In this document: positions 1 through 64,000 of the stretch, piece after piece
How the letters are laid out: each line of letters opens with the position of its first letter
How positions within the stretch are numbered: position 1 is the stretch's first letter
Assembly (NCBI GenBank): GCA_035513345.1
Contig: DATKCF010000042.1
Coordinates: 20,257 to 84,256, forward strand
DNA length: 64,000 nucleotides
Source of the DNA: Longimicrobiales bacterium
GTDB taxonomy: Bacteria > Gemmatimonadota > Gemmatimonadetes > Longimicrobiales > RSA9
Direction of reading: 5' to 3'
The notes under the pieces: generated by a model
What the model was told of the DNA's origin: nothing
The model's database searches: none
The model's input: only the letters and a program-made list of their open reading frames with translations
Translations under genes and position numbers: made by a program

Positions 1-237
1 CTTCTTGATGCCGTGGCGGGCATTGACGCGGGCGTCGAACACGCGGGGGTGCCGGAGCTGGGCCCGCGCGAAATCGCCATGCAGGGGGTTGGTCGCGCCG
101 TCCGCTGCGGCATCGCGCGAGAGCAGGCCCATGAGGAACGCGCTCTGCTGCGCTGCGCTCTGGCCGGCCGAAGCGGCCGACAGCACAGCCACGACGGCGG
201 TTGCCGTCAGGATCCGAAACCTGGGCGTGAGCTTCAT
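1..237 (-). CDS. Secreted hypothetical protein, N-terminal part only (gene runs off the left edge)
   Basis: ATG at 237-235 is preceded by GGGAGAG (Shine-Dalgarno-like). The translation MKLTPRFRILTATAVVAVLSAASAGQSAAQQ... is a typical Sec signal. The frame stays open to position 1. It is absent from the ORF track because there is no stop inside the window. Confidence 0.5.
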   Translation of the reverse strand, partial: MKLTPRFRILTATAVVAVLSAASAGQSAAQQSAFLMGLLSRDAAADGATNPLHGDFARAQLRHPRVFDARVNARHGIKK

Positions 238-387
238 CGACTCTCCCGATGGGATGCGGCATCGCACGGGGCAAGGATCACGCCCGTAAAACGAACTCCA
301 CAAGAGAAAGGCCGACATGACCCCCGTCAACCCCGGTCGAGCGGCCGCGCGCGCTGACCTTGACGCGATGCGCCTGTCGCCGGCAGG

Positions 388-2991
388 TTGTCCCGCCATG
401 CAGGCAAGTCCGAGGCAGTCGATGCGGTGGTCCGCGCGCGGCTCTGCCCGGCGGCACCTCCCCGGAGTATCGTGAGTTCCACGGTGCCGGTCCAGCCGCG
501 TGCGGCGACGTTGGCTGTCGCGGCGATTCTCGGTCAGGGACCGGAAGAGGCGTTCGACCGGCTCACCCGTCTGGCCACGCTTGCGCTCCACGCTCCGCTG
601 GCGGTCATCTCGCTGATCACGGACGGCCGGCTTCTGCTGAAGAGCCAGGTCGGCATGCCCGAGCCATGGGCGAGCGACCGGGATGTACCACTTCCGCACG
701 CCATTTTTCGCCACGCCGTAGCAACGAGCAAGCCCTTCATCATCGACGACACGGCCAGGCATCCGCTCACGCGCGACATGCTGCTCGGCGACGAATGGGC
801 GCATGCCGCGTACTGCGGGATCCCGCTCGCGCTCGAGGGCCGCCGCGTCGCCGGTGTCCTGTCCGTGATGGATCGGCGGCCCCGCCAGTGGACGCCGCGC
901 GAGATCAGTTTCCTGCACGACCTGGCCGCGACTGCGGTTGACGAGATTGCGATGCGGCTGTCGCCACAGCGGTCCGAGCCGGCCGCTTCGCCCGTGCCCG
1001 AGCCGACCACACCGACGCCGGACGCGTTGGTCAGTGTGAACGCCGAATGGCGGATCGACGCCGTCAATGCGCGAGCCGGCACGCTGCTGGGAAAGACATC
1101 CCTCGTCGGACACGGTCTGCTCGAACTGTTTCCGGGCCTGACGGACAGCGTGTTCCATCAGCAGTGGCGACGTGCGCAATCGGAATCGGTCGCGGTCGAG
1201 TTCGAGAGCTGGTGCGGCACGCTGGGCGCATGGATCGAGTCACGCGCGGTGCCGATGGGCGGCGGCCTGGCGATCCAGTTGCGTGATGTCACGGCCCGCC
1301 GCAATGCCGAGGACGCACTGCGCCAGAGCGAGGCGCGTTACCGCAGCGTGTTCCAGGAATCGCGCGACCCGATCTTCTTCACGACGGAGGACGGCAGGAT
1401 CGTGGAATGCAACCGCGCCGCGATCGAGTTGCTAGGCCATTCCCGGGAAGCCCTGTTCCGGCAGCGTTTCACCGATCTGGTGGCGGACTCGGAGGCCAGG
1501 GACGCGCTGCGCGCGGAACTCGAGAAGGGTGAGGTCAGTGACTTCGAGGCGCAGGTGCGGACGAAGGATGGTGAACGGATCGATGCGGTCATGGGCGTTG
1601 CCGCACGGCCAGGCGGCAACGGCGAGCCGGCCGGCTACCGGATCACGCTGCGCGACAATACGGAACGCAAGCAGATGGCCCGGCAACTGATCCAGAACGC
1701 GTTCCACGATCCGCTGACCGGGCTGGCCAACCGCGCGGTGTTCCTGGACCGGCTCGAACGGCTGTACATGCAGTCGCAGCGGCGCAGCGGCTACCGCTTC
1801 GCGGTGCTGTTCATCGATCTCGACCGTTTCAAGATGATCAACGACACGTTCGGCCACATCACCGGTGACGAGCTGCTTTCGACGGTCGCTCGCCGGCTCG
1901 AATCGTGCCTGCGGCAGGAAGACAGCGTCGCGCGCTTCGGCGGTGACGAGTTCGGCATTCTGCTCGACGGCGCGCAGGACGTACGCGACGCGACGCGCAT
2001 CGCCGACCGCATCAACAACGAGCTGGGGTTGCCGATTCGCGTCGGGACGCGGGAGATCGCGTGCTCGGCGAGCATCGGTATCGCGATCAGCATGGCTGGC
2101 CACGAGCGCGCGGAACAGGTGCTCAGCGATGCGGATGCCGCGATGTACCGCGCGAAGGCCGGCGGTGGAGCGCGTTACGAGGTGTTCGACACGGACATGC
2201 ACCTGAATGCGCTCGAGGAAGTGCGCATCGAGAGCGACCTTCGGCGTGCGGTGCGCGAGATCGAGTTTCTCGTACACTACCAGCCGATCATATCCGTCGA
2301 GGGCGGATCGATCGCGGGTTTCGAGGCGTTGCTGCGGTGGAGGCACCCCGAGCGCGGCCTGCTCCAGCCTGCCGAGTTCCTCGGCGTCGCGGACCGGACC
2401 GGTCTGATCTCCGACATCGGCTGGTTCGTGATCGAGCGCGTGTGCTCACAGTTCCGCGACTGGCGCGATGTGGCCGCGGAAACGACGCTGGAACTGGGTG
2501 TCGGCGTCAACCTGTCGCAACGGCAGTTCCAGCACCCGGACCTGTTACGGCGTGTGCGCGACCTGATCGGCGAGAACGGGACAGGCCTGCGTTTCGAAGT
2601 GGGCGAAGATACGCTGATGGAGGATGCCGGTTTCGCCGAGAGTCTGCTCGAGCAGCTCAGGGAGATCGGCGTGAGTATCAGCATCGACAACTTCGGGACC
2701 GGATTCTCATCCTTGCAGTACCTGCAGCGGCTGCCGATCGCTTCGCTCAAGATCGACCGGTCATTCATGCGCGGGATCGACATGGACCCGTACAATCGAG
2801 GCGTTGTCGAAAGCGTGGTCGCGCTAGGCCAGTGCATGGGCATCGACGTGATCGCGCAGGGCATCGAGACACTCGAACAGTTCGGAGAGCTGCGCCGCAT
2901 CGGCGCGCGCTACGCTCAAGGTTACCTTTTCTCCGAACCGCTGGACCCGCATTCTGCGACGGATCTCGTGCTCGAACGCTTGCGCGTCTGA
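388..2991 (+). CDS. GAF-PAS-PAS-GGDEF-EAL signalling protein (diguanylate cyclase/phosphodiesterase)
   Basis: 867-aa ORF with intact RFGGDEFG (GGDEF) and EALLRW (EAL) motifs. PAS-like segments are followed by ...NTERKQMARQL...HDPLTGLANR. The exact start is uncertain. Confidence 0.9.
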   Translation: MSRHAGKSEAVDAVVRARLCPAAPPRSIVSSTVPVQPRAATLAVAAILGQGPEEAFDRLTRLATLALHAPLAVISLITDGRLLLKSQVGMPEPWASDRDVPLPHAIFRHAVATSKPFIIDDTARHPLTRDMLLGDEWAHAAYCGIPLALEGRRVAGVLSVMDRRPRQWTPREISFLHDLAATAVDEIAMRLSPQRSEPAASPVPEPTTPTPDALVSVNAEWRIDAVNARAGTLLGKTSLVGHGLLELFPGLTDSVFHQQWRRAQSESVAVEFESWCGTLGAWIESRAVPMGGGLAIQLRDVTARRNAEDALRQSEARYRSVFQESRDPIFFTTEDGRIVECNRAAIELLGHSREALFRQRFTDLVADSEARDALRAELEKGEVSDFEAQVRTKDGERIDAVMGVAARPGGNGEPAGYRITLRDNTERKQMARQLIQNAFHDPLTGLANRAVFLDRLERLYMQSQRRSGYRFAVLFIDLDRFKMINDTFGHITGDELLSTVARRLESCLRQEDSVARFGGDEFGILLDGAQDVRDATRIADRINNELGLPIRVGTREIACSASIGIAISMAGHERAEQVLSDADAAMYRAKAGGGARYEVFDTDMHLNALEEVRIESDLRRAVREIEFLVHYQPIISVEGGSIAGFEALLRWRHPERGLLQPAEFLGVADRTGLISDIGWFVIERVCSQFRDWRDVAAETTLELGVGVNLSQRQFQHPDLLRRVRDLIGENGTGLRFEVGEDTLMEDAGFAESLLEQLREIGVSISIDNFGTGFSSLQYLQRLPIASLKIDRSFMRGIDMDPYNRGVVESVVALGQCMGIDVIAQGIETLEQFGELRRIGARYAQGYLFSEPLDPHSATDLVLERLRV

Positions 2992-3096
2992 CCTGATCCG
3001 GCAACCATTCGGCGATTCGCGCCGGGTCTCACCCCGACACCGATCGAAGCAAGCGGCCGGGCGGAGCCACACAGGAAACCGGAAACGATACCGACG

Positions 3097-4422
3097 ATGG
3101 CCGTAAGGAAAGTGCTTCAGCCGGCGACGAACCTCCTGCTGCGCCCGTTCCAGTTCTTCTTCGCGCATGAAGCGGCGGGCAGCATCCTGCTGCTGCTGTG
3201 TACCGGCGGCGCGCTCGTGTGGGCGAACTCGCCGGTCGCCGAGAGCTACCACCGTCTCTGGGCGACGTACATCGGCTTTGGTGTCGGCGATTTCGAGATC
3301 CGGATGTCACTGCACCACTGGATCAACGATGGTCTGATGGCAATCTTCTTCTTCGTCATCGGTCTCGAGATCAAACGGGAGGTGCTGGTCGGTGAACTCG
3401 CGACGATGCGCAGGGCCGCACTGCCGCTCTTCGCAGCCGTGGGCGGCATGGTCGTGCCCGCGCTGCTGTATGCGGTATTCAACGCGGGCACGCCGGAGAT
3501 CGCTGGCTGGGGCGTGCCGATGGCGACGGACATCGCGTTCGCGCTCGGCGTGCTCTCGCTCATCGGGCCGAGCGTGCCGATCGGCCTGAAGGTGTTCCTC
3601 GCAGCGCTGGCAATCGTCGACGATCTGGGCGCGGTCCTCGTCATCGCCATCTTCTACACGGCCGAAGTAAGCCTCGTCGCGCTCGGCGTCGGCGGCGTGT
3701 TCCTGGCCGCCATGTTCCTCGCCAACCGGATGGCGGTCCGGTATCCGCTGATCTACGCGGCGCTAGGTTTCGGGTTGTGGGTCGCGCTACTCCAGTCCGG
3801 CGTGCACGGGACGGTAGCTGGTGTGCTGGGTGCCATGGCGATACCCGCGTGGCGCCGTATCGACGGTCTCGAGTTTGCCGGTCGTGCGCGCTTGCTGCTC
3901 GGTACGTTCGAGCGCGACATCGACCCGGACATCGACCGGCTCACGATGGATCAGATCGACGCGGTGGCAGCACTGGAAGTCGCCTGCGAAGCGGTCGAGA
4001 CGCCACTGTCCCGACTCGAGCACACGCTCCTGCCGTGGGTCGCGTTTTTCATCATGCCGGTGTTCGCGCTGTCGAACGCGGGCGTCGACATCGGCGCCGG
4101 GTTCCTCGATGCGCTGGTGGGTCCCGTCTCGCTCGGTATCATGGCCGGTCTGTTCGCCGGGAAGCAGGTGGGCGTGGCGCTGTTCGCGTGGGTGGCCGTC
4201 AGGATGGGCATGGCGGAGCTGCCGGCCGGTGCCACGTGGAAGCAGCTCTATGGTGTCGCATGCCTCTGCGGCATCGGCTTCACCATGTCCCTGTTCATTG
4301 CGAACCTGGCGTTCCCGCAGCCGGAGACGCTCGACGTAGCAAAGGCGGGGATTCTGGTTGCTTCGCTGGCTTCGGGCGTTCTTGGCTACGTGCTGCTGCG
4401 GCCATCCAAATCGCAGGCGTGA
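3097..4422 (+). CDS. nhaA: Na+/H+ antiporter NhaA
   Basis: 441-aa polytopic membrane protein with NhaA signatures (HHWINDGLMAIFFFVIGLEIKRE, VPMATDIAFALGVL, ALAIVDDLGAVLVIA). Confidence 0.92.
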   Translation: MAVRKVLQPATNLLLRPFQFFFAHEAAGSILLLLCTGGALVWANSPVAESYHRLWATYIGFGVGDFEIRMSLHHWINDGLMAIFFFVIGLEIKREVLVGELATMRRAALPLFAAVGGMVVPALLYAVFNAGTPEIAGWGVPMATDIAFALGVLSLIGPSVPIGLKVFLAALAIVDDLGAVLVIAIFYTAEVSLVALGVGGVFLAAMFLANRMAVRYPLIYAALGFGLWVALLQSGVHGTVAGVLGAMAIPAWRRIDGLEFAGRARLLLGTFERDIDPDIDRLTMDQIDAVAALEVACEAVETPLSRLEHTLLPWVAFFIMPVFALSNAGVDIGAGFLDALVGPVSLGIMAGLFAGKQVGVALFAWVAVRMGMAELPAGATWKQLYGVACLCGIGFTMSLFIANLAFPQPETLDVAKAGILVASLASGVLGYVLLRPSKSQA

Positions 4423-4428
4423 GCCGGT

Positions 4429-5316
4429 TCAGCCGGTGTCCTCGGGCGAGGCGGCCGGCGGAATGATGCCGCCCGTACGGAGCCGCAGATCGAGAGCCCG
4501 CAGGAGCCCCTCGAGGGCACGGGTTCCTCGGCCGAGGCCCCAGCGATACAGCGGGCGGTAGCCGGCCACGGTCAGTGCGGCGGTGCCGGTGCCAGCGACG
4601 ATGGCGGGCAGTATCGCGAGAACACCGAGGCCGAGGGCTGCGGCGCCGACAGCGGCACCGGCCGCGGCGCCGCCCGACGCGGCGAGTGTGGTGAAGACGC
4701 CGCCGACGCCGAGGTTCAGGCGGCGAGCGTAGTTGAGGCTTGCGACGAGGACGATTTCGGTTGCGTCATCACGGTCGGCCGCCGGCCGGACCATGATGAG
4801 GAGTTGCTTGATGTCGGCCAGAAGCATGTCCCATGAGAACGAAGTGCCCGCCTCGTTGCGGCGAGTGACGTCGAACACCATGACGCCGCCGGCACCGGGC
4901 TCGCCCAGCGTTTCGACCAGGTTGAGGTAGTAGGGGTTGGCGGGGAAGACGCGGCCGATCGTATCGAGGAGGCGGGGCGGCGGGGCAACGAACGTGCGCG
5001 ATATCTCGATGACACGGCGGTCGTTGCCCAGCAGCCTGTCCGTCAGGCGGTCCCAGCGAGGCGACATCGGCTTCGCACCGTCCGCGATCGTTTCCGCGCG
5101 TGCGAGCCGGATGAATTCCGCGTCGATGCCGGCTTCCTGGCCTGCCGCTTCCACGTCGGAAACGTGGATCGCGGCATCGGGCGGCTCTTCGCCGGCGGCG
5201 AGAAGGCGAGTCCGATCGTCGCGTCGGTCCGCAGCGTCCGCCTGAAGCTGTGCGGCCCGCTGCCAGAGCGCGCTCGCCTGCTCCTCGGTAAGGTACCTGT
5301 CGTCGTGCGGCGGCAT
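4429..5316 (-). CDS. Hypothetical protein with C-terminal Gly/Ala-rich transmembrane segments
   Basis: The long ORF is trimmed to the ATG at 5316 (MPPHDDRYLTEEQ...) because the upstream gene stops at 5334. The C-terminus GGVFTTLAASGGAAAGAAVGAAALGLGVLAILPAIVAGTG is predicted membrane-spanning. I recognised no family. Confidence 0.55.
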   Translation of the reverse strand: MPPHDDRYLTEEQASALWQRAAQLQADAADRRDDRTRLLAAGEEPPDAAIHVSDVEAAGQEAGIDAEFIRLARAETIADGAKPMSPRWDRLTDRLLGNDRRVIEISRTFVAPPPRLLDTIGRVFPANPYYLNLVETLGEPGAGGVMVFDVTRRNEAGTSFSWDMLLADIKQLLIMVRPAADRDDATEIVLVASLNYARRLNLGVGGVFTTLAASGGAAAGAAVGAAALGLGVLAILPAIVAGTGTAALTVAGYRPLYRWGLGRGTRALEGLLRALDLRLRTGGIIPPAASPEDTG

Positions 5317-5333
5317 CGCGGGAGCCGGCTCCG

Positions 5334-6614
5334 TCAGGTCGCCGGTCCGGCCAGTCCCGCCATGGCGATGCCGATCAGCAGCGCGATCTTCGTGGCCGGC
5401 AACGCCGGCTCGATGTCGGCCCATTCGGACAGAGTATGCTGGTCGCCGCCGGTTGTTCGGCCGATCGAGATCGACGGGATGCCGCGCACGACGCCGGCAT
5501 TCGAGTCGGTCGAGCCCGTGGGCAGGGCGCGCGATTCGATGCCGAGGAACCGGTGTGCGTCGAGCGCGGTGAGGATGAGCGGGTGCGTTGCGCGGTCGGC
5601 CAGCATCGCGGGCGTGCCGCCGGCGGGAAGGCGCTGCACCGTGTCGCGTGACCAGCCTACGCCGTTCGCGGCCGCCGCGGCGGCAACGCGGCGAGTGATC
5701 TCGCCGTCGAGCGAGTCGAGCAGCTCCGGGTTGACCGATCGCAGGTCGACCGTGACGGAGACATCCTCGGGAATCGCGTTGAATATGCTGCCGCCATCGA
5801 GCATACCGACATTGAAGACGGCGCCGCCGCGACCGTCCGGAATACGGATCTCGTAGATCGAGCGGACGGCGTCGGCGAGCGCGCGAACCGGGTGCGGCTT
5901 TCCCGCCGACGTGTTCGTGTGCGACCCCTCGCCGGTGAAATGGTACCGGCTCCAGTAGATCCCGAGCGCGCCGTAGTTCACGGTCGGCAGCCCGCCATCG
6001 AGGGCGATGAGTGCGTCAGCGACGTCCGGGTTCGTGCGCAGCCAGTAGTTCATGCCGATCAGACCGAGCTCCTCCTGCACCGTGCCGATGAAGATGATGT
6101 CACCACGCGTGCGAACGTCCGCGGCCTCGAGTGCGCGCGCCACGGCCAGCATGTTGGCGACCGACGCGCTGTTGTCGAAGATGCCGGGCGAGCGGAGCAC
6201 ACCGCCGTCGCGCGTGACCGTCACGTCCGTGTCCTGCGGGTGCACGGTGTCGATGTGCGCGGCGAACACGACGGTTTCGCCGCCACCCGTGCCCGGCCGG
6301 CGAGCGACCACGTTGCCGATCGAGTCGATCGTGACCGCCAGCCCGAGCGCTTCGAACTGCGCGCGCACGTATGCCGCACGTTCCTGTTCGAATTCCGATT
6401 TCGCCGGGATCTCGTTGATCAGGATCCATTCCTCGACCTGGCGGGGAAAGCCGGCGTCGAGCGACGCAAGCGCGTCGCGAACGACTGTCGCGCCGGTAAG
6501 AGATGATGTGAGCCGGGAGGACTCCGCAGCCTGCTGGGCCGCGACATCGGCCGCCGCACCAGCGAGCAGGACGGCCGCAAGAACTCCATGGAGACGGCGG
6601 GCATGCGGCCGCAT
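5334..6614 (-). CDS. Secreted M20/M28-type metallopeptidase
   Basis: Signal peptide MRPHARRLHGVLAAVLLAGAAADVAAQ. Zinc-peptidase motifs AAHIDTVHP and FIGTVQEELGLIGM. An alternative start lies at 6641. Confidence 0.82.
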   Translation of the reverse strand: MRPHARRLHGVLAAVLLAGAAADVAAQQAAESSRLTSSLTGATVVRDALASLDAGFPRQVEEWILINEIPAKSEFEQERAAYVRAQFEALGLAVTIDSIGNVVARRPGTGGGETVVFAAHIDTVHPQDTDVTVTRDGGVLRSPGIFDNSASVANMLAVARALEAADVRTRGDIIFIGTVQEELGLIGMNYWLRTNPDVADALIALDGGLPTVNYGALGIYWSRYHFTGEGSHTNTSAGKPHPVRALADAVRSIYEIRIPDGRGGAVFNVGMLDGGSIFNAIPEDVSVTVDLRSVNPELLDSLDGEITRRVAAAAAANGVGWSRDTVQRLPAGGTPAMLADRATHPLILTALDAHRFLGIESRALPTGSTDSNAGVVRGIPSISIGRTTGGDQHTLSEWADIEPALPATKIALLIGIAMAGLAGPAT

Positions 6615-6735
6615 GGCCGGGACTGTCACGGATTCGAGCATTGGATCTGCCTTGTTTCGAGCGTTATCGTCCGCCGGTTCCGTAGCCGGCTCGAGTCACC
6701 GCAATGTCGGCCACTCGCGCCGTGTCGGCAACGGC

Positions 6736-7629
6736 TCAGCGCACGCCGACAAGCGCGATCAGTGCCCCATCCGGGCTCACGGCGATACGGCTGATGCCGC
6801 GAATGCCGCGCGCGCCAAGGTCCGGTCCCGGCACCCACGTGACATCGGTCCCGGGCGTGAACGTATAGAGACGGCTGTCGCGCGCCGTCACGATCATCGC
6901 TGGCGAGACCCACGCGTGGTACTCGTTCTCCGGAAACGGTGGCACGAGGGGTTCCGTGTCGCCCGATGCGAGATCGAGGATCTCGATCGTGGACTCCTGG
7001 CCGGTTCGGTGCACGAAACTGACGGCATCACGGCCGGGCACGCGGTGCAATGACCGGCCGATATCCGACGCCAGGATCGGGGCCTCGCCGGTCGCGAGAT
7101 CGGCCAGCCGAAGTGTTGCCGGGGATCCCAGCACGAACAGGGCGACACGGTTGGCATCGAGCCATGCATGGTACCCGACCGGCCGGACGTCCTCCAGCAC
7201 AACGCGGGCGTCGGAGCCATCCATCGCGAAGCTCCACAGCCGCTGCGCCGAGTCGGCTTCAACACGGATCGCCGAGAAACGCGGCTGGCCGGGCATCGGT
7301 GTGGCCGAATACTCGCTTTCCGGCGAGGTCCGTGTGATGGGTCGGGTCCGGCGAGTGGCCAGGTCGAACCGGTGGATATCGGCCTGACCGGCGTCATCGA
7401 TCGTCGTGAAGAGGATCGCACGCCCGTCCGGCGTGAACGACGGCTGGTTGTCGTAGCCGGCGCGGTCCGTGATCCGCGTGACCGAATCGGCGACGAGTCC
7501 CGCGGCCGTCAGACGAACGTGAACCAGGAAAATGTCCGACTCGGCCTGCGCAATGACGGCAGCCGGCGCGATGGCGAGCAGGGCCAGAACACCGGCCATC
7601 GGGCGGGTCCCGCGGAAAACGTGTCGCAT
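6736..7629 (-). CDS. TolB-like (PD40) beta-propeller periplasmic protein
   Basis: ATG at 7629 gives the signal peptide MRHVFRGTRPMAGVLALLAIAPAAVIAQA. PD40-like repeat GYDNQPSFTPDGRAILFTT. The upstream part of the 356-aa ORF is Arg/Gly-rich and non-protein-like. Confidence 0.72.
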   Translation of the reverse strand: MRHVFRGTRPMAGVLALLAIAPAAVIAQAESDIFLVHVRLTAAGLVADSVTRITDRAGYDNQPSFTPDGRAILFTTIDDAGQADIHRFDLATRRTRPITRTSPESEYSATPMPGQPRFSAIRVEADSAQRLWSFAMDGSDARVVLEDVRPVGYHAWLDANRVALFVLGSPATLRLADLATGEAPILASDIGRSLHRVPGRDAVSFVHRTGQESTIEILDLASGDTEPLVPPFPENEYHAWVSPAMIVTARDSRLYTFTPGTDVTWVPGPDLGARGIRGISRIAVSPDGALIALVGVR

Positions 7630-7817
7630 TCTCGGTCTCCCCCTGTTGTTCGCGGCAGTGCCGGAAAGTGTCCATTCCCCCGCGGGCGGCGCCAGTGCCG
7701 CCAACGAAAGTGACGGGTTCCTCGTCAGTATTTGTCCGGACTGCGGCCCTGCTCCAGGGCGCGGCGGACCGCGGCCCTTCCGGGCCCATCCACCTTTGGA
7801 ACGCAAGGAGACAGGGC

Positions 7818-10733
7818 ATGCGCCATGCGTGTCGCGGTATTCCCCACCGCCTCCTCATCCTGCTGTCGTGCCTGCTGGTGCCGGCGTCGGCGTTTGCACA
7901 AGCGGAGCCGCAGGATCCACCTCCAGTCAACCGGGCAACCGACCCGCTGCTGCGCGGCTTTCAGTGGAGGGCAATCGGGCCGATCGGGCAAGGCGGCCGG
8001 ATCGACGATATCGAGGTTGTCGAAGGCAATACATCGACGTACTACATCGGATTCGCGACCGGCGGCCTGTGGAAGACGACGAACAACGGGACCACGTTCG
8101 AGTCGATCTTCGATTCGTACGGCACGCATTCGATCGGCGACCTTGCGATCGCGCCGTCGAATCCGGACATCGTTTACGTCGGCACGGGCGAGCCGAACAA
8201 CCGGCAGAGCTCGTCGTTCGGCGACGGCATGTACAGGACGACCGATGGCGGACGGACCTTCACCCATATCGGGCTGCGCGAGACACAGTCGATCGGGCGC
8301 GTGATCGTGCACCCGACCGATCCCGATATCGTCTGGGTCGCCGCCGTCGGCCAGCTGTACGGGCCGAACGCGGAGCGTGGCGTGTTCAAGACGACGGATG
8401 GCGGACGTACATGGCGAGCCGTCCTCCAGGTGGATGCGAGTACAGGTGCGACGGACATCGTGATCGATCCGGTGAACCCGAACTACCTGCTTGCGGCGAT
8501 GTACAAGCGACAGCGTACGGCATGGGGCTTCGCCAGCGGCGGCGGCGGCACCGGCATCTGGCGCAGTGAGGACGGGGGCGAGAACTGGACCCGCCTGGCC
8601 GGCAACGGTCTCCCGGCCGGATCGCTGGGCCGCATCGCGCTGTCGTTCGGCCGGTCGAACCCCAACGTGGTCTATGCGCAGATGGAAGTCGCGCCCGATC
8701 GGGAGCCCGTGGATCCCGCGGCGGCCGGCGGCGGCGGACGCGGTGGCGGTGGTGGTGGTGGCCGCGGCCAGGCACAGCCGCCGGATCCGAACTATCACGG
8801 CGTGTGGCGCTCGGCCGACAAGGGGCGTACCTGGGAGTTCCGCAGCAACCAGAACGTCCGGCCGATGTACTTCAGTCAGATCCGCGTCGATCCGAACGAC
8901 GAGAACACGGTCTACGTGGGCGGTGTTCAGGGCTACAAGTCGACGGATGGCGCGCGCACGTGGCAGACACTGAACAATCACGGGCACGTCGATCACCACG
9001 CGATCTGGATCAACCCCGCCAACAGCCAGCATGTGATGTACGGCAACGATGGTGGTCTCGACGTGTCGCACGACGGCGGCCAGAACTGGGAGTCGCTTCG
9101 ACTGTGGCCGGTCGGCCAGCCGTATCACGCGTCGGTCGACATGCGCCGGCCGTACTACGTCTGCACCGGCCTGCAGGACAATGGTACGTGGTGTGGCCCG
9201 AGTTCCGTACGGACCGGTCCGATCCTGAAGGAGGACTGGTACGGTGTGGGTGGAGGCGACGGCTTCTACACGGCCGTCGATCCGCGCGACTGGACTGTCG
9301 TATATTCCGAGTCGCAGAACGGCAACACGAACCGGTACAACCTGCGCACGGGTGAGAACCAGAGCATCAGGCCTCGCGCGCCGGGCGGTGGCGGTCGCGG
9401 CGGCAACGTGCCGTCGAACATCGTGCCGACGCCGCCGGAGGGCACGCAGCTGCGGCACAACTGGAACACGCCGTTCATGCTTTCGCCACACAATCCGGAC
9501 GTGGTCCACGTCGGTTCGAACCGGTTGCACACGTCGTACAACCGCGGCGATACGTGGACCATGAGCGAGGACCTCACGAAGAGCAACGACCGCGAGGCGT
9601 TTTCGATCATGGGCATGAGGGGAGACGTGCCGGGGTGCGGTCGTGGCCGCGTCGGCACCTGCATTCTCTCGAAGAACGATGGCGTGAACGTCTGGGGCAC
9701 GATCGTGTCGATCACCGAATCGCCGATCGTGCAGGGCCTGCTCTGGGTCGGCACCGATGACGGCAACGTGCAGGTCAGCCGCGACGGCGGTCAGACATGG
9801 ACGGAGGTCGGCCGCAACGTGCCGGGCGGAACGAAGGAGTACTACGTCTCGCGGGTCGAAGCGTCGCACGCCGATCCGGCGACAGCGTACATCTCCGTCG
9901 ACGGCCATCGTCACAACGATCTGCGACCATACGTTTACGTCACGAAGGACTACGGCCAGACGTGGACGTCGATCGCTTCCGACCTGCCCGCCATGGGCAA
10001 CGTGAACACGGTCAGGCAGGACCCGCGGAACCCGAATCTGCTGTATGCCGGCACGGAGTTCGGCTTCTTCGTCTCGGTCGACGAGGGTGCGTCGTGGAAG
10101 CGGTTCATGACGAATCTGCCCGTGGTCCGGGTTGATGACGTGCTCGTGCACCCGCGCGACAACGATCTCGTGCTGGCGACACACGGCCGGAGTATCCAGG
10201 TGATGGACGACATCACGGCGCTGCAACAGCTGACGCCGGAGATCATGACGGAGCCGTGGCACCTGATGCAGCCGCGCGTTGCCGTGTTGTGGAAGAACGA
10301 CCGGCGTATGGCCCGCGCCGTCACAGGGCAGAAGGTGTTCGAAGGAGCATCCGCGCCCACCGGCACGTTCATTTCGTACTACCTGGGCAGCGTTCCACCG
10401 GGTGACGTTCAGCTCACGGTCACCGACATGTCGACCGGTGAGCTGTTCCGCTCGATCGATACGACGAGGCAGCAGGGACTCAACCGGATCCAGTGGGATC
10501 TGTGCAGCGATCGCCGTCCGGTCGATCCGGCCGGCGGTGGTGGCCGGGGCGGGTTCGGCGGATTCGGTGGCGGCTGCGGCGGCGGTGGCGGTGGCCGGGG
10601 CGGCCAGGGTGACCCTCCGACGATAGCGACACGCGCGACACCGGGCGTCTACCGTGTGACGCTGACGATCGGTGGCCGCTCGCAATCGGTCAATCTGAAC
10701 GTGCTCGACGACATCTGGATGCACGAACGGTAG
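7818..10733 (+). CDS. BNR/sortilin (VPS10)-like repeat protein, secreted
   Basis: ATG at 7818 follows AAGGAG (7805-7810). Signal peptide MRHACRGIPHRLLILLSCLLVPASAFAQA. Repeated S/T-x-D-x-G-x-T-W (BNR/Asp-box) motifs: TTDGGRTF, TTDGGRTW, SEDGGENW, SADKGRTW, STDGARTW, SHDGGQNW, SRDGGQTW, TKDYGQTW, VDEGASW. Confidence 0.85.
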   Translation: MRHACRGIPHRLLILLSCLLVPASAFAQAEPQDPPPVNRATDPLLRGFQWRAIGPIGQGGRIDDIEVVEGNTSTYYIGFATGGLWKTTNNGTTFESIFDSYGTHSIGDLAIAPSNPDIVYVGTGEPNNRQSSSFGDGMYRTTDGGRTFTHIGLRETQSIGRVIVHPTDPDIVWVAAVGQLYGPNAERGVFKTTDGGRTWRAVLQVDASTGATDIVIDPVNPNYLLAAMYKRQRTAWGFASGGGGTGIWRSEDGGENWTRLAGNGLPAGSLGRIALSFGRSNPNVVYAQMEVAPDREPVDPAAAGGGGRGGGGGGGRGQAQPPDPNYHGVWRSADKGRTWEFRSNQNVRPMYFSQIRVDPNDENTVYVGGVQGYKSTDGARTWQTLNNHGHVDHHAIWINPANSQHVMYGNDGGLDVSHDGGQNWESLRLWPVGQPYHASVDMRRPYYVCTGLQDNGTWCGPSSVRTGPILKEDWYGVGGGDGFYTAVDPRDWTVVYSESQNGNTNRYNLRTGENQSIRPRAPGGGGRGGNVPSNIVPTPPEGTQLRHNWNTPFMLSPHNPDVVHVGSNRLHTSYNRGDTWTMSEDLTKSNDREAFSIMGMRGDVPGCGRGRVGTCILSKNDGVNVWGTIVSITESPIVQGLLWVGTDDGNVQVSRDGGQTWTEVGRNVPGGTKEYYVSRVEASHADPATAYISVDGHRHNDLRPYVYVTKDYGQTWTSIASDLPAMGNVNTVRQDPRNPNLLYAGTEFGFFVSVDEGASWKRFMTNLPVVRVDDVLVHPRDNDLVLATHGRSIQVMDDITALQQLTPEIMTEPWHLMQPRVAVLWKNDRRMARAVTGQKVFEGASAPTGTFISYYLGSVPPGDVQLTVTDMSTGELFRSIDTTRQQGLNRIQWDLCSDRRPVDPAGGGGRGGFGGFGGGCGGGGGGRGGQGDPPTIATRATPGVYRVTLTIGGRSQSVNLNVLDDIWMHER

Positions 10734-10753
10734 ACGTCAGGATCCACGAGGCA

Positions 10754-10789
10754 GCCGGCCGGCGGAGCCCGCGCGATCCGCCGGCCGGC
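10754..10789 (+). terminator. GC-rich hairpin downstream of the BNR-protein gene (candidate terminator)
   Basis: Perfect 13-bp stem GCCGGCCGGCGGA / TCCGCCGGCCGGC with a 10-nt loop, 21 nt after the stop codon. There is no U-tract, so intrinsic-terminator function is uncertain. Confidence 0.4.
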
Positions 10790-10820
10790 ACCCCTGAATG
10801 ACAAAGCGGGACGAGCATGA

Positions 10821-11390
10821 ATGAGCAGTAAGCCGATACAGCCCTTGCCGCCGGGACGAATCCACATACGGGGCGCGCCTGGCATCGCGCCGCTCGCGCC
10901 GCATCACTGGAAAGCCGTACGGTCGATCCTGCTCGAAGGCATGGCTACGGGTAACACGACCTTCGACCGCAAGGCTCCGGAGTGGCAGGAATGGGACAGT
11001 GGCCACCTGGCCCGGTGCCGGGTCGTCGCACTTCACAACGGCCATGTCATCGGCTGGGCAGCCATCTCGCCCGTATCGCCGCGTCCGGCATACGCCGGTG
11101 TCGGCGAAGTCGAGGTCGTTGTGGCGTCCGCGGCCAGAGCGCAGGGCGTGGGCCGCGCCCTCATGAGCCACATCGTCGATGCATCCGAAGCCGCGGGCCT
11201 GTGGATGCTGCAGTCGTCGCTGTTCCCCGAAAACGAAGCCGGCATCAAGCTGGCCACCGGCGCCGGGTTCCGCGAAGTCGGGCGCCGCGAACGAATCGGT
11301 AAGCATTTCAGCCGCTGGCGCGATGTAATCCTGCTCGAACGCCGCAGCCGCCGCGTCGGTACTCCGCCGCCACAGGGCGGCCGGCCCTGA
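10821..11390 (+). CDS. GNAT N-acetyltransferase, phosphinothricin-acetyltransferase-like
   Basis: 189-aa ORF. GNAT acetyl-CoA loop ARAQGVGRALM, with the PAT-like context LFPENEAGIKL...GFREVGRRERIGKHFSRWRDVILLERR. Confidence 0.78.
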   Translation: MSSKPIQPLPPGRIHIRGAPGIAPLAPHHWKAVRSILLEGMATGNTTFDRKAPEWQEWDSGHLARCRVVALHNGHVIGWAAISPVSPRPAYAGVGEVEVVVASAARAQGVGRALMSHIVDASEAAGLWMLQSSLFPENEAGIKLATGAGFREVGRRERIGKHFSRWRDVILLERRSRRVGTPPPQGGRP

Positions 11391-11548
11391 AGGCGAGCGA
11401 CCCGCCATCGAGCGGTTGGACATCCCCGTCCAAGCGGGGACGGCGTCGACCGCGGTTCGTGGCGGCGTAACACCGATCGGCTCCGGGCCCTTGCGCTGCG
11501 ACGCCCTGTCCTCGACTCTCCCTGAATCCAACCCTTGAACCAAACGAG

Positions 11549-12094
11549 ATGACGGAGCCTGTCATGAAGTCGCCGGTCGGACCCGACCTCGCTGTGGGGG
11601 TCGAAGCGATGCGGGTCGAAGACTGGCCGGCCGTGGCCGCGATCTATGCGGAAGGCCTGGCGACCGGCAAGGCCACGTTCGAGACCGAGGTGCCGGAGCG
11701 CGAACACTGGGATGCGACGCGGTTGCAGGCGGGCCGCCTCGTCGCGCGTGACGCGGTCGGCACGATTGTCGGGTGGGCGGCGCTCGGTCGCGTTTCACGC
11801 AGGCAGTTCATGTCGGGCGTGGCCGAAGTCAGCATCTACGTGGCAGGCGCAGCACAGGGCCGCGGCGTTGGCAGGCAACTGCTCAGCCGGCTCATTGATG
11901 AGTCCGAGGATGCCGGCATCTGGACCCTGCAGGCGGCCGTCTTTCCCGAGAACGAAGCAACGATCCGGCTTCACGCGCGCGCCGGGTTCCGAGTCGTCGG
12001 CCGGCGCGAGAAGATCGCGATGCTGGACGGCCACTGGCGCGACACCCTGCTTCTCGAACGGCGCAGCGATCGCGCCGGCCTGCCCGGAGACTGA
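11549..12094 (+). CDS. GNAT N-acetyltransferase, phosphinothricin-acetyltransferase-like (tandem paralog)
   Basis: 181-aa ORF colinear with the preceding gene (ATFETEVPEREHW, AQGRGVGRQLL, VFPENEATIRLHARAGFRVVGRREKIAMLDGHWRDTLLLERR). Confidence 0.82.
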   Translation: MTEPVMKSPVGPDLAVGVEAMRVEDWPAVAAIYAEGLATGKATFETEVPEREHWDATRLQAGRLVARDAVGTIVGWAALGRVSRRQFMSGVAEVSIYVAGAAQGRGVGRQLLSRLIDESEDAGIWTLQAAVFPENEATIRLHARAGFRVVGRREKIAMLDGHWRDTLLLERRSDRAGLPGD

Positions 12095-12099
12095 ACACC

Positions 12100-12630
12100 A
12101 TGGCATACACGGGCCGCCCGGCGGCTGGCGAGTTCAGCGCGTTCTACACCGGCTACGTTGCTCGCGTGCCGGCGGGCGACATCGTCGCGATCCTGCGCGA
12201 CCAGCTGGCCGACACTCTGTCGCTGTTCGAACCACTCGCGGAAGCGGACGCCGAACGGCCGTACGCCGAAGGGAAGTGGACGCTGAAACAGATGCTCGGA
12301 CACCTGGCCGACACGGAGCGCGTCATGGCATACCGTGCGCTCCGCATCGCCCGCGGCGACACTACGCCGTTGCCCGGTTTCGACGAGAACGACTACGCCC
12401 GCGCGGCCGGCTCGGATGCGCGATCCGTCGACGATCTGCGCAATGAACTGGTGACGACGAGGGCCGCGACCGTCGCACTTCTCGCTGGACTGCCCGCCAC
12501 TGCGTGGGAGCGGACCGGCACGGCAAGCGAGGCGACTGTCTCCGTCCGCGCGATGGCGTGCATCATCGCAGGCCACGAGCTGCACCACCGCGCGATCATC
12601 CGGACGCGCTACCTCGACATGGAAGCCTGA
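12100..12630 (+). CDS. DinB-family (DinB_2-like) four-helix-bundle protein
   Basis: 176-aa ORF starting 6 nt after the previous stop. The His-containing segments (LKQMLGHLADTERVMAYR ... AGHELHHRAI) are typical of DinB-like metal-binding proteins. Confidence 0.75.
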   Translation: MAYTGRPAAGEFSAFYTGYVARVPAGDIVAILRDQLADTLSLFEPLAEADAERPYAEGKWTLKQMLGHLADTERVMAYRALRIARGDTTPLPGFDENDYARAAGSDARSVDDLRNELVTTRAATVALLAGLPATAWERTGTASEATVSVRAMACIIAGHELHHRAIIRTRYLDMEA

Positions 12631-12767
12631 CGCGACTCCTCTACACGGGTTTCGGGCGCTCCCCGCTTGCGTCCTGCGCCACGCTTGCCAGATTGACACA
12701 TCGCCTGCGGCGTGCCAGGGCCCTGCCCGCGCAAACGCGATACCGACCTCCATACAGGAGCAGACTG

Positions 12768-13910
12768 ATGCCGATGCCACGCGCACGGACGCCTGCCCGC
12801 ACGCTTTCGCTCGTGCTCGCGACCGTCCTCCTTCTGCCGGTCGCCGCGCACGCGCAACGCAATCCGGTTGTCATGGACACCGCGCGTGCTCGCGACCTGT
12901 ACGTCAGTGCCCGGCCGGAGGACCATCCGGCTCGCGATTTCGCGCGCGACATGGAGTCGAAGGCGAGGACCGACAGTATCTACCAGGCCGTGAGCGAGGG
13001 TGTCGTCGATTTCCGCAAGGTCACGTACCGCAGCCGTATCGGCGACATGGAGATCCCGGCCTACGTGTTCCAGCCGATCGAGAAGCGCGGGCCGCGCGGT
13101 CATGCGGCGATGGTCTGGGTCCACGGCGGCGTGCACAGCAACATGACGGCAACGTACTGGCCGTTCATCCGCGAAGCGGTCGAGCGCGGCTACGTCATCA
13201 TCACGCCGGAGTATCGTGGCAGCACCGGTTTCGGCGAGGAGCACCACCGCGCGATCGACTATGGCGGGTACGAGGTCGATGACAACATCAGCGCGTACGA
13301 CTGGCTCGTGCAGAACCTGCCGCATGTGGACCCCGACCGGGTCGGCATGATGGGCTGGAGCCACGGCGGTCTCATCACGATCCTGTCGGTCGTGCGCGAG
13401 GACCATCCGTTCGTTGCGGGCGCCGCGATCGTACCGGTGACGAATCTGCTGTTCCGCCTGTCGTACAAGGGGCCGGGCTACCAGCGCAGCTTCTCGACGC
13501 AGCGTCGCATCCAGGGCCTGCCGTTCGAGAAGCGCGAAGAGTACATCGCGCGCTCGCCGTACTACCAGGTGGACGATCTCGAAACGCCGCTGCTCGTTCA
13601 CGTCGCGACGAACGACCAGGACGTCAACTTCGAGGAAGCGTCGATGCTCGTGTACAAGCTGCGCGCGATGAAGCCGGACATCACGGAGACCAAGATCTAC
13701 GAGGATCCGACGCCGTGGGGCGGGAGTGTCGGCCACGCGTTCAGCCGGCGAGTCGATCCGGAAACGCTCGAACGTGTCGAATCGCCGGAAATGCGCGATT
13801 CGTGGAACCGGACGTGGACGTTCTTCGACTGGTTCCTGCGGCCGTGGGAGGACGGGTCGTTGCCCGCCCGGCCGGATGGGGCCGGATCCCCCGAACCGCA
13901 GCAGCGGTAG
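12768..13910 (+). CDS. S9-family serine peptidase / alpha-beta hydrolase, secreted
   Basis: ATG at 12768 follows AGGAG. Signal peptide MPMPRARTPARTLSLVLATVLLLPVAAHAQ. Nucleophile elbow GWSHGG. The rest is prolyl-oligopeptidase-like (PEYRGSTGFGEEH). Confidence 0.85.
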   Translation: MPMPRARTPARTLSLVLATVLLLPVAAHAQRNPVVMDTARARDLYVSARPEDHPARDFARDMESKARTDSIYQAVSEGVVDFRKVTYRSRIGDMEIPAYVFQPIEKRGPRGHAAMVWVHGGVHSNMTATYWPFIREAVERGYVIITPEYRGSTGFGEEHHRAIDYGGYEVDDNISAYDWLVQNLPHVDPDRVGMMGWSHGGLITILSVVREDHPFVAGAAIVPVTNLLFRLSYKGPGYQRSFSTQRRIQGLPFEKREEYIARSPYYQVDDLETPLLVHVATNDQDVNFEEASMLVYKLRAMKPDITETKIYEDPTPWGGSVGHAFSRRVDPETLERVESPEMRDSWNRTWTFFDWFLRPWEDGSLPARPDGAGSPEPQQR

Positions 13911-13922
13911 AAGGGTGTGGAA

Positions 13923-13941
13923 GGCCCGGTTGTGCCGGGCC
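13923..13941 (+). terminator. Short hairpin after the S9 peptidase gene
   Basis: GGCCCGG-ttgtg-CCGGGCC (7-bp stem, 5-nt loop), 13 nt after the stop. No clear U-tract. Confidence 0.35.
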
Positions 13942-13963
13942 GTTGCAACCGGAAACTCGAAAA

Positions 13964-14407
13964 ATGACGAGCCGACTCAGGATTTCGGGATTCGTTCTGG
14001 CCGCCGGCCTGTTCGTGGCGGCATGCGGTTCGCCTTCGGCTGATCCAGCGGACCCCGGTGTCGGCGCGATCATCGTCGATGCGCGGGCCGGCCAGACGTT
14101 CGAGCTGGGGCCGGGCGAGATCGCTCGCATCGAGGGGCTCGGGATCCTGGTAGGGTTCCGCGGCGTGGCGTCGGACAGCCGCTGTCCCACGGACGTGACG
14201 TGCGTCTGGGCGGGAGATGCGGCCGTGCGCATCCGCGCGACGGTCGGGCGCGCGGAGTGGACGCCGTTCGATCTTCACACGAATCTGGATCCACGCAGCG
14301 CCAGCATCGGCGGTCACACGATAACGGTCGTCGGCCTTACGCCCGAACCCGTGTCGGGCAGCACGATCGCAGGCGAGCGTTACCGGGTCACGCTGCGGGT
14401 CGAGTAG
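13964..14407 (+). CDS. Small lipoprotein, function unknown
   Basis: ATG at 13964. Signal with lipobox MTSRLRISGFVLAAGLFVAAC. 147 aa, beta-rich, with the motif SRCPTDVTCVWAGDAAV. Confidence 0.6.
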   Translation: MTSRLRISGFVLAAGLFVAACGSPSADPADPGVGAIIVDARAGQTFELGPGEIARIEGLGILVGFRGVASDSRCPTDVTCVWAGDAAVRIRATVGRAEWTPFDLHTNLDPRSASIGGHTITVVGLTPEPVSGSTIAGERYRVTLRVE

Positions 14408-14439
14408 CGACGGTCGCACAGGCGCGGGGCGACCGGAGC

Positions 14440-15372
14440 GTGCGCTACGTCGGCACCTTTCTCGCCGTCCTCAGCGGCCTCCCGATCATCCGGTGGTCGT
14501 ATGCGACGACGTGGCGACCCAGGCTGTCGCTCGCCGAATGGATCCTCTTCATCGGCCTTCTCGTCGTAACCGTGCTCGCTGTCATAGCGATCCACGAGTT
14601 CGGGCATCTGCTGGCCGGCCGGTTCGCAGGGTTCCGGTTCCGCCTTCTCGCCATCGGGCCGCTTCGCGTCGTTCGCGTCAATGACAGGATCCGCGTCGGG
14701 CTGAATCGCGACCTGCTTCAGTATCCCGGGGTTGCCGGCTCATCGCCGGATGATCCGACCGACATGCGGCGGCGCATGGCCATCGTTCTTGCGGCCGGCC
14801 CACTCGCGAGCCTCGCAGCGGGTGGCATTGGGCTGGCGCTGATGCTGGTGGATGGTCCGGACGCTCTGGCGCGGGACCGCTTCGCGGAGTTCGCCGTGTC
14901 GCGCGCACTCGCCCTTTTCGCCGCCGGTTCGGTCGCAACGGGCGTGATCACGTTGCTGCCGGGCGGGACCCGCCTTCGGCCGACCGACGGCAGCCGGATT
15001 CTCGAGCTGCTCGGCAACGGCCCCGAAGCCGAACGTGCGGCCGCCATCCTCAGCCTGAACTCGCTGGCCCTTGCCGGCCGCAGCCCTGTCGAATGGCCGG
15101 ACGCGCTGGTCGAACGCGTCCTGTCACCGGCGGATGGCACACCGACCGAATTGCGCGCGCTGCTTCTGGCTGAGGCGGCCGTGGCGGCGAAAGGAGACCT
15201 GGCCAGGGCCGAATGGATCCTCGAACGTGCAGTCGGCATCGAAGACGCGCCGCACGCGCTGAAGGCCGAAGCGCGCGAGCGCTTCGCCCGCTTCGGAGCC
15301 GAACATCGTGGCGACCAGACTCTGGCCACACAGCACGCGCGGCGCGCGGAGCGACCGACCAGCGGCGAGTGA
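14440..15372 (+). CDS. Membrane HExxH metalloprotease (M50/site-2-protease-like)
   Basis: HEFGHLLAGRFAGF zinc motif inside a TM helix, with several further TM segments. GTG at 14440 (after GGAG) is chosen because the ATG at 14200 would overlap the preceding lipoprotein gene. The start is uncertain. Confidence 0.6.
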   Translation: MRYVGTFLAVLSGLPIIRWSYATTWRPRLSLAEWILFIGLLVVTVLAVIAIHEFGHLLAGRFAGFRFRLLAIGPLRVVRVNDRIRVGLNRDLLQYPGVAGSSPDDPTDMRRRMAIVLAAGPLASLAAGGIGLALMLVDGPDALARDRFAEFAVSRALALFAAGSVATGVITLLPGGTRLRPTDGSRILELLGNGPEAERAAAILSLNSLALAGRSPVEWPDALVERVLSPADGTPTELRALLLAEAAVAAKGDLARAEWILERAVGIEDAPHALKAEARERFARFGAEHRGDQTLATQHARRAERPTSGE

Positions 15373-15511
15373 GGATCCGGGCAGTGCGGCACTCACGATC
15401 CGGTGTCGCGCGCCGTGCGGACCCATGCCGGCGGGTTTCCACCCCGCTCCCGGCACTGTATCCTTCACGCCCTTTGATCAACCGCCCGGTCTGACGGAGC
15501 AGCACTCGCCC

Positions 15512-17968
15512 ATGGCCAGACAGCAACGGCCGGCGTCCGTGGATACGCACGCGACCCGCCGTTACCTGCCCGCACTACTCTTCCTCTTCGTGGGAAGCGG
15601 CAGCGCCGCGCTCATCTACGAGATCGTCTGGTTCCAGATGCTCGAGCTGGTGATCGGGTCATCCGGCGTCTCGCTCGGCGTGCTGCTGGGTACGTTCATG
15701 GGTGGAATGTGCATCGGCAGCCTGCTCCTGCCGCGGTTCGTGCCCGCGGGCAAGCACCCGTTGCGCGTCTACGCTGCGCTCGAAGCTGGCATCGGCGTGC
15801 TCGGCGTGCTGCTGCTGTTCACGATCCCGCTGGTCGGTGGCGCCTATAGCAGCATTGTCGGCCACGGCTTCGCCGGTATCCTGCTGCGCGCGTTCCTTTG
15901 CATGCTGCTGTTGCTGCCGCCCACGATCCTGATGGGCGCGACCCTGCCCGCGATCTCGCGATGGGTCGAGACGACACCGCACGGCGTGTCGTGGATGGGC
16001 TTCTTCTACGGCGGCAACATCGCGGGCGCCGTGCTCGGCAGCGTGGCAGCCGGATTCTGGCTGCTTCGCGTCCATGATGCGTGGATCGCCACGTTCGTCG
16101 CGGCCGCAATCAACCTGGCCGTCGCGGCGCTCGGTTGGAGCCTGGCCGCAGTAGCGGGCACGGACGCGGAAGCGGCCGAAACGAGTATCTCGCCGACGCC
16201 CGTGTTCACGCGCGTGTCTCGCCTCGTCTACGCGACCATTGCGCTGTCCGGACTGACCGCGCTCGGTGCACAGGTTGTCTGGACCCGGCTGCTTTCGCTC
16301 CTGCTGGGCGCGACCGTCTACACCTTCTCGATCATCCTTGCCGTGTTCCTGACCGGCCTCGGCATCGGCAGCAGCATCGGCTCGTTCATGGCCAGGTCGC
16401 TGCGGCGACCCCGCCTTGCGCTCGGCATCTGCCAGTTTCTCATTGTTGCATCCATCGCGTGGTCCGCCGCGATGCTCACCCGGTCGCTGCCGTTCTGGCC
16501 CATCAACGTGTCAATCACGGCAAATCCGTGGTTTCTGTTCCAGATGGATCTCGTGCGAACACTGTGGGCAATCTTCCCCGGCACGATCCTCTGGGGCGCC
16601 AGCTTCCCGCTGGCCGTCGCAGCGGCAGCCGAGCGCGGCCAGGATCCGGCCCGCCTCGTCGGCGGCGTTTACGCGGCCAACACGGTCGGCGCCATCGTGG
16701 GTGCGATCGGGTTCGGCATGATCGCCGTGCCGACGATCGGAACGCAGGGCGCGCAGATGCTGCTGATCGCGATCGCGTTCGTTGCGGCCGCACTGATGCT
16801 CGTGCCCGAACTGTTCGCGCGCACTGCGCCCGGCCAGGACAGGAAGCCTGCTCCGGTGGCCGGCCTTGCGTGGGCGGCCATCTGCAGCATTGTCGCCTTC
16901 GGTCTGATCCGTACAGTGGCACCGGTGCCGCCCGTCCTGATTGCGTACGGCCGGTACGCGGCCACATACGATCCGCCCAACGCGTTGTACGTGGGTGAGG
17001 GCATGAACGCGTCCGTTGCCGTGACGGAACTGGCGAACGGCGTCCGCAATTTTCACGTCAGCGGCAAGATCGAGGCATCGACCGAGCCGCAGGACATGCG
17101 GCTGCAGCGCATGCTCGGTCACATCACCGCGCTCCTGCACCCCTCGCCGAAGACCGTGCTCGTGGTCGGGTTCGGCGCGGGCGTAACGGCGGGTACGTTC
17201 ATCGCACACCCGGGCGTCGAACGAATCGTGATCTGCGAGATCGAGCCGCTGATCCCCGACGTCGTCTCGACCTATTTCGGTGAAGTGAACTACGACGTGC
17301 TGAACGATCCGCGCGTCGAAGTAGTCTATGATGATGCGCGACACTTCATTCTTACCACGGACGAGACGTTCGACGTCATCACGAGCGACCCGATCCACCC
17401 CTGGGTGAAGGGCGCCGCCACGCTGTACAGCACGGAGTACTTCGAACTCGCGAAAGCGCACCTCAATCCCGGCGGCGTCATGACACAGTGGGTGCCGCTG
17501 TACGAGAGCACCGAGGACGTCGTCCAGAGTGAGATCGCCACGTTCTTCGAGGTATTTCCGAACGGCACCATATGGGGCAACGACATCAACGGCAGCGGCT
17601 ACGATATTGTCCTTGCGGGTCACGCCGAGCCGGCCGCCATTGACCTCGACGCGATGGAAGCACGCATGAGCCGGCCAGACCACGCTTTCGTCGCACGGTC
17701 CCTCGCCGAGGTCGGATTCTGGAACTGGATCGATCTGTTCTCGACCTACGCCGGCCGGGCCAGCGACCTCTCGCCATGGCTCGCCGGCGCCGAGATCAAC
17801 CGTGATCGCAGCCTCCACCTCATGTACCTGGCCGGCATGGCACCCAACGTGTACGAGAATGCGCAGATCTACTCCAACATGCTCCGCTACCGGCGGTTTC
17901 CGGAGGATCTGTTCACCGGGTCGGCCGCTTTGAGGGACGGTCTGCGCGCGAATCTTCTCGGGGAGTGA
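15512..17968 (+). CDS. Fused polytopic membrane domain / spermidine-synthase-like aminopropyltransferase
   Basis: ATG at 15512. About 500 aa of hydrophobic helices are followed by a class-I methyltransferase/spermidine-synthase-like domain (VLVVGFGAGVTAG ... VITSDPIHPWVKGAATLYSTEYF). Confidence 0.82.
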   Translation: MARQQRPASVDTHATRRYLPALLFLFVGSGSAALIYEIVWFQMLELVIGSSGVSLGVLLGTFMGGMCIGSLLLPRFVPAGKHPLRVYAALEAGIGVLGVLLLFTIPLVGGAYSSIVGHGFAGILLRAFLCMLLLLPPTILMGATLPAISRWVETTPHGVSWMGFFYGGNIAGAVLGSVAAGFWLLRVHDAWIATFVAAAINLAVAALGWSLAAVAGTDAEAAETSISPTPVFTRVSRLVYATIALSGLTALGAQVVWTRLLSLLLGATVYTFSIILAVFLTGLGIGSSIGSFMARSLRRPRLALGICQFLIVASIAWSAAMLTRSLPFWPINVSITANPWFLFQMDLVRTLWAIFPGTILWGASFPLAVAAAAERGQDPARLVGGVYAANTVGAIVGAIGFGMIAVPTIGTQGAQMLLIAIAFVAAALMLVPELFARTAPGQDRKPAPVAGLAWAAICSIVAFGLIRTVAPVPPVLIAYGRYAATYDPPNALYVGEGMNASVAVTELANGVRNFHVSGKIEASTEPQDMRLQRMLGHITALLHPSPKTVLVVGFGAGVTAGTFIAHPGVERIVICEIEPLIPDVVSTYFGEVNYDVLNDPRVEVVYDDARHFILTTDETFDVITSDPIHPWVKGAATLYSTEYFELAKAHLNPGGVMTQWVPLYESTEDVVQSEIATFFEVFPNGTIWGNDINGSGYDIVLAGHAEPAAIDLDAMEARMSRPDHAFVARSLAEVGFWNWIDLFSTYAGRASDLSPWLAGAEINRDRSLHLMYLAGMAPNVYENAQIYSNMLRYRRFPEDLFTGSAALRDGLRANLLGE

Positions 17969-17991
17969 GCCCCGACCGTTGCCCCCTTTTC

Positions 17992-18684
17992 ATGGAGTCC
18001 GCAGTGAAGACGAATCTGTCATTTGCATATCCGACGCTGGCAGTTCTCCTGCCGGTTGCCGTTTTCCTCGGCTGGCGGCAGCAGCCGCCGGAACCGGCCT
18101 TGCCGGATCGAGTCGCGGCGGTCGTGCCGGCGCCACTCGAGCGTGAGTTTCGGCTCGTCGTTGCGGAGGATGGCAATGAAGTCCGGTACCGGGTGAGGGA
18201 GCAGCTCGCGCGTATCGAGTTTCCGAGTGACGCCGTGGGTGCCACGACCGCGGTGACGGGTGCGCTCGTGATAGCGGATGACGGCTCGGTCATGCGCGAT
18301 GCATCGAGGTTCGTGGTCGACCTGACGGGACTGAAGAGCGACAGTGACAGGCGAGATGGCTACATCCAGCGGCGCACGCTCGAAACAGAGACGTATCCGA
18401 ACGTCGAGTTCGCGCCCACGGCCATCACGGGGCTTGCGACGCCGCCGCAGTCGATGGGCGATCTGACGCTCACCGTCGTCGGCGACATGACGATTCACGG
18501 CACGACGAAGCCGGTAACGTGGGCTGTGACTGCGCGAGCGGCGGACGGCGACTACACGGGCACGGCGAAGACGGCGTTCACGTTCGAGGACTTCGGTCTG
18601 ACGAAGCCGCGGGTCGCGTCCGTGCTGAGTGTGGTCGACACGATCCGACTCGAGTACGATTTCAGGCTGGTCCCGCAGCGGTAA
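17992..18684 (+). CDS. YceI-like periplasmic protein
   Basis: YceI-type motifs (SDRRDGYIQRRTLETETYPNVEF, GDMTIHGTTKPVTW). ATG at 17992. An alternative GTG at 17965 would overlap the upstream stop as GTGA. Confidence 0.78.
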   Translation: MESAVKTNLSFAYPTLAVLLPVAVFLGWRQQPPEPALPDRVAAVVPAPLEREFRLVVAEDGNEVRYRVREQLARIEFPSDAVGATTAVTGALVIADDGSVMRDASRFVVDLTGLKSDSDRRDGYIQRRTLETETYPNVEFAPTAITGLATPPQSMGDLTLTVVGDMTIHGTTKPVTWAVTARAADGDYTGTAKTAFTFEDFGLTKPRVASVLSVVDTIRLEYDFRLVPQR

Positions 18685-18749
18685 ACATCGCGGCGAGCCG
18701 TCAGCATTGACTGCCGGGTTGGAAGCGACGACAGCACGGTCCTGAATCG

Positions 18750-18785
18750 AAAACCGGGGCTGACCTCGATCGAGGCCAGCCCCGG
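18750..18785 (-). terminator. Rho-independent terminator for the metalloprotease gene
   Basis: Read on the minus strand: CCGGGGCTGGCCTCGA/TCGAGGTCAGCCCCGG hairpin (9+4 bp stem with one mismatch) followed by TTTT. It starts 24 nt after the stop at 18809 and lies between convergent genes. Confidence 0.55.
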
Positions 18786-18808
18786 CCTGGTTCTCCTGCA
18801 GGTCCCGG

Positions 18809-21307
18809 TCAGTCGTTGCCGAGGATCCTGTCGATCTCCATCACAACGTCACGCAGGTGCAGCCTGGTCATGGCATCGCCTGCGCGGCCGACCGCGTTCT
18901 GTACGGCCTGACGCAGGTCGACGAGGTGTCCGCGCATCGCGGGCCTGACGTCGGAGATGAAGTTGGCGGCGCCGCCGCCACCGCCGCCACCGCCAGCCGG
19001 TGCTTCGGCGGCTGGCTCTTCAGGCACCACGAGTTCCTCGATGGCTTCGATGTAGGCGCGCTGGAGGTTCCGCCTGTATACGTTGATGCGGATGTTCTGG
19101 CCGGACAGTTCCGACCAGACGCCCGCTCGCGTGCCATCGAGCAGATCGGCGATCGTATAGGACTGGCCGGCGGGCATCAGCGCCTCGTACTCGATCAGCC
19201 GGTTCAGGCGGTTCAAGTTGAACAGACCGTTGATCACTCCTGCCTGGGCCTGGCGGATTCGTGCGACCTGGCCTTCCGCCTGAATGCGGAACAGTATCTC
19301 GTCGTCTAGCAGGAACTCCGGTACCAGGAATGCGTTCTGCCTCAGGTATGCAAGGGCTTCCACCTGCCTGGCCTTCGTTGTGGGCGCGAAGCGCGGACCG
19401 GTGCCGTAGCGCTCCTGCGTTTCGGCGCTGCCGACGATCGCGGCTACGTGGCCGTTGTAGCGGCCCCACTGGCTCACGATGTTGCCGTACAGTTCGTTGA
19501 GCAGAGAGTAGTCCTTGCCCGGTCTCTCGGCGACACGGATCAGCATGCCCGCGACACGCTCGAGATTGCGCATGCCGAGCCCGCTCGACTTGACCGCGTC
19601 CTCGTCACCGACAGCCTCGGTGAGGTTGAACGGGTCGTTCGGCGAATCACTGGTCGTGAACCGGAACCACGGGACCGTGTCCTGCATCCGCGACCACTGA
19701 TCCAGCGTTGCCCATTCCTCGTCCGGCGTGTGCGCCCCCGGGATCGGCTTGTGGCCCCACATTACGACGAACTTGTCGTAAGGCCCCACGCGCGGGATCA
19801 GCAGTTCGGGCGGGATGTTGTCCTCCGGTTGCACGACGTAGTTGAAGCGCGAATAGTCCATGAGCGTCGCGACGTGACCGCCCATGCGCCGCAGGAACGC
19901 CTCGCTGCGAATACTGTCCGCCGGATACATCGCACTGGCCTTCATGTTGTGCGGATAGCCGATCGAGTGGCCCACCTCATGGGCCACGACGTACTCGACG
20001 AGTTCGCCCATCAGCGAGTCCGGCAGCGGCAGGTTCTGTACGCGCGGATCGAGCGGGCCGACCTGTGTGAAGTACCAGTTGCGCAGCAGATTCTGCACAT
20101 TGTGGAACATGTTGACCTCGCCCTTGATGATCTGGCCGGAGCGAGGGTCGACGGTCTGACCGCCTGTTGCGTTCTGCGTGCCGGACGGCCGCCAGTAGAT
20201 GATCGAGTGGCGTGCGTCCCAGATGCGCCAGTCGGGATCGTCCGCAGGTGGGTTCAGGCCGAGAATCGCGTTGCTGAAGCCGGCCTCCTCGAACGCGGGC
20301 TGCCATGCCTCGATGCCGCTCTTGATCCACGGCTTGAGCCAGTCGGGCGTGGCCGGATCGATGTAGTAGATGATCGGCTCGACCGGGTCCGACACGGCGG
20401 CCGCCGGATTCCGCTTCTCCAGCTTGAACCGGCGGATGTAGCGGCGCTCCTCGGCGCGGTGCTCAGGCCGGCTGAAGTCGATGTACGTGATCGAGTTGAA
20501 GCCGACACGCGCGTCATGCAGCCTCGGCATCATCGGTGTTTCGGTCAGCTTGTAGATGCTGTAGTGCATGGGCACGCTCACGGCGACCTGGGCACCGCCA
20601 GGGGCGGCAGCACCTCCGCGGCCGCCGCGGCCACCGGCTGCTGGTGGAGCCTGGTTGGCCGTCTGCACCGCTTCCACGTTGACGACATCCGGATACGCCG
20701 ACACGTGCTCGATGAAGCTGCGGTCGGTCTGAACGCTCGCGATGCCGGCGAGTTCCGTGATGTTGGACGTGAAAAGCCGTGTCGCGTCGATCACGGCGGC
20801 GCTGTCCGGACCCCATGACTCGACGTTGAAGCTGGCAATGATGCCACCCGTCCGGATCGGCTCGACCGCCTGTGCGATCGCGCTCGACGGATCGGCCGTC
20901 TGGTTGTAGGCCATCCGGCGCAGCAGGATCCGGTTGCCTTCACGCTCGAACCGCACGAACACGTTACGGTTGGTGCCGGAACCGAAGGCCCTCGACCGGC
21001 CGAGGATCAGCATGTCCTTGCCGAACTCGCTTTGCGGGATCTCGAAGAAGAGGTCGTCACCGATGCGGTGCGCCTTGAACAGCCCGGCCACAGACCTCGC
21101 CTCGGCCGTGATGACGCGGTTGTACGCACGTGGCTGGGCAGCCGCGCCACCGCCGCGACCACCTTGCCCGCCCGCGCGGCCCTGCGCCGCTGTATCGGTC
21201 TGGGCCGGCGAGGGCGCCGCCGGTTCGGGGCTCCGCGAGCACGCCGCCACCGCGACGATCGTGACCGCGAACGCCATCATTCGCATGGGCTGGTTCGAGC
21301 GACTCAT
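18809..21307 (-). CDS. Secreted zinc-dependent metalloprotease (met-zincin, DUF5117/DUF4953-like)
   Basis: ATG at 21307 gives MSRSNQPMRMMAFAVTIVAVAAC (lipobox-like). Zinc motif VAHEVGHSIGYPHNMKAS. 832 aa. Confidence 0.86.
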   Translation of the reverse strand: MSRSNQPMRMMAFAVTIVAVAACSRSPEPAAPSPAQTDTAAQGRAGGQGGRGGGAAAQPRAYNRVITAEARSVAGLFKAHRIGDDLFFEIPQSEFGKDMLILGRSRAFGSGTNRNVFVRFEREGNRILLRRMAYNQTADPSSAIAQAVEPIRTGGIIASFNVESWGPDSAAVIDATRLFTSNITELAGIASVQTDRSFIEHVSAYPDVVNVEAVQTANQAPPAAGGRGGRGGAAAPGGAQVAVSVPMHYSIYKLTETPMMPRLHDARVGFNSITYIDFSRPEHRAEERRYIRRFKLEKRNPAAAVSDPVEPIIYYIDPATPDWLKPWIKSGIEAWQPAFEEAGFSNAILGLNPPADDPDWRIWDARHSIIYWRPSGTQNATGGQTVDPRSGQIIKGEVNMFHNVQNLLRNWYFTQVGPLDPRVQNLPLPDSLMGELVEYVVAHEVGHSIGYPHNMKASAMYPADSIRSEAFLRRMGGHVATLMDYSRFNYVVQPEDNIPPELLIPRVGPYDKFVVMWGHKPIPGAHTPDEEWATLDQWSRMQDTVPWFRFTTSDSPNDPFNLTEAVGDEDAVKSSGLGMRNLERVAGMLIRVAERPGKDYSLLNELYGNIVSQWGRYNGHVAAIVGSAETQERYGTGPRFAPTTKARQVEALAYLRQNAFLVPEFLLDDEILFRIQAEGQVARIRQAQAGVINGLFNLNRLNRLIEYEALMPAGQSYTIADLLDGTRAGVWSELSGQNIRINVYRRNLQRAYIEAIEELVVPEEPAAEAPAGGGGGGGGAANFISDVRPAMRGHLVDLRQAVQNAVGRAGDAMTRLHLRDVVMEIDRILGND

Positions 21308-21599
21308 GTTCTCACTCCGGTATCGGGTAGGAACGGGTTCCGCTTCGGCATTGAACGGCAGCGGGTACATCGGGTTTTTCAGGTCCGCACATCGGTTTCC
21401 AGACCCGGGGGCCGGTAAGATCGCGATGCATGCCATTGTTGTAAAGGCGAGATGCGCCGACATCGGGTACGGACGCGTCCCTGGCGGCGCATCCTTACAT
21501 GGAACATACATTCACCGTACGGCTTCCGATCGGCAGGTCGTTGCGGCTGCCACCGTGTCGGCTCTACGATGGACGGTCCTCAATCGGTAGATTGCGTTG

Positions 21600-23321
21600 A
21601 TGAGACCCGGATCGTTCCTGCCATCGTTCGACCGGCGTCGCCGGCTGCTGCCCGGCACGACGCTGCTGGTGCCGCTGCTGGCGGCCACGCTGGGGCTGGC
21701 CGTGTATCTGGGCTGGCAGGCCATCGATGCGGTACGCTCGCACCGGACGGCTGCGGAGTCAGCATTGCGCGACTACGGGCGCATGGCGGCGTGGCAGTAC
21801 GCAGGCATTGTGAAGGACGAGCTCGACGGTGTGTTCCACGACCTGATGAGCGACGTTCCGCGGGTCCGGCGGACCGGGCGGCCCAACGGCTATCGCGGAA
21901 CGGACGAGTGGATCATCGCCGAGATGCGTGAAGAGATGCGCGACCTGCGGTGCGCATGTCCGACGCTGCGCGATCCGGCGCTGGTATTCAAGGCGCAGAT
22001 CGAGTCCCGGCAAACCACGGCGTTCGGAGAGACGAGCGTGTCGGCAGGAGCGCTGACCCGCCTCGCGGACGCGCTGGCGGAGCGGTACGACGAGCTGTAC
22101 CGTCACCGCTACGCGGTCGTGTCGCTGGCACCGGGCACGGTTCTGGACGGTGCGACTGCGGTTGCGTACGCGGCGACAGAGGAACAGGACGGCAGCATCA
22201 CGCTGTTCGGGTTTGCGACGCCGGTCGCGGCATGGGGCGAGTTGTTCGACTCCTGGTTCGACCGCGCTCCACTGCTGCCGCCCGCGATCACCGGAGATCT
22301 GCCCAACGACTCGTTGTTGCACGTGATCGTCAGCGGTCCGTACGGCGAGATCGTGTTCGAGTCCACAGCGTCGTTTTCTCCCGCGCTCAGCGCGTTCGAC
22401 ACGCTGGTTCACGAGTTCGGCCCGTTCGTCGTAGGCGCCGCCGTGCGGCCTGACGCGGCTGCCCGGCTCATCATCGGTGGGTTGCCACAGTCGAAACTGC
22501 CACTGATCCTGGGCCTGCTGCTGTTGACGGTGCTGGTCGGGTTCGCCGCACTGTTCCAGCTCGCTCGCGAGCGACAGCTGGCTCGTCTTCGTGACGACTT
22601 CGTTTCCGGCGTGAGTCACGAGCTGCGGACGCCGCTGGCGCAGATCCGGATGTTTGCCGAACTTCAGGAATCGGGGAAGCTGCGATCGGAAGAGGATCGA
22701 GCGCGCGCGATCTCGGTGATTCACCGCGAATCGCGACGCCTGACGCACCTGGTCGACAACATCCTGCGCTTCTCGCGACTGCGGCGCGCCATCGCGACAC
22801 GGCTTCTGCGCGGCGAGATCCAGGTCGATTCCGCCGTCCACGATCTCATCGAAGGGTTTCAGCCGCTCGCGAACGCGCGTGGCATGGCCATCGAATCGCG
22901 CGTCGATCCCGGTCTCGCCATTGTAGCGAACGCCGACGCGCTCAACCAGATGTTGCTCAACATGCTCGACAACGCGGTCAAGTACGGGCCGCGCGGCCAG
23001 GTCATCGCGCTGGACGTCGAGCGCAGGCGAGACACCGCCGTGTTCACGATTCAGGATCAGGGCCCCGGCATCCCGGCAACGGAACGGCGTCGCATATGGG
23101 ATCCCTACTACCGTCTTGGCCGGGATCGTGAGTCACCCGCGCCCGGCACCGGCATCGGGCTGGCCGTCGTGGCGCAGCTCGCGGAGCTCAACGGCGGTGG
23201 CGTGTCAGTCGACGACGCACCCGGTGGCGGCGCCCGGTTCACGCTGCGGCTTCCCGCCGTGCCGGCATCGCCGCCGTTGTCATCGTCGCGCTCGACGGAC
23301 CGGCAGGAGGTCGGTGCGTGA
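21600..23321 (+). CDS. Sensor histidine kinase (HisKA/HATPase_c) with a periplasmic sensor domain
   Basis: Two TM segments flank a ~270-aa sensor region. H-box VSHELRTPLAQI, N-box LDNAVKYGP, G-boxes DQGPGI and GTGIGLAVV. Confidence 0.88.
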   Translation: MRPGSFLPSFDRRRRLLPGTTLLVPLLAATLGLAVYLGWQAIDAVRSHRTAAESALRDYGRMAAWQYAGIVKDELDGVFHDLMSDVPRVRRTGRPNGYRGTDEWIIAEMREEMRDLRCACPTLRDPALVFKAQIESRQTTAFGETSVSAGALTRLADALAERYDELYRHRYAVVSLAPGTVLDGATAVAYAATEEQDGSITLFGFATPVAAWGELFDSWFDRAPLLPPAITGDLPNDSLLHVIVSGPYGEIVFESTASFSPALSAFDTLVHEFGPFVVGAAVRPDAAARLIIGGLPQSKLPLILGLLLLTVLVGFAALFQLARERQLARLRDDFVSGVSHELRTPLAQIRMFAELQESGKLRSEEDRARAISVIHRESRRLTHLVDNILRFSRLRRAIATRLLRGEIQVDSAVHDLIEGFQPLANARGMAIESRVDPGLAIVANADALNQMLLNMLDNAVKYGPRGQVIALDVERRRDTAVFTIQDQGPGIPATERRRIWDPYYRLGRDRESPAPGTGIGLAVVAQLAELNGGGVSVDDAPGGGARFTLRLPAVPASPPLSSSRSTDRQEVGA

Positions 23322-24004
23322 ACCGCGTCCTGATCATCGAGGACAACGAGGACCTTGCCTTCGGCCTGCGCACGGCGCTCGAGTTCGAAGGGTATGCGGT
23401 GAACGTCGCCGGTGACGGCAAGGTCGGTCTCGAAGCCGTAGTCGCCGACCCGCCCGACCTCGTGGTCCTCGACCTCATGCTGCCCGGCCTGGACGGGTAC
23501 GCCGTGCTGCGCGAGCTGAGGCAACGGGGCGTCCACGTGCCCGTTCTGATCCTGACGGCGCGCGGCGAGGAAGCGGACGTAGTGCTGGGCTTCGACTGCG
23601 GTGCCGACGACTACGTCACCAAGCCATTCAGCACCGCCGAACTGCTGGCCCGTGCGCGCGCATTGCTGCGCCGGTCCGGCATGAACGCGACCGGCCAGCC
23701 CGAGACGGAGCGGTTCGGCGAAATCGAGGTGGACCCCGCGGCAAGGACGGTCAACGCGGAAGGACGGCAGGTAGACCTCTCGCCCAAGGAGTTCGATCTC
23801 CTGCTCGTGCTCCTGCGCCGGCGAGGCGCCACCGCGACTCGTGCCGAACTGCTCAAGGAAGTCTGGCGCTACGAGAACACCGACGTGATGACGCGGACCG
23901 TCGACATCCACGTCGCCGAATTGCGCCGCAAGCTCGAAGCCGATCCCTCGAATCCCCGTCACATCCTTACGGTCCGCAAGGTCGGATACCGGCTCAAGCC
24001 GTGA
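23318..24004 (+). CDS. OmpR/PhoB-family response regulator
   Basis: GTGA overlap with the kinase gene. Receiver motifs (LIIEDN, DLVVLDLMLPGLDG, KPF) and a winged-helix C-terminus (LSPKEFDLLLVL...VRKVGYRL). Confidence 0.92.
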   Translation: MNRVLIIEDNEDLAFGLRTALEFEGYAVNVAGDGKVGLEAVVADPPDLVVLDLMLPGLDGYAVLRELRQRGVHVPVLILTARGEEADVVLGFDCGADDYVTKPFSTAELLARARALLRRSGMNATGQPETERFGEIEVDPAARTVNAEGRQVDLSPKEFDLLLVLLRRRGATATRAELLKEVWRYENTDVMTRTVDIHVAELRRKLEADPSNPRHILTVRKVGYRLKP

Positions 24005-24010
24005 TGCTGC

Positions 24011-24060
24011 CGGACACGTTCCTTACAATCCGGACGGATTCCTTACGACACCCGGACGAC
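24011..24060 (+). promoter_or_regulatory. Tandem 20-bp direct repeats (candidate response-regulator box)
   Basis: CGGACacgTTCCTTACaAtC / CGGACggaTTCCTTACgAcaC / CCGGACGAC. The TTCCTTAC cores sit at 24019 and 24039, exactly 20 bp apart. The repeats lie between the RR stop and the next gene. Confidence 0.3.
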
Positions 24061-24161
24061 AGTCCGTTGTGCCGCGGATTGGCGTACGGATACCTTTGGA
24101 GATGACACGCCGCACGGACGCAAACCGTGCGGCGTGATCACGAAACAGGGAGACTTCGGGC

Positions 24162-25469
24162 ATGCTGCTGTCGAACAGAATAAATTGGATCATACGACTC
24201 ACCGTCGTGCTGGCGGCCGCGACGTTTTTCGCCGAGCCTGCGGCGGCGCAGGAGCCGGACACGGCAGCCTCTTCGGCACTGCGTGTCTACCTCGACTGCC
24301 GGCGGTGCGATTTCGACCATTTCAGGCGTGAAGTGACGTTCGTCGACTACATGCGCGACCAGGGGACGGCGGAGGTCCACGTACTGGTTACGTCTCAGGG
24401 CACCGGCGCGGGTGGCCAGCAGTACTCGTTCTTCTTCATTGGCGAAGAGCGATTCGCGGGCAGGCAGGACACGCTGTACTTCACGTCCAGTCAGGACATG
24501 ACGGACGATGAAGTGCGGACGGGCCTGACGCGGACGTTTGCGCTCGGACTCGTGCCATACGCTGCCAGGACCAGCCTGCGCAGAGGAATGGCGGTATTGT
24601 ACGAACGTGGCGAGGCTGCGGACGGCGCGCGTTCGACGATGCAGGTCGATCCGTGGAAACTGTGGGTTTTCCAGACGCGACTAGGCGGGTCGGTCGAAGG
24701 GGAGAGTCGCCAGAGTTCGGTCTCGATGGATGGCTCGCTGTCGGCGAACCGGACGACCGAGGCCATGAAGGCGGACTTGAACGTGAACGCTCGCTACGAG
24801 GAAGAACACTTCGAATTGAGCAGTGGCGAGGAGATCACGAGCCTCACGCGTAACGCCACCCTGCGATCGACGATCGTGTTCTCGCTGAGTCCGCACTGGT
24901 CGGCGGGATTCCGCGCGACGGCCGAGACGTCGACGCGCTCGAACCACGATCTGTCGCTGCGCGCATCGCCGGCCATCGAATACAACATCTACCCGTATGC
25001 GGAATCGACGCGTCGCCAGATCACTTTCATGTACACGCTCGGGCCGGTCTATTTCCGCTACGATGAGGAGACGCTGTTCCGCGAGACCGAGGAACTGAGA
25101 GTGCAACAGAGTCTCGACGTTTCGGCGAGCTTCCGGCAGCCGTGGGGCGACCTCAACCTCTCTGTCGAGGGCAGCAACTACATGCATGATTGGGAGCGGC
25201 ACCGCGTCGAGCTGGACGGCGGTCTCGACATTCGCCTGTTCCGCGGTTTTAGCCTCGACGTCCGCGGCAGCGTGGCCCGCATCAAGGACCAGCTCAACGT
25301 GCCACTGGAGGATGTCAGTGACGAGGACATCCTGCTCGAGCTTCGCGAGCTGGGCACGGACTTCGAGTACGAGTTCAACATCGGTATCAGATACACGTTC
25401 GGCTCCGCCTTCAACAACGTGGTCAATCCGCGGATGTGGCGAGACGGTAGGGGGGGCGGGTTCTTCTGA
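24162..25469 (+). CDS. Secreted / outer-membrane-like hypothetical protein
   Basis: Signal peptide MLLSNRINWIIRLTVVLAAATFFAEPAAAQE. The C-terminal two thirds show alternating beta-strand-like patterns. I recognised no family. Confidence 0.6.
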   Translation: MLLSNRINWIIRLTVVLAAATFFAEPAAAQEPDTAASSALRVYLDCRRCDFDHFRREVTFVDYMRDQGTAEVHVLVTSQGTGAGGQQYSFFFIGEERFAGRQDTLYFTSSQDMTDDEVRTGLTRTFALGLVPYAARTSLRRGMAVLYERGEAADGARSTMQVDPWKLWVFQTRLGGSVEGESRQSSVSMDGSLSANRTTEAMKADLNVNARYEEEHFELSSGEEITSLTRNATLRSTIVFSLSPHWSAGFRATAETSTRSNHDLSLRASPAIEYNIYPYAESTRRQITFMYTLGPVYFRYDEETLFRETEELRVQQSLDVSASFRQPWGDLNLSVEGSNYMHDWERHRVELDGGLDIRLFRGFSLDVRGSVARIKDQLNVPLEDVSDEDILLELRELGTDFEYEFNIGIRYTFGSAFNNVVNPRMWRDGRGGGFF

Positions 25470-25483
25470 TCAGGCCGCTTGCT

Positions 25484-26635
25484 TCAGCCGCAGTAGTCGA
25501 GGATCGTTGCGGCGAGCACGGCGGCCGTCTGGTGCACGGACTCGAGATCGACCCATTCCTCGGCGGCGTGCGCTCCATGGCCGTGCGGACCGAACACGAT
25601 GGTATCGATGCCGGCGGCGGCGGTGAATGCGGAGTCCATCCACGGCGAGTCGCCGACGCGGTCGGGCGGCCGTCCGACCACGACGCTGGTGGCGCGCGTG
25701 AGCGACTCGGCGAGCCGCGAATCGGATCGCGCTTCGAACGAGTCACGCACGAGTTCGATGTCGAGCGACGCGTCGAACCCGGCATCTGCGGCGGCCAGCT
25801 CGTCGAGAATCTCGCGGATCTGCGTTGTCGCTTCCGATTCCGTTTCCCCGGGTATGGTCCTGCGTTCGATGCCGAGCCTGCACTGCGCGGCGTAGGTGCT
25901 GAGCCCGGTGCCGCCGGCGATCGTGGCGGCATGAATCGAGGCGGGTCCGACGAGCGGGTGCGCCCGTCCGGTCGCGAGCGTCCATGCGAGGCCGTCGAGC
26001 CGGGCCAGGACCCGGCCCATGTGCAGGTTCGCGTCGACTCCAAGGTCGGGCCGACTGCCGTGCGCGGCACGGCCGCGTGTCACGACGCGGTACCAGACGA
26101 AGCCCTTGTGGGCGAGGCAGAGCCGGAGCGAAGTCGGTTCGGTCACGATTGCGCCATCGGTCACATACGATTTCAGCACGTCCTGCGTGCCGATGCTAGC
26201 GGCTTCTTCGTCCGCGACGGCGGCGATAACGACCGTGCCTGCTGGCCGCCGCCCGGTCCGGACCAGCGCCTCGACGGCGCCGACGCAGGCGGCCAGACTG
26301 CCCTTCATGTCGTAGCTGCCGCGACCGTAAAGGCGGCCATCGCGGATGTCGCCGGAGAAGGGGTCCGCCATTCCCTCGACGCCCACAGTGTCGTAGTGTG
26401 CATTGAGCATGAGCGATGTGCCACGGCCATCGCCGGCCATGCGGCCGACGACGCTGGGCCGGCCGGGCACGCTCTCGAGGATCTCGACATCGAGTCCGAG
26501 GTCGCGCAGAACGCCGGCCGTGAAAGCCGCGATCTCCGCTTCGCCGGGTCCGGAACCGGGATCGAGCGTTGGATTCACCGAATCGATGCGCACGAGTGCG
26601 CGCAGCAGATCATTGATCCAGGTCGAGTCGATCAT
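25484..26635 (-). CDS. M20-family metallohydrolase (ArgE/DapE-like deacylase)
   Basis: 383 aa. Motifs LMLNAHYDTVGV, GRGSYDMKGSLAA, VADEEAASIG, FGPHGHGAHAAEEWV. Confidence 0.86.
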   Translation of the reverse strand: MIDSTWINDLLRALVRIDSVNPTLDPGSGPGEAEIAAFTAGVLRDLGLDVEILESVPGRPSVVGRMAGDGRGTSLMLNAHYDTVGVEGMADPFSGDIRDGRLYGRGSYDMKGSLAACVGAVEALVRTGRRPAGTVVIAAVADEEAASIGTQDVLKSYVTDGAIVTEPTSLRLCLAHKGFVWYRVVTRGRAAHGSRPDLGVDANLHMGRVLARLDGLAWTLATGRAHPLVGPASIHAATIAGGTGLSTYAAQCRLGIERRTIPGETESEATTQIREILDELAAADAGFDASLDIELVRDSFEARSDSRLAESLTRATSVVVGRPPDRVGDSPWMDSAFTAAAGIDTIVFGPHGHGAHAAEEWVDLESVHQTAAVLAATILDYCG

Positions 26636-26919
26636 GATATCTCGTTCCGCCCTTCAACGTGGCGGGCCAACGCGCAAGGCGGCTTGAGCGTCGAGATTCA
26701 GCAAGGACAAAGGGCCGCGGGCGCGGAATCTCGGCGCTCGCGTGCCGCCTGTCCAGCACCGGGGGGCCTGGCGGTCGGCGTGCCGCACGTTCCGCCATCC
26801 GGCGCGTGCCGCTCGTCGCGCGTGCGGATTCACCCGCCCCACGGTCCGGAACACGGTCCGCGTGGAGGCAGTATCTCGAAGGTGACAGGATCCCCCCGAA
26901 CCAGGAAGGAGCGGACCCG

Positions 26920-27936
26920 GTGCGCCGTCCTCTGATGACGGTCGCGGTCGCGTCAGCGGCCGTGACTCTCGTATTCGCCATCCGGTCGGGCACGTCCGCC
27001 GGCGGATCGGAGTATGCCGGCGAGCGGGGGTCCGCCACGGTGGCGTTCCCCTATGCCACATCGCCGAACGCCCTCTCAGCCCGGCCGTCCGGAACGCCCG
27101 GACCGATCGGCCAACGGCCAGCCGCGCGTCCCGGTCCGGAGACGTCGGCACCTGCGATGCCACGTGCGAGGCCCGGCACAGTCAGACCTCGCCTGGCGCC
27201 TCCTGCTGCCTTGCGGGCGCCGATCACACCGCTGGCGCCGCCGCAGCAATACTACGCGCCGGCGCCGGACGGCAACCACGCGTTCTACTTCACACGCGGC
27301 ATCTACTCGAGCTACAGCGGATGGGGTCGCAGGGGCGGCGGAAGCTGGTCGGTCGACTGGCCGAAGTCGGACCGGCAGTTCAACATCGTGCTGCGGCGGC
27401 TGACCAACATCGATTCATTCCTCGAGCCGCACGCCGTGGCGCTCGATGACCCCGCGTTGTTGCGGTACCCGTACGTTTACATCCTCGAGGTCGGCCGGAT
27501 CGCGCTGTCACCGGGCGAGATCTCGAACCTGCGCGATTTCCTGCTGAAGGGCGGGTTCCTGTTCGTCGACGATTTCTGGGGCAACAACGAATGGTACCCG
27601 TTCGAGGACGCGATGCGGCAGGTGCTGCCGGAGTATCCGATCGAGCCGCTGCCGCTCGAACACGAGTACTTTCACGCGTTCTACAGTGTCGACGAGGTAC
27701 TCCAGGTACCGAACGTCGGCAATGCGCGTCGCGGCATCACCTCCGAATGCCCCGGCTGCTACCCGGAGGTCTACGGTATATTCGATGACGAGCGCCGTCT
27801 CATGGTCGTGATCAACTGGAACACCGACCTCGGCGACGCGTGGGAGTGGGCGGAGCAGCCGGACTATCCCGTGAGGTACTCGACGTACGCCTTCGAAGTG
27901 GGCGTGAACGCGATCATCTACGCCATGAGTCATTGA
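26920..27936 (+). CDS. DUF4159-domain protein (copy 1)
   Basis: GTG at 26920, 7 nt after AGGAAGGAG (ATG alternative at 26935). TM/signal MTVAVASAAVTLVFAI. C-terminal region LKGGFLFVDDFWG...GVNAIIYAMSH is colinear with copy 2. Confidence 0.72.
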   Translation: MRRPLMTVAVASAAVTLVFAIRSGTSAGGSEYAGERGSATVAFPYATSPNALSARPSGTPGPIGQRPAARPGPETSAPAMPRARPGTVRPRLAPPAALRAPITPLAPPQQYYAPAPDGNHAFYFTRGIYSSYSGWGRRGGGSWSVDWPKSDRQFNIVLRRLTNIDSFLEPHAVALDDPALLRYPYVYILEVGRIALSPGEISNLRDFLLKGGFLFVDDFWGNNEWYPFEDAMRQVLPEYPIEPLPLEHEYFHAFYSVDEVLQVPNVGNARRGITSECPGCYPEVYGIFDDERRLMVVINWNTDLGDAWEWAEQPDYPVRYSTYAFEVGVNAIIYAMSH

Positions 27937-27940
27937 AGAC

Positions 27941-30214
27941 GTGTTTCAGACGATCTTCGAGTTCCTGTTCAAGTATCGCCCGCTGGTCTTCACGGAAGGC
28001 CGGCTGACGTTCCAGTCGCCGATCGGGATCGCGCTGTTGATTCCGGTCGTTGTGCTGGTCGTCGCATTGGCGATGTGGACGTATCGCAGCGTTGCCGGCA
28101 AGGCCACGGATCGCGACCGCGTCGTACTCGCGACACTGCGGGCGTGCGCGCTGGCGATCATTGCGTTCGCACTGCTGCGCCCGGTACTGCTGGTTTCGTC
28201 GGTCGTGCCGCAGCAGAACTACGTGGCAGTCGTGTTCGACGATTCGCGCAGCATGCGCATCATCGATGACGACGAAGCGCGCTCGGCGTTCGTCGCGCAG
28301 GCGTTCGGTCCCGGCAGTGCGCTGGTTGCGCAGCTCGAGGATCGTTTTCAGCTCCGGTATTTCGGATTCTCCGCGTCGACCGAACGTCTGAACGATCCGG
28401 GCATGCTGTCATTCGCCGGCAGCAATACGCGGATCGCGCCGGCGCTCGACCGGGTCCGCGAGGATCTTGCTGCGCTGCCGCTGTCCGGCATCGTGGTCGT
28501 GACTGACGGTGCGGACAACTCGGCGCTGGGCATGACGGAGTCGCTGCTGGCGCTGCAGGCGGCGCAGGTTCCGGTGTACACGGTCGGGCTGGGCCACGAG
28601 CACTACGCGAAGGACGTCGAGTTGAGCCGTGTGTCGACGCCGCGCACTGTCCTGAAGGGCGCATCGCTGGTCGTCGACCTGCTCGTGTCGCAGAGCGGCT
28701 ACACCGGTAAGACCGTCCGGGTCGTGGTCGAGGACGACGGCCGCATCGTCGGCTCCGAGGAAGTCACGCTGCCGCCCGACGGCGAACCGGTGCCGGTCCG
28801 TGTCCATTTCACGGCGGAGGAAGCGGGGGCTCGCCGGTTCAGGTTCCGCGTGCCGGCGCAGGCCGACGAGATGGTGCTCGAGAACAACGAGCAGGAAGCG
28901 CTGATCGACGTTCGGGACGACCGCCGCAAAATTCTCTTCTACGAGGGCGAGCCGCGTTGGGAAGTCGGGTTCATGCGCCGGGCGGTCGACGCCGATCCGA
29001 ACATTCAGCTGGTCGTGCTCCAGCGGACGGCCGAGAACAAGTACATGCGTCTGTCGGTCGACGACTCGACCGAGCTGTTCCAGGGTTTTCCGCGCACCCG
29101 GGAGGAGCTGTTCACGTACGACGCGATCGTACTCGGTACGGTCGAAGCCAGCGCATTCACGCACGAGCAGATGCGGATGATAGCCGATTTCGTGGGCGAT
29201 CGTGGCGGCGGTCTGCTCACGTTCGGCGGGCGTCGCTCGTACGCCGAGGGCGGGTGGACGGGCACGCCGGTTGCCGAGATCATGCCGATCGACATCGAAT
29301 CGTCGAGCCCGATCGACACGCTGTTCTTCGATTCACTCGTGGTCCGGCCGACACGAGCGGGGCAGACGCACCCGGCTATGCAGCTGGCAGGCTCGGAGGC
29401 GGCGTCGAGAACGCAATGGGAATCGCTGCCGCGTATCTCGACCGCGAACCGGCTCGGCCCGCTGAAGCCGGGCGCGACGGCGTTGCTTACGGGCAGGGGC
29501 GACATTCTCGACGAGCATCCCGTGCTGGCATTCCAGCGGTTCGGCAGCGGGCTGTCGATCGCGCTGGCGGCGCAGGATACGTGGCTCTGGCAGATGATTC
29601 CGCCGCTCGAGGACATGTCGCACGAGACGTTCTGGCGCCAGATGCTGCGCTGGCTGGTGAACGATTCGCCCGACCAGGTCACCGTCGCATTGCCCGCCGA
29701 CAGGTCGTCGCCCGGCGAAGCCGTGCGCATCATCGCGAACGTGTCCGACGAGGCGTTCGTCCGGGTGAACAGCAGCATGGTCACCGCGAAGATCACGTCG
29801 CCAACCGGCCAGGTCAGCGAGTTGCCGCTCGACTGGACCATCGAGCAGGACGGCGAGTACCGCTCCGTTTTCACGCCGCAGGAAACCGGCCTGCACCGTA
29901 TCGATGTCGAGGCGGTCTACGGTGACCGGACCGTGGCGAGCGATCCGGCGTATATCGACATAGCGGAAAGCCGCAGCGAATACTTCGGCTCGCAGCTCAA
30001 TGCGACGCTGCTCCAGCGAATCTCGAGGGAAACCGGCGGCCGACACTACACGCCGTCCACGGTGAGCTCGCTGCCGGAGGATCTCTCGATTACCGGCCGC
30101 GGTTCGACCGTCATCGAAGAGAAGGACCTGTGGGACATGCCGATTCTGCTGCTGCTGCTGCTTTCCATGATGGCGGCGGAATGGCTGTATCGCAGGAGGA
30201 AGGGACTGGCTTGA
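27941..30214 (+). CDS. Membrane protein with a vWA domain and a glutamine-amidotransferase-like (ThuA/DUF1355-type) domain
   Basis: GTG start 4 nt after the previous stop. N-terminal TM pair. MIDAS-like VVFDDSRSM ... VVVTDGADN. Later ILFYEGEPRWE...YDAIVLG...GGGLLTFGG. C-terminal TM ILLLLLLSMMAAEWLYRRRKG. Confidence 0.72.
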   Translation: MFQTIFEFLFKYRPLVFTEGRLTFQSPIGIALLIPVVVLVVALAMWTYRSVAGKATDRDRVVLATLRACALAIIAFALLRPVLLVSSVVPQQNYVAVVFDDSRSMRIIDDDEARSAFVAQAFGPGSALVAQLEDRFQLRYFGFSASTERLNDPGMLSFAGSNTRIAPALDRVREDLAALPLSGIVVVTDGADNSALGMTESLLALQAAQVPVYTVGLGHEHYAKDVELSRVSTPRTVLKGASLVVDLLVSQSGYTGKTVRVVVEDDGRIVGSEEVTLPPDGEPVPVRVHFTAEEAGARRFRFRVPAQADEMVLENNEQEALIDVRDDRRKILFYEGEPRWEVGFMRRAVDADPNIQLVVLQRTAENKYMRLSVDDSTELFQGFPRTREELFTYDAIVLGTVEASAFTHEQMRMIADFVGDRGGGLLTFGGRRSYAEGGWTGTPVAEIMPIDIESSSPIDTLFFDSLVVRPTRAGQTHPAMQLAGSEAASRTQWESLPRISTANRLGPLKPGATALLTGRGDILDEHPVLAFQRFGSGLSIALAAQDTWLWQMIPPLEDMSHETFWRQMLRWLVNDSPDQVTVALPADRSSPGEAVRIIANVSDEAFVRVNSSMVTAKITSPTGQVSELPLDWTIEQDGEYRSVFTPQETGLHRIDVEAVYGDRTVASDPAYIDIAESRSEYFGSQLNATLLQRISRETGGRHYTPSTVSSLPEDLSITGRGSTVIEEKDLWDMPILLLLLLSMMAAEWLYRRRKGLA

Positions 30215-30219
30215 GGGTG

Positions 30220-31230
30220 ATGCAGGGGACCGGAATCGTGGCGGGACTGCTCGCGCTGCTGTCGGCCTGGCCGGTGGCGGCGCAGTCGCGAACGCATGCC
30301 GTCATCATTACGGGCATCGGCGGCGAGCCGCGTTTCCAGGCGGTGTTCCACGAGTGGGGCGCGACGATGGTGAAGGCCGCCACCGAGCGCTGGGGCGTGC
30401 CAGCGGAGGACGTCGTTTTTCTGACGGAACAGCCTGACCGCGCCCCGGATCTGGCGGACGGCCGTTCGACGAAGGAAGAGATCGCGAAGACGCTGGCAGC
30501 GATCGGCAGGACAGCCGGCCCCGACGACGTCGTCTTCATTCTGTTCATCGGACACGGCAGTTTCTCGAACAACGAGGCCAGGCTGAGTCTGCCGGGGCCT
30601 GATGTGACTGCGCAGGAGCTGGCGGTCATGATCGACGGGCTGGGCCAGAGCCGGGTCGTGTTCGTGAACGCGGCCAGCTCGAGCGGCGCGTTCCTCGAAC
30701 CACTGAGCGGTGCCAACCGGATCGTAATCACGTCGACCCGGTCGGGCATGGAGCGCAATCTCTCGAAGTTCGGCGGCTGGTTCGTCGCAGCGTTCGCCCA
30801 GGACGTTGCTGACACGGACAAGGATGGCGCCGTGTCGATGGCAGAGGCGTTCGAGTACGCACGCGTCGAGACCCGTCGCGCGTACGAGGCGGAGCAGACA
30901 TTGCTGACCGAGCATGCCGTCCTCGATGACAACGGCGATGGCAAGGGTAGCGGGGAAGTGAGCCGGGAGAGTTTGGACGGCGCACTGGCCATGGTCACGT
31001 TCCTCGGTCGCGGCGCGGTCGTTGCAGGTGTTGAGGCGCCGCCGGATGCGAGCCCGGCACTGCGCGCACTGTACGAGCAGAAGCAGGCGCTGGAACGGCA
31101 GCTTGCCGACCTGCGCGCAGTGAAGGATACGATGGATCCGGAACGCTACGAGTCCGAGCTTGAACGGCTGCTCGTCGACCTGGCCCTGAAGAACCAGGAG
31201 ATCCGGCGAATGGAGGGCGGCGGCGCATGA
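30220..31230 (+). CDS. Legumain/C13-like (caspase-fold) protein with Ser at the catalytic Cys position
   Basis: Signal peptide MQGTGIVAGLLALLSAWPVAAQS. VVFILFIGHGS (His-Gly dyad) and, 41 residues later, VVFVNAASSSG aligning by eye to legumain MVFYIEACESG. C-terminal coiled coil. Confidence 0.62.
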   Translation: MQGTGIVAGLLALLSAWPVAAQSRTHAVIITGIGGEPRFQAVFHEWGATMVKAATERWGVPAEDVVFLTEQPDRAPDLADGRSTKEEIAKTLAAIGRTAGPDDVVFILFIGHGSFSNNEARLSLPGPDVTAQELAVMIDGLGQSRVVFVNAASSSGAFLEPLSGANRIVITSTRSGMERNLSKFGGWFVAAFAQDVADTDKDGAVSMAEAFEYARVETRRAYEAEQTLLTEHAVLDDNGDGKGSGEVSRESLDGALAMVTFLGRGAVVAGVEAPPDASPALRALYEQKQALERQLADLRAVKDTMDPERYESELERLLVDLALKNQEIRRMEGGGA

Positions 31231-33911
31231 GAACCATCGCGTACCGCTCCGGCTTGGCGCTGACCGCCGCGACCGTCGCATCACTGCTCGCGCAACCCGC
31301 CTGTGCAACGCAGGATGCTGGCGGTCAGACGAGTTCGCGTGCCGACCCATATGCCGCGTACCTGGCCGGCGAGTACGACGACGCCGCGCGGGGACTGCGC
31401 GCGCTGATCGAGGCTGACCCGTTGGATACACGGGCTCGCCGCACGCTCGTGGCCGTGTTTGTCGAGACGGGTCAGTACGAGGAGGCCGAGCGCGCGGCAC
31501 GGTCGAGCGAGACGCGCGAGCTGGCCAACGCGCTCGGCGAAGTGCTGATGCGCACGGGGAAGCTCGAAGAAGCCGAATCATCGTTCCGTCGCGCCGTACA
31601 GGCCGGCGCATCCGATGCCAACACGGCCCGGCTCAACCTCGCGACCCTCGACTGGAACAGGGGCGAGCGCGACGCCGCACTGAACGCGTTCGACAGGTTC
31701 ATCGACATCTACAACGACTCACCGGACCTGAGTGCCCGCGATCTCATCGCGGTCGCGGAGGCGGTGCGTCGTCTTGGCGCGCGCAACCCGCAACTGTTCC
31801 AGGACGCGGTCAAGGCGCTCGACGAAGCAATGGCCGCGGACCGCGGCATCGTCGATGGCGCGCCTGATGGCTTCGAAGCACGCGTTCGCATGGGCCATCT
31901 GTTTCTCGAGAAGTACAACAGCATCGAAGCGCAGCCGCTGTTCCGCGAAGTGCTCGCGCAGAATCCCCACCACCCCGGTGCGCTGCTCGGCATGGCGAAG
32001 GCGAAGAACTTCGACGGGTCGTCGGAATCGCTCGAGCTGGTCGACCAGAGCCTCGAGACCAACCCCAACAGTGTGGACGCGCTCGTGTTCCGCGCCCGGT
32101 TGCGGCTGGATCTGGAAGAGAACGAGGGCGCCCGCGAGGACATCGACAGGGCATTGTCGATCAATCCGCTCTCGCTCGACGCGCTGACGACGAGGGCGAC
32201 GGCCGAGTGGCTTGAGGCCGACGTCGCCGCATACGAGCGGACGCGGGCGGAGGTCATGGCGATCGACCCCGCACACTCGAGCCTGTTCAATGAGATGGCG
32301 GAGCTGGCGGTCCGTCAGCGACGCTATGAGGGCGCGGTCGAGCTGGCGCGCGAGGCCGTCGCGCTGAATCCGCTGGATGGCGCCGCGTGGGGCACGCTCG
32401 GTCTGAACGAGTTGCGCATCGGCGCTGTTGATGCGGCGAGGGCGAACCTCGAGATGTCGTTCGAGCGGGATCCGTACAATCCGTGGATCAAGAACACGCT
32501 CGATCTGCTCGACACGTTCGGCGAGTATCGTATCGTGAGGACCGAGCGGTTCGAGCTGATGCTGCACCAGAGCGAAGCGGACCTGCTGGCGCCGTACGTG
32601 GGTGAGCTGGCAGAGGAGGCGTACACGGCTCTCGCCGAACGCTACCAGTACAGCCCGCCTACGCCGGTGCGCGTCGAGGTCTATCCGCGGCACGCGGATT
32701 TCTCCGTACGTACGGTCGGGCTTGCCGGTCTCGGCGCGCTTGGTGTGTGTTTCGGCAACGTGCTGGCCATCGACTCGCCAGCGGCTCGCGAGCCCGGCGA
32801 GTTCAACTGGGGCTCGACGCTGTGGCACGAGCTGGCGCACACGATGACGCTGGGCCTGTCCAACCACCGGGTTCCGCGCTGGCTGACCGAGGGCCTGTCC
32901 GTTCTCGAGGAGCGCCGTGCCCGGCCTGGCTGGGGCGACGATCTGACGCCGCAGTTTCTCGCCGCCTACAAAGCCGGCGATGTTTTCCCGGTCAGTCGGC
33001 TGAGCCAGGGTTTCGTACGGCCACGCTTCCCCGAACAGATCGGCTATTCCTACTACCAGTCCTCGCTCGTCGCCGAAATGATCGAGGAGGAGCGCGGCTT
33101 CGACACGATCCTCGACATGCTGCGGGCCTACGGTCGGGGATTGTCGGACGCCGAGGTGTTCGAGCAGGTGCTGGGTGTGCTGCCCGAAGCGTTCGATGAC
33201 CGGTTCGACGACTGGTTGAAGCGCAGGTACGAGACACAGCTGGCATCGGTGCCCGCCGCGCGGCGCGAGGAAGGCGGCATGATCGAGCGCGCACTGGGCG
33301 CGATGCGTGGTGGCGGCGGTGGCGGTTTCCCGGCCGCAATGGCGCGCGGCCGCGAACTGGCGGAGGAAGGCAATCTCGAGGAAGCGATCGAGGCGTTCGA
33401 GCGCGCACAGTCGATGTTTCCTGAGTACGCCGGTCCCGGTAGCCCCTACGACGAGCTGGCGAAGCTGCACCAGGAGCGAGGTGATACGGCGGCGGCCGCC
33501 GCGCAGTTGCAGGCACTGACCGCGATCGACGAGAACCGGTACGGCGCGAACATCGCGCTCGCGGACCTGCTCGAAGGCATGGGCGACGCTGGCCAGGCCG
33601 TCGCGGCGCTCGAGCGCGTCATCTACGTTTCACCCTACGAGAAGGCACTTCACGAGCGGATGGTCAGACTGTACACGCAGATGGATGACAGGCAAGGCGT
33701 CGTGAGCGCACGCAGGGCACTCGTCGCGCTCGACCCCGTCGACCGTTCCGATGCGCTCTACCAGCTTGCGCTCGCCTACGAAGCCGCCGGCGAACCGGCA
33801 GCGGCACGGCGCGAGGTCGTGCGTGCGCTCGAAATCGCACCCAACTTCGTCGGAGCACAGGAGCTTCTGCTCAGGCTGCGTGGCCGCTCGCCGTCCGGAG
33901 CGCCCGAATGA
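31227..33911 (+). CDS. TPR-repeat protein with embedded HExxH (MA-clan, gluzincin-like) peptidase domain
   Basis: ATGA overlap with the upstream gene. Signal peptide. Multiple TPR-like helical repeats on both sides of GSTLWHELAHTM...WLTEGLSVLEE. Confidence 0.72.
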   Translation: MRTIAYRSGLALTAATVASLLAQPACATQDAGGQTSSRADPYAAYLAGEYDDAARGLRALIEADPLDTRARRTLVAVFVETGQYEEAERAARSSETRELANALGEVLMRTGKLEEAESSFRRAVQAGASDANTARLNLATLDWNRGERDAALNAFDRFIDIYNDSPDLSARDLIAVAEAVRRLGARNPQLFQDAVKALDEAMAADRGIVDGAPDGFEARVRMGHLFLEKYNSIEAQPLFREVLAQNPHHPGALLGMAKAKNFDGSSESLELVDQSLETNPNSVDALVFRARLRLDLEENEGAREDIDRALSINPLSLDALTTRATAEWLEADVAAYERTRAEVMAIDPAHSSLFNEMAELAVRQRRYEGAVELAREAVALNPLDGAAWGTLGLNELRIGAVDAARANLEMSFERDPYNPWIKNTLDLLDTFGEYRIVRTERFELMLHQSEADLLAPYVGELAEEAYTALAERYQYSPPTPVRVEVYPRHADFSVRTVGLAGLGALGVCFGNVLAIDSPAAREPGEFNWGSTLWHELAHTMTLGLSNHRVPRWLTEGLSVLEERRARPGWGDDLTPQFLAAYKAGDVFPVSRLSQGFVRPRFPEQIGYSYYQSSLVAEMIEEERGFDTILDMLRAYGRGLSDAEVFEQVLGVLPEAFDDRFDDWLKRRYETQLASVPAARREEGGMIERALGAMRGGGGGGFPAAMARGRELAEEGNLEEAIEAFERAQSMFPEYAGPGSPYDELAKLHQERGDTAAAAAQLQALTAIDENRYGANIALADLLEGMGDAGQAVAALERVIYVSPYEKALHERMVRLYTQMDDRQGVVSARRALVALDPVDRSDALYQLALAYEAAGEPAAARREVVRALEIAPNFVGAQELLLRLRGRSPSGAPE

Positions 33912-34822
33912 GGACCGCACTGGCAGTTGCGATTGCGTGTGTCCTGGCCGCTGGCGGTGTGCTGCTGGCAGCCAGCGTACGCCAGGATGATCGGACCGCA
34001 CACAGCGCACCGGCTGCCGCTCGCGCGGGCGTTGCGGAGCGAGGGTTGGGGCCGGCGGGTTCGCAGCCATCGATCTTCGAAGCGAGCCGCAGCGACATCG
34101 CCTCGAATGCGATACAGGATTACCAGTACTACCCGTACGATGCACGGCTGACATTCGTCCGGATTCGTCCGGCGGAAGCCAGGGGCAACCGTGGCGGCTG
34201 GGGGGTCCGCGGCAATCGTGACCCGCCCTGGAGGCACGACTACCCGACCGCGGAGCACAACCTGTCGAAGATCGTGCGGGAGCTCACGTTCGTTCGCATG
34301 CGAGTGGAGAACTGGGGCGGCAATGTCCTGACGCTCGAAGACCCGCGGCTCATGCAGTTTCCGCTCGCGTACATGTCCGAACCGGGTTTCTGGACCGTGA
34401 CACCTGGAGAGGCCGACGCGCTACGCGCGTACCTGCTCAAGGGTGGCTTCATCATCTTCGATGATTTCGGCGGCAACCAGGGCCGCTACGACATGGAGAA
34501 TCTGGCCCAGCAGATGGCGCGCGTTCTGCCCGAGCTCCAGTGGGTCCGGCTGGATGCGACCGCGGCCATATTCGATTCGTTCTTCCAGATCGATCCCGAC
34601 AACCTCGCGCTGGCCGGCGACTCGTATCGCGGTGTTCCCGTGTTCTACGGAATGTTCGAGGGGAACGATCAGGTGGATGGCCGGCTGCTGGCGATCGCGG
34701 CCGACGCCGGCGACTTCGGTGATTTCTGGGAGTTTTCCGAAACGGGATACTATCCGGTCGACATCTCGAACGAGGCGTACAAGGTGGGTATCAACTACAT
34801 CGTGTATGCGTTGACGCACTAG
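33908..34822 (+). CDS. DUF4159-domain protein (copy 2)
   Basis: ATGA overlap with the upstream gene. Signal/TM MRTALAVAIACVLAAGGVLLAA. LKGGFIIFDDFGG ... GINYIVYALTH is colinear with copy 1. Confidence 0.74.
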   Translation: MRTALAVAIACVLAAGGVLLAASVRQDDRTAHSAPAAARAGVAERGLGPAGSQPSIFEASRSDIASNAIQDYQYYPYDARLTFVRIRPAEARGNRGGWGVRGNRDPPWRHDYPTAEHNLSKIVRELTFVRMRVENWGGNVLTLEDPRLMQFPLAYMSEPGFWTVTPGEADALRAYLLKGGFIIFDDFGGNQGRYDMENLAQQMARVLPELQWVRLDATAAIFDSFFQIDPDNLALAGDSYRGVPVFYGMFEGNDQVDGRLLAIAADAGDFGDFWEFSETGYYPVDISNEAYKVGINYIVYALTH

Positions 34823-34963
34823 CGGTCAATGTCCGAGGCGGGTCGAGCTTGAAGGCCATCGGACATAGTGGACGAGTGGCCAGACCGGGACCGGACGAAG
34901 TGGAGACGTGAAGCGGCCGCGGGCGAGGGCCGGCGGCGAACTGACACACCCCATGGAGGGATA

Positions 34964-36022
34964 GTGGCGTTCACGACGAATGAACCGACGGAAACGACGG
35001 AGCCAGCGGCTCTGGAGCACCCTGATGACATCGCGCTCGCGGATCGGCTGAAGTCAGGTGCGGACCAGATCCGTACCGAGTTGCACAAGCTGATCATCGG
35101 CCAGCACGGTGTGATCGAGCACATGCTGCTGACGCTCTTCGTGGGTGGCAACTCACTGCTGATCGGCGTGCCCGGGCTGGCGAAGACGCTGCTCGTGCAC
35201 ACGATGGCGAAGGTCCTGAGCCTGAAGTTCAACCGCATCCAGTTCACGCCGGACCTGATGCCATCGGACATCACGGGCACGGACATCATCCAGGAAGACC
35301 ACGGTACGGGCACGCGCAGGATGGTGTTCGCGCCGGGACCGGTGTTCGCGAACATAGTTCTTGCGGACGAAGTCAACCGGACCCCGCCGAAGACGCAGGC
35401 TGCGCTGCTCGAGGCGATGCAGGAGCATCGCGTAACGATCCAGGGGCGGACGTACGAGCTGGAGGAGCCGTTCTACGTTTTCGCGACGCAGAACCCGATC
35501 GAGCTGGAGGGGACGTACCCGCTGCCCGAAGCGCAGCTCGACCGGTTCATGTTCCAGATCAACATCGAGCACCCGCCCGAGGATGAGGAACTGGAGGTCG
35601 TCCGGTCCACGACTGCGGTGATGGATCCGAAGTTCGAGCACGTCGTGACGGGGCCGGACCTGATCGCGTTCCAGCGGCTCGTCCGGACGGTGCCGGTGTC
35701 GGATCCCGTGCTCAGGTACGCGCTTTCGCTGGTCCGCACGTCGCGTCCTTCGCGTGATGGCAGCAGTCCTGACTTCATCCAGAAATGGGTGGCGTACGGC
35801 GCCAGCGTGCGCGCCGCGCAGTATCTGACGCTGGGTGGCAAGGCGAGGGCGCTGATGCACGGCCGCTACCACGTGAAGTTCGAGGACATTCGCGCACTGG
35901 CGCACCCGGTCCTGCGGCACCGCATTCTGACGAACTTCCATGCGGAGTCGGAGCGTGTGACACCGGACGACATCGTCGACAAACTGCTCGAAGTGGTATC
36001 CGTGCCGAAGTCGGGGCTGTGA
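34964..36022 (+). CDS. MoxR-family AAA+ ATPase
   Basis: GTG at 34964 follows GGAGGG. Walker A GVPGLAKT, Walker B VLADEVNRTPPKTQAALLEAMQE, and the remainder is typical MoxR. Confidence 0.92.
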   Translation: MAFTTNEPTETTEPAALEHPDDIALADRLKSGADQIRTELHKLIIGQHGVIEHMLLTLFVGGNSLLIGVPGLAKTLLVHTMAKVLSLKFNRIQFTPDLMPSDITGTDIIQEDHGTGTRRMVFAPGPVFANIVLADEVNRTPPKTQAALLEAMQEHRVTIQGRTYELEEPFYVFATQNPIELEGTYPLPEAQLDRFMFQINIEHPPEDEELEVVRSTTAVMDPKFEHVVTGPDLIAFQRLVRTVPVSDPVLRYALSLVRTSRPSRDGSSPDFIQKWVAYGASVRAAQYLTLGGKARALMHGRYHVKFEDIRALAHPVLRHRILTNFHAESERVTPDDIVDKLLEVVSVPKSGL

Positions 36023-36065
36023 TGACGGTATCGCGGCACTGCGGGCCGGCGGGGACTCTACTGCC

Positions 36066-36989
36066 ATGAGGCTGTCGCACCAGGCGCAGGGTTCGGTGTC
36101 GAGCGCTGGGTTCATCGACCCGCGCACGCTCGCGCGTATCAACAACCTCGAGCTGATGGCGCGCATAGTCGTCGATGGCTTCATCAACGGCCTGCACAAG
36201 TCACCATATCTGGGGTTGTCGATCGATTTCGCGGAGCATCGGCCGTACATGCCGGGGGACGACATCCGCCGAATCGACTGGCGCCTGTACGCGCGCACGG
36301 ACCGCTACTACGTGAAGGAGTTCGAGGCCGACACGAACGCGAACTTCACAGTACTGCTCGACGTATCGAAGTCGATGCAGTTCGGGTTGAAGGGCATCAA
36401 CAAGTTCGACTACGCCCGGTACCTGGCGGCGTCACTCACGTACTTCTCGAATCAGCAGCGGGACCGGGTCGGGCTGATCACGTTCGATCGCGGAATCGTG
36501 GACTATGTGCCGCCATCGGCGAAGCATCTGGACATCGTACTGCACACGCTGGACAGGGCACAGCCGGCAAAGGGCGGTGAGCTGAAGCCGGCGCTCGATC
36601 ACATCCTAGGCACCCTGTCGCGGCGCGGCATCCTCGTGATCATCTCGGACCTCTACGAATCGCCCGAGCGGGTCCTGGACGCGATCAAGCCACTGCGGTA
36701 CCGCGGCAACGACGTGATCGTGTTTCACGTTCTGGATCCGGCCGAAGTCGATTTCCCCTTTGAGGAAGCGGGCAACTTCGAGGATCTCGAAACTGGCGAG
36801 CGGATCCCGATTGTGCCACAGACGCAGCGGGCCAAATACAACGAGCTGGTGCTGGCGCACATCGCGGAGCTGGGTCGTCTGTTCTCGCACGACCAGATCG
36901 ACTATGCGCTGTTCGACACGAGCACGCCGCTCGACTACGCACTGTTTCACTATCTGAGCAATCGGGTCCGTCTGATGAAGACACGCTGA
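36066..36989 (+). CDS. DUF58-domain protein (vWA-like, MoxR partner)
   Basis: HRPYMPGDDIRRIDWRLYARTDRYYVKEFE is the canonical DUF58 signature. It lies directly downstream of moxR. Confidence 0.88.
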   Translation: MRLSHQAQGSVSSAGFIDPRTLARINNLELMARIVVDGFINGLHKSPYLGLSIDFAEHRPYMPGDDIRRIDWRLYARTDRYYVKEFEADTNANFTVLLDVSKSMQFGLKGINKFDYARYLAASLTYFSNQQRDRVGLITFDRGIVDYVPPSAKHLDIVLHTLDRAQPAKGGELKPALDHILGTLSRRGILVIISDLYESPERVLDAIKPLRYRGNDVIVFHVLDPAEVDFPFEEAGNFEDLETGERIPIVPQTQRAKYNELVLAHIAELGRLFSHDQIDYALFDTSTPLDYALFHYLSNRVRLMKTR

Positions 36990-36990
36990 T

Positions 36991-39084
36991 ATGCCACTGG
37001 CCTTTCTGGCACCGCTGTTTCTCGGCGCGCTGGCGGCGCTTGCGGTTCCGATCATCGTGCATCTCATTCAGCGCGAACGGAAGGAAGCGCAGGCGTTCCC
37101 ATCGCTGATGTTCCTGAGTCAGGTGCCGTACAAGTCGACGCGACGGCGGAACATCCGCAATGTGGCGCTGTTCCTGCTCCGGAGCGCGGCGCTGGCGTTG
37201 ATCGTTCTTGCGTTCGCGCGGCCGTGGTTCGAGGGTGAGCTGGACGCGTCGAGCCCGCTCGCGACAGCGACGGAGAAGGTGATCCTGGTCGACCGATCGT
37301 ACAGCATGGGGTACTCGGATCGGTGGGACCGCGCGCTGGCGGCCGCGAACGGCGCGATCGACGGTGTCGGTCCCGAAGATGTCGCCACGATCGTGTTCTT
37401 CGACGGGGGAGCGATGGCGCTCAATCAGGCGACATCCGACCACGCCCGCCTTCGCGCAACGCTTGCTGGCGCGCAGCCGGGTTCCGGCGTGACACGCTAC
37501 GGACCCGGCCTCAAGCTCGCGCAGAGCATCCTCGACACGTCGGACAAGCCTCGCCGGCAGGTCATCGTGATCAGTGACTTCCAGCGCGCGGGCTGGGACG
37601 GCGGTGATGGCGTGCGCATGCCGGCGGGCACGGAGGTAACGCCGGTCGCGATCACGGACGAGCAGACGGCCAACATCGCAGTGGCGGGCGTGACGCTGCG
37701 GCGCGAGGACGTTGCGGGCCGCGAACGCGTTACCGCTATCGCTCGCCTCATCAATACGGCAGTGGAGCCGGTTGCGGGCGTGCGGGTGACGCTCGAGCTG
37801 AACGGCCGCGACCTCGAAACGATGACGACCGATATCGGCGCGGGCGACGCGGCGACGGTCACGTTCGCGCCGTTCACGCTGGCCGATGGGAGTCAGCGCG
37901 GCTCGATCCGCGTGGATACGGACGCGCTGCCCGCCGATGATGCGTTCCGCCTGGTGCTGTCGCCGGGCCAGGCCGTCGACGTGCTGCTGGCGGACGGCGG
38001 AGGCCAGCGTTCGACACTGTACCTCGAGCGCGCGCTCGGTATAGGCGACCAGCCACGATACCGGACCACGACAAAGCCGGCGAACAACGTCCGTGCCGCC
38101 GACTTCGAGGGCCAGGACGTCGTCATCTGGAACGATGCAGCGTTCCCGGGCGGTGCGACGGGTGCAGCTCTCGGCGAGTTCGTCCGGGCCGGCGGCGGCC
38201 TGATCCTTGTGCTCGGGCCGCGCGGAAGCTGGGAGTCTGCCGGCGAGCTGTTCCCGGCGACGGTCGGCCGCGTGGTCGATCGCGACGATCCGGGTGGTGC
38301 TTTCGGCTTCATCGACTACGGCCACGCCATGTTCGAGGTGTTCCGCGCGCCGCGCAGCGGTGACCTGTCCGCGGCCCGGTTCTTCCGGTACAGGCCCGTT
38401 GCCGGGACGGACGCAGCCACAGCGGTGCTGGCCCGCTTCGATGATGGCGCTCCGGCGATTCTCGAGCGACGCGTCGGTGCCGGCCGTGTTGTCGTCGTGA
38501 CGAGCACGCTCGACAACTACTGGAGCGATCTGCCGGTCCAGCCGGTGTTCCTGCCGATGGTTCACCAGATGACGCGCTACTCGGCCGGCTGGATCGAGCC
38601 GAGTCCATGGTTCACGGTCGGCCAGGTTGTCAACGTGGCAGGCCCGGCCGCGATCGTGACAACGACGGCGCCGGACTCGGCGGAGGGCGGCGCAGCCGTG
38701 ATCGCGGCACCGGTGCCCGACCTGGTCGCGATCGCGCCCGGTGGCGACCGGATCGAGGTCCCGACCGGGCTGCTCTCGCTCGAGGAACGCGGATTCTACG
38801 AGCTCAGGACCCCCGGCTCGTCAGTGATCGGCCGGATCGTGGCAGTCAATGTGGACCTCAACGAGTCCGATCTTGTATCGATGGATGCACAGGAGTTGGT
38901 GGCCGCCGTCCGTCCGCGAGGCGATGCGGCCGGTCGGGCCGCCGACGCCAGCCGCGTCAGTCCGGTGGACAGGGAGCGGCGGCAGGCGGTCTGGTGGTAT
39001 CTTCTGATCGTGGCGTTCGTATTCCTGGCCGTCGAGACGGTGTGGGCCAACCGCATATCCCGACGCCGCACAGCCGCAGGGTAA
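36991..39084 (+). CDS. BatA-type N-terminal double-TM / vWA-domain membrane protein
   Basis: MPLAFLAPLFLGALAALAVPIIVHLIQRERKEAQAFPSLMFL matches the aerotolerance-operon BatA N-terminal domain. MIDAS-like VILVDRSYSMG. C-terminal TM. Confidence 0.84.
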   Translation: MPLAFLAPLFLGALAALAVPIIVHLIQRERKEAQAFPSLMFLSQVPYKSTRRRNIRNVALFLLRSAALALIVLAFARPWFEGELDASSPLATATEKVILVDRSYSMGYSDRWDRALAAANGAIDGVGPEDVATIVFFDGGAMALNQATSDHARLRATLAGAQPGSGVTRYGPGLKLAQSILDTSDKPRRQVIVISDFQRAGWDGGDGVRMPAGTEVTPVAITDEQTANIAVAGVTLRREDVAGRERVTAIARLINTAVEPVAGVRVTLELNGRDLETMTTDIGAGDAATVTFAPFTLADGSQRGSIRVDTDALPADDAFRLVLSPGQAVDVLLADGGGQRSTLYLERALGIGDQPRYRTTTKPANNVRAADFEGQDVVIWNDAAFPGGATGAALGEFVRAGGGLILVLGPRGSWESAGELFPATVGRVVDRDDPGGAFGFIDYGHAMFEVFRAPRSGDLSAARFFRYRPVAGTDAATAVLARFDDGAPAILERRVGAGRVVVVTSTLDNYWSDLPVQPVFLPMVHQMTRYSAGWIEPSPWFTVGQVVNVAGPAAIVTTTAPDSAEGGAAVIAAPVPDLVAIAPGGDRIEVPTGLLSLEERGFYELRTPGSSVIGRIVAVNVDLNESDLVSMDAQELVAAVRPRGDAAGRAADASRVSPVDRERRQAVWWYLLIVAFVFLAVETVWANRISRRRTAAG

Positions 39085-39095
39085 GTGAGGAACCG

Positions 39096-42000
39096 ATGAT
39101 CAACCGATCCAGCCTTTCGGAGTCGGCGCAGGTGCAGCTCATGGAGATCATCGCGGATCTGCGATCGCGGTGGCGCATGAAGATCGCCCTGCGTGGCGCG
39201 GCCATCGTGGCAGCCGCGGGCGTGTTCGCTCTGCTGGTCGCGGCCGTGGGGCTCGAACGCTTCGGTTTCTCGGCCGGCGCCGTCATCACGTTCCGTGTGC
39301 TCACGTACCTGACTGTCGTTGTGCTCGCCGTGCGGTACCTGATCCGGCCGCTCATGCGGAAGGTGTCGGACGAGTCGATCGCTCTGTACATCGAGGAGCA
39401 CGAGCCGACGCTCGAAGCGACGGTCCTCAGCGCGTTGAGCGTGGGCGACCCGTCGAACAACGCGCACATCTCGCGTGCCCTCGCCCTGCGCACAATCGAA
39501 GATGCCGTTGCACGGTGCCACGTGATCGACGATGGCCGTCGCATCGACCAGCGCGCGATCGCACGGTTCTCGACGGCACTCGGCGGCGCGGCCGCCCTCG
39601 GCATCGGCATCATATTCCTGAGCCCCGGCTTCATCCGCCACGGGGCGAAGACCGTGCTGAATCCATTCGGCAGCGTGGCCGCCGCGAACCCGTACGCCAT
39701 TGAAGTCGAGCCTGGCAACGTCACGATACCGCGCGGCGCGGACCAGTCGGTGACCGCTCACCTGCGCGGATTCGATGCGATGCAGGCGGACATCGTGATG
39801 CAGCGAGGCGGTGACTCGCTGTTCACCCGGCTGCCGATGAACGCGACGGATTCGGCCGCGTTCGACCTGCTGCTGTTCGCGCTCGATCGGGACACGGAGT
39901 ACTACATCGAGTCGAACGGAATCCGCTCGCCGGTGTTCCGCATAACGGTCGCGGACATTCCCTACGTCGATGGCCTCACGCTCGAGTACCATTTCCCCGA
40001 GTACACGGGCCTGTCACCGCAGGTGATCGAGAACGGCGGTGACATCGCGGTGCTGCGCGGCACGACCGTGCGCGTTCTGGCGTCGACGACTCTGCCCGTG
40101 CCTGGCGGCCGTATCGTCCGGCAGAATGGCGACACGCTCGAGATGTCGCTCGACTCGACCGGAGCGCTGGTCGGAAGCATGCGTGTCGATGCTGACGGCT
40201 TCTACCACATCGAACTGGAAGGCCCGAACGTCCAGGCGTCGAGCAGCTCGCCGCAGTACACCATTGAAGTGCTCGATGACATGCCGCCGATCGTCCGCTT
40301 CACCAAGCCGGGCCGCGACACGCGCGCATCGGCCATCGAGGAGGTGTTCGTCGAGGCCCGCGCCGAGGACGACTATGGCGTCTCGAAGCTCGAGATCGTC
40401 TACACAGTGAACGGCGGCGCCGAGAACACGATCACCCTGCTCGACTCCAATCGGTCGCTCAAGGAAGCCATCGCCGGTCACACGTTCTATCTCGAGGAAC
40501 TCGATCTGCAGGCGGGCGACCTCGTGGCGTACTACGCCCGCGCGACCGACAACAACGCCGCCGGCCAGCGCAAGTCCGCGACCAGCGACATCTACTTCAT
40601 GACGATCCGGCCGTTCAATCTCGACTACCGCCAGACCGATGAGGCGCCGCCGGGCGGTGGCGGCGGCGGTGGTGGTGGCGGGCAGAACGGCCAGCTGTCC
40701 GAGCAGCAGCGTGAGATCGTCGCGGCCACGTTCAATGTCCTGCGTGACAGCGCAGCCGTAACGACGAAGGAACTCGAGGAGAACCTCGTCACCATCGCGC
40801 TGGCCGAGGAAGAACTCAAGGCGCAGGCCAGAACGCTGGCCGAGCGCATGAACAACCGCGGGATCACAAACGACTCATCGTTCAATGCGATCGCCGAGCT
40901 GCTGCCGCAGGCTTCGGTTCATATGGACGAGGCGGTCGAGGCGCTGCGTGATGGTCGGCCGACCGACGCGTTGCCCGCCGAGCAGAAAGCACTCCAGCTT
41001 CTGCTTCGTGCCGAGTCGATCTACCTGGAAGTCCAGATCGCGTTCGAGCAGCAGCAGGGCGGCGGCGGTGGCGGCGGAGGGGCCGCGAATAGCCCGAATG
41101 CGGAGGATCTGGCCGACCTGTTCGAACTCGAACTCGACAAGCTGCGCAACCAGTACGAGACGGTGCAGCGCGGCGAGCAGCAGCAGGGTGGCGCCCAGAA
41201 CGACGAGGTCGATGAGACGCTCGAACGCCTCCGCGAGCTGGCCAGACGGCAACAGCAGGAGAACGAGCGGATGCGCCAGCTCTCACGGGCAGGCGGCGCC
41301 AGTGGCGGCAACGCCAGCCAGCGTGATTTGGCCGAGGAGACCGAAGAAGCCGCTCGCCAGCTCGAGCGCCTGGCCCGCGAACAGAGGCGGCCGGAACTAC
41401 AGGATGCGGCTCGCCGACTCCAGGAAGCCGCCGACGCCATGCGCCGCTCCGCGGCCAATGCCAGAACCGGCAACACCGCGGACGGCCAGAATGCGCTCGA
41501 CGAGCTCGAGGAAGCGACTCGCCGGTTGCAGCGCAATCAGCAACAGGCTGTGGCTGAACAGGCTCAGTCGGCCCTCGAGCGCGCCAACCAGCTGGCTCGC
41601 AAGCAGGACGAGATCGGCGATCGCATGGACCGCCTCAATGAAATGAGCGGCGCCCAGCGCGCCGAGGAAGCACGCCGCCTCGTCGAGGAGAAGGAACGGC
41701 AGGACGCACAGGTCAACGAGTTGCAACGTGACCTCAGCGAGATCGCCAGCACAACGAATCGCGAGGCTCCCGAAGCGGCCCGCGACCTGCGCGAAGCCGC
41801 CAACTCCATCATCGAGAATCGCGTCTCCGAGAAGATTCGCTACTCCCGCACACAGACCATCGCGGGCGCCAATCGCGAATACTCGCGCGCCCTCGAAGAA
41901 GAGATCGGCGCCAACATCGACGAAGTCCGTCAGAACATTGCCGACGCCATCGACGGCTTCGAACAGAGTGCGCGCGGCGACCAGGCCCGCGAATCGCTCG

Positions 42001-42806
42001 ACGAGGCCCGCAACCTCGCCCGTAGCCTCGAATCTCTCGAGGAACGGGTCCGCGCCGCCCAGGAGGGCGATCGCCGGCTCGGTGACCGCGCGGACCAGCA
42101 GGGCGAGGGCCAGCAGGGGCAGCAGGGCGAGGGTCAGCAGGGGCAGCAGGGGCAGCAGGGGCAGCAGGGCCAGGGAGAGCAGGGTCAGCAAGGTCAAGGA
42201 CAGCAAGGTCAAGGACAGCAAGGTCAGGGACAGCAAGGTCAGGGACAGCAGGGTCAGGGACAGCAGGGTCAGGGTCAGCAGGGTCAGGGACAGCAGGGAC
42301 AGCAGGGTCAGGGTCAGGGACAGGGACAGGGTCAGGCTGGCCAGCAACAGGAAGGCGGAACGGGCGGGCAGAATCAGGACGGCGGGATCGCCCGCGGCGC
42401 GCCGAGCGGCCCGGGCGGAGCGGCCGATGCGCGTCCTCCGCGGGGCCTGTCGTCGGATGAGGTCCGTCAGTTCCGCGGCGAAGTCCGGCAGCGGATGGAC
42501 GAGGCGAGGCAACTCAGGGAGCAGTTGGCGCGTGAGGGCTTCGACGTGTCCGATCTCGACCAGGTCATCCAGGACCTGAGCCGGCTCGATGACGAGCGCG
42601 TGTACGGCACACCGAAGGAACTGGCGCTGTTGCAGGCGGCGGTGGTGGACGGCGTGAAGCAGTTCGAGTACCGCTTGCGCCGCGAGCTGGCCGGTGACGC
42701 GGAGGAACGGCTGTTGCTGGGCGGCTCGCGCGAGGTGCCCGAGGGCTTCCGCAAGTACGTCGAGGAGTATTACAAGACACTGTCCCGCCGGGAGGGTGGC
42801 CGGTAG
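39096..42806 (+). CDS. DUF4175-like large membrane-anchored protein with coiled-coil and Gly/Gln low-complexity C-terminal half
   Basis: ATG at 39096 follows GTGAGGA. N-terminal TM pair. Middle beta-rich region. YYARATDNNAAG...IYFMTIRPF, then a long coiled-coil region with poly-Gly and GQ repeats. The 1399-aa ORF-track version overlaps the previous gene and is rejected. Confidence 0.8.
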   Translation: MINRSSLSESAQVQLMEIIADLRSRWRMKIALRGAAIVAAAGVFALLVAAVGLERFGFSAGAVITFRVLTYLTVVVLAVRYLIRPLMRKVSDESIALYIEEHEPTLEATVLSALSVGDPSNNAHISRALALRTIEDAVARCHVIDDGRRIDQRAIARFSTALGGAAALGIGIIFLSPGFIRHGAKTVLNPFGSVAAANPYAIEVEPGNVTIPRGADQSVTAHLRGFDAMQADIVMQRGGDSLFTRLPMNATDSAAFDLLLFALDRDTEYYIESNGIRSPVFRITVADIPYVDGLTLEYHFPEYTGLSPQVIENGGDIAVLRGTTVRVLASTTLPVPGGRIVRQNGDTLEMSLDSTGALVGSMRVDADGFYHIELEGPNVQASSSSPQYTIEVLDDMPPIVRFTKPGRDTRASAIEEVFVEARAEDDYGVSKLEIVYTVNGGAENTITLLDSNRSLKEAIAGHTFYLEELDLQAGDLVAYYARATDNNAAGQRKSATSDIYFMTIRPFNLDYRQTDEAPPGGGGGGGGGGQNGQLSEQQREIVAATFNVLRDSAAVTTKELEENLVTIALAEEELKAQARTLAERMNNRGITNDSSFNAIAELLPQASVHMDEAVEALRDGRPTDALPAEQKALQLLLRAESIYLEVQIAFEQQQGGGGGGGGAANSPNAEDLADLFELELDKLRNQYETVQRGEQQQGGAQNDEVDETLERLRELARRQQQENERMRQLSRAGGASGGNASQRDLAEETEEAARQLERLAREQRRPELQDAARRLQEAADAMRRSAANARTGNTADGQNALDELEEATRRLQRNQQQAVAEQAQSALERANQLARKQDEIGDRMDRLNEMSGAQRAEEARRLVEEKERQDAQVNELQRDLSEIASTTNREAPEAARDLREAANSIIENRVSEKIRYSRTQTIAGANREYSRALEEEIGANIDEVRQNIADAIDGFEQSARGDQARESLDEARNLARSLESLEERVRAAQEGDRRLGDRADQQGEGQQGQQGEGQQGQQGQQGQQGQGEQGQQGQGQQGQGQQGQGQQGQGQQGQGQQGQGQQGQGQQGQQGQGQGQGQGQAGQQQEGGTGGQNQDGGIARGAPSGPGGAADARPPRGLSSDEVRQFRGEVRQRMDEARQLREQLAREGFDVSDLDQVIQDLSRLDDERVYGTPKELALLQAAVVDGVKQFEYRLRRELAGDAEERLLLGGSREVPEGFRKYVEEYYKTLSRREGGR
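42096..42350 (+). repeat. In-frame Gly/Gln-coding tandem repeat
   Basis: A 24-nt unit x2 (GEGQQGQQ) is followed by a 15-nt unit GGTCARGGACAGCAR (GQGQQ) about 7 times, then GQ dipeptide repeats. Copies differ mainly at synonymous A/G positions. Confidence 0.85.
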
Positions 42807-42920
42807 CAGGTCGCGGGGACCAGCGCGCAAACGGCGACTGGGGCTGGCTCGACGCATTGGGCCAGCCCCGGATTGCATCCCGCAGCCGACCGGCCGACAC
42901 GTTCAAGCGACGAAATCGAC

Positions 42921-43814
42921 ATGCACATCTTCGGCACGCACCCCGTCGACACGGGCGGCATCGACATGGCGGTTCGCCGGTCAGCGAACGCCGGCCTCGA
43001 AGCGCTCCAGATCTTCACCGCGATTCCCAGGTTCTACGGCGACAAGTCGACGATCCGCGTGGAACGTGTCGAGCGCTTCCACGCCGCGCTTGAGGAGACC
43101 GGCATGAAGCCGGAGCATGTGATGGTGCACGCTGCGTACGTGCTCAGTGTCGCCACTGCGGATCCCGTGATGGGGCAGCGTGCGACGGCCGGCCTTGCGA
43201 AGGAGATGGAGCGGTCGACCTTGCTCGGCATCGGACAGGTCTGCTTCCATCCCGGCTCGGCGACGGACGCGAATCCGGAAGCTGCCGCGAAGCGAGTGGC
43301 GGCGGCAATGGTGCGCGCGCTCGAAAGCGTCGAACCCGGCGTGCGGCTGCTCGTCGAGAATACGGCGGGCGCGGGCCGGACACTCGGGCGGAGCGCGGAG
43401 GAGGTGGGTGCAATACTGTCGCATGTACCGGCGTCACTGCGTCCGCGCTGCGGCTACGGCCTCGACACCTGCCACCTCTTCGCGTCCGGCTACGATCTGA
43501 CCGAGTCCGAAGCGCGCCTCCGCGCCATCCTCGATGAGTTCGAGGGAGCGGCAGGCGAACCGCCCGCGTTCATTCACCTGAACGACAGCGCCGGTGCGCT
43601 CGGCTCCAATCGCGACCGCCATGTCCTGCTCGGCGAAGGCCACATCGGTACCGAACCGTTCCGCTGGCTGCTTGCCGACCCACGCTCGCACGGCATCCCG
43701 CTCGTCCTCGAGACGCCGCAGCAGAACAACGAGCTGGAGCGCAACGATCCAACGCCGGATCCGAACGACATCGCGATGCGCGAACTGCTGCACTCGCTCG
43801 CCGGATCCGCCTGA
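42921..43814 (+). CDS. nfo: Endonuclease IV (AP endonuclease, TIM-barrel)
   Basis: ATG at 42921. Nfo metal-site motifs: HAAYVLS, FHPGS, VENTAG, LDTCHLF, IHLNDS. Confidence 0.86.
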   Translation: MHIFGTHPVDTGGIDMAVRRSANAGLEALQIFTAIPRFYGDKSTIRVERVERFHAALEETGMKPEHVMVHAAYVLSVATADPVMGQRATAGLAKEMERSTLLGIGQVCFHPGSATDANPEAAAKRVAAAMVRALESVEPGVRLLVENTAGAGRTLGRSAEEVGAILSHVPASLRPRCGYGLDTCHLFASGYDLTESEARLRAILDEFEGAAGEPPAFIHLNDSAGALGSNRDRHVLLGEGHIGTEPFRWLLADPRSHGIPLVLETPQQNNELERNDPTPDPNDIAMRELLHSLAGSA

Positions 43815-44070
43815 CTCGCATTCGCCCTACACCCGGTCCGGGATCGCCCGACTTCGCCGGAACCTCACAGGTCGCATATTCCGGTCGGGTTAGAGCCGCA
43901 TCGGGCCCCGTGGTCCCGTTCATGCACGCGAATGGCCGGGGAGGCTGTGCGGAAATTCCCGACCCGGCGTACGAGTAACCCCTATGACGCCGGGCCCCAA
44001 TCGTCCGTATGTTGCCTGAAGGGTCGCGTCCAGCATCCTCTGGGACGGCCGCCGGGCCGCGGAGGCGAGC

Positions 44071-44418
44071 ATGATGGATACGGTGCAGTCTGCGGAATGG
44101 GTGGCCCGTCTGCATGCGTTCACGAACAGGAACGCCGGCCGCCGAACGATCATGGAGATCGATATACCGGAGTACGGCGCCCAGGCTTCAGAGACGGACT
44201 ACCCGCTGTGGGGCGTGGCATTCGATCCACGCGACGGCAGGGTCCAGATCATGCTGGGCGAGCAGGGCAGTGTCGAGCAGCATCTGACACACTCGGTCGT
44301 GTCACCGGAGGGGATCGAAATCCTCACGGAGGGCGGCCGCGACAGGGCACTCCGGATCGCGCACGGAGGCGGCCAGACGCTGCTGACGTTCATCGAAACC
44401 GGAGCGGACGGCCCATAA
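44071..44418 (+). CDS. DUF5335-like small protein
   Basis: ATG follows GGAGGCGAGC. The 115-aa sequence (IMEIDIPEYGAQASETDYPLWGVAFDPRDGRVQIMLGE...THSVVSPEGIEIL) matches my recollection of the DUF5335 pattern. Confidence 0.6.
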   Translation: MMDTVQSAEWVARLHAFTNRNAGRRTIMEIDIPEYGAQASETDYPLWGVAFDPRDGRVQIMLGEQGSVEQHLTHSVVSPEGIEILTEGGRDRALRIAHGGGQTLLTFIETGADGP

Positions 44419-44474
44419 AGCCGCCCGTGACCGCCAGGCGACGACGCCGTATAAAGAGCGGCGGTGGGAGGTTG

Positions 44475-45584
44475 ATGGTGAACAATGCGCTGAACGGAGC
44501 CCGTCCCGGCGGGCAGGGCAGGATCCTGCCCGGAAGCGAGCCAACACAGCGCGTGCCCGTGCTCGACCGCATCCTTGGCGTACCGCTCTTCTTCAAGCTC
44601 TTCCTTGCCAACAGCGCGATCATCATCGGCGTCACGCTCGTGGGCGCGCTGCTGTCCGGCCGATTCACGGGTGCGCAGGCCGATGCCGTCGCGCCCTTCG
44701 TGCTACTGGCCCTTGCGGGCATCGTCCTGACTCTGGCCGTGAACGCCGTGATCGTCTGGATCGCACTGACTCCGGTCCGGACGCTGGAGTCCGCGGCGGC
44801 GCGCATCAGGGCGGGCGACTACAGCGCGCGTGCGGAGAGTTCACGACTGGCAGATCGCGATCTCGAGCGGCTGACGCGCACTTTCAACGACGTAGTCGAT
44901 GCCGTGGCAGACCAGACCCGCCGCCTGCGCGAGATGGCGGCACGGGCGCAATCGGCTACGGAGGAAGAGCGTCGCCGGCTGGCCCGCGAGCTGCACGACG
45001 GCATCGCGCAGAGCCTGGCCGCGCTCAATATCAGGGTGAAACTTGCCCGCAAGACCACCGACGATCAAGTTCGTGCGTCGGATCTGGACGAGATCAGTGG
45101 CGGAATATCCGATGCGATTCTGGAGATCCGCCGGATGGCACGCGGGCTGCGCCCGCCGGCGCTCGAGCTGCTGGGACTGGCGGCATCGATCGACTCGCAC
45201 GCCCGCCCGGCCGCCGAGGCGGCCGGGCTGGAGGCGACGATCGCGACCGAGAACGTGACGGGCCTGCTGTCATCCGAGGTGGAGCTGGCCGTCTACCGGA
45301 TTCTGCAGGAAAGCCTGTCCAACGTGATCCGGCATTCCGGCGCGTCACAGGTGAGAATCGAACTCGGGAAGACCGTTGACGGCATCGAGTTGCTGATCGA
45401 GGACGATGGCATGGGGTTCGACTCGGCCGGCATGATGTCCGGCGACCGGGGTCTCGGTATTTTCGGCATGACGGAACGGGCGTCCGTGATAGGCGGTGAA
45501 CTGGTGATCACGAGCCGACCGGACGACGGGACTCGCGTCCTGCTGACCGTACCCATTCTGGAGAGTGTCCCGCATGGCGGATGA
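44475..45584 (+). CDS. Sensor histidine kinase, HisKA_3 (NarX/LiaS-like)
   Basis: ATG at 44475 follows GGGAGG. Two TM segments, HAMP-like region, H-box LARELHDGIAQSL, HATPase motifs. The upstream part of the 550-aa ORF is rejected. Confidence 0.85.
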   Translation: MVNNALNGARPGGQGRILPGSEPTQRVPVLDRILGVPLFFKLFLANSAIIIGVTLVGALLSGRFTGAQADAVAPFVLLALAGIVLTLAVNAVIVWIALTPVRTLESAAARIRAGDYSARAESSRLADRDLERLTRTFNDVVDAVADQTRRLREMAARAQSATEEERRRLARELHDGIAQSLAALNIRVKLARKTTDDQVRASDLDEISGGISDAILEIRRMARGLRPPALELLGLAASIDSHARPAAEAAGLEATIATENVTGLLSSEVELAVYRILQESLSNVIRHSGASQVRIELGKTVDGIELLIEDDGMGFDSAGMMSGDRGLGIFGMTERASVIGGELVITSRPDDGTRVLLTVPILESVPHGG

Positions 45585-46230
45585 TCTGATCAGGATCGTA
45601 CTTGCCGATGACCACCAGGTGCTTCGTGCGGGATTGAAGGCGCTGCTCGAATCCGAGCCGGACATGAAGGTTGTCGGTGAAGCCTCGACGGGCGAGGAGG
45701 CGGTCGAGAAGGCGGAGTTCCTGAAACCGACCGTACTGGTGATGGACCTGTCGATGCCGGGTATGGGTGGCCTCGAGGCGACTCGGAAGATAACCGAGGC
45801 CGGCTACACGCGGGTCCTGGTGCTCACCATGCACGCCGAGGAGGAGTACCTGCTACCGGTGCTCGAAGCCGGCGGCAGCGGGTACGTGAAAAAGACGAGC
45901 GCCGATGTCGACCTGACCGCAGCGATCCGGACCGTGGCGCGCGACGAGGTGTTTCTGTATCCGAACGCGGCTCGGCTGCTGCTCCAGGGGTTCCGCGTGC
46001 GCGGCGAAAGGAACGAGGACGATCCGATCAACAAGTTGACCGAACGCGAACGCGACGTGATGACGATGACCGCCGAAGGGTTCAGCTCCTCGGAGATCGG
46101 CGGGAAGCTGTTCATCTCACCCAAGACCGTGGATACCTACCGTTCCCGCATCATGCAGAAGCTCGAGTTGACTCACCGTTCCGAGCTGGTCCGGTTCGCG
46201 CTTCAGGCGGGATTGCTCAAGGCGAAATAG
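45574..46230 (+). CDS. NarL/LuxR-family response regulator
   Basis: Receiver (IVLADDHQ, VLVMDLSMPGMGG) plus LuxR HTH (LTERERDVMTMTAEGFSSSEIGGKLFISPKTVDTYRSRIMQKL). It overlaps the kinase stop. An alternative GTG start lies at 45565. Confidence 0.92.
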   Translation: MADDLIRIVLADDHQVLRAGLKALLESEPDMKVVGEASTGEEAVEKAEFLKPTVLVMDLSMPGMGGLEATRKITEAGYTRVLVLTMHAEEEYLLPVLEAGGSGYVKKTSADVDLTAAIRTVARDEVFLYPNAARLLLQGFRVRGERNEDDPINKLTERERDVMTMTAEGFSSSEIGGKLFISPKTVDTYRSRIMQKLELTHRSELVRFALQAGLLKAK

Positions 46231-46255
46231 GCCGGCTGGCGCAACCTGCCGGCTT
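46229..46255. terminator. Hairpin between convergent genes (candidate bidirectional terminator)
   Basis: GCCGGC-11 nt-GCCGGC followed by TTT. It lies between the RR stop (46230) and the 16-heme cytochrome stop (46322). Confidence 0.4.
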
Positions 46256-46321
46256 TCTGGTCCGCTCGTTGCCTCGCCGCCGTCCAGTTCGGCAGGCGAG
46301 CGACACCCACGCGTACCACGC

Positions 46322-47704
46322 TTAGCCGCCGGTCCCTCCCAGCGGATCGCGGATGTGGCAGGTCCGGCACACGAACGCGTTGCGCCGACTGGCCTGCTCG
46401 GCGTCGAACATCGGGCCGTGCGGGCTGACGCGGAACGCTCCAAGCTGCGAGTGGCAGCGCAGGCAATCCGGCGGACGATGACAGCTGGCGCAGGACTCCA
46501 GGCCCTGCCTCGCGGCCTGACCGTGCCGCAGCAGCCACGCAGATTCGGCATCGTGGTAGACGGCGCCGGTCACACCGGTCGGCGCCCGTCCCGCCGTGCG
46601 ATGGCACGCCTGACAGAATACTTCGGCGTCGTGGCAATTGGCGCACTCGAGGCGGCGCGCGAACGCTTCCGTCGGATGCGACTCCAGGAACTGCGGAGGG
46701 TGGAACCCGGCATTCGCGGCGGCGTCGTGGCACGCCGCGCATTCCGTCCGGCCATGGCAGGCCGAACAACTCCGAGGCGACGTTTCGGCAAGCCAGGCAT
46801 GCGACGTCCCGAAAACAGGACTCGCGTGGGATTCGGGCGCCGCTCGCCGGACCGACACGCCCTGTGCCTGTACGTGCGATGCGGCGGGTAGCGCGGCGAC
46901 CTCGACAGGCGGTGAATCGATGTGGCACGACGCACACGTGTCGCGGGTGTGACAGGACGAACACGATGCAGGTGTGGCCGCCTCGGCGCCGTGTTGCCAC
47001 AGCCATTCGCCTGTCTGGTGACTGGGCGGCGTGAAGTACGACGCGGTCCAGCGCGGCAGCTCGAGCCCTGCGCCCGCGACGGGTAGCGCCTGCACGTCTG
47101 CGAGCGTGGCCGCATTCACGTGACAGGCCGTGCACCGCTCGCGCGTATGGCAGACACCGCATTCCGCGTTGCCTTCGTGATTCGCCAGGAAGTCGGGCGC
47201 GCCATGACCCGGCGGCAGCGGCAGAGCCAGGACGCGACCGAGATCGAATCGGCTTTCCGCGAGCGGGATGTGGCACGTCGAACATTGTGCACCGCTCAGG
47301 TGCTGCGGCGACTGGTGGCCATGGCAGGACAGACACTGTTCGACGACCGCGCGGTCAACGATCGTCATCCGGTCCCGACCTGCATCGACGTGACAGCCTT
47401 CACATGAGATGGCGTCGTTCGCCGCTACGCGGTCGTGCTGCGTGTGCGAGAAATCGAGTAGTGTCGCCTGCGGCTCGGGCGCCACCCACTCCACGCGGTC
47501 CACCACGGCTCCGTCGTGGCAGCCCGCGCACGTGGTTGGCGAGGGATACCAGTCGTCCGTCGGTCCATCCATCGTGTGGCACAATGTGCAGACCGGGAAC
47601 AGTCCGGCGTGCATGTCATGCGGGAACGGCGGCTGCTGTGCGGCGGCGCCTGTCGCGATGACCGCAAGCAGCACGAATGCGGACAACGTCAGTCGCGCGA
47701 TCAC
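46322..47704 (-). CDS. 16-heme c-type cytochrome, Sec-secreted
   Basis: GTG start overlapping the upstream stop (GTGA). Signal peptide MIARLTLSAFVLLAVIATGAAAQ. 16 CXXCH motifs counted by eye in 460 aa. Confidence 0.9.
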   Translation of the reverse strand: MIARLTLSAFVLLAVIATGAAAQQPPFPHDMHAGLFPVCTLCHTMDGPTDDWYPSPTTCAGCHDGAVVDRVEWVAPEPQATLLDFSHTQHDRVAANDAISCEGCHVDAGRDRMTIVDRAVVEQCLSCHGHQSPQHLSGAQCSTCHIPLAESRFDLGRVLALPLPPGHGAPDFLANHEGNAECGVCHTRERCTACHVNAATLADVQALPVAGAGLELPRWTASYFTPPSHQTGEWLWQHGAEAATPASCSSCHTRDTCASCHIDSPPVEVAALPAASHVQAQGVSVRRAAPESHASPVFGTSHAWLAETSPRSCSACHGRTECAACHDAAANAGFHPPQFLESHPTEAFARRLECANCHDAEVFCQACHRTAGRAPTGVTGAVYHDAESAWLLRHGQAARQGLESCASCHRPPDCLRCHSQLGAFRVSPHGPMFDAEQASRRNAFVCRTCHIRDPLGGTGG

Positions 47705-49161
47705 CGCGGACCTCCGCCCTGCCGCATACCGGGATCTCTGCCAAAGCCGAGCCGCAGCGATACGAACGCTCGCCGCTGGTTCCAGTCCGCGGTGTCTTCG
47801 CGGTCGGATGTGTGGCGGTACAGGCTCAGTCCCGCGTCGATCTCGACCTGCGTGGTGATGCGTACCGTTCCGTCAATGCCGGCGCCGAGCACCGAGCCCT
47901 CGCCCACGCGGAACTCCTCGATCTGTTCGAACACGGTTACGGAAGCGCGGATCGCCGCGGGACCGGGATCCCAGCGTACCGAGACGTCGCCTCCGCCGAA
48001 CGATGCGCCGAATCCGGTCTCACGCCGGAAGGACCCGTTGAAGGTCCAATCCTTGAGCGGCTGCCACCAGCCATTCAACGAGACGCGCCGGGTATCACGC
48101 TCGAGCGTCGGGCCGATGACGTTGACGCCGGTCTCGCCGTAGCGGCGCAGTGAGCCCGCCGCCGTCAGACCCAGCCGCGCGCCGTCAGTCCACGCCACCA
48201 GCAGCTCCCCCTCGTTGTAGCCGACGGGATCGAAGAAACCCCAGATCGTCCACAGCTCGAAGTAGGGAAGATACCGACGGCCGGTGGCTTCGACCGCGAA
48301 AGCGTTGCCCACGGGCACCCGAGCGCGAACGTGTGCCTTGCCAATGCGGCCGAACGCGAAATCGTAGTCGGCCGAAGCCACTACATGGATCGGCACGATC
48401 CTTGTAATCGATACCTCCGCTGATGCGCGCTCGGACGCGAGACCCGCGCGGTTCGCGAAGATCTCGCGCTGATAGCGTCCGGCCAGATCCATACCCGGCA
48501 CCGGCGAACCGGACACGGTGCCGCCAAGGAGAATTACGGACGGGTCCGGAACGAAGTCGTCAAACGCCTGAAGCGCTTCCGACCGCGGCTCGGACAGCCC
48601 GCGCGCAAGACTGCGGCCGGCATACAGCTCGGCGGAGAGCGATCGCCCGCGCCGATACAGCACGCTCGCACCGTCGAAGCTCGAGAAGCCGAGGCCGCCC
48701 ATCGCGTACTGCCGCCCCACTCGAAAGCGGACAGGCGACCGGTCCCACTCGACGTACGCGATCATTGCATCGAACGCGTCGTCCGCCCGCGGCCAGACCG
48801 CGTCGCCGGCGTGGGCGCGCGCCCGCAGGAACGCCGTTGCGCTCAGGCCGGTCACGCCGAACCCCCACGCCGTGAGACGCACGTCCTGCGACAGCGTCGA
48901 TGCAACCTGGCGTTCCGTCGGTCGGTAAACGATGCACGGCGTGGCCGGACGGCAGGCGATCGGCCGGCCGTCGAGGCGTACCCTGCCGTCCGCGTCGATC
49001 TCCAGCCGCGACGCATCGATCGTGTCGGCCTGGAGCGGACGGAACTCGATCAGGCGGCTTGTAGTCGAAGCGGTCCCGCGAACACCCTGCGCCGTCACGA
49101 ACGCGGGCAGGGCCGCGCCGAGACAGAGCATCGCCAGCGCCAGACCACAGGAGCGGGTCAT
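47701..49161 (-). CDS. Outer-membrane beta-barrel candidate (porin partner of the flanking cytochromes)
   Basis: Signal peptide MTRSCGLALAMLCLGAALPAFVTAQG. 486 aa with no CXXCH. Gly/Arg/aromatic-rich alternating strand-like patterns (VRLTAWGFGVTGLSATAFLRA, SAELYAGRS, AFVSLRLGFG). It is embedded between two multiheme cytochrome genes by ATGA/GTGA overlaps. Confidence 0.68.
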   Translation of the reverse strand: MTRSCGLALAMLCLGAALPAFVTAQGVRGTASTTSRLIEFRPLQADTIDASRLEIDADGRVRLDGRPIACRPATPCIVYRPTERQVASTLSQDVRLTAWGFGVTGLSATAFLRARAHAGDAVWPRADDAFDAMIAYVEWDRSPVRFRVGRQYAMGGLGFSSFDGASVLYRRGRSLSAELYAGRSLARGLSEPRSEALQAFDDFVPDPSVILLGGTVSGSPVPGMDLAGRYQREIFANRAGLASERASAEVSITRIVPIHVVASADYDFAFGRIGKAHVRARVPVGNAFAVEATGRRYLPYFELWTIWGFFDPVGYNEGELLVAWTDGARLGLTAAGSLRRYGETGVNVIGPTLERDTRRVSLNGWWQPLKDWTFNGSFRRETGFGASFGGGDVSVRWDPGPAAIRASVTVFEQIEEFRVGEGSVLGAGIDGTVRITTQVEIDAGLSLYRHTSDREDTADWNQRRAFVSLRLGFGRDPGMRQGGGPR

Positions 49162-51167
49162 TGGCGCCCCCGCGGAATCGTTCGCGCACCCACGATCCGC
49201 CGCATCGCTTCATCGGGCGGGATCAGGAGGTGACACGTCGAGCACTCGCCGGCCGGCCTGTGATCTGCCATCGTCGTGTGGCACTGAAGACAGAACCGGC
49301 GGTCTGCGTTCTCCATTATGCTCAGCGTGGCGGGCGCATGGCACGCGCCGCACAGCAGGTGGTCCGTGCGCTCGTGCAACGCCATCAGGCCGGAACCGTG
49401 ACACGCGTTGCACGTCGCCGGCGAGCGGGGTCCCGTGTGATGCGACTCGTGGCATTCGTTGCACGTGATCGTGTTCTGCGCAACGCCGCTCTGATGGCAG
49501 TCGGCGCACTCGACGGTCGCGTGCGCGTCGTGTGAGAAAGCGACCTCCCGCCTGCGCTCCAGACCGTCGCGCTGAACGTGGACCGTCAGATCCGCCTGGA
49601 CCCGCAACGCATCGACGTCCGATCGCGCGTGACACGCCGTGCAGTCGCCGGCGTTCTCGATGTGGTGGCAGCTCGCGCAATCGGCCTGCATGATCAGCGT
49701 TCTGCCATGCGCCGGATCGAATGTCGCGCCATCCGCCTCGAACAGTTCGGCCTGACCGTGGCAACGGCTGCATTGAAGCGAGCCCGCGAGCACGTGGGCC
49801 TTGTGCGAGAACGTGACGTCGTAGACCGGATTTTCGATGGTCTGCACGCCATAGTGGCACCGAACGCACGTGACTACCTCCGGGTCCGGTCCGAGCGCCG
49901 GCACGGTGGGCACGACTTCACCGACATGTCGGTACGACCGTGCGGCGGACGCGAGCGCCGCGCGCAACAGACCGTCCGCGGCGGGCAGATTGTGCACGCC
50001 ATCGCCATCCGAAACGTGCTGCCAGACCGACACCGCATCTCGTGCGATCGAGTCGGCTGTCGCGTTGCCACGGACCTGCGCGTTCGACGACGCCGTGCGC
50101 ACGTAGCTTCCGACCAGCGCGGTGTTTCGCCGGATGCCGCCGATCCATGGATCGAGCAGCGAACCGAAACGCGCGCCGTGACACGCGTCGCATTCCTGCC
50201 TGATCAGTTCGAATCGCTCAGCGGATCCGGCCGGCTGCGCCGTCGATGCGGCCACGTGACAGGTCGTGCACGCGACACGCTCGATGAACTTGAGCGCGGG
50301 ATCCACCGCCGGGTGGTGCGGATCGAGACCCGCATACAGCTCCTGAACGGCACGATGAGCCGTCGAATCGACCGGCGTATTCAGCGCAGGATCGCCAGCA
50401 TCGTGGCACGACTGGCACTCGAGCCGGAGAGAGGACGCCAGACGGATGACCTGGTGCTCGACCGGCGTGTGACAGCGCGTGCACGACATGACGATCGCCG
50501 TGTCCATGTGCATCCCGTGTACTGTCGCGGCGTCCATGGCCTCGCCGCCACGCAGCGGGATCGCTCCGCCCGGCACGCCATGACACGTTCTGCACGTCGC
50601 CGCCGGCGAGGCGCCAGAGCCCGTCGCCACATCGTAGTGACACAACAGGCAGGAGATGCCCCGGTCGAGAACCGCTGCATGATCGATCGGCGCACCGCTC
50701 GTCGCGAACGCCGTGTGCCCGGGCTGGACGTGGCAGGCCGTACACGCGGACGCCGCGATCGTCGCCTGCGCCTCGCTGCCAGCCGGCGGGAGGTCCGCGT
50801 GGCAGAGGAAACAGCCGCCCGTCGTGATCGTCAGATCGACGTCGCCACTGTCGTGCGTGTGGCAGGCTTCACAGCCGAGCCGATCCGTTCCGGCCAGGCC
50901 CGCGTGCTCGAAGTGTGTCATGCTGACATTGTGGATCTCCACCGCGTCAGCAAGATCAACAGCGGCATGACAGTTCGTGCACGAGCCAGGCGTGACCGCC
51001 GTAACGAATCCCTCCGTCCCGGGCGCGGTGTGGCACTCCGCGCACCCAAGGTCCGAATGCGGGCCCGCTTCCACCACAGTGCCGGAGTCGGAACCGCCAC
51101 AACCGGCCGCGAGCCACAGCACCGTACATGCTCCGGAGCAAAATCGCGTGGCCGCCGCCCACGTCAT
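49158..51167 (-). CDS. 21-heme c-type cytochrome lipoprotein
   Basis: Lipobox LWLAAGC. 21 CXXCH motifs counted by eye in 669 aa: 11 before and 10 after a ~110-aa heme-free segment. ATGA overlaps at both ends. Confidence 0.9.
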   Translation of the reverse strand: MTWAAATRFCSGACTVLWLAAGCGGSDSGTVVEAGPHSDLGCAECHTAPGTEGFVTAVTPGSCTNCHAAVDLADAVEIHNVSMTHFEHAGLAGTDRLGCEACHTHDSGDVDLTITTGGCFLCHADLPPAGSEAQATIAASACTACHVQPGHTAFATSGAPIDHAAVLDRGISCLLCHYDVATGSGASPAATCRTCHGVPGGAIPLRGGEAMDAATVHGMHMDTAIVMSCTRCHTPVEHQVIRLASSLRLECQSCHDAGDPALNTPVDSTAHRAVQELYAGLDPHHPAVDPALKFIERVACTTCHVAASTAQPAGSAERFELIRQECDACHGARFGSLLDPWIGGIRRNTALVGSYVRTASSNAQVRGNATADSIARDAVSVWQHVSDGDGVHNLPAADGLLRAALASAARSYRHVGEVVPTVPALGPDPEVVTCVRCHYGVQTIENPVYDVTFSHKAHVLAGSLQCSRCHGQAELFEADGATFDPAHGRTLIMQADCASCHHIENAGDCTACHARSDVDALRVQADLTVHVQRDGLERRREVAFSHDAHATVECADCHQSGVAQNTITCNECHESHHTGPRSPATCNACHGSGLMALHERTDHLLCGACHAPATLSIMENADRRFCLQCHTTMADHRPAGECSTCHLLIPPDEAMRRIVGARTIPRGRQ

Positions 51168-52027
51168 TTGAAGGTGGCCCAGATGACCAGTCCGGCTAGC
51201 GTGAGGCCGATGAGAATCGCGCCCGCACCGAATATGGCGGCGGCGATGTACAGCCCTCGTGGCGGCGGCGGCGCCACTCGCCGTTCGAGAAGCCTGTCCC
51301 TCTCCAGCCGCTCCAGTTCGAGTGGGTGCTCGTCCTCCATGTATTCGGTAGTAGCACGACCCGTGAAGATGACGAGGTCGAGCGGGAACTTCTCCGGCCT
51401 GAGCTGCCCGTTGAAGAAGTGGATCGTGAAAATGAATACGAGCGCGAGAAGCGCCTCATCGCCGTGAACGATCGTCGCGACATTGAAGGCCCAGCCCGGC
51501 AGCCAGCGCGCGAAGAACTCGGGGAACCAAAGCAGCAGCCCCGAGCCGCCGATTACGGCTATGCCCCAGAAGACCGCCCAGTAGTCGAATTTCTCGAGGT
51601 AACTGAATCGGTCGAACTGCGGCCGCGGTCCAAGACCAACGAACCACTTCAGCATCTGAATCAGGTCCTGCAGATCCTTCGGCTGTGGAACCATCGAATC
51701 CGGGCCCCAGAGCATCCGTTTCCGATCGGGCCCCAGCACGAGCTTCCTCAGAATCGAACCGACGTGCGTCACGAAATATGCGAATGTGATGACCGCGCAG
51801 ATACGATGGATGACGCCCGCCACTTCGACGCCACCATGAAGCCTGATGATGAAATGCGCCCATGGCTCGTGTGAGAAGTGCAACGGAATGCCCGTTATGA
51901 CCAGGCCAAAGAATGATACGATCACCATCAGGTGGAGCACGCGTTCGAGCGGCGAAAAACGCCACAGGTACGGGCCTTTCCCACGATCCGACGAGGCCAC
52001 GGCGCGAACCGGTGTGTGCGTGCTCAT
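51164..52027 (-). CDS. Membrane b-type cytochrome subunit (FdnI/HydC/PhsC-like, Ni_hydr_CYTB-type)
   Basis: 287 aa with 4-5 TM helices. Conserved His residues lie in helices ([12 protein letters not shown]..., [40 protein letters not shown]). It is translationally coupled to the 11-heme cytochrome. Confidence 0.78.
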
Positions 52028-53508
52028 TCGCGCACCGTCCCGTTGCCATCCCGGTCAGCGCGATCGCCCGGCGTATCGTCGACCGGCCCGTTCGTATCAG
52101 GCTGAGCCTCGCCATCGGCGCCGGCCCCGGTCCGCGGAATTGCTCCGGTCCCGGCCACGGCTCCAGCATCAGCCCGGGCCCCGGCCGCAGCTCCCGCCGT
52201 ACCCCGGGCCGTAGCAGCCCCCGCCTTGCTCCCGGCCGCGAATCCCCCGCCGCCACCGCGTACTCCTTCGATGGTCCCCCGGATCAGCCAGAGGAGCGTG
52301 TGTGCGCCGAAGAAGAGGAACACGCCCACGAGCAGCGACGTCATCGCGAGCCACGTCCAGTAGAGCTGCGGGTAGCGTTCGCGATCCCTGTGGTCACCGT
52401 GCGGCAGGTATGCGACGAAGTTGGCGCTCGCCTCGCCGTGGCACGCCGCGCAGGTCTCGACGCGGTTCACCATGTTCACGGAGGATGACGGGTCGTCCGC
52501 GGGCAGGTTCAGATGCGCCGTGTGGCAGTCGCTGCAACGTGCGGCGATCGCCGAGCCGAGACGCGTTACCTTGCCGTGGTACGTGTGGAAGTATGTTTCG
52601 TACACGCGCTCGTGGCATGCGCCGCACTCCTCGATGACGCCGGCTTTCCACGGCTCGTCCGGTGGCGCGACGCCGTGCGCCGAATGGCACGTGTTGCAGA
52701 CCGGCGCCTCGTGCCCGTCCTCATCAGTCTCGCCAAGCGCGAAGGCCTGGCCGTGAGCGCTGCTGAGGAACTGCTCGAGAACACCCTCATGGCAGGCGCC
52801 GCACGTGCGCGGGACACTGTCACGCGCGATCGATGACAGCATGGAATCGGACGGCAGAACGCGGTGTGGCCGATGACAGTCGCTGCAAGTCGCCGACACG
52901 ATCAGGCCGGCCTGCGAGATCGCCAACCCGTGTACGGTCTTGTGATAGAGCGACACCGCCGATCGCGCAACCGAGTCCGCCGGATCGGCGAAGTAGGCAG
53001 CCAGAATGTCCGGGTCGCTGTGGCATTCACCGCACATGGCCGCTTCGTTCAGCGGATGCGTCGGCGATGCGCGGTCCAGCGGGCCCAGCACGCGGTGGAC
53101 ACCGTGGCACCGAATGCAGCCGGGCGACTCGCCGAGTGGCGCCGCATCGCCCAGGGAATGCACGGACGCCAGCCAGTCCTGCTGCTCCGGTTCGTGGCAC
53201 GACGCACAGGTCGCGGTGCTGGCGCTCGGCTGGTGCGGGTACGCGTCGTCATAGCCGCTGTGGCAACTGGCGCACACGAGCGTGTCATGGCTGGTGCCGT
53301 GCAGGATCGAATCGGGGACGAACATGCGCTCGTCGCCCGCGCGGTCCGTGGCCCGGCCGGCCAGGAACTCGCGATCGCCGTGGCAACGGCCGCACTGGAC
53401 AGCACCCTGAGCGGTCACCGCACTGGACGGTGCGAACATCTGCGGTGCTGCCGCGCCCAGCAGGATGAGCAGGAACGCTGTCGGGTGAAGCCGCCGCGAT
53501 CCGCTCAC
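52024..53508 (-). CDS. 11-heme c-type cytochrome with C-terminal TM anchor and Gly/Ala-rich tail
   Basis: GTG start (GTGA overlap). Signal peptide. 11 CXXCH motifs counted by eye, then the TM helix LYWTWLAMTSLLVGVFLFFGAHTLLWLI and a roughly 80-aa low-complexity tail. Confidence 0.9.
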   Translation of the reverse strand: MSGSRRLHPTAFLLILLGAAAPQMFAPSSAVTAQGAVQCGRCHGDREFLAGRATDRAGDERMFVPDSILHGTSHDTLVCASCHSGYDDAYPHQPSASTATCASCHEPEQQDWLASVHSLGDAAPLGESPGCIRCHGVHRVLGPLDRASPTHPLNEAAMCGECHSDPDILAAYFADPADSVARSAVSLYHKTVHGLAISQAGLIVSATCSDCHRPHRVLPSDSMLSSIARDSVPRTCGACHEGVLEQFLSSAHGQAFALGETDEDGHEAPVCNTCHSAHGVAPPDEPWKAGVIEECGACHERVYETYFHTYHGKVTRLGSAIAARCSDCHTAHLNLPADDPSSSVNMVNRVETCAACHGEASANFVAYLPHGDHRDRERYPQLYWTWLAMTSLLVGVFLFFGAHTLLWLIRGTIEGVRGGGGGFAAGSKAGAATARGTAGAAAGARADAGAVAGTGAIPRTGAGADGEAQPDTNGPVDDTPGDRADRDGNGTVRE

Positions 53509-54926
53509 CGCAGTGCCGGCGCGAAGATGGGCACGCGCGACACGCGGCTACCGGCGACGAGGCCGTAGTCCGATTCGATCTGGCGGATGCTCGCGATCAG
53601 AAGCGACTCGATCAGGAACGGATTGTGGATCGCCGAGCCGGGATAAGCGGCGAGCTGCATGTTGAAGCGCGAACCCTCTGCGGTCGTGTAGCGCGCGTCA
53701 GTATTGTCGAACTCATCGGCCGGAACCTGAGCGAGCAGTGCGCCCAGCACGACAACGAGGTCCGCGGCCCGTTGTTCGGCGAGAACCATGGCCCCGCGCG
53801 CGTCCGCCTCGGACGCATGACAGGCCGCATCCACACAGCTCCGGAACGTGCGCGCCGTGATCTCGCAGTCGCCCGTCGTCGGAATACCGCTTGCGTCAAG
53901 GCACGGCACCGCCTTGAACAGGTGGCCGGTCGCCCGGAACTGAACATCACCAGTCGCCGGATCCGTTACGGTGAACGCGTTCACGTGGCAACCCGCGCAC
54001 AGCCGGGGATTCCGCTCCGTTCCGTGCGTGGCAATGATCTCACCGCCAGTGAACTCGAACGACGGCGGGAACCAGCCGGCGTAGCCGAGCAGTACCGGCC
54101 CCTCGGGCGAGTGCGGGCCGCGGAACGTCGTCGGGTCCGGCTGGCCACGCTTGTGATGGCACTTCATGCACAGGTTCTCTTCCTCGCTCGGTATGTCGAT
54201 GGGGAACCTGAGCTGCGCAGGGTTCGTGCGATCGTGCGGATCGTGGCAGACACCGCACGTAATGGGAAGGTGCGCGCCGCCCTCGAGTACGTCGATCTTC
54301 TCGAGGTACTCCGCCCGCACGCCCCACGACTGCAGCGCATTCTCACCCGTGTGGCAGGCCTGGCACTCGGGCCGGCCAGCGGCACTCGTCTGTACGCTTC
54401 CATGGCCCGACTGCACCCACTCGTCGACGAACGGATGATGCGCTCCGCTGTGGCACTGACCGCAACCGAGGGTCAGTTCCGTGCCGACAGCGAGCGGAGC
54501 CAGGGGTTGTGTCGCATCCGGATTCTCGATGTGGAGCAGCCCCGCGCCATGGCAGCTTTCGCACTGGACATCATGATATCGGCTGCTTCGTGTCGTCTCG
54601 AAGCCGCCCGGCTCACTCGACGCATTGCCGAGCGAACCGACCGTGTGACAACCTTCACAGAACGCCTGCGCGTGGCCACTTTCCTGGAGTGTGGCCCATG
54701 CATCGGCGTGGGCCGTTTCCGCCCAGTCCGACTGCTGGCCGACATGACAATTGCCGCAGACCGTGCGCTTCGCGGCTTCGTCCGAGTATCCGATGTAACT
54801 CGCGGCACCCGCAGGAAGGGAGGGGAAGCGCACGTCCTCGTAGACGACACGTTCGTCAATACAGCCCGCGGCGGCGAGCAGCGCGACCACCACGGACCAC
54901 GTGGGGCGGAACGACTTCGAAGGCAA
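53505..54926 (-). CDS. Octaheme c-type cytochrome lipoprotein (paralog 2)
   Basis: 8 CXXCH plus one conserved CX4CH. Lipobox LLAAAGC. TTG at 54926 gives an N-terminus colinear with paralog 1. The ORF-track start at 55040 is the alternative. Confidence 0.85.
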   Translation of the reverse strand: MPSKSFRPTWSVVVALLAAAGCIDERVVYEDVRFPSLPAGAASYIGYSDEAAKRTVCGNCHVGQQSDWAETAHADAWATLQESGHAQAFCEGCHTVGSLGNASSEPGGFETTRSSRYHDVQCESCHGAGLLHIENPDATQPLAPLAVGTELTLGCGQCHSGAHHPFVDEWVQSGHGSVQTSAAGRPECQACHTGENALQSWGVRAEYLEKIDVLEGGAHLPITCGVCHDPHDRTNPAQLRFPIDIPSEEENLCMKCHHKRGQPDPTTFRGPHSPEGPVLLGYAGWFPPSFEFTGGEIIATHGTERNPRLCAGCHVNAFTVTDPATGDVQFRATGHLFKAVPCLDASGIPTTGDCEITARTFRSCVDAACHASEADARGAMVLAEQRAADLVVVLGALLAQVPADEFDNTDARYTTAEGSRFNMQLAAYPGSAIHNPFLIESLLIASIRQIESDYGLVAGSRVSRVPIFAPALR

Positions 54927-55100
54927 CTGTTGCCTCTGGTTGCGGGTGCCCGGGAACTGACCGGGCGGCGCCCGGCACACAGACAGCGCGCAAAATCCTC
55001 GGCCGGCAGCCCGGCGCCGGTCACCCGGATGAAATGCCACGCGCCACCCGAACCGTCAAGGCGGTGCTCAACGTCGACATTGCATGCCGGTGGATGGCAG

Positions 55101-55152
55101 CACAAACAAGCGACCCCGGAGAGCGCAGAGCCGCGCCGCCCTCCGGGGTCGC
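55101..55152 (-). terminator. Intrinsic-terminator-like hairpin between the two octaheme paralogs
   Basis: Read on the minus strand: GCGACCCCGGAG-19 nt-CTCCGGGGTCGC (perfect 12-bp stem) followed by CTTGTTTGTG. It starts 21 nt after the stop of paralog 1. Confidence 0.5.
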
Positions 55153-55172
55153 CGAATGCAATCGGTAGCGCC

Positions 55173-56600
55173 TCAGTTCGTCGTCGAGTTCTTCTGAAGC
55201 AGGTTATCCAGCACCACACCCGGCGGTGAAGTGATTCCGTAATCGGTCGTGACCTGCTTGATGCTCGACGTGATCAGCGCCTCGATCAGGAACGGGTTGT
55301 GGACCACCGCGCCAGGCGACAGAGCCAGTTGATGATTGAACTTCGCGCCCTCGCCAGTCGTGTACCGGCCATCAGATGTGCTGAACTCGGACGCCGGAAT
55401 CTGGTCGATCATTGCCTGCAGCGTTCCCGCCAGCAGATCGATGCGCGCCTCCGATGTCACCATGGCCGACCGGGCCGACACCGCCGTGTGGCAGCCGATC
55501 GCATCACAGCTCTGGAACGTACGAGCCGTGATCGCGCAGTCCCCGGACGTCGGAATGCCCTGCGCGTCGACGCATGGGATGGCCGCGAACAGATGACCGG
55601 TCGAATTGAATACGAACGCGCCCGTCTCCGAGTCCGTCACCTGGAAGCTGTTCACGTGACAGCCCGCGCACAGCGTCGGGTTCCGATCGCTGCCGTGCGT
55701 GGCAATGAGTGTGCCCGGCGGCAGTTCGAACGACGGCGGGAACCAGCCCGCGTTGCCGAGCAACGTCGGTCCTTCCGGCGCGTGCGGTCCGCGTGACGAA
55801 CCCGGGTCCGGATTCGCCCGCTTGTTGTGACAGCGCATGCACAGGTTCGTATCCTCGTCCGGTACATTGACCGGGAACCGGAGCTGCGCCGAATTGTCAC
55901 GGGCGTGCGGATCGTGGCATACGACGCACGTCGTTCCCAGGTGGACGTCCGGATCGCCCTTCTCGATGTAATTCGTGTTCACACCCCACGTGGCCAGCGC
56001 GACAGTGCCGACGTGACAGACCGCGCAATCGGCCCGCTCCGCCGCGTGCTCCTGCACGTTGCTGTGACCGGACGCCGCCCACTCTTCGACGAACGGATGG
56101 TGTGTGCCCGAATGGCATTCTCCACAACCGGATTCCGCGTTCAAACCAACGCCGAACGGCGCGAGCGGCAGATTCGTCGATTGCGGATTCTCGACGTGCG
56201 TCTGCCCCGCACCATGGCAGCTCTCGCACTGCACGTCGTGGTAGCGCGGATCGCGGGTTGCGTCCCATGCCACCTGCGCCGATGCCGCATTGCCGCGGTC
56301 GCTCACCGTGTGGCAACCTTCACAATGTGCTGCCGCGTGCCCGCTGCCTTCGAGCGTCGCCCACGCATCTGCGTGCTGCGTGTCCTCCCACTCCGATTGC
56401 GCGCCGATGTGGCAGTTGCCACAGACCGTCAGCCTGGTTTCCTGATTGCTGTATCCGAGGAAGTTCGCGGCTCCGGGAGGTGGGTCCTCGAATAGCTCGC
56501 GGTCCCGGAACACGATCCTCTCCTCAACGCACCCGGCACCCGCCAGTCCGAGCAAGAGAAGCACACCGAAACGATGGAACACTCTTGTGCCGAACGACAT
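55173..56600 (-). CDS. Octaheme c-type cytochrome lipoprotein (paralog 1)
   Basis: ATG at 56600 follows AAAAAGGGGGAAG. Lipobox LGLAGAGC. 8 CXXCH plus a conserved CX4CH (CDAIGCH). Heme-free C-terminal helical domain. Confidence 0.88.
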   Translation of the reverse strand: MSFGTRVFHRFGVLLLLGLAGAGCVEERIVFRDRELFEDPPPGAANFLGYSNQETRLTVCGNCHIGAQSEWEDTQHADAWATLEGSGHAAAHCEGCHTVSDRGNAASAQVAWDATRDPRYHDVQCESCHGAGQTHVENPQSTNLPLAPFGVGLNAESGCGECHSGTHHPFVEEWAASGHSNVQEHAAERADCAVCHVGTVALATWGVNTNYIEKGDPDVHLGTTCVVCHDPHARDNSAQLRFPVNVPDEDTNLCMRCHNKRANPDPGSSRGPHAPEGPTLLGNAGWFPPSFELPPGTLIATHGSDRNPTLCAGCHVNSFQVTDSETGAFVFNSTGHLFAAIPCVDAQGIPTSGDCAITARTFQSCDAIGCHTAVSARSAMVTSEARIDLLAGTLQAMIDQIPASEFSTSDGRYTTGEGAKFNHQLALSPGAVVHNPFLIEALITSSIKQVTTDYGITSPPGVVLDNLLQKNSTTN

Positions 56601-56738
56601 TGCTTCCCCCTTTTTCCGACGCTCCAGCACCTGCTCCCGCGTCCTCATCGAACCCGCCGTCACTCGCTGAGTCCGGCTCTGCCGGCCCGGTCACTGCGAA
56701 GTACGCCGGTTGTCCGACCTCCCGCATCCCCGGTTCAC

Positions 56739-56750
56739 GGGGACGTCCCC
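56739..56750. promoter_or_regulatory. Perfect 12-bp palindrome in the divergent control region
   Basis: GGGGACGTCCCC lies about 140 bp upstream of the first cytochrome gene start, inside the 415-bp intergenic region shared with the PAS/GAF kinase gene. Confidence 0.3.
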
Positions 56751-57015
56751 GCTTCGGGATAACGGTATCGCCTGGCCTCGAAGATAGGTAATCTCCCGGG
56801 GGCGCAATGCCGGAGATTGTCCGAACCCCTTGTCGGGGTTATCCCTACGGGCAAGTATGGAGTTGGCGCCGTCAGTCACGGATGCAACCGTTCTGGAGCG
56901 CGGGAGATCGTGCCGACCGACACCGACTCAAACGCCGATCGGGTCTGGCGTACTGTAGCCACTCGTGCGAACGAACCGCATCATGTCCGATCGGCACGGC
57001 AGTCAGGAGTGATTG

Positions 57016-59142
57016 ATGGAAGCTGATTCAGGGCCAGCGACCGGAACGCCGGTGCCCACAAGCGTCGGTGTCGACGACGGATGGGACGCCAGTGCAGAGA
57101 AGGACCGCCGTCACGGTCTCGAGATGGTGATTGTCCTTTCGCGCAGCGGCGCGGTGCTGGATGTGAATCACGCCGCCCTCGAGTTCACGGGCTGGCAGCG
57201 AGGCGCCGTCATCGGCCGGCCGCCACGGCTGGCCTCGGTTTCGCCAGAAACGAGAGCCCGGCTGCGTGCGGCGATGGCACGAGTGGCCGCTGGTCATGAC
57301 GTTTCCATGCTGGAGCGGATCCCGGACATTGCGGGGCGCCACCGGTTGCTCGAGATCTCGCTCAGCCCGCTGACCCTGCATGGTACGACGACCGGGCTGC
57401 TCGTTCTGGTCGCTCGGGACGTGACCGAGGCGGCGGCCGCGCACCGCGAGCTGGTTGCTTCACGGGAGAAGTACTTCGGCATCGTCAACATTGCGGCCGA
57501 TGCGATCATCTCGGTCGACGAGGACTACCGCATCACCGATTTCAATCGCGGTGCCGAGCAGATCTTCGGGTACACCGCGGCCGAGATGACCGGTTGTTCG
57601 CTGGACGTGCTCATCCCGCACCGTTTCCGCAGGGCGCACGTCCAGCACGTGCGCGTATTCGGCCGTTCGGCGGGCAATGCAAGGCGAATGGGAGAGCGAA
57701 GCGAGATCTCGGCTCTGCGCAAGGGCGGCGAGGAGTTTGCCGCGGAGGCATCAATCTCGAAGCAGGTCGCGGACGGCAAGCCGTTCTACACGGTTGTCCT
57801 TCGCGACACGACGAGACAGAAACGAGCGGAGCGCTCGCAGCGGCTGCTGGCCCGCGCGGGCAGCCTGCTGGCGTCGTCGCTCGACGTCTCCACCACTCTG
57901 GAGAGCATCGCGCAACTTGCCACGAATGACGCCATGGCCGACTGCTGCGTCATATTCGACGCGAGCGAGGACCACGTCGTGCGGCGAGCCGCGCTGGCAT
58001 CCACCAATGTGGGCTTCTCCAGCATGCTCGAGGAGCACCGCGGCGAATCACTTTCGCTGGAATCCGTGCATCCGGTCAGCCGCGTCCTGAAGGCGGGCCT
58101 GCCACTGCTCATTGCGGACACCCGGGAGTTGCTCCGTGCGAACGGCAACGACCGTGACCTCAGCCTGATGCGCGAGCTGGATGTGAAGTCAACGGTCATC
58201 GTGCCCCTGCTCGCGCGAGGCAGGACGAGCGGCGCGATCGCACTCTACAGGACGTCCGCGGATGGCGTATTCGGCGAGGCCGACATGGCACTGGCCGAAG
58301 AGCTGGCGGCCGTGTCCGCACTGGCCGTCGACAACGCCCGCCTCTACGAATCCGCTCGTCGCGCGATCCGGGCGAGGGATGACGTTCTGGCGGTCGTGTC
58401 GCACGACCTCGGCAATCCACTCGCGGCCGTGCGCATCGGTACCACCGTGCTCGCAAGCGCGCTCACCGACATGCACCTGCCCGAAACAATACTGGAACAT
58501 CTCAGAGGCGTAAGGAAGTCCGTCGATCAGATGGACCGGCTCATCGGTGACCTGATGGATGTCGAGCGCATGGACACGGCCGGGCCGCTCGCGCTCGGTG
58601 CGAAGCCGGTCCGCGCCGCCACGGTGATATCGAGTGTAATGGAGATGTTCAACGTGATCGCGGCCGCGAAGCAGGTCTCGCTCCATTCGCGCGTGCCCGT
58701 GAGCGTTCCCACAATCCGCGCAGACCGCGACCGGCTCGTGCAGGCGCTGTCAAACCTCGTCGGCAACGCCATCAAATTCACGCAGCCGCTCGGTGCTGTC
58801 GAGATCGCCGTCGAATTAGTCGATCACTCGCTGCTGTTCTCGGTCACCGACGACGGTCCCGGCATCGATCCGACCGACCTCGAGCACGTCTTCGACCGAT
58901 TCTGGAGGGCATCGCGCGGCGAGCGCGGAGCCACGGGCGGACTCGGCCTGGGCCTCGCCATTGTGAAGGGAATAATCGAAGCCCACGGTGGGCGCGTATG
59001 GGCGGAGAGCGAACTCGGCGCCGGAACCCGGATGCGATTCACGGTACCGCTGTCCGGCCCGCGATCGTCCGCTCCTCCCCGACGCCGCACAGGGACATCG
59101 CCTTACAGACGACCAATAGACCAGAACCCAGATTCGCATTGA
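57016..59142 (+). CDS. PAS-PAS-GAF sensor histidine kinase (cytoplasmic; no adjacent response regulator)
   Basis: ATG at 57016 follows AGGAG. Two PAS-like modules, a GAF-like module, H-box VVSHDLGNPLAAV, HATPase N/G boxes (LVGNAIKFT, DDGPGI, GLGLGLAIVK). No TM segments are evident. Confidence 0.88.
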   Translation: MEADSGPATGTPVPTSVGVDDGWDASAEKDRRHGLEMVIVLSRSGAVLDVNHAALEFTGWQRGAVIGRPPRLASVSPETRARLRAAMARVAAGHDVSMLERIPDIAGRHRLLEISLSPLTLHGTTTGLLVLVARDVTEAAAAHRELVASREKYFGIVNIAADAIISVDEDYRITDFNRGAEQIFGYTAAEMTGCSLDVLIPHRFRRAHVQHVRVFGRSAGNARRMGERSEISALRKGGEEFAAEASISKQVADGKPFYTVVLRDTTRQKRAERSQRLLARAGSLLASSLDVSTTLESIAQLATNDAMADCCVIFDASEDHVVRRAALASTNVGFSSMLEEHRGESLSLESVHPVSRVLKAGLPLLIADTRELLRANGNDRDLSLMRELDVKSTVIVPLLARGRTSGAIALYRTSADGVFGEADMALAEELAAVSALAVDNARLYESARRAIRARDDVLAVVSHDLGNPLAAVRIGTTVLASALTDMHLPETILEHLRGVRKSVDQMDRLIGDLMDVERMDTAGPLALGAKPVRAATVISSVMEMFNVIAAAKQVSLHSRVPVSVPTIRADRDRLVQALSNLVGNAIKFTQPLGAVEIAVELVDHSLLFSVTDDGPGIDPTDLEHVFDRFWRASRGERGATGGLGLGLAIVKGIIEAHGGRVWAESELGAGTRMRFTVPLSGPRSSAPPRRRTGTSPYRRPIDQNPDSH

Positions 59143-59273
59143 CCGCGACACGCCGTCGGCCGAAGGAATGGTTGCGCCGGCAGAACTGCCAGGCGATGCC
59201 GCCCGGTCGAACAACGTAGGCGTCCATTGCCGGGTCGAGCCCCGGCTCACGCGCGCTTCGTCGGGAGGAAGCG

Positions 59274-59828
59274 ATGCTCAGGCTCAGGGACATCATGACG
59301 CCCGACCCGGTGACGGTCGGACCGGAAACGACACTGCGCGAGGTGATCGATCTGCTCAGCGAACGAGCAATCAGCGGAGTGCCCGTCGTGAGCGGCAGCG
59401 GTCAGCTGGTGGGAGTCGTGTCCGCCAGCGACATCCTGTCGTTCGCATCATCGACCCCGGGCGTTCCTGCCGACCGGTCCGAATCGTACGTGGAGTGGGG
59501 CGAGTCCGATGCCGCAGTCGACGAGGATGAGTCCACGCCGGCCTGGTTCGCGACGCTATGGTCGGATTCGGAGGCCGCGCTCGTCGAACGGATCAGCGGC
59601 CCGACCTCACCCGAATGGGACATCCTCGCCGACCACACCGTCGATGAGGTGATGACGCACCGCGTGATCACCATGCCGGCGAACACACAGCTGAGCGACG
59701 CCGCGGATCGCATGATCGAGGCCGACATTCACCGCCTGCTCGTCACCGACGGCGACCGTCTGGTCGGCCTGGTCTCATCGACCGACTTCGTACGCGCCAT
59801 CTCGCGCAAGGGAGGCGGCCGCGGCTGA
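59274..59828 (+). CDS. CBS-domain pair protein
   Basis: MLRLRDIMTPDPVTVGPETTLREVIDLLSERAISGVPVV ... VDEVMTHRVITMPANTQLSDAADRMIEADIHRLLVTD. That is two CBS motifs separated by an acidic insert. Confidence 0.86.
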   Translation: MLRLRDIMTPDPVTVGPETTLREVIDLLSERAISGVPVVSGSGQLVGVVSASDILSFASSTPGVPADRSESYVEWGESDAAVDEDESTPAWFATLWSDSEAALVERISGPTSPEWDILADHTVDEVMTHRVITMPANTQLSDAADRMIEADIHRLLVTDGDRLVGLVSSTDFVRAISRKGGGRG

Positions 59829-59852
59829 TGGTTGCGACGGCCGCACCGTGAC

Positions 59853-60938
59853 TCAGGTCGTGTAGCGCAGCCTGGCCCCGATTCCGCCGCCGTCGCTGTC
59901 CAGCCGCGTCGCTGCGTCGCCGCCGATCTCCTCTACATCGGCGTCCTGCTCGAGCGCGGCACCCACACAGTGGTCGGCGAATACCGGGTTGTGTAGCGAG
60001 AAATGCCGCGACAGCAGCAGCATCTCGACTTGCCGGGCGGCGAGCGCGCTCTCCGTCTTCTCACGGCCGAGCGATCCTCGCCCGCCGGACGCCGCCAGGT
60101 CCGCGACCTGCCCGACCAGCGAAGCCTGGCGCGCCAGAGTTGCCTTCGATGCACTGGCCTCCGTCGCCGCGCGCAGCTCCGCCGACGACATGTGGAACGC
60201 CAGCGACGAGTCCTCCACGACCCGGCCGTCCATCTGCTTGCGGAGCCGTTGAACCAGCTTCGTGGCCATCACCGCCGGTCCACCCACGATCACCGTACCA
60301 TCCGCTCCCGCCTGGGCCGGCACCGACTCGACAAGACTCTTCAGCAGTCGCTCGACGCCGACTTCCTCGATGCGTTGGGCCGCATCGGTGTCCGTCATTC
60401 CGCGAACACCCGAGTGCGTCGTCGCGCGCTTGGACATGTTGACGTCGGAAAGGTCGCCGAAGAACCTGTCGGCGTCGACGGAATCGATCTCGGCGAAATC
60501 GCCGTGCCTGTATTCATAGAGTTGCGCATGGCGGCTGTCGACGAGGACCGTGATCACGGGCAGCGCCTGCTTGAGCGCGCGCACGTAGGGAGCGGCGCGA
60601 AGGCCGTCCTCCCAACACCCGAGGTCCGGCATTGGTACCGGCAGTGCTTCCGCGTACAGCAGGAGATCGGCCGTCGCGAATCCTGCCCATCCCCGGCCCG
60701 GCAGGAACGCGTCGTACTGTCTGAGGTCCTTCTTGAGCAGGGCTTCGGCGCGCTCGAACGCATCCAGTTCGCCGGTGCTGTCCGCCGTCTCGCGAGCGCT
60801 GTCGAGCAGCTTGTCCAGGCTGCGCCGCCACGCCCTGCGCCTGGCCGGATCGTGCTCGTCCGCGTCGAGATAGATGCTGAGGACCCTGCTGTGGCGATGC
60901 TTGGTGTAGAGGGCGGCGAGGTCGCTTCGTGTAAGCAT
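59853..60938 (-). CDS. eRF1/Pelota-like protein (bacterial archaeo-eukaryotic release-factor, baeRF-like)
   Basis: ATG at 60938 follows GGAG. 361 aa. The C-terminal region ...GREKTESALAARQVEMLLLS...GGGIGARLRY resembles eRF1/Dom34 domain 3. The upstream part of the 487-aa ORF is Arg/Pro-rich and rejected. Confidence 0.6.
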   Translation of the reverse strand: MLTRSDLAALYTKHRHSRVLSIYLDADEHDPARRRAWRRSLDKLLDSARETADSTGELDAFERAEALLKKDLRQYDAFLPGRGWAGFATADLLLYAEALPVPMPDLGCWEDGLRAAPYVRALKQALPVITVLVDSRHAQLYEYRHGDFAEIDSVDADRFFGDLSDVNMSKRATTHSGVRGMTDTDAAQRIEEVGVERLLKSLVESVPAQAGADGTVIVGGPAVMATKLVQRLRKQMDGRVVEDSSLAFHMSSAELRAATEASASKATLARQASLVGQVADLAASGGRGSLGREKTESALAARQVEMLLLSRHFSLHNPVFADHCVGAALEQDADVEEIGGDAATRLDSDGGGIGARLRYTT

Positions 60939-61120
60939 GTCAGTGCTCCGTACCGTATGAGACACGTTCATCATAGTCGGCTGCGACGGGGATGGCAAAG
61001 CCCACGCCAGCGCGCGCTGGCGACCCGGTTCAACGGAACGGGTTTCTCCGAACGATCCGCGGGGAAAAGCCGCTTGCGCTCGATCGCGTTCCGGTGCGGA
61101 ACGCACCGGAAAACCGTCGT

Positions 61121-63402
61121 TCAGATTCTGAGAAGGTAGCTCAGCTTGATGAAGAAGCCATCGTCGGCGCGGCGAAGTGCGCCCAGCGAGCTGCGGGTCG
61201 CGGAGGCGAGCGTACTGCCGTACCCGACGAACAGGACGGTTCCGGGGGTCGGCTGGTATGAGAACAGCCAGTCGGCGCGGAACCGGCCTCGGTCGAAGCC
61301 GGTCGCACGCGTGCATGCGGTCGGACCAGGGTTGCAGAACAGAATCGGCAAGCCGGTCCGGGAGTCATCGTAGAGGTCGTCCTGGCGCTCGGAGTCGTAC
61401 TCGCCGACGAGCCGGACGAAGATAGGCCGGGAGAGCTGATACTCGAGCTTGAGGCGGGGGATCTGGCGCAGCCCGACCGTCGAGCCGTCGGACGTCCGCC
61501 GGTAGCTCTGCACGACGTAGGTTCCGTTGACACGCATGCGGTCGCTCGGCCGCCACGTCACGCCCGCATTGCCGAGTACGATCCAGGCCGGCGCCCACTC
61601 GAAGAAGTTTTCGTCGCGGCCCGCGGCAACGAACATATTGGCCGAAAAGGTCGAGAACTGTGGCGTGGCGACGGTCAGCATGACGTCGTAGTTCGTGATG
61701 CGCTCCGTGCCGACGTAGGGATCGTGTCCGTGCCCGCGTCGATCCAGTAGTCCGTGTAGAGAGCTTCGGGGTAGCGGAACGATTCGAGCAGGAGCGTGAG
61801 CCCGGTTCGCCGCGCAGGGCGAAGCTGCCACCGAGGTGCAGCTTCTGGTCGTCAGGCTCGGTGCCGGCCACGAAGCGGTCCCAGATCCAGGTGCCGTCGA
61901 ACGTCAGCGTACCGGTGAAGCTCTCGAGGAACGCATCGCGTTCGCCATGGAACGTCAGCGATGGGCGGAAGCTCGCGTGCGACGCCGGCCCGGCCGATGA
62001 AGCCCGACGCGGCACGGAACTCGTCGTGCGTTCCCTCGACGATGGATGTGAAGCCGAATCGGCGGCCGCGTCGTGAAGCGTTCAACTCGAAGATCGGTCG
62101 CCACGCGGTCGATGTCGTACCGTTGCCGGTGAAGCTCAAGCCGGACTGTGCGAGGACCGTGTAGATGCCGCCGAAAACGAGCCTGGTGTCCGCTGCCGCG
62201 AGGCGGTTGTACGACGACCCCTCGATACGGTCGGTGTAGGCGATACCGAGCGTCGAGTTCGCGCCGAGGTCGCGGCGTACGCGCAGAACGTTGAACAGCG
62301 CGTTGTCGCCCGATGCCGACAGGCCGTCATCCTCGACGGCCGTGAGGAAAGCGACATCCGTGTTCGACAGCTTGCCGGTGAACTTGGCGGCCGCTACGGG
62401 ATCCACGATGCGGCGAGTGTAGATCAGCTGGTTCGGTGTCGCGAAGTTCTCGCTCGCTTCCAGAAAGAACGGCCGCTTCTCCGCGAAGAACAGGGCCCGG
62501 CGAGGGTCGAAGCTCAGCTGGCCGGCGTCCGATTCGACCTGCGAGAAATCCGGATTGATCGTCCCGTTCATTGTGAGATTCGACGTGATGCCCCACCGAA
62601 TGTTGACGCCCGGCTCCGGTGTGCCGGCGTCATAGTCCCAACCGTCGGGCCCGCGTGCGCCATCAGCCCTCGCCGTCAGGACCGGATTGATGTCGAGGAC
62701 CGGACCACGGCGCATGTCGCGCAACTGCTCGAGCGTGCCGCTCTGCGCCAGGAACGATGCGCGGTCGCGGCGAGCCGCCGTCCACGTCTGCTGATGGCCC
62801 GAGTGCTGAACCTGCCGAACGATGTTGATGCCCCACGTCTGCTCGGTCTCCGGCTGGTAGCGCAGGCTCGCGAACGGAATGCGGATCTCGACCTCGTAGC
62901 CCCAGTCCGTCAGCCTGCCGCGCGACTCGAAGACGAAGTCCGGATTCAGGTCCTCGGCGGAACCCTCCGTCCAGACACCGTCGGCCTGGACGCCCTACGG
63001 ATTCACGCCGAACGCGAGCGCGCGCCGGCGGTCATTGAATGTGTCGAGCAGGATCCTGACGTTATCGTCCGTGTCGATGCGGTCACGGTCCGCCCGCGTC
63101 GCGTTCACAACGCCGTGCGGCTCGAATGCACGAACGCCGAAGTACAGCTCGCGCTCGTTGTACCAGACCAGCACCTCGGTCGAGTCCGCTGCGTCGACGC
63201 CATCGATCGGCTGGTAGTGCGAGAAGCCTGTGAGGATCGCCGCCTCGGCCCATGCCGCCTCGTCGAGGACGCCGTCGATCGTCGCACGGCCCGCGATACG
63301 AGGCGCCACGACCGCAGTGTTCACACGGCCATCGTAGATGTTGAACGGCGCTGGCGGCCCGCCCGGTATGGTACCACTCAGCACAGCGAGTTCCAGCAGC
63401 AT
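61121..63402 (-). pseudogene. Disrupted DUF5916 / CBM9-like (DOMON-like) outer-membrane-associated protein gene
   Basis: The N-terminal piece (IDGVLDEAAWAEAAILTGFSHYQP...FGVNP) ends at an in-frame TAG (62997-62995), and the same frame continues GVQADGVWTEG... The reading frame then changes near 61980, near 61800 and near 61735 before ending in a beta-barrel-like C-terminus ...FFIKLSYLLRI. Confidence 0.7.
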
Positions 63403-63409
63403 CGCGGCC

Positions 63410-63703
63410 TCAGCGAACTCCGCCCGAGACGTATTTCGCCGGAATCGGGTTGTCAGGCCGCTCCGAGTCCCAGAAGATCGTGATCATCCACCAGCGCTCG
63501 CCATCATTGCACAACTGGTCCCTGGCCTCGCCCACCGGACCCGAGATCACGTCGTGGACCGCCGTGATGATCGCATTCAGAGAGCCTGCGTCGGCCGGCT
63601 TCGCGGAACGGACCTGTTCCTGGGCCGCTGTCGGCGATGCAACGAGGAGTGCGGCGATCAACACCACGACGGCTTGCCGGACCAGTGCGAGCGGGCGTTC
63701 CAT
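63410..63703 (-). CDS. Small secreted hypothetical protein
   Basis: ATG at 63703 gives the signal peptide MERPLALVRQAVVVLIAALLVASPTAAQE. 97 aa. No family recognised. Confidence 0.45.
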   Translation of the reverse strand: MERPLALVRQAVVVLIAALLVASPTAAQEQVRSAKPADAGSLNAIITAVHDVISGPVGEARDQLCNDGERWWMITIFWDSERPDNPIPAKYVSGGVR

Positions 63704-64000
63704 TCCGATTCGGCTCCATGTTCCTTGGGAGGAGCCGCAAGCGTAGGTGAGAAAACAGCGGCGCGCAAACGGGCGGGGACGAACGAACCGGAAACGAGGA
63801 TGGTCGGGGCGCCGCACCATTCGTGTCGTTCTCGCCGCCGACACGATTTGCGTCCTCCCGTCGGATGAAAGCGAGGGCGACCGTCCTGGACGATCGCCCT
63901 CCAGTCCGTCGGACGGCAGGTACCGCGCGAATCCCCGAACCCGCGGTGACCTTCCGAACGCCGGATGCTACTCCATTACAACCGCCGGATTCGTGTCCAA

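What the first reader, a model, noticed from the sequence alone, without database searches (positions are those of the whole stretch)
46322..51167. Porin-cytochrome-like trio with unusually high heme load: 21-heme lipoprotein, 486-aa barrel, 16-heme cytochrome
The barrel gene is sandwiched between two very heme-dense cytochrome genes by 4-nt overlaps, which is the hallmark arrangement of porin-cytochrome modules. MtrC/MtrA carry 10 hemes each and Geobacter OmaB/OmcB carry 8 and 12, whereas these partners carry 21 (with a lipobox, so membrane-tethered) and 16. At 486 aa the barrel is much shorter than MtrB and closer to the Geobacter OmbB size class. Its mature N-terminus carries a Cys pair (IACRPATPCIV, CX5C), loosely reminiscent of the N-terminal CXXC of MtrB. 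The 21-heme protein has two heme-rich halves (11 + 10) split by a ~110-aa heme-free segment containing DGDGVHNLP. The two octaheme paralogs carry a similar heme-free domain with G(A/S)(V/A)(V/I)HNPFL. This suggests the 21-heme protein arose by fusing an octaheme-like unit with further heme repeats.
Basis: partly seen in the sequence, partly recalled or inferred. Interest (0 to 1): 0.72.

Follow-up and report, generated by a model that had tools for sequence, protein, structure and literature searches.

The report
Gemmatimonadota outer-membrane cytochrome electron conduit
Three overlapping genes encode an uncharacterised outer-membrane barrel flanked by 21-heme and 16-heme cytochromes, part of a seven-gene operon that probably carries electrons from the inner membrane to the cell surface in a common soil phylum where no such pathway has been described.

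Summary

The 486-aa protein models as a 22-strand beta-barrel (pLDDT 83). It has no Pfam, NCBIfam or PDB sequence relative. I found it only in Gemmatimonadota.

In 79 related loci the barrel is followed by a 16-heme secreted cytochrome (70/74), usually with a 4-nt overlap. An OcwA-like lipoprotein cytochrome is nearly always nearby. The gene upstream of the barrel varies: absent, 8-9 hemes, or 17-19 hemes with a NapC/NirT-type inner-membrane anchor.

The window's 21-heme protein is a rarer fusion. Its first part is a 12-heme lipoprotein that elsewhere stands alone after a cytochrome-b/11-heme pair. Its second part is the 8-heme barrel-adjacent module plus one heme. The joint is near residue 445, not at the heme-free segment. 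The 12-heme part resembles the octahemes only remotely.

Best reading: a new type of porin-cytochrome conduit within a seven-gene, about 66-heme trans-envelope wire. The 16-heme protein is the likely barrel insert, the OcwA-like lipoproteins the likely surface reductases, and the 21-heme protein a periplasmic bridge.

The heme load exceeds Mtr and Pcc but not PCC3. Topology and direction of electron flow are inferred.

The parts
46322..47704 (-). 16-heme c-type cytochrome (460 aa) with a cleavable Sec signal (AAA/QQ) and no lipobox. It is the invariant downstream partner of the barrel and the likely barrel-inserted wire, playing an MtrA-like role.
   Evidence: 16 CXXCH motifs. All 16 motifs and 15 further His are invariant in 40 homologs. 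None of 76 relatives has a lipobox. The gene downstream of the barrel has 16 CXXCH in 70/74 loci. Only c3/Hmc-type module matches in the PDB.
47701..49161 (-). Outer-membrane beta-barrel (486 aa, signal peptide cleaved before invariant Q25), predicted to have 22 strands. Member of a family annotated only as hypothetical.
   Evidence: AF2 pLDDT 83.3, pTM 0.74, 22 long strands. Foldseek returns only outer-membrane barrels, E about 1e-9. No Pfam or NCBIfam hit and no PDB sequence hit. 391 homologs, all unnamed or labelled Gemmatimonadota. 521 representative clusters.
48934..48954 (-). Codons for C70-C76 (CRPATPC), the conserved CX5C pair in the 44-residue first loop (residues 41-84) of the barrel.
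   Evidence: C70 and C76 are at least 90% conserved in 37 sequences. The loop lies between strand 26-40 and strand 85-99 in the model.
49833..51167 (-). N-terminal module of the 21-heme protein (residues 1 to about 445): lipoprotein signal (LAAGC), 12 hemes and a helical heme-free domain. Homologous to a standalone 12-heme lipoprotein of other Gemmatimonadota.
   Evidence: BLASTP of residues 36-458 against L027_12h gives E 3e-44 at 30% identity. Similar matches to L002, L044 and L046. The standalone forms carry a lipobox and follow the 11-heme/cytochrome b pair.
49869..50177 (-). Heme-free segment (residues 331-433) between hemes 11 and 12, containing the invariant VHN motif.
   Evidence: A gap of 99-108 residues at the same position in 17 fused and 9 standalone relatives. 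H392/N393 are invariant. A 29-column hhalign match to the C-terminal helices of the OcwA-like lipoproteins, E 1.5e-4. Controls against the 16-heme family and the barrel are negative.
49158..49832 (-). C-terminal module of the 21-heme protein (residues about 446-669): 9 hemes. Homologous to the 8-heme protein or module that precedes the barrel in most relatives.
   Evidence: BLASTP of residues 450-667 against the standalone 8-heme proteins L075, L055 and L012 gives E 2e-25 to 2e-22 at 34-35% identity. It also matches the C-terminal half of the 17-heme proteins. One extra motif (C606) is inserted relative to the 8-heme spacing.
51164..52027 (-). Di-heme cytochrome b (287 aa, 5 predicted TM helices), a likely quinol/quinone-interacting subunit.
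   Evidence: PF01292 at 37.5 bits (cut-off 30.1). A weak hit to formate dehydrogenase gamma. H32, H74, H188 and H203 are invariant in 12 sequences.
52024..53508 (-). 11-heme cytochrome (494 aa) with a C-terminal TM anchor that holds an invariant His. Together with the cytochrome b it forms a CbcBA-like inner-membrane module.
   Evidence: 11 CXXCH. TM helix at 391-409 with H403 invariant in 12/12. The architecture matches the description of CbcBA (bioRxiv 10.1101/2021.04.15.440034).
53505..54926 (-). OcwA-like lipoprotein cytochrome 2 (8 CXXCH + 1 CX4CH). The likely start is TTG at 54926; the longest ORF begins at 55040.
   Evidence: Family profile against OcwA 6QVM gives E 2.9e-19. Lipobox AAAGC.
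55173..56600 (-). OcwA-like lipoprotein cytochrome 1 (8 CXXCH + 1 CX4CH). The likely start is ATG at 56600, preceded by GGGGGA; the longest ORF begins at 56663.
   Evidence: 58% identical to paralog 2. Profile hits to OcwA, octaheme nitrite reductase and HAO.

Best explanation
The three genes form the outer-membrane end of a seven-gene operon (46322-56663, minus strand). The operon encodes a complete electron path across the cell envelope, of a type so far seen only in Gemmatimonadota.

Shown:
- A 22-strand barrel of a new family is translationally coupled to an invariant 16-heme Sec-secreted cytochrome.
- Two OcwA-like nine-heme lipoproteins, an 11-heme cytochrome with a His-bearing TM anchor, and a di-heme cytochrome b are encoded in the same operon.
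- The 21-heme lipoprotein is a fusion of a 12-heme lipoprotein and the 8-heme barrel-adjacent module. The 12-heme unit is elsewhere a separate gene following the cytochrome b pair.

Inferred mechanism:
1. The cytochrome b/11-heme pair exchanges electrons with the quinone pool at the inner membrane, as CbcBA does.
2. The 21-heme fusion carries them across the periplasm. Its C-terminal module docks on the periplasmic end of the 16-heme cytochrome.
3. The 16-heme cytochrome sits inside the barrel and crosses the outer membrane, as MtrA does in MtrB.
4. The OcwA-like lipoproteins on the cell surface pass the electrons to extracellular acceptors such as Fe(III)/Mn(IV) minerals or humics.

The direction of flow could equally be inward.
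For: Barrel:
- AF2 model with pLDDT 83 and 22 long strands.
- Foldseek matches only outer-membrane barrels, with the best TM-scores to 22- and 24-strand barrels (strand numbers from general knowledge).

Conserved coupling:
- 16 CXXCH downstream in 70/74 loci; an overlapping start is available in 72/74.
- All 16 motifs plus 15 distal His are invariant.
- Signal peptide without lipobox in 76/76.

Modularity of the upstream partner:
- 17-19 hemes in 40 loci, 8-9 hemes in 18, and an octaheme directly upstream in 15.
- The 17-heme forms begin with a TM helix and YRTYDY.QHDN.FC.SCH, and match PF03264 NapC/NirT (28.5 bits, cut-off 24.1).
- The 8-heme forms have a plain signal peptide.

Fusion:
- Residues 36-458 match standalone 12-heme lipoproteins (E 3e-44). 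Residues 450-667 match 8-heme proteins (E 2e-25).
- 16 relatives carry all 21 motifs, and a 17th has 20.
- A second metagenomic contig (L084) has the same gene order: octaheme, 11-heme, cytochrome b, 21-heme, barrel, 16-heme.

Inner-membrane module:
- PF01292, four invariant TM His, and an invariant His in the TM anchor of the 11-heme protein.
- This is the CbcBA pattern.

Surface candidates:
- The octaheme profile hits the Thermincola surface reductase OcwA at E 2.9e-19 over 360 residues. The invariant CX4CH aligns with OcwA's ninth heme motif.
- All carry a lipobox followed by V-D-E.
Against: - No complex model or experiment exists. Which cytochrome enters the barrel, and on which side each lipoprotein sits, is inferred from gene neighbourhood and from analogy with MtrCAB.
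- The AF2 model of the 16-heme protein is poor (pLDDT 59) and has no structural match.
- Coordinates of the barrel model were not available. Lumen size and possible plugging by the 44-residue first loop or the conserved loops could not be examined.
- The barrel, the 16-heme protein and the 21-heme protein are not sequence members of the Mtr families.
- The N-terminal module of the 21-heme protein resembles the putative surface lipoproteins remotely and hits an MtrC/MtrF domain model (43 bits). An extracellular location is therefore not excluded.
- All carriers are uncultured MAGs, and Gemmatimonadota are not known metal respirers.
Confidence: 0.6

Rival explanations
1. Same conduit, but with the topology the first reader implied. 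The 21-heme lipoprotein is the extracellular partner (MtrC/OmcB analogue) tethered to the outer face. The 16-heme protein is the periplasmic or in-barrel partner.
For: Lipobox with Cys23 conserved in at least 90% of the family. Pfam MtrC/MtrF domain II/IV hit at 43 bits, above the 30-bit cut-off. The gene order lipoprotein-barrel-periplasmic cytochrome resembles Mtr and Pcc. The N-terminal module is remotely similar to the OcwA-like lipoproteins.
Against: In most relatives its C-terminal module is fused to an N-terminal NapC/NirT-type membrane anchor, which must sit in the inner membrane, or it is a soluble secreted protein. In standalone form its N-terminal module is encoded with the cytochrome b/11-heme inner-membrane pair. 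The upstream partner is missing in 15 of 79 loci, whereas an octaheme lipoprotein is nearly always present.
Confidence: 0.2
2. The module works inward. It takes electrons from extracellular Fe(II), Mn(II), reduced humics or a partner cell, and delivers them to the quinone pool or to periplasmic reductases.
For: Porin-cytochrome systems of the Mto/Pio and PCC3 type are linked to Fe(II) oxidisers (PMC5566968). Nothing in the sequence fixes the direction. Some related cassettes sit beside [NiFe] hydrogenase operons, suggesting flexible lithotrophic electron flow.
Against: The nearest characterised relatives of two components act in outward transfer: OcwA as a terminal reductase and CbcBA as a quinol oxidase of a metal reducer. 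No carbon-fixation or Fe-oxidation marker was seen in the window.
Confidence: 0.25
3. This is not an electron conduit. The OcwA/ONR/HAO-like proteins are periplasmic enzymes for soluble N- or S-oxyanions. The barrel is a substrate porin or an export channel, and the large cytochromes are periplasmic electron stores.
For: The octaheme profile also hits octaheme nitrite reductase (E 1.8e-8) and hydroxylamine oxidoreductase (E 3e-4).
Against: Translational coupling of the barrel to an invariant 16-heme wire in 72/74 loci. Wire-like density of about 27-31 residues per heme. Membrane-anchored 17-heme chains are hard to explain for a soluble-substrate reductase. The barrel shows conserved loops rather than the variable loops typical of diffusion porins.
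Confidence: 0.1

Closest known systems
MtrCAB of Shewanella (and MtoAB/PioAB)
   Same: A barrel gene adjacent to a Sec-secreted multiheme cytochrome and a lipoprotein multiheme cytochrome. The proposed logic is a heme wire sheathed by a barrel. There is a conserved Cys pair near the barrel N-terminus.
   Different: The barrel has no match to the MtrB/PioB models and about 22 rather than 26 strands. The partners have 16 and 21 hemes rather than 10 + 10. They score far below the cut-offs of the DmsE/MtrA and OmcA/MtrC family models, or not at all. The Cys pair is CX5C in a loop after strand 1, not an N-terminal CXXC.
Geobacter-type Pcc clusters (OmbB-OmaB-OmcB; Shi et al. 2014, PMC4245776)
   Same: Barrel size class: 18-22 predicted strands there, 22 here. 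Both have a periplasmic and a lipoprotein cytochrome, variable heme numbers, and atypical CXnCH motifs in outer cytochromes.
   Different: Periplasmic partners there have 5-14 hemes; here the number is fixed at 16. Sequence relationship to OmbB/OmaB/OmcB could not be tested. The operon here also includes OcwA-like lipoproteins and inner-membrane modules.
PCC3 clusters of Fe(II) oxidisers (He et al. 2017, PMC5566968)
   Same: Porin plus cytochromes with very many hemes (medians 34 and 21) plus an inner-membrane protein of about 300 aa with 5 TM helices. They are proposed to span the whole envelope.
   Different: The inner-membrane protein there has two WX3HX13H motifs on TM3 and TM5. Here it is a PF01292 cytochrome b with His on TM1, TM2 and an HX14H on TM4. 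The cytochromes here are not low-complexity repeats. The phylum is different.
OcwA of Thermincola potens (PDB 6QVM) and the NrfA/ONR/HAO superfamily
   Same: The two 'octaheme' lipoproteins match OcwA over 360 residues (E 2.9e-19). This includes a ninth heme site and the C-terminal helices with the G-x-HN motif.
   Different: Here they are lipoproteins of a diderm bacterium encoded next to an outer-membrane barrel. The ninth site is CX4CH.
CbcBA and CbcL of Geobacter sulfurreducens
   Same: A di-heme cytochrome b plus a multiheme c-type cytochrome anchored by a C-terminal TM helix carrying a conserved His.
   Different: 11 hemes instead of 7. Sequence homology to CbcA/CbcB was not tested. Here the pair is encoded in one operon with the outer-membrane module.

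Membership tests
MtrB/PioB outer-membrane barrel family | Match to the family models (Pfam MtrB_PioB, NCBIfam MtrB/PioB) or to MtrB of PDB 6R2Q | tested here: not met
   No Pfam or NCBIfam family at E <= 0.01. The profile of 37 homologs finds no PDB chain at E <= 10. MtrB is not among the top 50 Foldseek hits.
MtrB/PioB outer-membrane barrel family | 26-strand barrel (28 in older predictions) | tested here: not met
   The DSSP string of the AF2 model shows 22 long strands.
MtrA/DmsE decaheme family (barrel-inserted partner) | Match to TIGR03508 above its cut-off; 10 hemes | tested here: not met
   The 16-heme protein has no hit. The 21-heme protein scores 31 bits against a cut-off of 192. MtrA (6R2Q_A) is not hit by the 16-heme profile.
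OmcA/MtrC decaheme lipoprotein family | Match to TIGR03507 above its cut-off | tested here: not met
   15 bits against a cut-off of 209. Only the domain-level model PF22113 is passed (43 bits, cut-off 30).
Porin-cytochrome module (generic architecture) | Outer-membrane barrel gene adjacent to at least one secreted multiheme cytochrome and one lipoprotein multiheme cytochrome, conserved across genomes | tested here: met
   The arrangement is conserved in 79 loci from Gemmatimonadota genomes.
Geobacter-type Pcc (OmbB/OmaB/OmcB) | Porin-like protein with 18-22 trans-membrane strands | tested here: met
   22 strands, against the range given in PMC4245776.
Geobacter-type Pcc (OmbB/OmaB/OmcB) | BLAST similarity to OmbB, OmaB or OmcB, the criterion used by Shi et al. 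2014 | not testable with these tools
PCC3 (He et al. 2017) | Conserved inner-membrane protein with two WX3HX13H motifs on TM3 and TM5 | tested here: not met
   The operon's membrane protein is a PF01292 cytochrome b with invariant H32, H74, H188 and H203 (HX14H on one helix).
CbcBA-like inner-membrane bc-type quinol oxidoreductase | Di-heme cytochrome b plus a multiheme cytochrome with a C-terminal TM anchor bearing a conserved His | tested here: met
   PF01292 at 37.5 bits against a cut-off of 30.1. TM helix 391-409 with H403 in 12/12. Definition taken. Direct sequence homology to CbcA/CbcB was not tested.
OcwA / octaheme nitrite reductase / HAO superfamily (for the two upstream lipoproteins) | Profile similarity over the heme core and C-terminal helices | tested here: met
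   6QVM E 2.9e-19, 6I5B E 2.7e-14, 8RV0 E 1.8e-8, HAO E 3e-4.
NapC/NirT family (for the 17-heme partners in related loci, not in the window) | N-terminal TM helix followed by the first heme motifs; PF03264 | tested here: met
   L004 17-heme protein scores 28.5 bits against a cut-off of 24.1. The L028 9-heme protein scores 21.7 bits, below the cut-off. The conserved TM + HDN.FC.SCH is visible.
Bacterial lipoprotein (21-heme protein) | Signal peptide ending in a lipobox with an invariant Cys | tested here: met
   LAAGC at residues 19-23. Cys23 is at least 90% conserved, consensus GCGD. Lipidation itself is not testable here.

The most novel reading that the evidence does not exclude
The operon builds a continuous protein-bound heme wire of about 66 c-type hemes plus 2 b-type hemes, running from the quinone pool to the cell surface with no diffusible periplasmic carrier.

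The constant 8-heme module acts as a universal plug for the barrel/16-heme socket. Evolution has swapped the inner-membrane 'input' fused to this plug. In most lineages the input is a NapC/NirT-type anchor. In this lineage it is a CbcBA-associated 12-heme lipoprotein.

That would make it a modular, hard-wired trans-envelope conduit in a major soil phylum not known for extracellular respiration.
Probability: 0.3. Interest if true: 0.78.

Novelty: new variant of a known kind. Interest (0 to 1): 0.6.

Why it matters
Gemmatimonadota are abundant in soils and sediments, yet they have no described route for extracellular electron transfer.

A phylum-wide cassette would give a concrete genetic marker for metal, humic or electrode respiration (or electron uptake) in this group. 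The evidence for its spread is 102 species-level genomes, 391 or more barrel homologs and 521 representative clusters. All of these barrels are currently annotated as hypothetical proteins.

The cassette also offers a natural experiment in conduit design. One barrel/16-heme core is combined with interchangeable inner-membrane inputs, including a 21-heme fusion long enough, if extended, to cross much of the periplasm. That bears on an open question: how electrons cross the periplasm in organisms that lack small shuttle cytochromes.

Finally, it links the OcwA-type surface reductases of Gram-positive bacteria to a diderm outer-membrane system.

Tried and rejected
- BLASTP of the 21-heme protein against both octahemes gave only short CXXCH-anchored matches (E 0.095 and 0.003). 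The fusion idea in its literal form is therefore not shown by pairwise comparison.
- hhalign of the whole families gave 96.5%. I discounted much of it because the 21-heme and 16-heme families score 99.1%, and the 16-heme and octaheme families 96.1%. Only the CXXCH-free segment is a fair test, and it gives a 29-column match.
- The AF2 model of the 16-heme protein from 40 homologs has pLDDT 59, and Foldseek returned nothing. It is not usable.
- PDB sequence searches with single proteins and with profiles returned only c3/c7/Hmc/nine-heme modules for both large cytochromes. Nothing was returned for the barrel.
- Promoter and terminator scans were uninformative, apart from one hairpin between the two octaheme genes.
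- Five full-text literature searches for a described Gemmatimonadota porin-cytochrome system found none.
- I considered that the barrel might be a TonB-dependent receptor because it has 22 strands. I rejected this because no plug or TonB-dependent-receptor domain was hit.
- I considered an assembly or frameshift artefact for the 21-heme fusion. I rejected it because 16 other protein clusters carry all 21 motifs (a 17th has 20), and an independent contig shares the gene order.

Full report
**1. What is in the sequence**

The region lies in a run of seven minus-strand genes. All genes from 53508 downward are joined by 4-nt overlaps.

| Gene | Coordinates | Size | Features |
|---|---|---|---|
| Lipoprotein cytochrome 1 | 55173-56663 (likely start 56600) | 496 aa ORF | 8 CXXCH + 1 CX4CH |
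| Lipoprotein cytochrome 2 | 53505-55040 (likely start 54926) | 511 aa ORF | 8 CXXCH + 1 CX4CH |
| 11-heme cytochrome | 52024-53508 | 494 aa | C-terminal TM helix |
| Cytochrome b | 51164-52027 | 287 aa | PF01292 |
| 21-heme lipoprotein | 49158-51167 | 669 aa | lipobox, 21 CXXCH |
| Barrel | 47701-49161 | 486 aa | no heme motif |
| 16-heme cytochrome | 46322-47704 | 460 aa | Sec signal, 16 CXXCH |

- No other ORF in the 64-kb window is CXXCH-dense.
- A HisKA_3 kinase and a GerE-type response regulator lie convergently downstream. A PAS-PAS-GAF kinase lies divergently upstream.

**2. The barrel**

- The 486-aa protein has no Pfam or NCBIfam match. A profile of 37 homologs finds no PDB chain.
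- It has at least 391 homologs. All are unnamed, 'hypothetical', or labelled Gemmatimonadota/Longimicrobiales.
- An exhaustive profile search of 1.84 billion cluster representatives finds 521 clusters at E <= 1e-3. The distant ones that carry a name are again Gemmatimonadota.
- The AF2 model from the 37-sequence alignment has pLDDT 83.3 and pTM 0.74. It is all-beta, with 22 long strands (26-40, then 85-99 through 462-474).
- Read from a periplasmic N-terminus, the periplasmic turns are short (2-6 residues). The longest loops are on the outer side: residues 41-84, 185-208, 298-314 and 342-355.
- Foldseek returns only outer-membrane barrels (E about 1e-9). TM-scores are low and best for the FimD usher (0.49) and the siderophore receptor PirA (0.44). 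By general knowledge these are 24- and 22-strand barrels, which fits an intermediate size. MtrB is not in the top 50.
- Barrel geometry (Murzin's formula, shear number assumed to be n+2; my calculation, an inference) gives a backbone diameter near 40 Å for 22 strands and about 47 Å for 26.
- TonB-dependent receptors with 22 strands hold a plug of about 150 residues, so a heme wire is not excluded on size. I could not inspect the coordinates, so plugging by the first loop remains open.
- C70 and C76 sit in that first loop and are each at least 90% conserved.
- The loop at 298-314 (PYFELWTIWGFF.P) is almost invariant, yet it is modelled with pLDDT below 50. This is what one expects of a partner-binding element. 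This is inference.

**3. Conserved neighbourhood**

A scan of one genome per GTDB species found 102 species with the barrel. The 80 loci returned are all Gemmatimonadota MAGs, apart from two labelled only 'uncultured bacterium'. I called ORFs in all loci and classified them by BLASTP and CXXCH count.

- Downstream of the barrel there is a cytochrome with exactly 16 CXXCH in 70 of 74 loci. A start codon overlapping the barrel stop by 4 nt exists in 72 of 74.
- An octaheme-type lipoprotein gene lies upstream in 71 loci.
- The gene immediately upstream of the barrel varies:
  - 17-19 hemes in 40 loci;
  - 8-9 hemes in 18 loci;
  - the octaheme gene itself in 15 loci.
- None of these 79 loci has a 21-heme gene.

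The invariant core is therefore barrel + 16-heme protein + octaheme-type lipoprotein. The window's 21-heme partner is a minority variant.

**4. What the 21-heme protein is**

- BLASTP splits it cleanly.
  - Residues 36-458 match standalone 12-13-heme proteins of L027, L002, L044 and L046 (E 3e-44 to 6e-29, 28-30% identity).
  - Residues 450-667 match the standalone 8-heme proteins that precede the barrel in L075, L055, L012 and L006 (E 2e-25 to 7e-18, 32-35% identity). They also match the C-terminal half of the 17-heme proteins.
- The standalone 12-heme proteins are lipoproteins. They are encoded directly after homologs of the 11-heme protein and the cytochrome b.
- They contain the same heme-free gap of 99-108 residues between their 11th and 12th hemes. 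The gap is therefore an internal domain, not the seam.
- The seam lies around residues 441-449. After it, the sequence F-S-H-x-x-H ... CxxCH corresponds to the mature N-terminus of the 8-heme proteins.
- The C-terminal module has one extra heme (C606) relative to the 8-heme spacing. This gives 12 + 9 = 21.
- The fusion is not an artefact.
  - 16 other protein clusters carry all 21 motifs, and a 17th has 20.
  - All 21 motifs and the lipobox Cys are conserved.
  - Contig L084 has the same order: octaheme, 11-heme, cytochrome b, 21-heme, barrel, 16-heme.
- The common 17-heme partners have a different N-terminal half. It is a hydrophobic anchor followed by YRTYDY.QHDN.FC.SCH, which passes the Pfam NapC/NirT model (28.5 bits against 24.1).
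- The short 8-heme forms have an ordinary signal peptide.
- The constant part is thus the 8-heme module. It is found alone, on a NapC/NirT-type inner-membrane anchor, or, as here, on a 12-heme lipoprotein tied to a cytochrome b module.

**5. Is the N-terminal unit 'octaheme-like'?**

- Pairwise BLASTP gives nothing significant for the N-terminal half.
- Profile-profile comparison of the two families gives 96.5% probability and E 7.5e-10 over 371 columns. The alignment runs from the lipobox to the end of the helical domain. The nine heme sites of the octaheme-type protein fall in order on nine of the twelve, and the CX4CH site falls on heme 11.
- Controls show that multiheme families cross-hit strongly:
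  - 21-heme against 16-heme family: 99.1%;
  - 16-heme against octaheme family: 96.1% over 73 columns.
- Tested on its own, the CXXCH-free segment matches the C-terminal helices of the octaheme-type proteins over 29 columns (E 1.5e-4, probability 51%). It does not match the 16-heme family (E 0.98) or the barrel (E 0.37).
- I therefore regard a remote common origin as plausible but not established.

**6. The other operon members**

- *Octaheme-type lipoproteins.* The family profile hits OcwA, the cell-surface terminal reductase of Thermincola (6QVM), at E 2.9e-19 over 360 residues.
  - It also hits 6I5B (2.7e-14), octaheme nitrite reductase (1.8e-8), HAO, and weakly MtrA.
  - The invariant C386-x4-C391-H392 aligns with OcwA's CSVCH, so these are probably nine-heme proteins.
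  - All relatives have a lipobox Cys followed by V-D-E.
  - Two acidic residues just after the lipidated Cys are the core of the surface-export signal of Bacteroidota lipoproteins (PMC5080379). This is a lead, not a test.
- *Cytochrome b.* It has five predicted TM helices and invariant H32, H74, H188 and H203.
- *11-heme protein.* It has a C-terminal TM helix with invariant H403. This is the architecture described for Geobacter CbcBA.
- *16-heme protein.* It has 27-29 residues per heme, with all 16 motifs and 15 further His invariant. It matches only c3/Hmc-type modules in the PDB.

**7. Mechanism**

The parts list, the conserved coupling and the fusion are shown. The following path is inferred:

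1. Quinol is oxidised at the cytochrome b/11-heme pair.
2. Electrons pass to the 12-heme part and then the 9-heme part of the 21-heme lipoprotein in the periplasm.
3. They pass to the 16-heme protein held in the barrel.
4. They reach the OcwA-like lipoproteins outside, and from there an insoluble or large acceptor.

- If heme chains are as extended as in MtrA (about 100 Å for ten hemes, as cited in PMC5566968), 16 and 21 hemes could span roughly 130-160 Å and 170-210 Å. Together that is more than enough to cross the outer membrane and the periplasm. This is an extrapolation.
- The argument for a periplasmic 21-heme protein is that its C-terminal module is elsewhere attached to an inner-membrane anchor.
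- The main rival places it outside, as an MtrC analogue.
- The direction of flow is open.

**8. Comparison and novelty**

- The architecture is that of a porin-cytochrome module.
- It fails the sequence tests for the Mtr families.
- It matches the Pcc size class (18-22 strands) but exceeds Pcc's 5-14 periplasmic hemes.
- It differs from PCC3 in its membrane protein.
- PCC3 also shows that 21 hemes is not a record.
- Five full-text searches found no description of this Gemmatimonadota system.
- I class it as a new variant of a known kind.

Noticed in passing
window 53505-56663 (-): The two 'octaheme' paralogs are probably nine-heme proteins. An invariant CX4CH (C386..C391-H392 in paralog 1) aligns with the ninth heme motif of OcwA (PDB 6QVM). 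All relatives have lipobox-Cys followed by V-D-E, reminiscent of the acidic surface-export signal of Bacteroidota lipoproteins.
   Followed up: partly
window 55110-55134 (-): A terminator-like hairpin (9-bp stem, 6 G-C pairs, T-rich tail) lies in the gap between the two OcwA-like genes. It could set different transcript levels for the first gene and the rest of the operon.
   Followed up: no
window 49158-51167 (-): The public gene call for the 21-heme protein is a 587-aa N-terminally truncated version that lacks the signal peptide, the lipobox and the first two hemes. Homologs of 645-687 aa support the 669-aa ORF that overlaps the cytochrome b stop.
   Followed up: yes
window 48220-48270 (-), barrel residues 298-314: The most conserved stretch of the barrel (PYFELWTIWGFF.P, nine invariant residues) lies in a predicted loop modelled with pLDDT below 50. 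It is a candidate partner-binding or lumen-folding element.
   Followed up: partly
L001/L058 755-5099 and the contig carrying P0138: In some relatives the cassette sits next to a [NiFe] hydrogenase operon (small and large subunits, cytochrome b, HycI/HypA). This parallels the hydrogenase-linked extEFG cluster of Geobacter (PMC6148476).
   Followed up: no
L023 (both strands), L042: Some genomes carry two cassettes, or duplicated octaheme/8-9-heme/9-heme sets, within 20 kb. L023 has two barrel paralogs on opposite strands, one matching the window's barrel at 45% and the other at 33% identity.
   Followed up: no
window 38607-42806 (+): A very long ORF (up to 1399 aa) contains poly-Gly runs and a long (GQQ)n/(GQ)n low-complexity tract near its C-terminal third, plus coiled-coil-like E/R/A-rich sequence. 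Its function is unknown.
   Followed up: no
window 43932-46230 (+) and 57013-59142 (+): A NarX/NarL-type two-component pair (HisKA_3 kinase, GerE response regulator) ends 91 nt from the 3' end of the operon. A PAS-PAS-GAF histidine kinase is divergent from its 5' end. Both are possible redox or oxygen-responsive regulators of the conduit.
   Followed up: partly
window 59853-61316 (-): A 487-aa protein matches baeRF_family10, a bacterial release-factor-like family (33 bits). It is unrelated to the finding.
   Followed up: no
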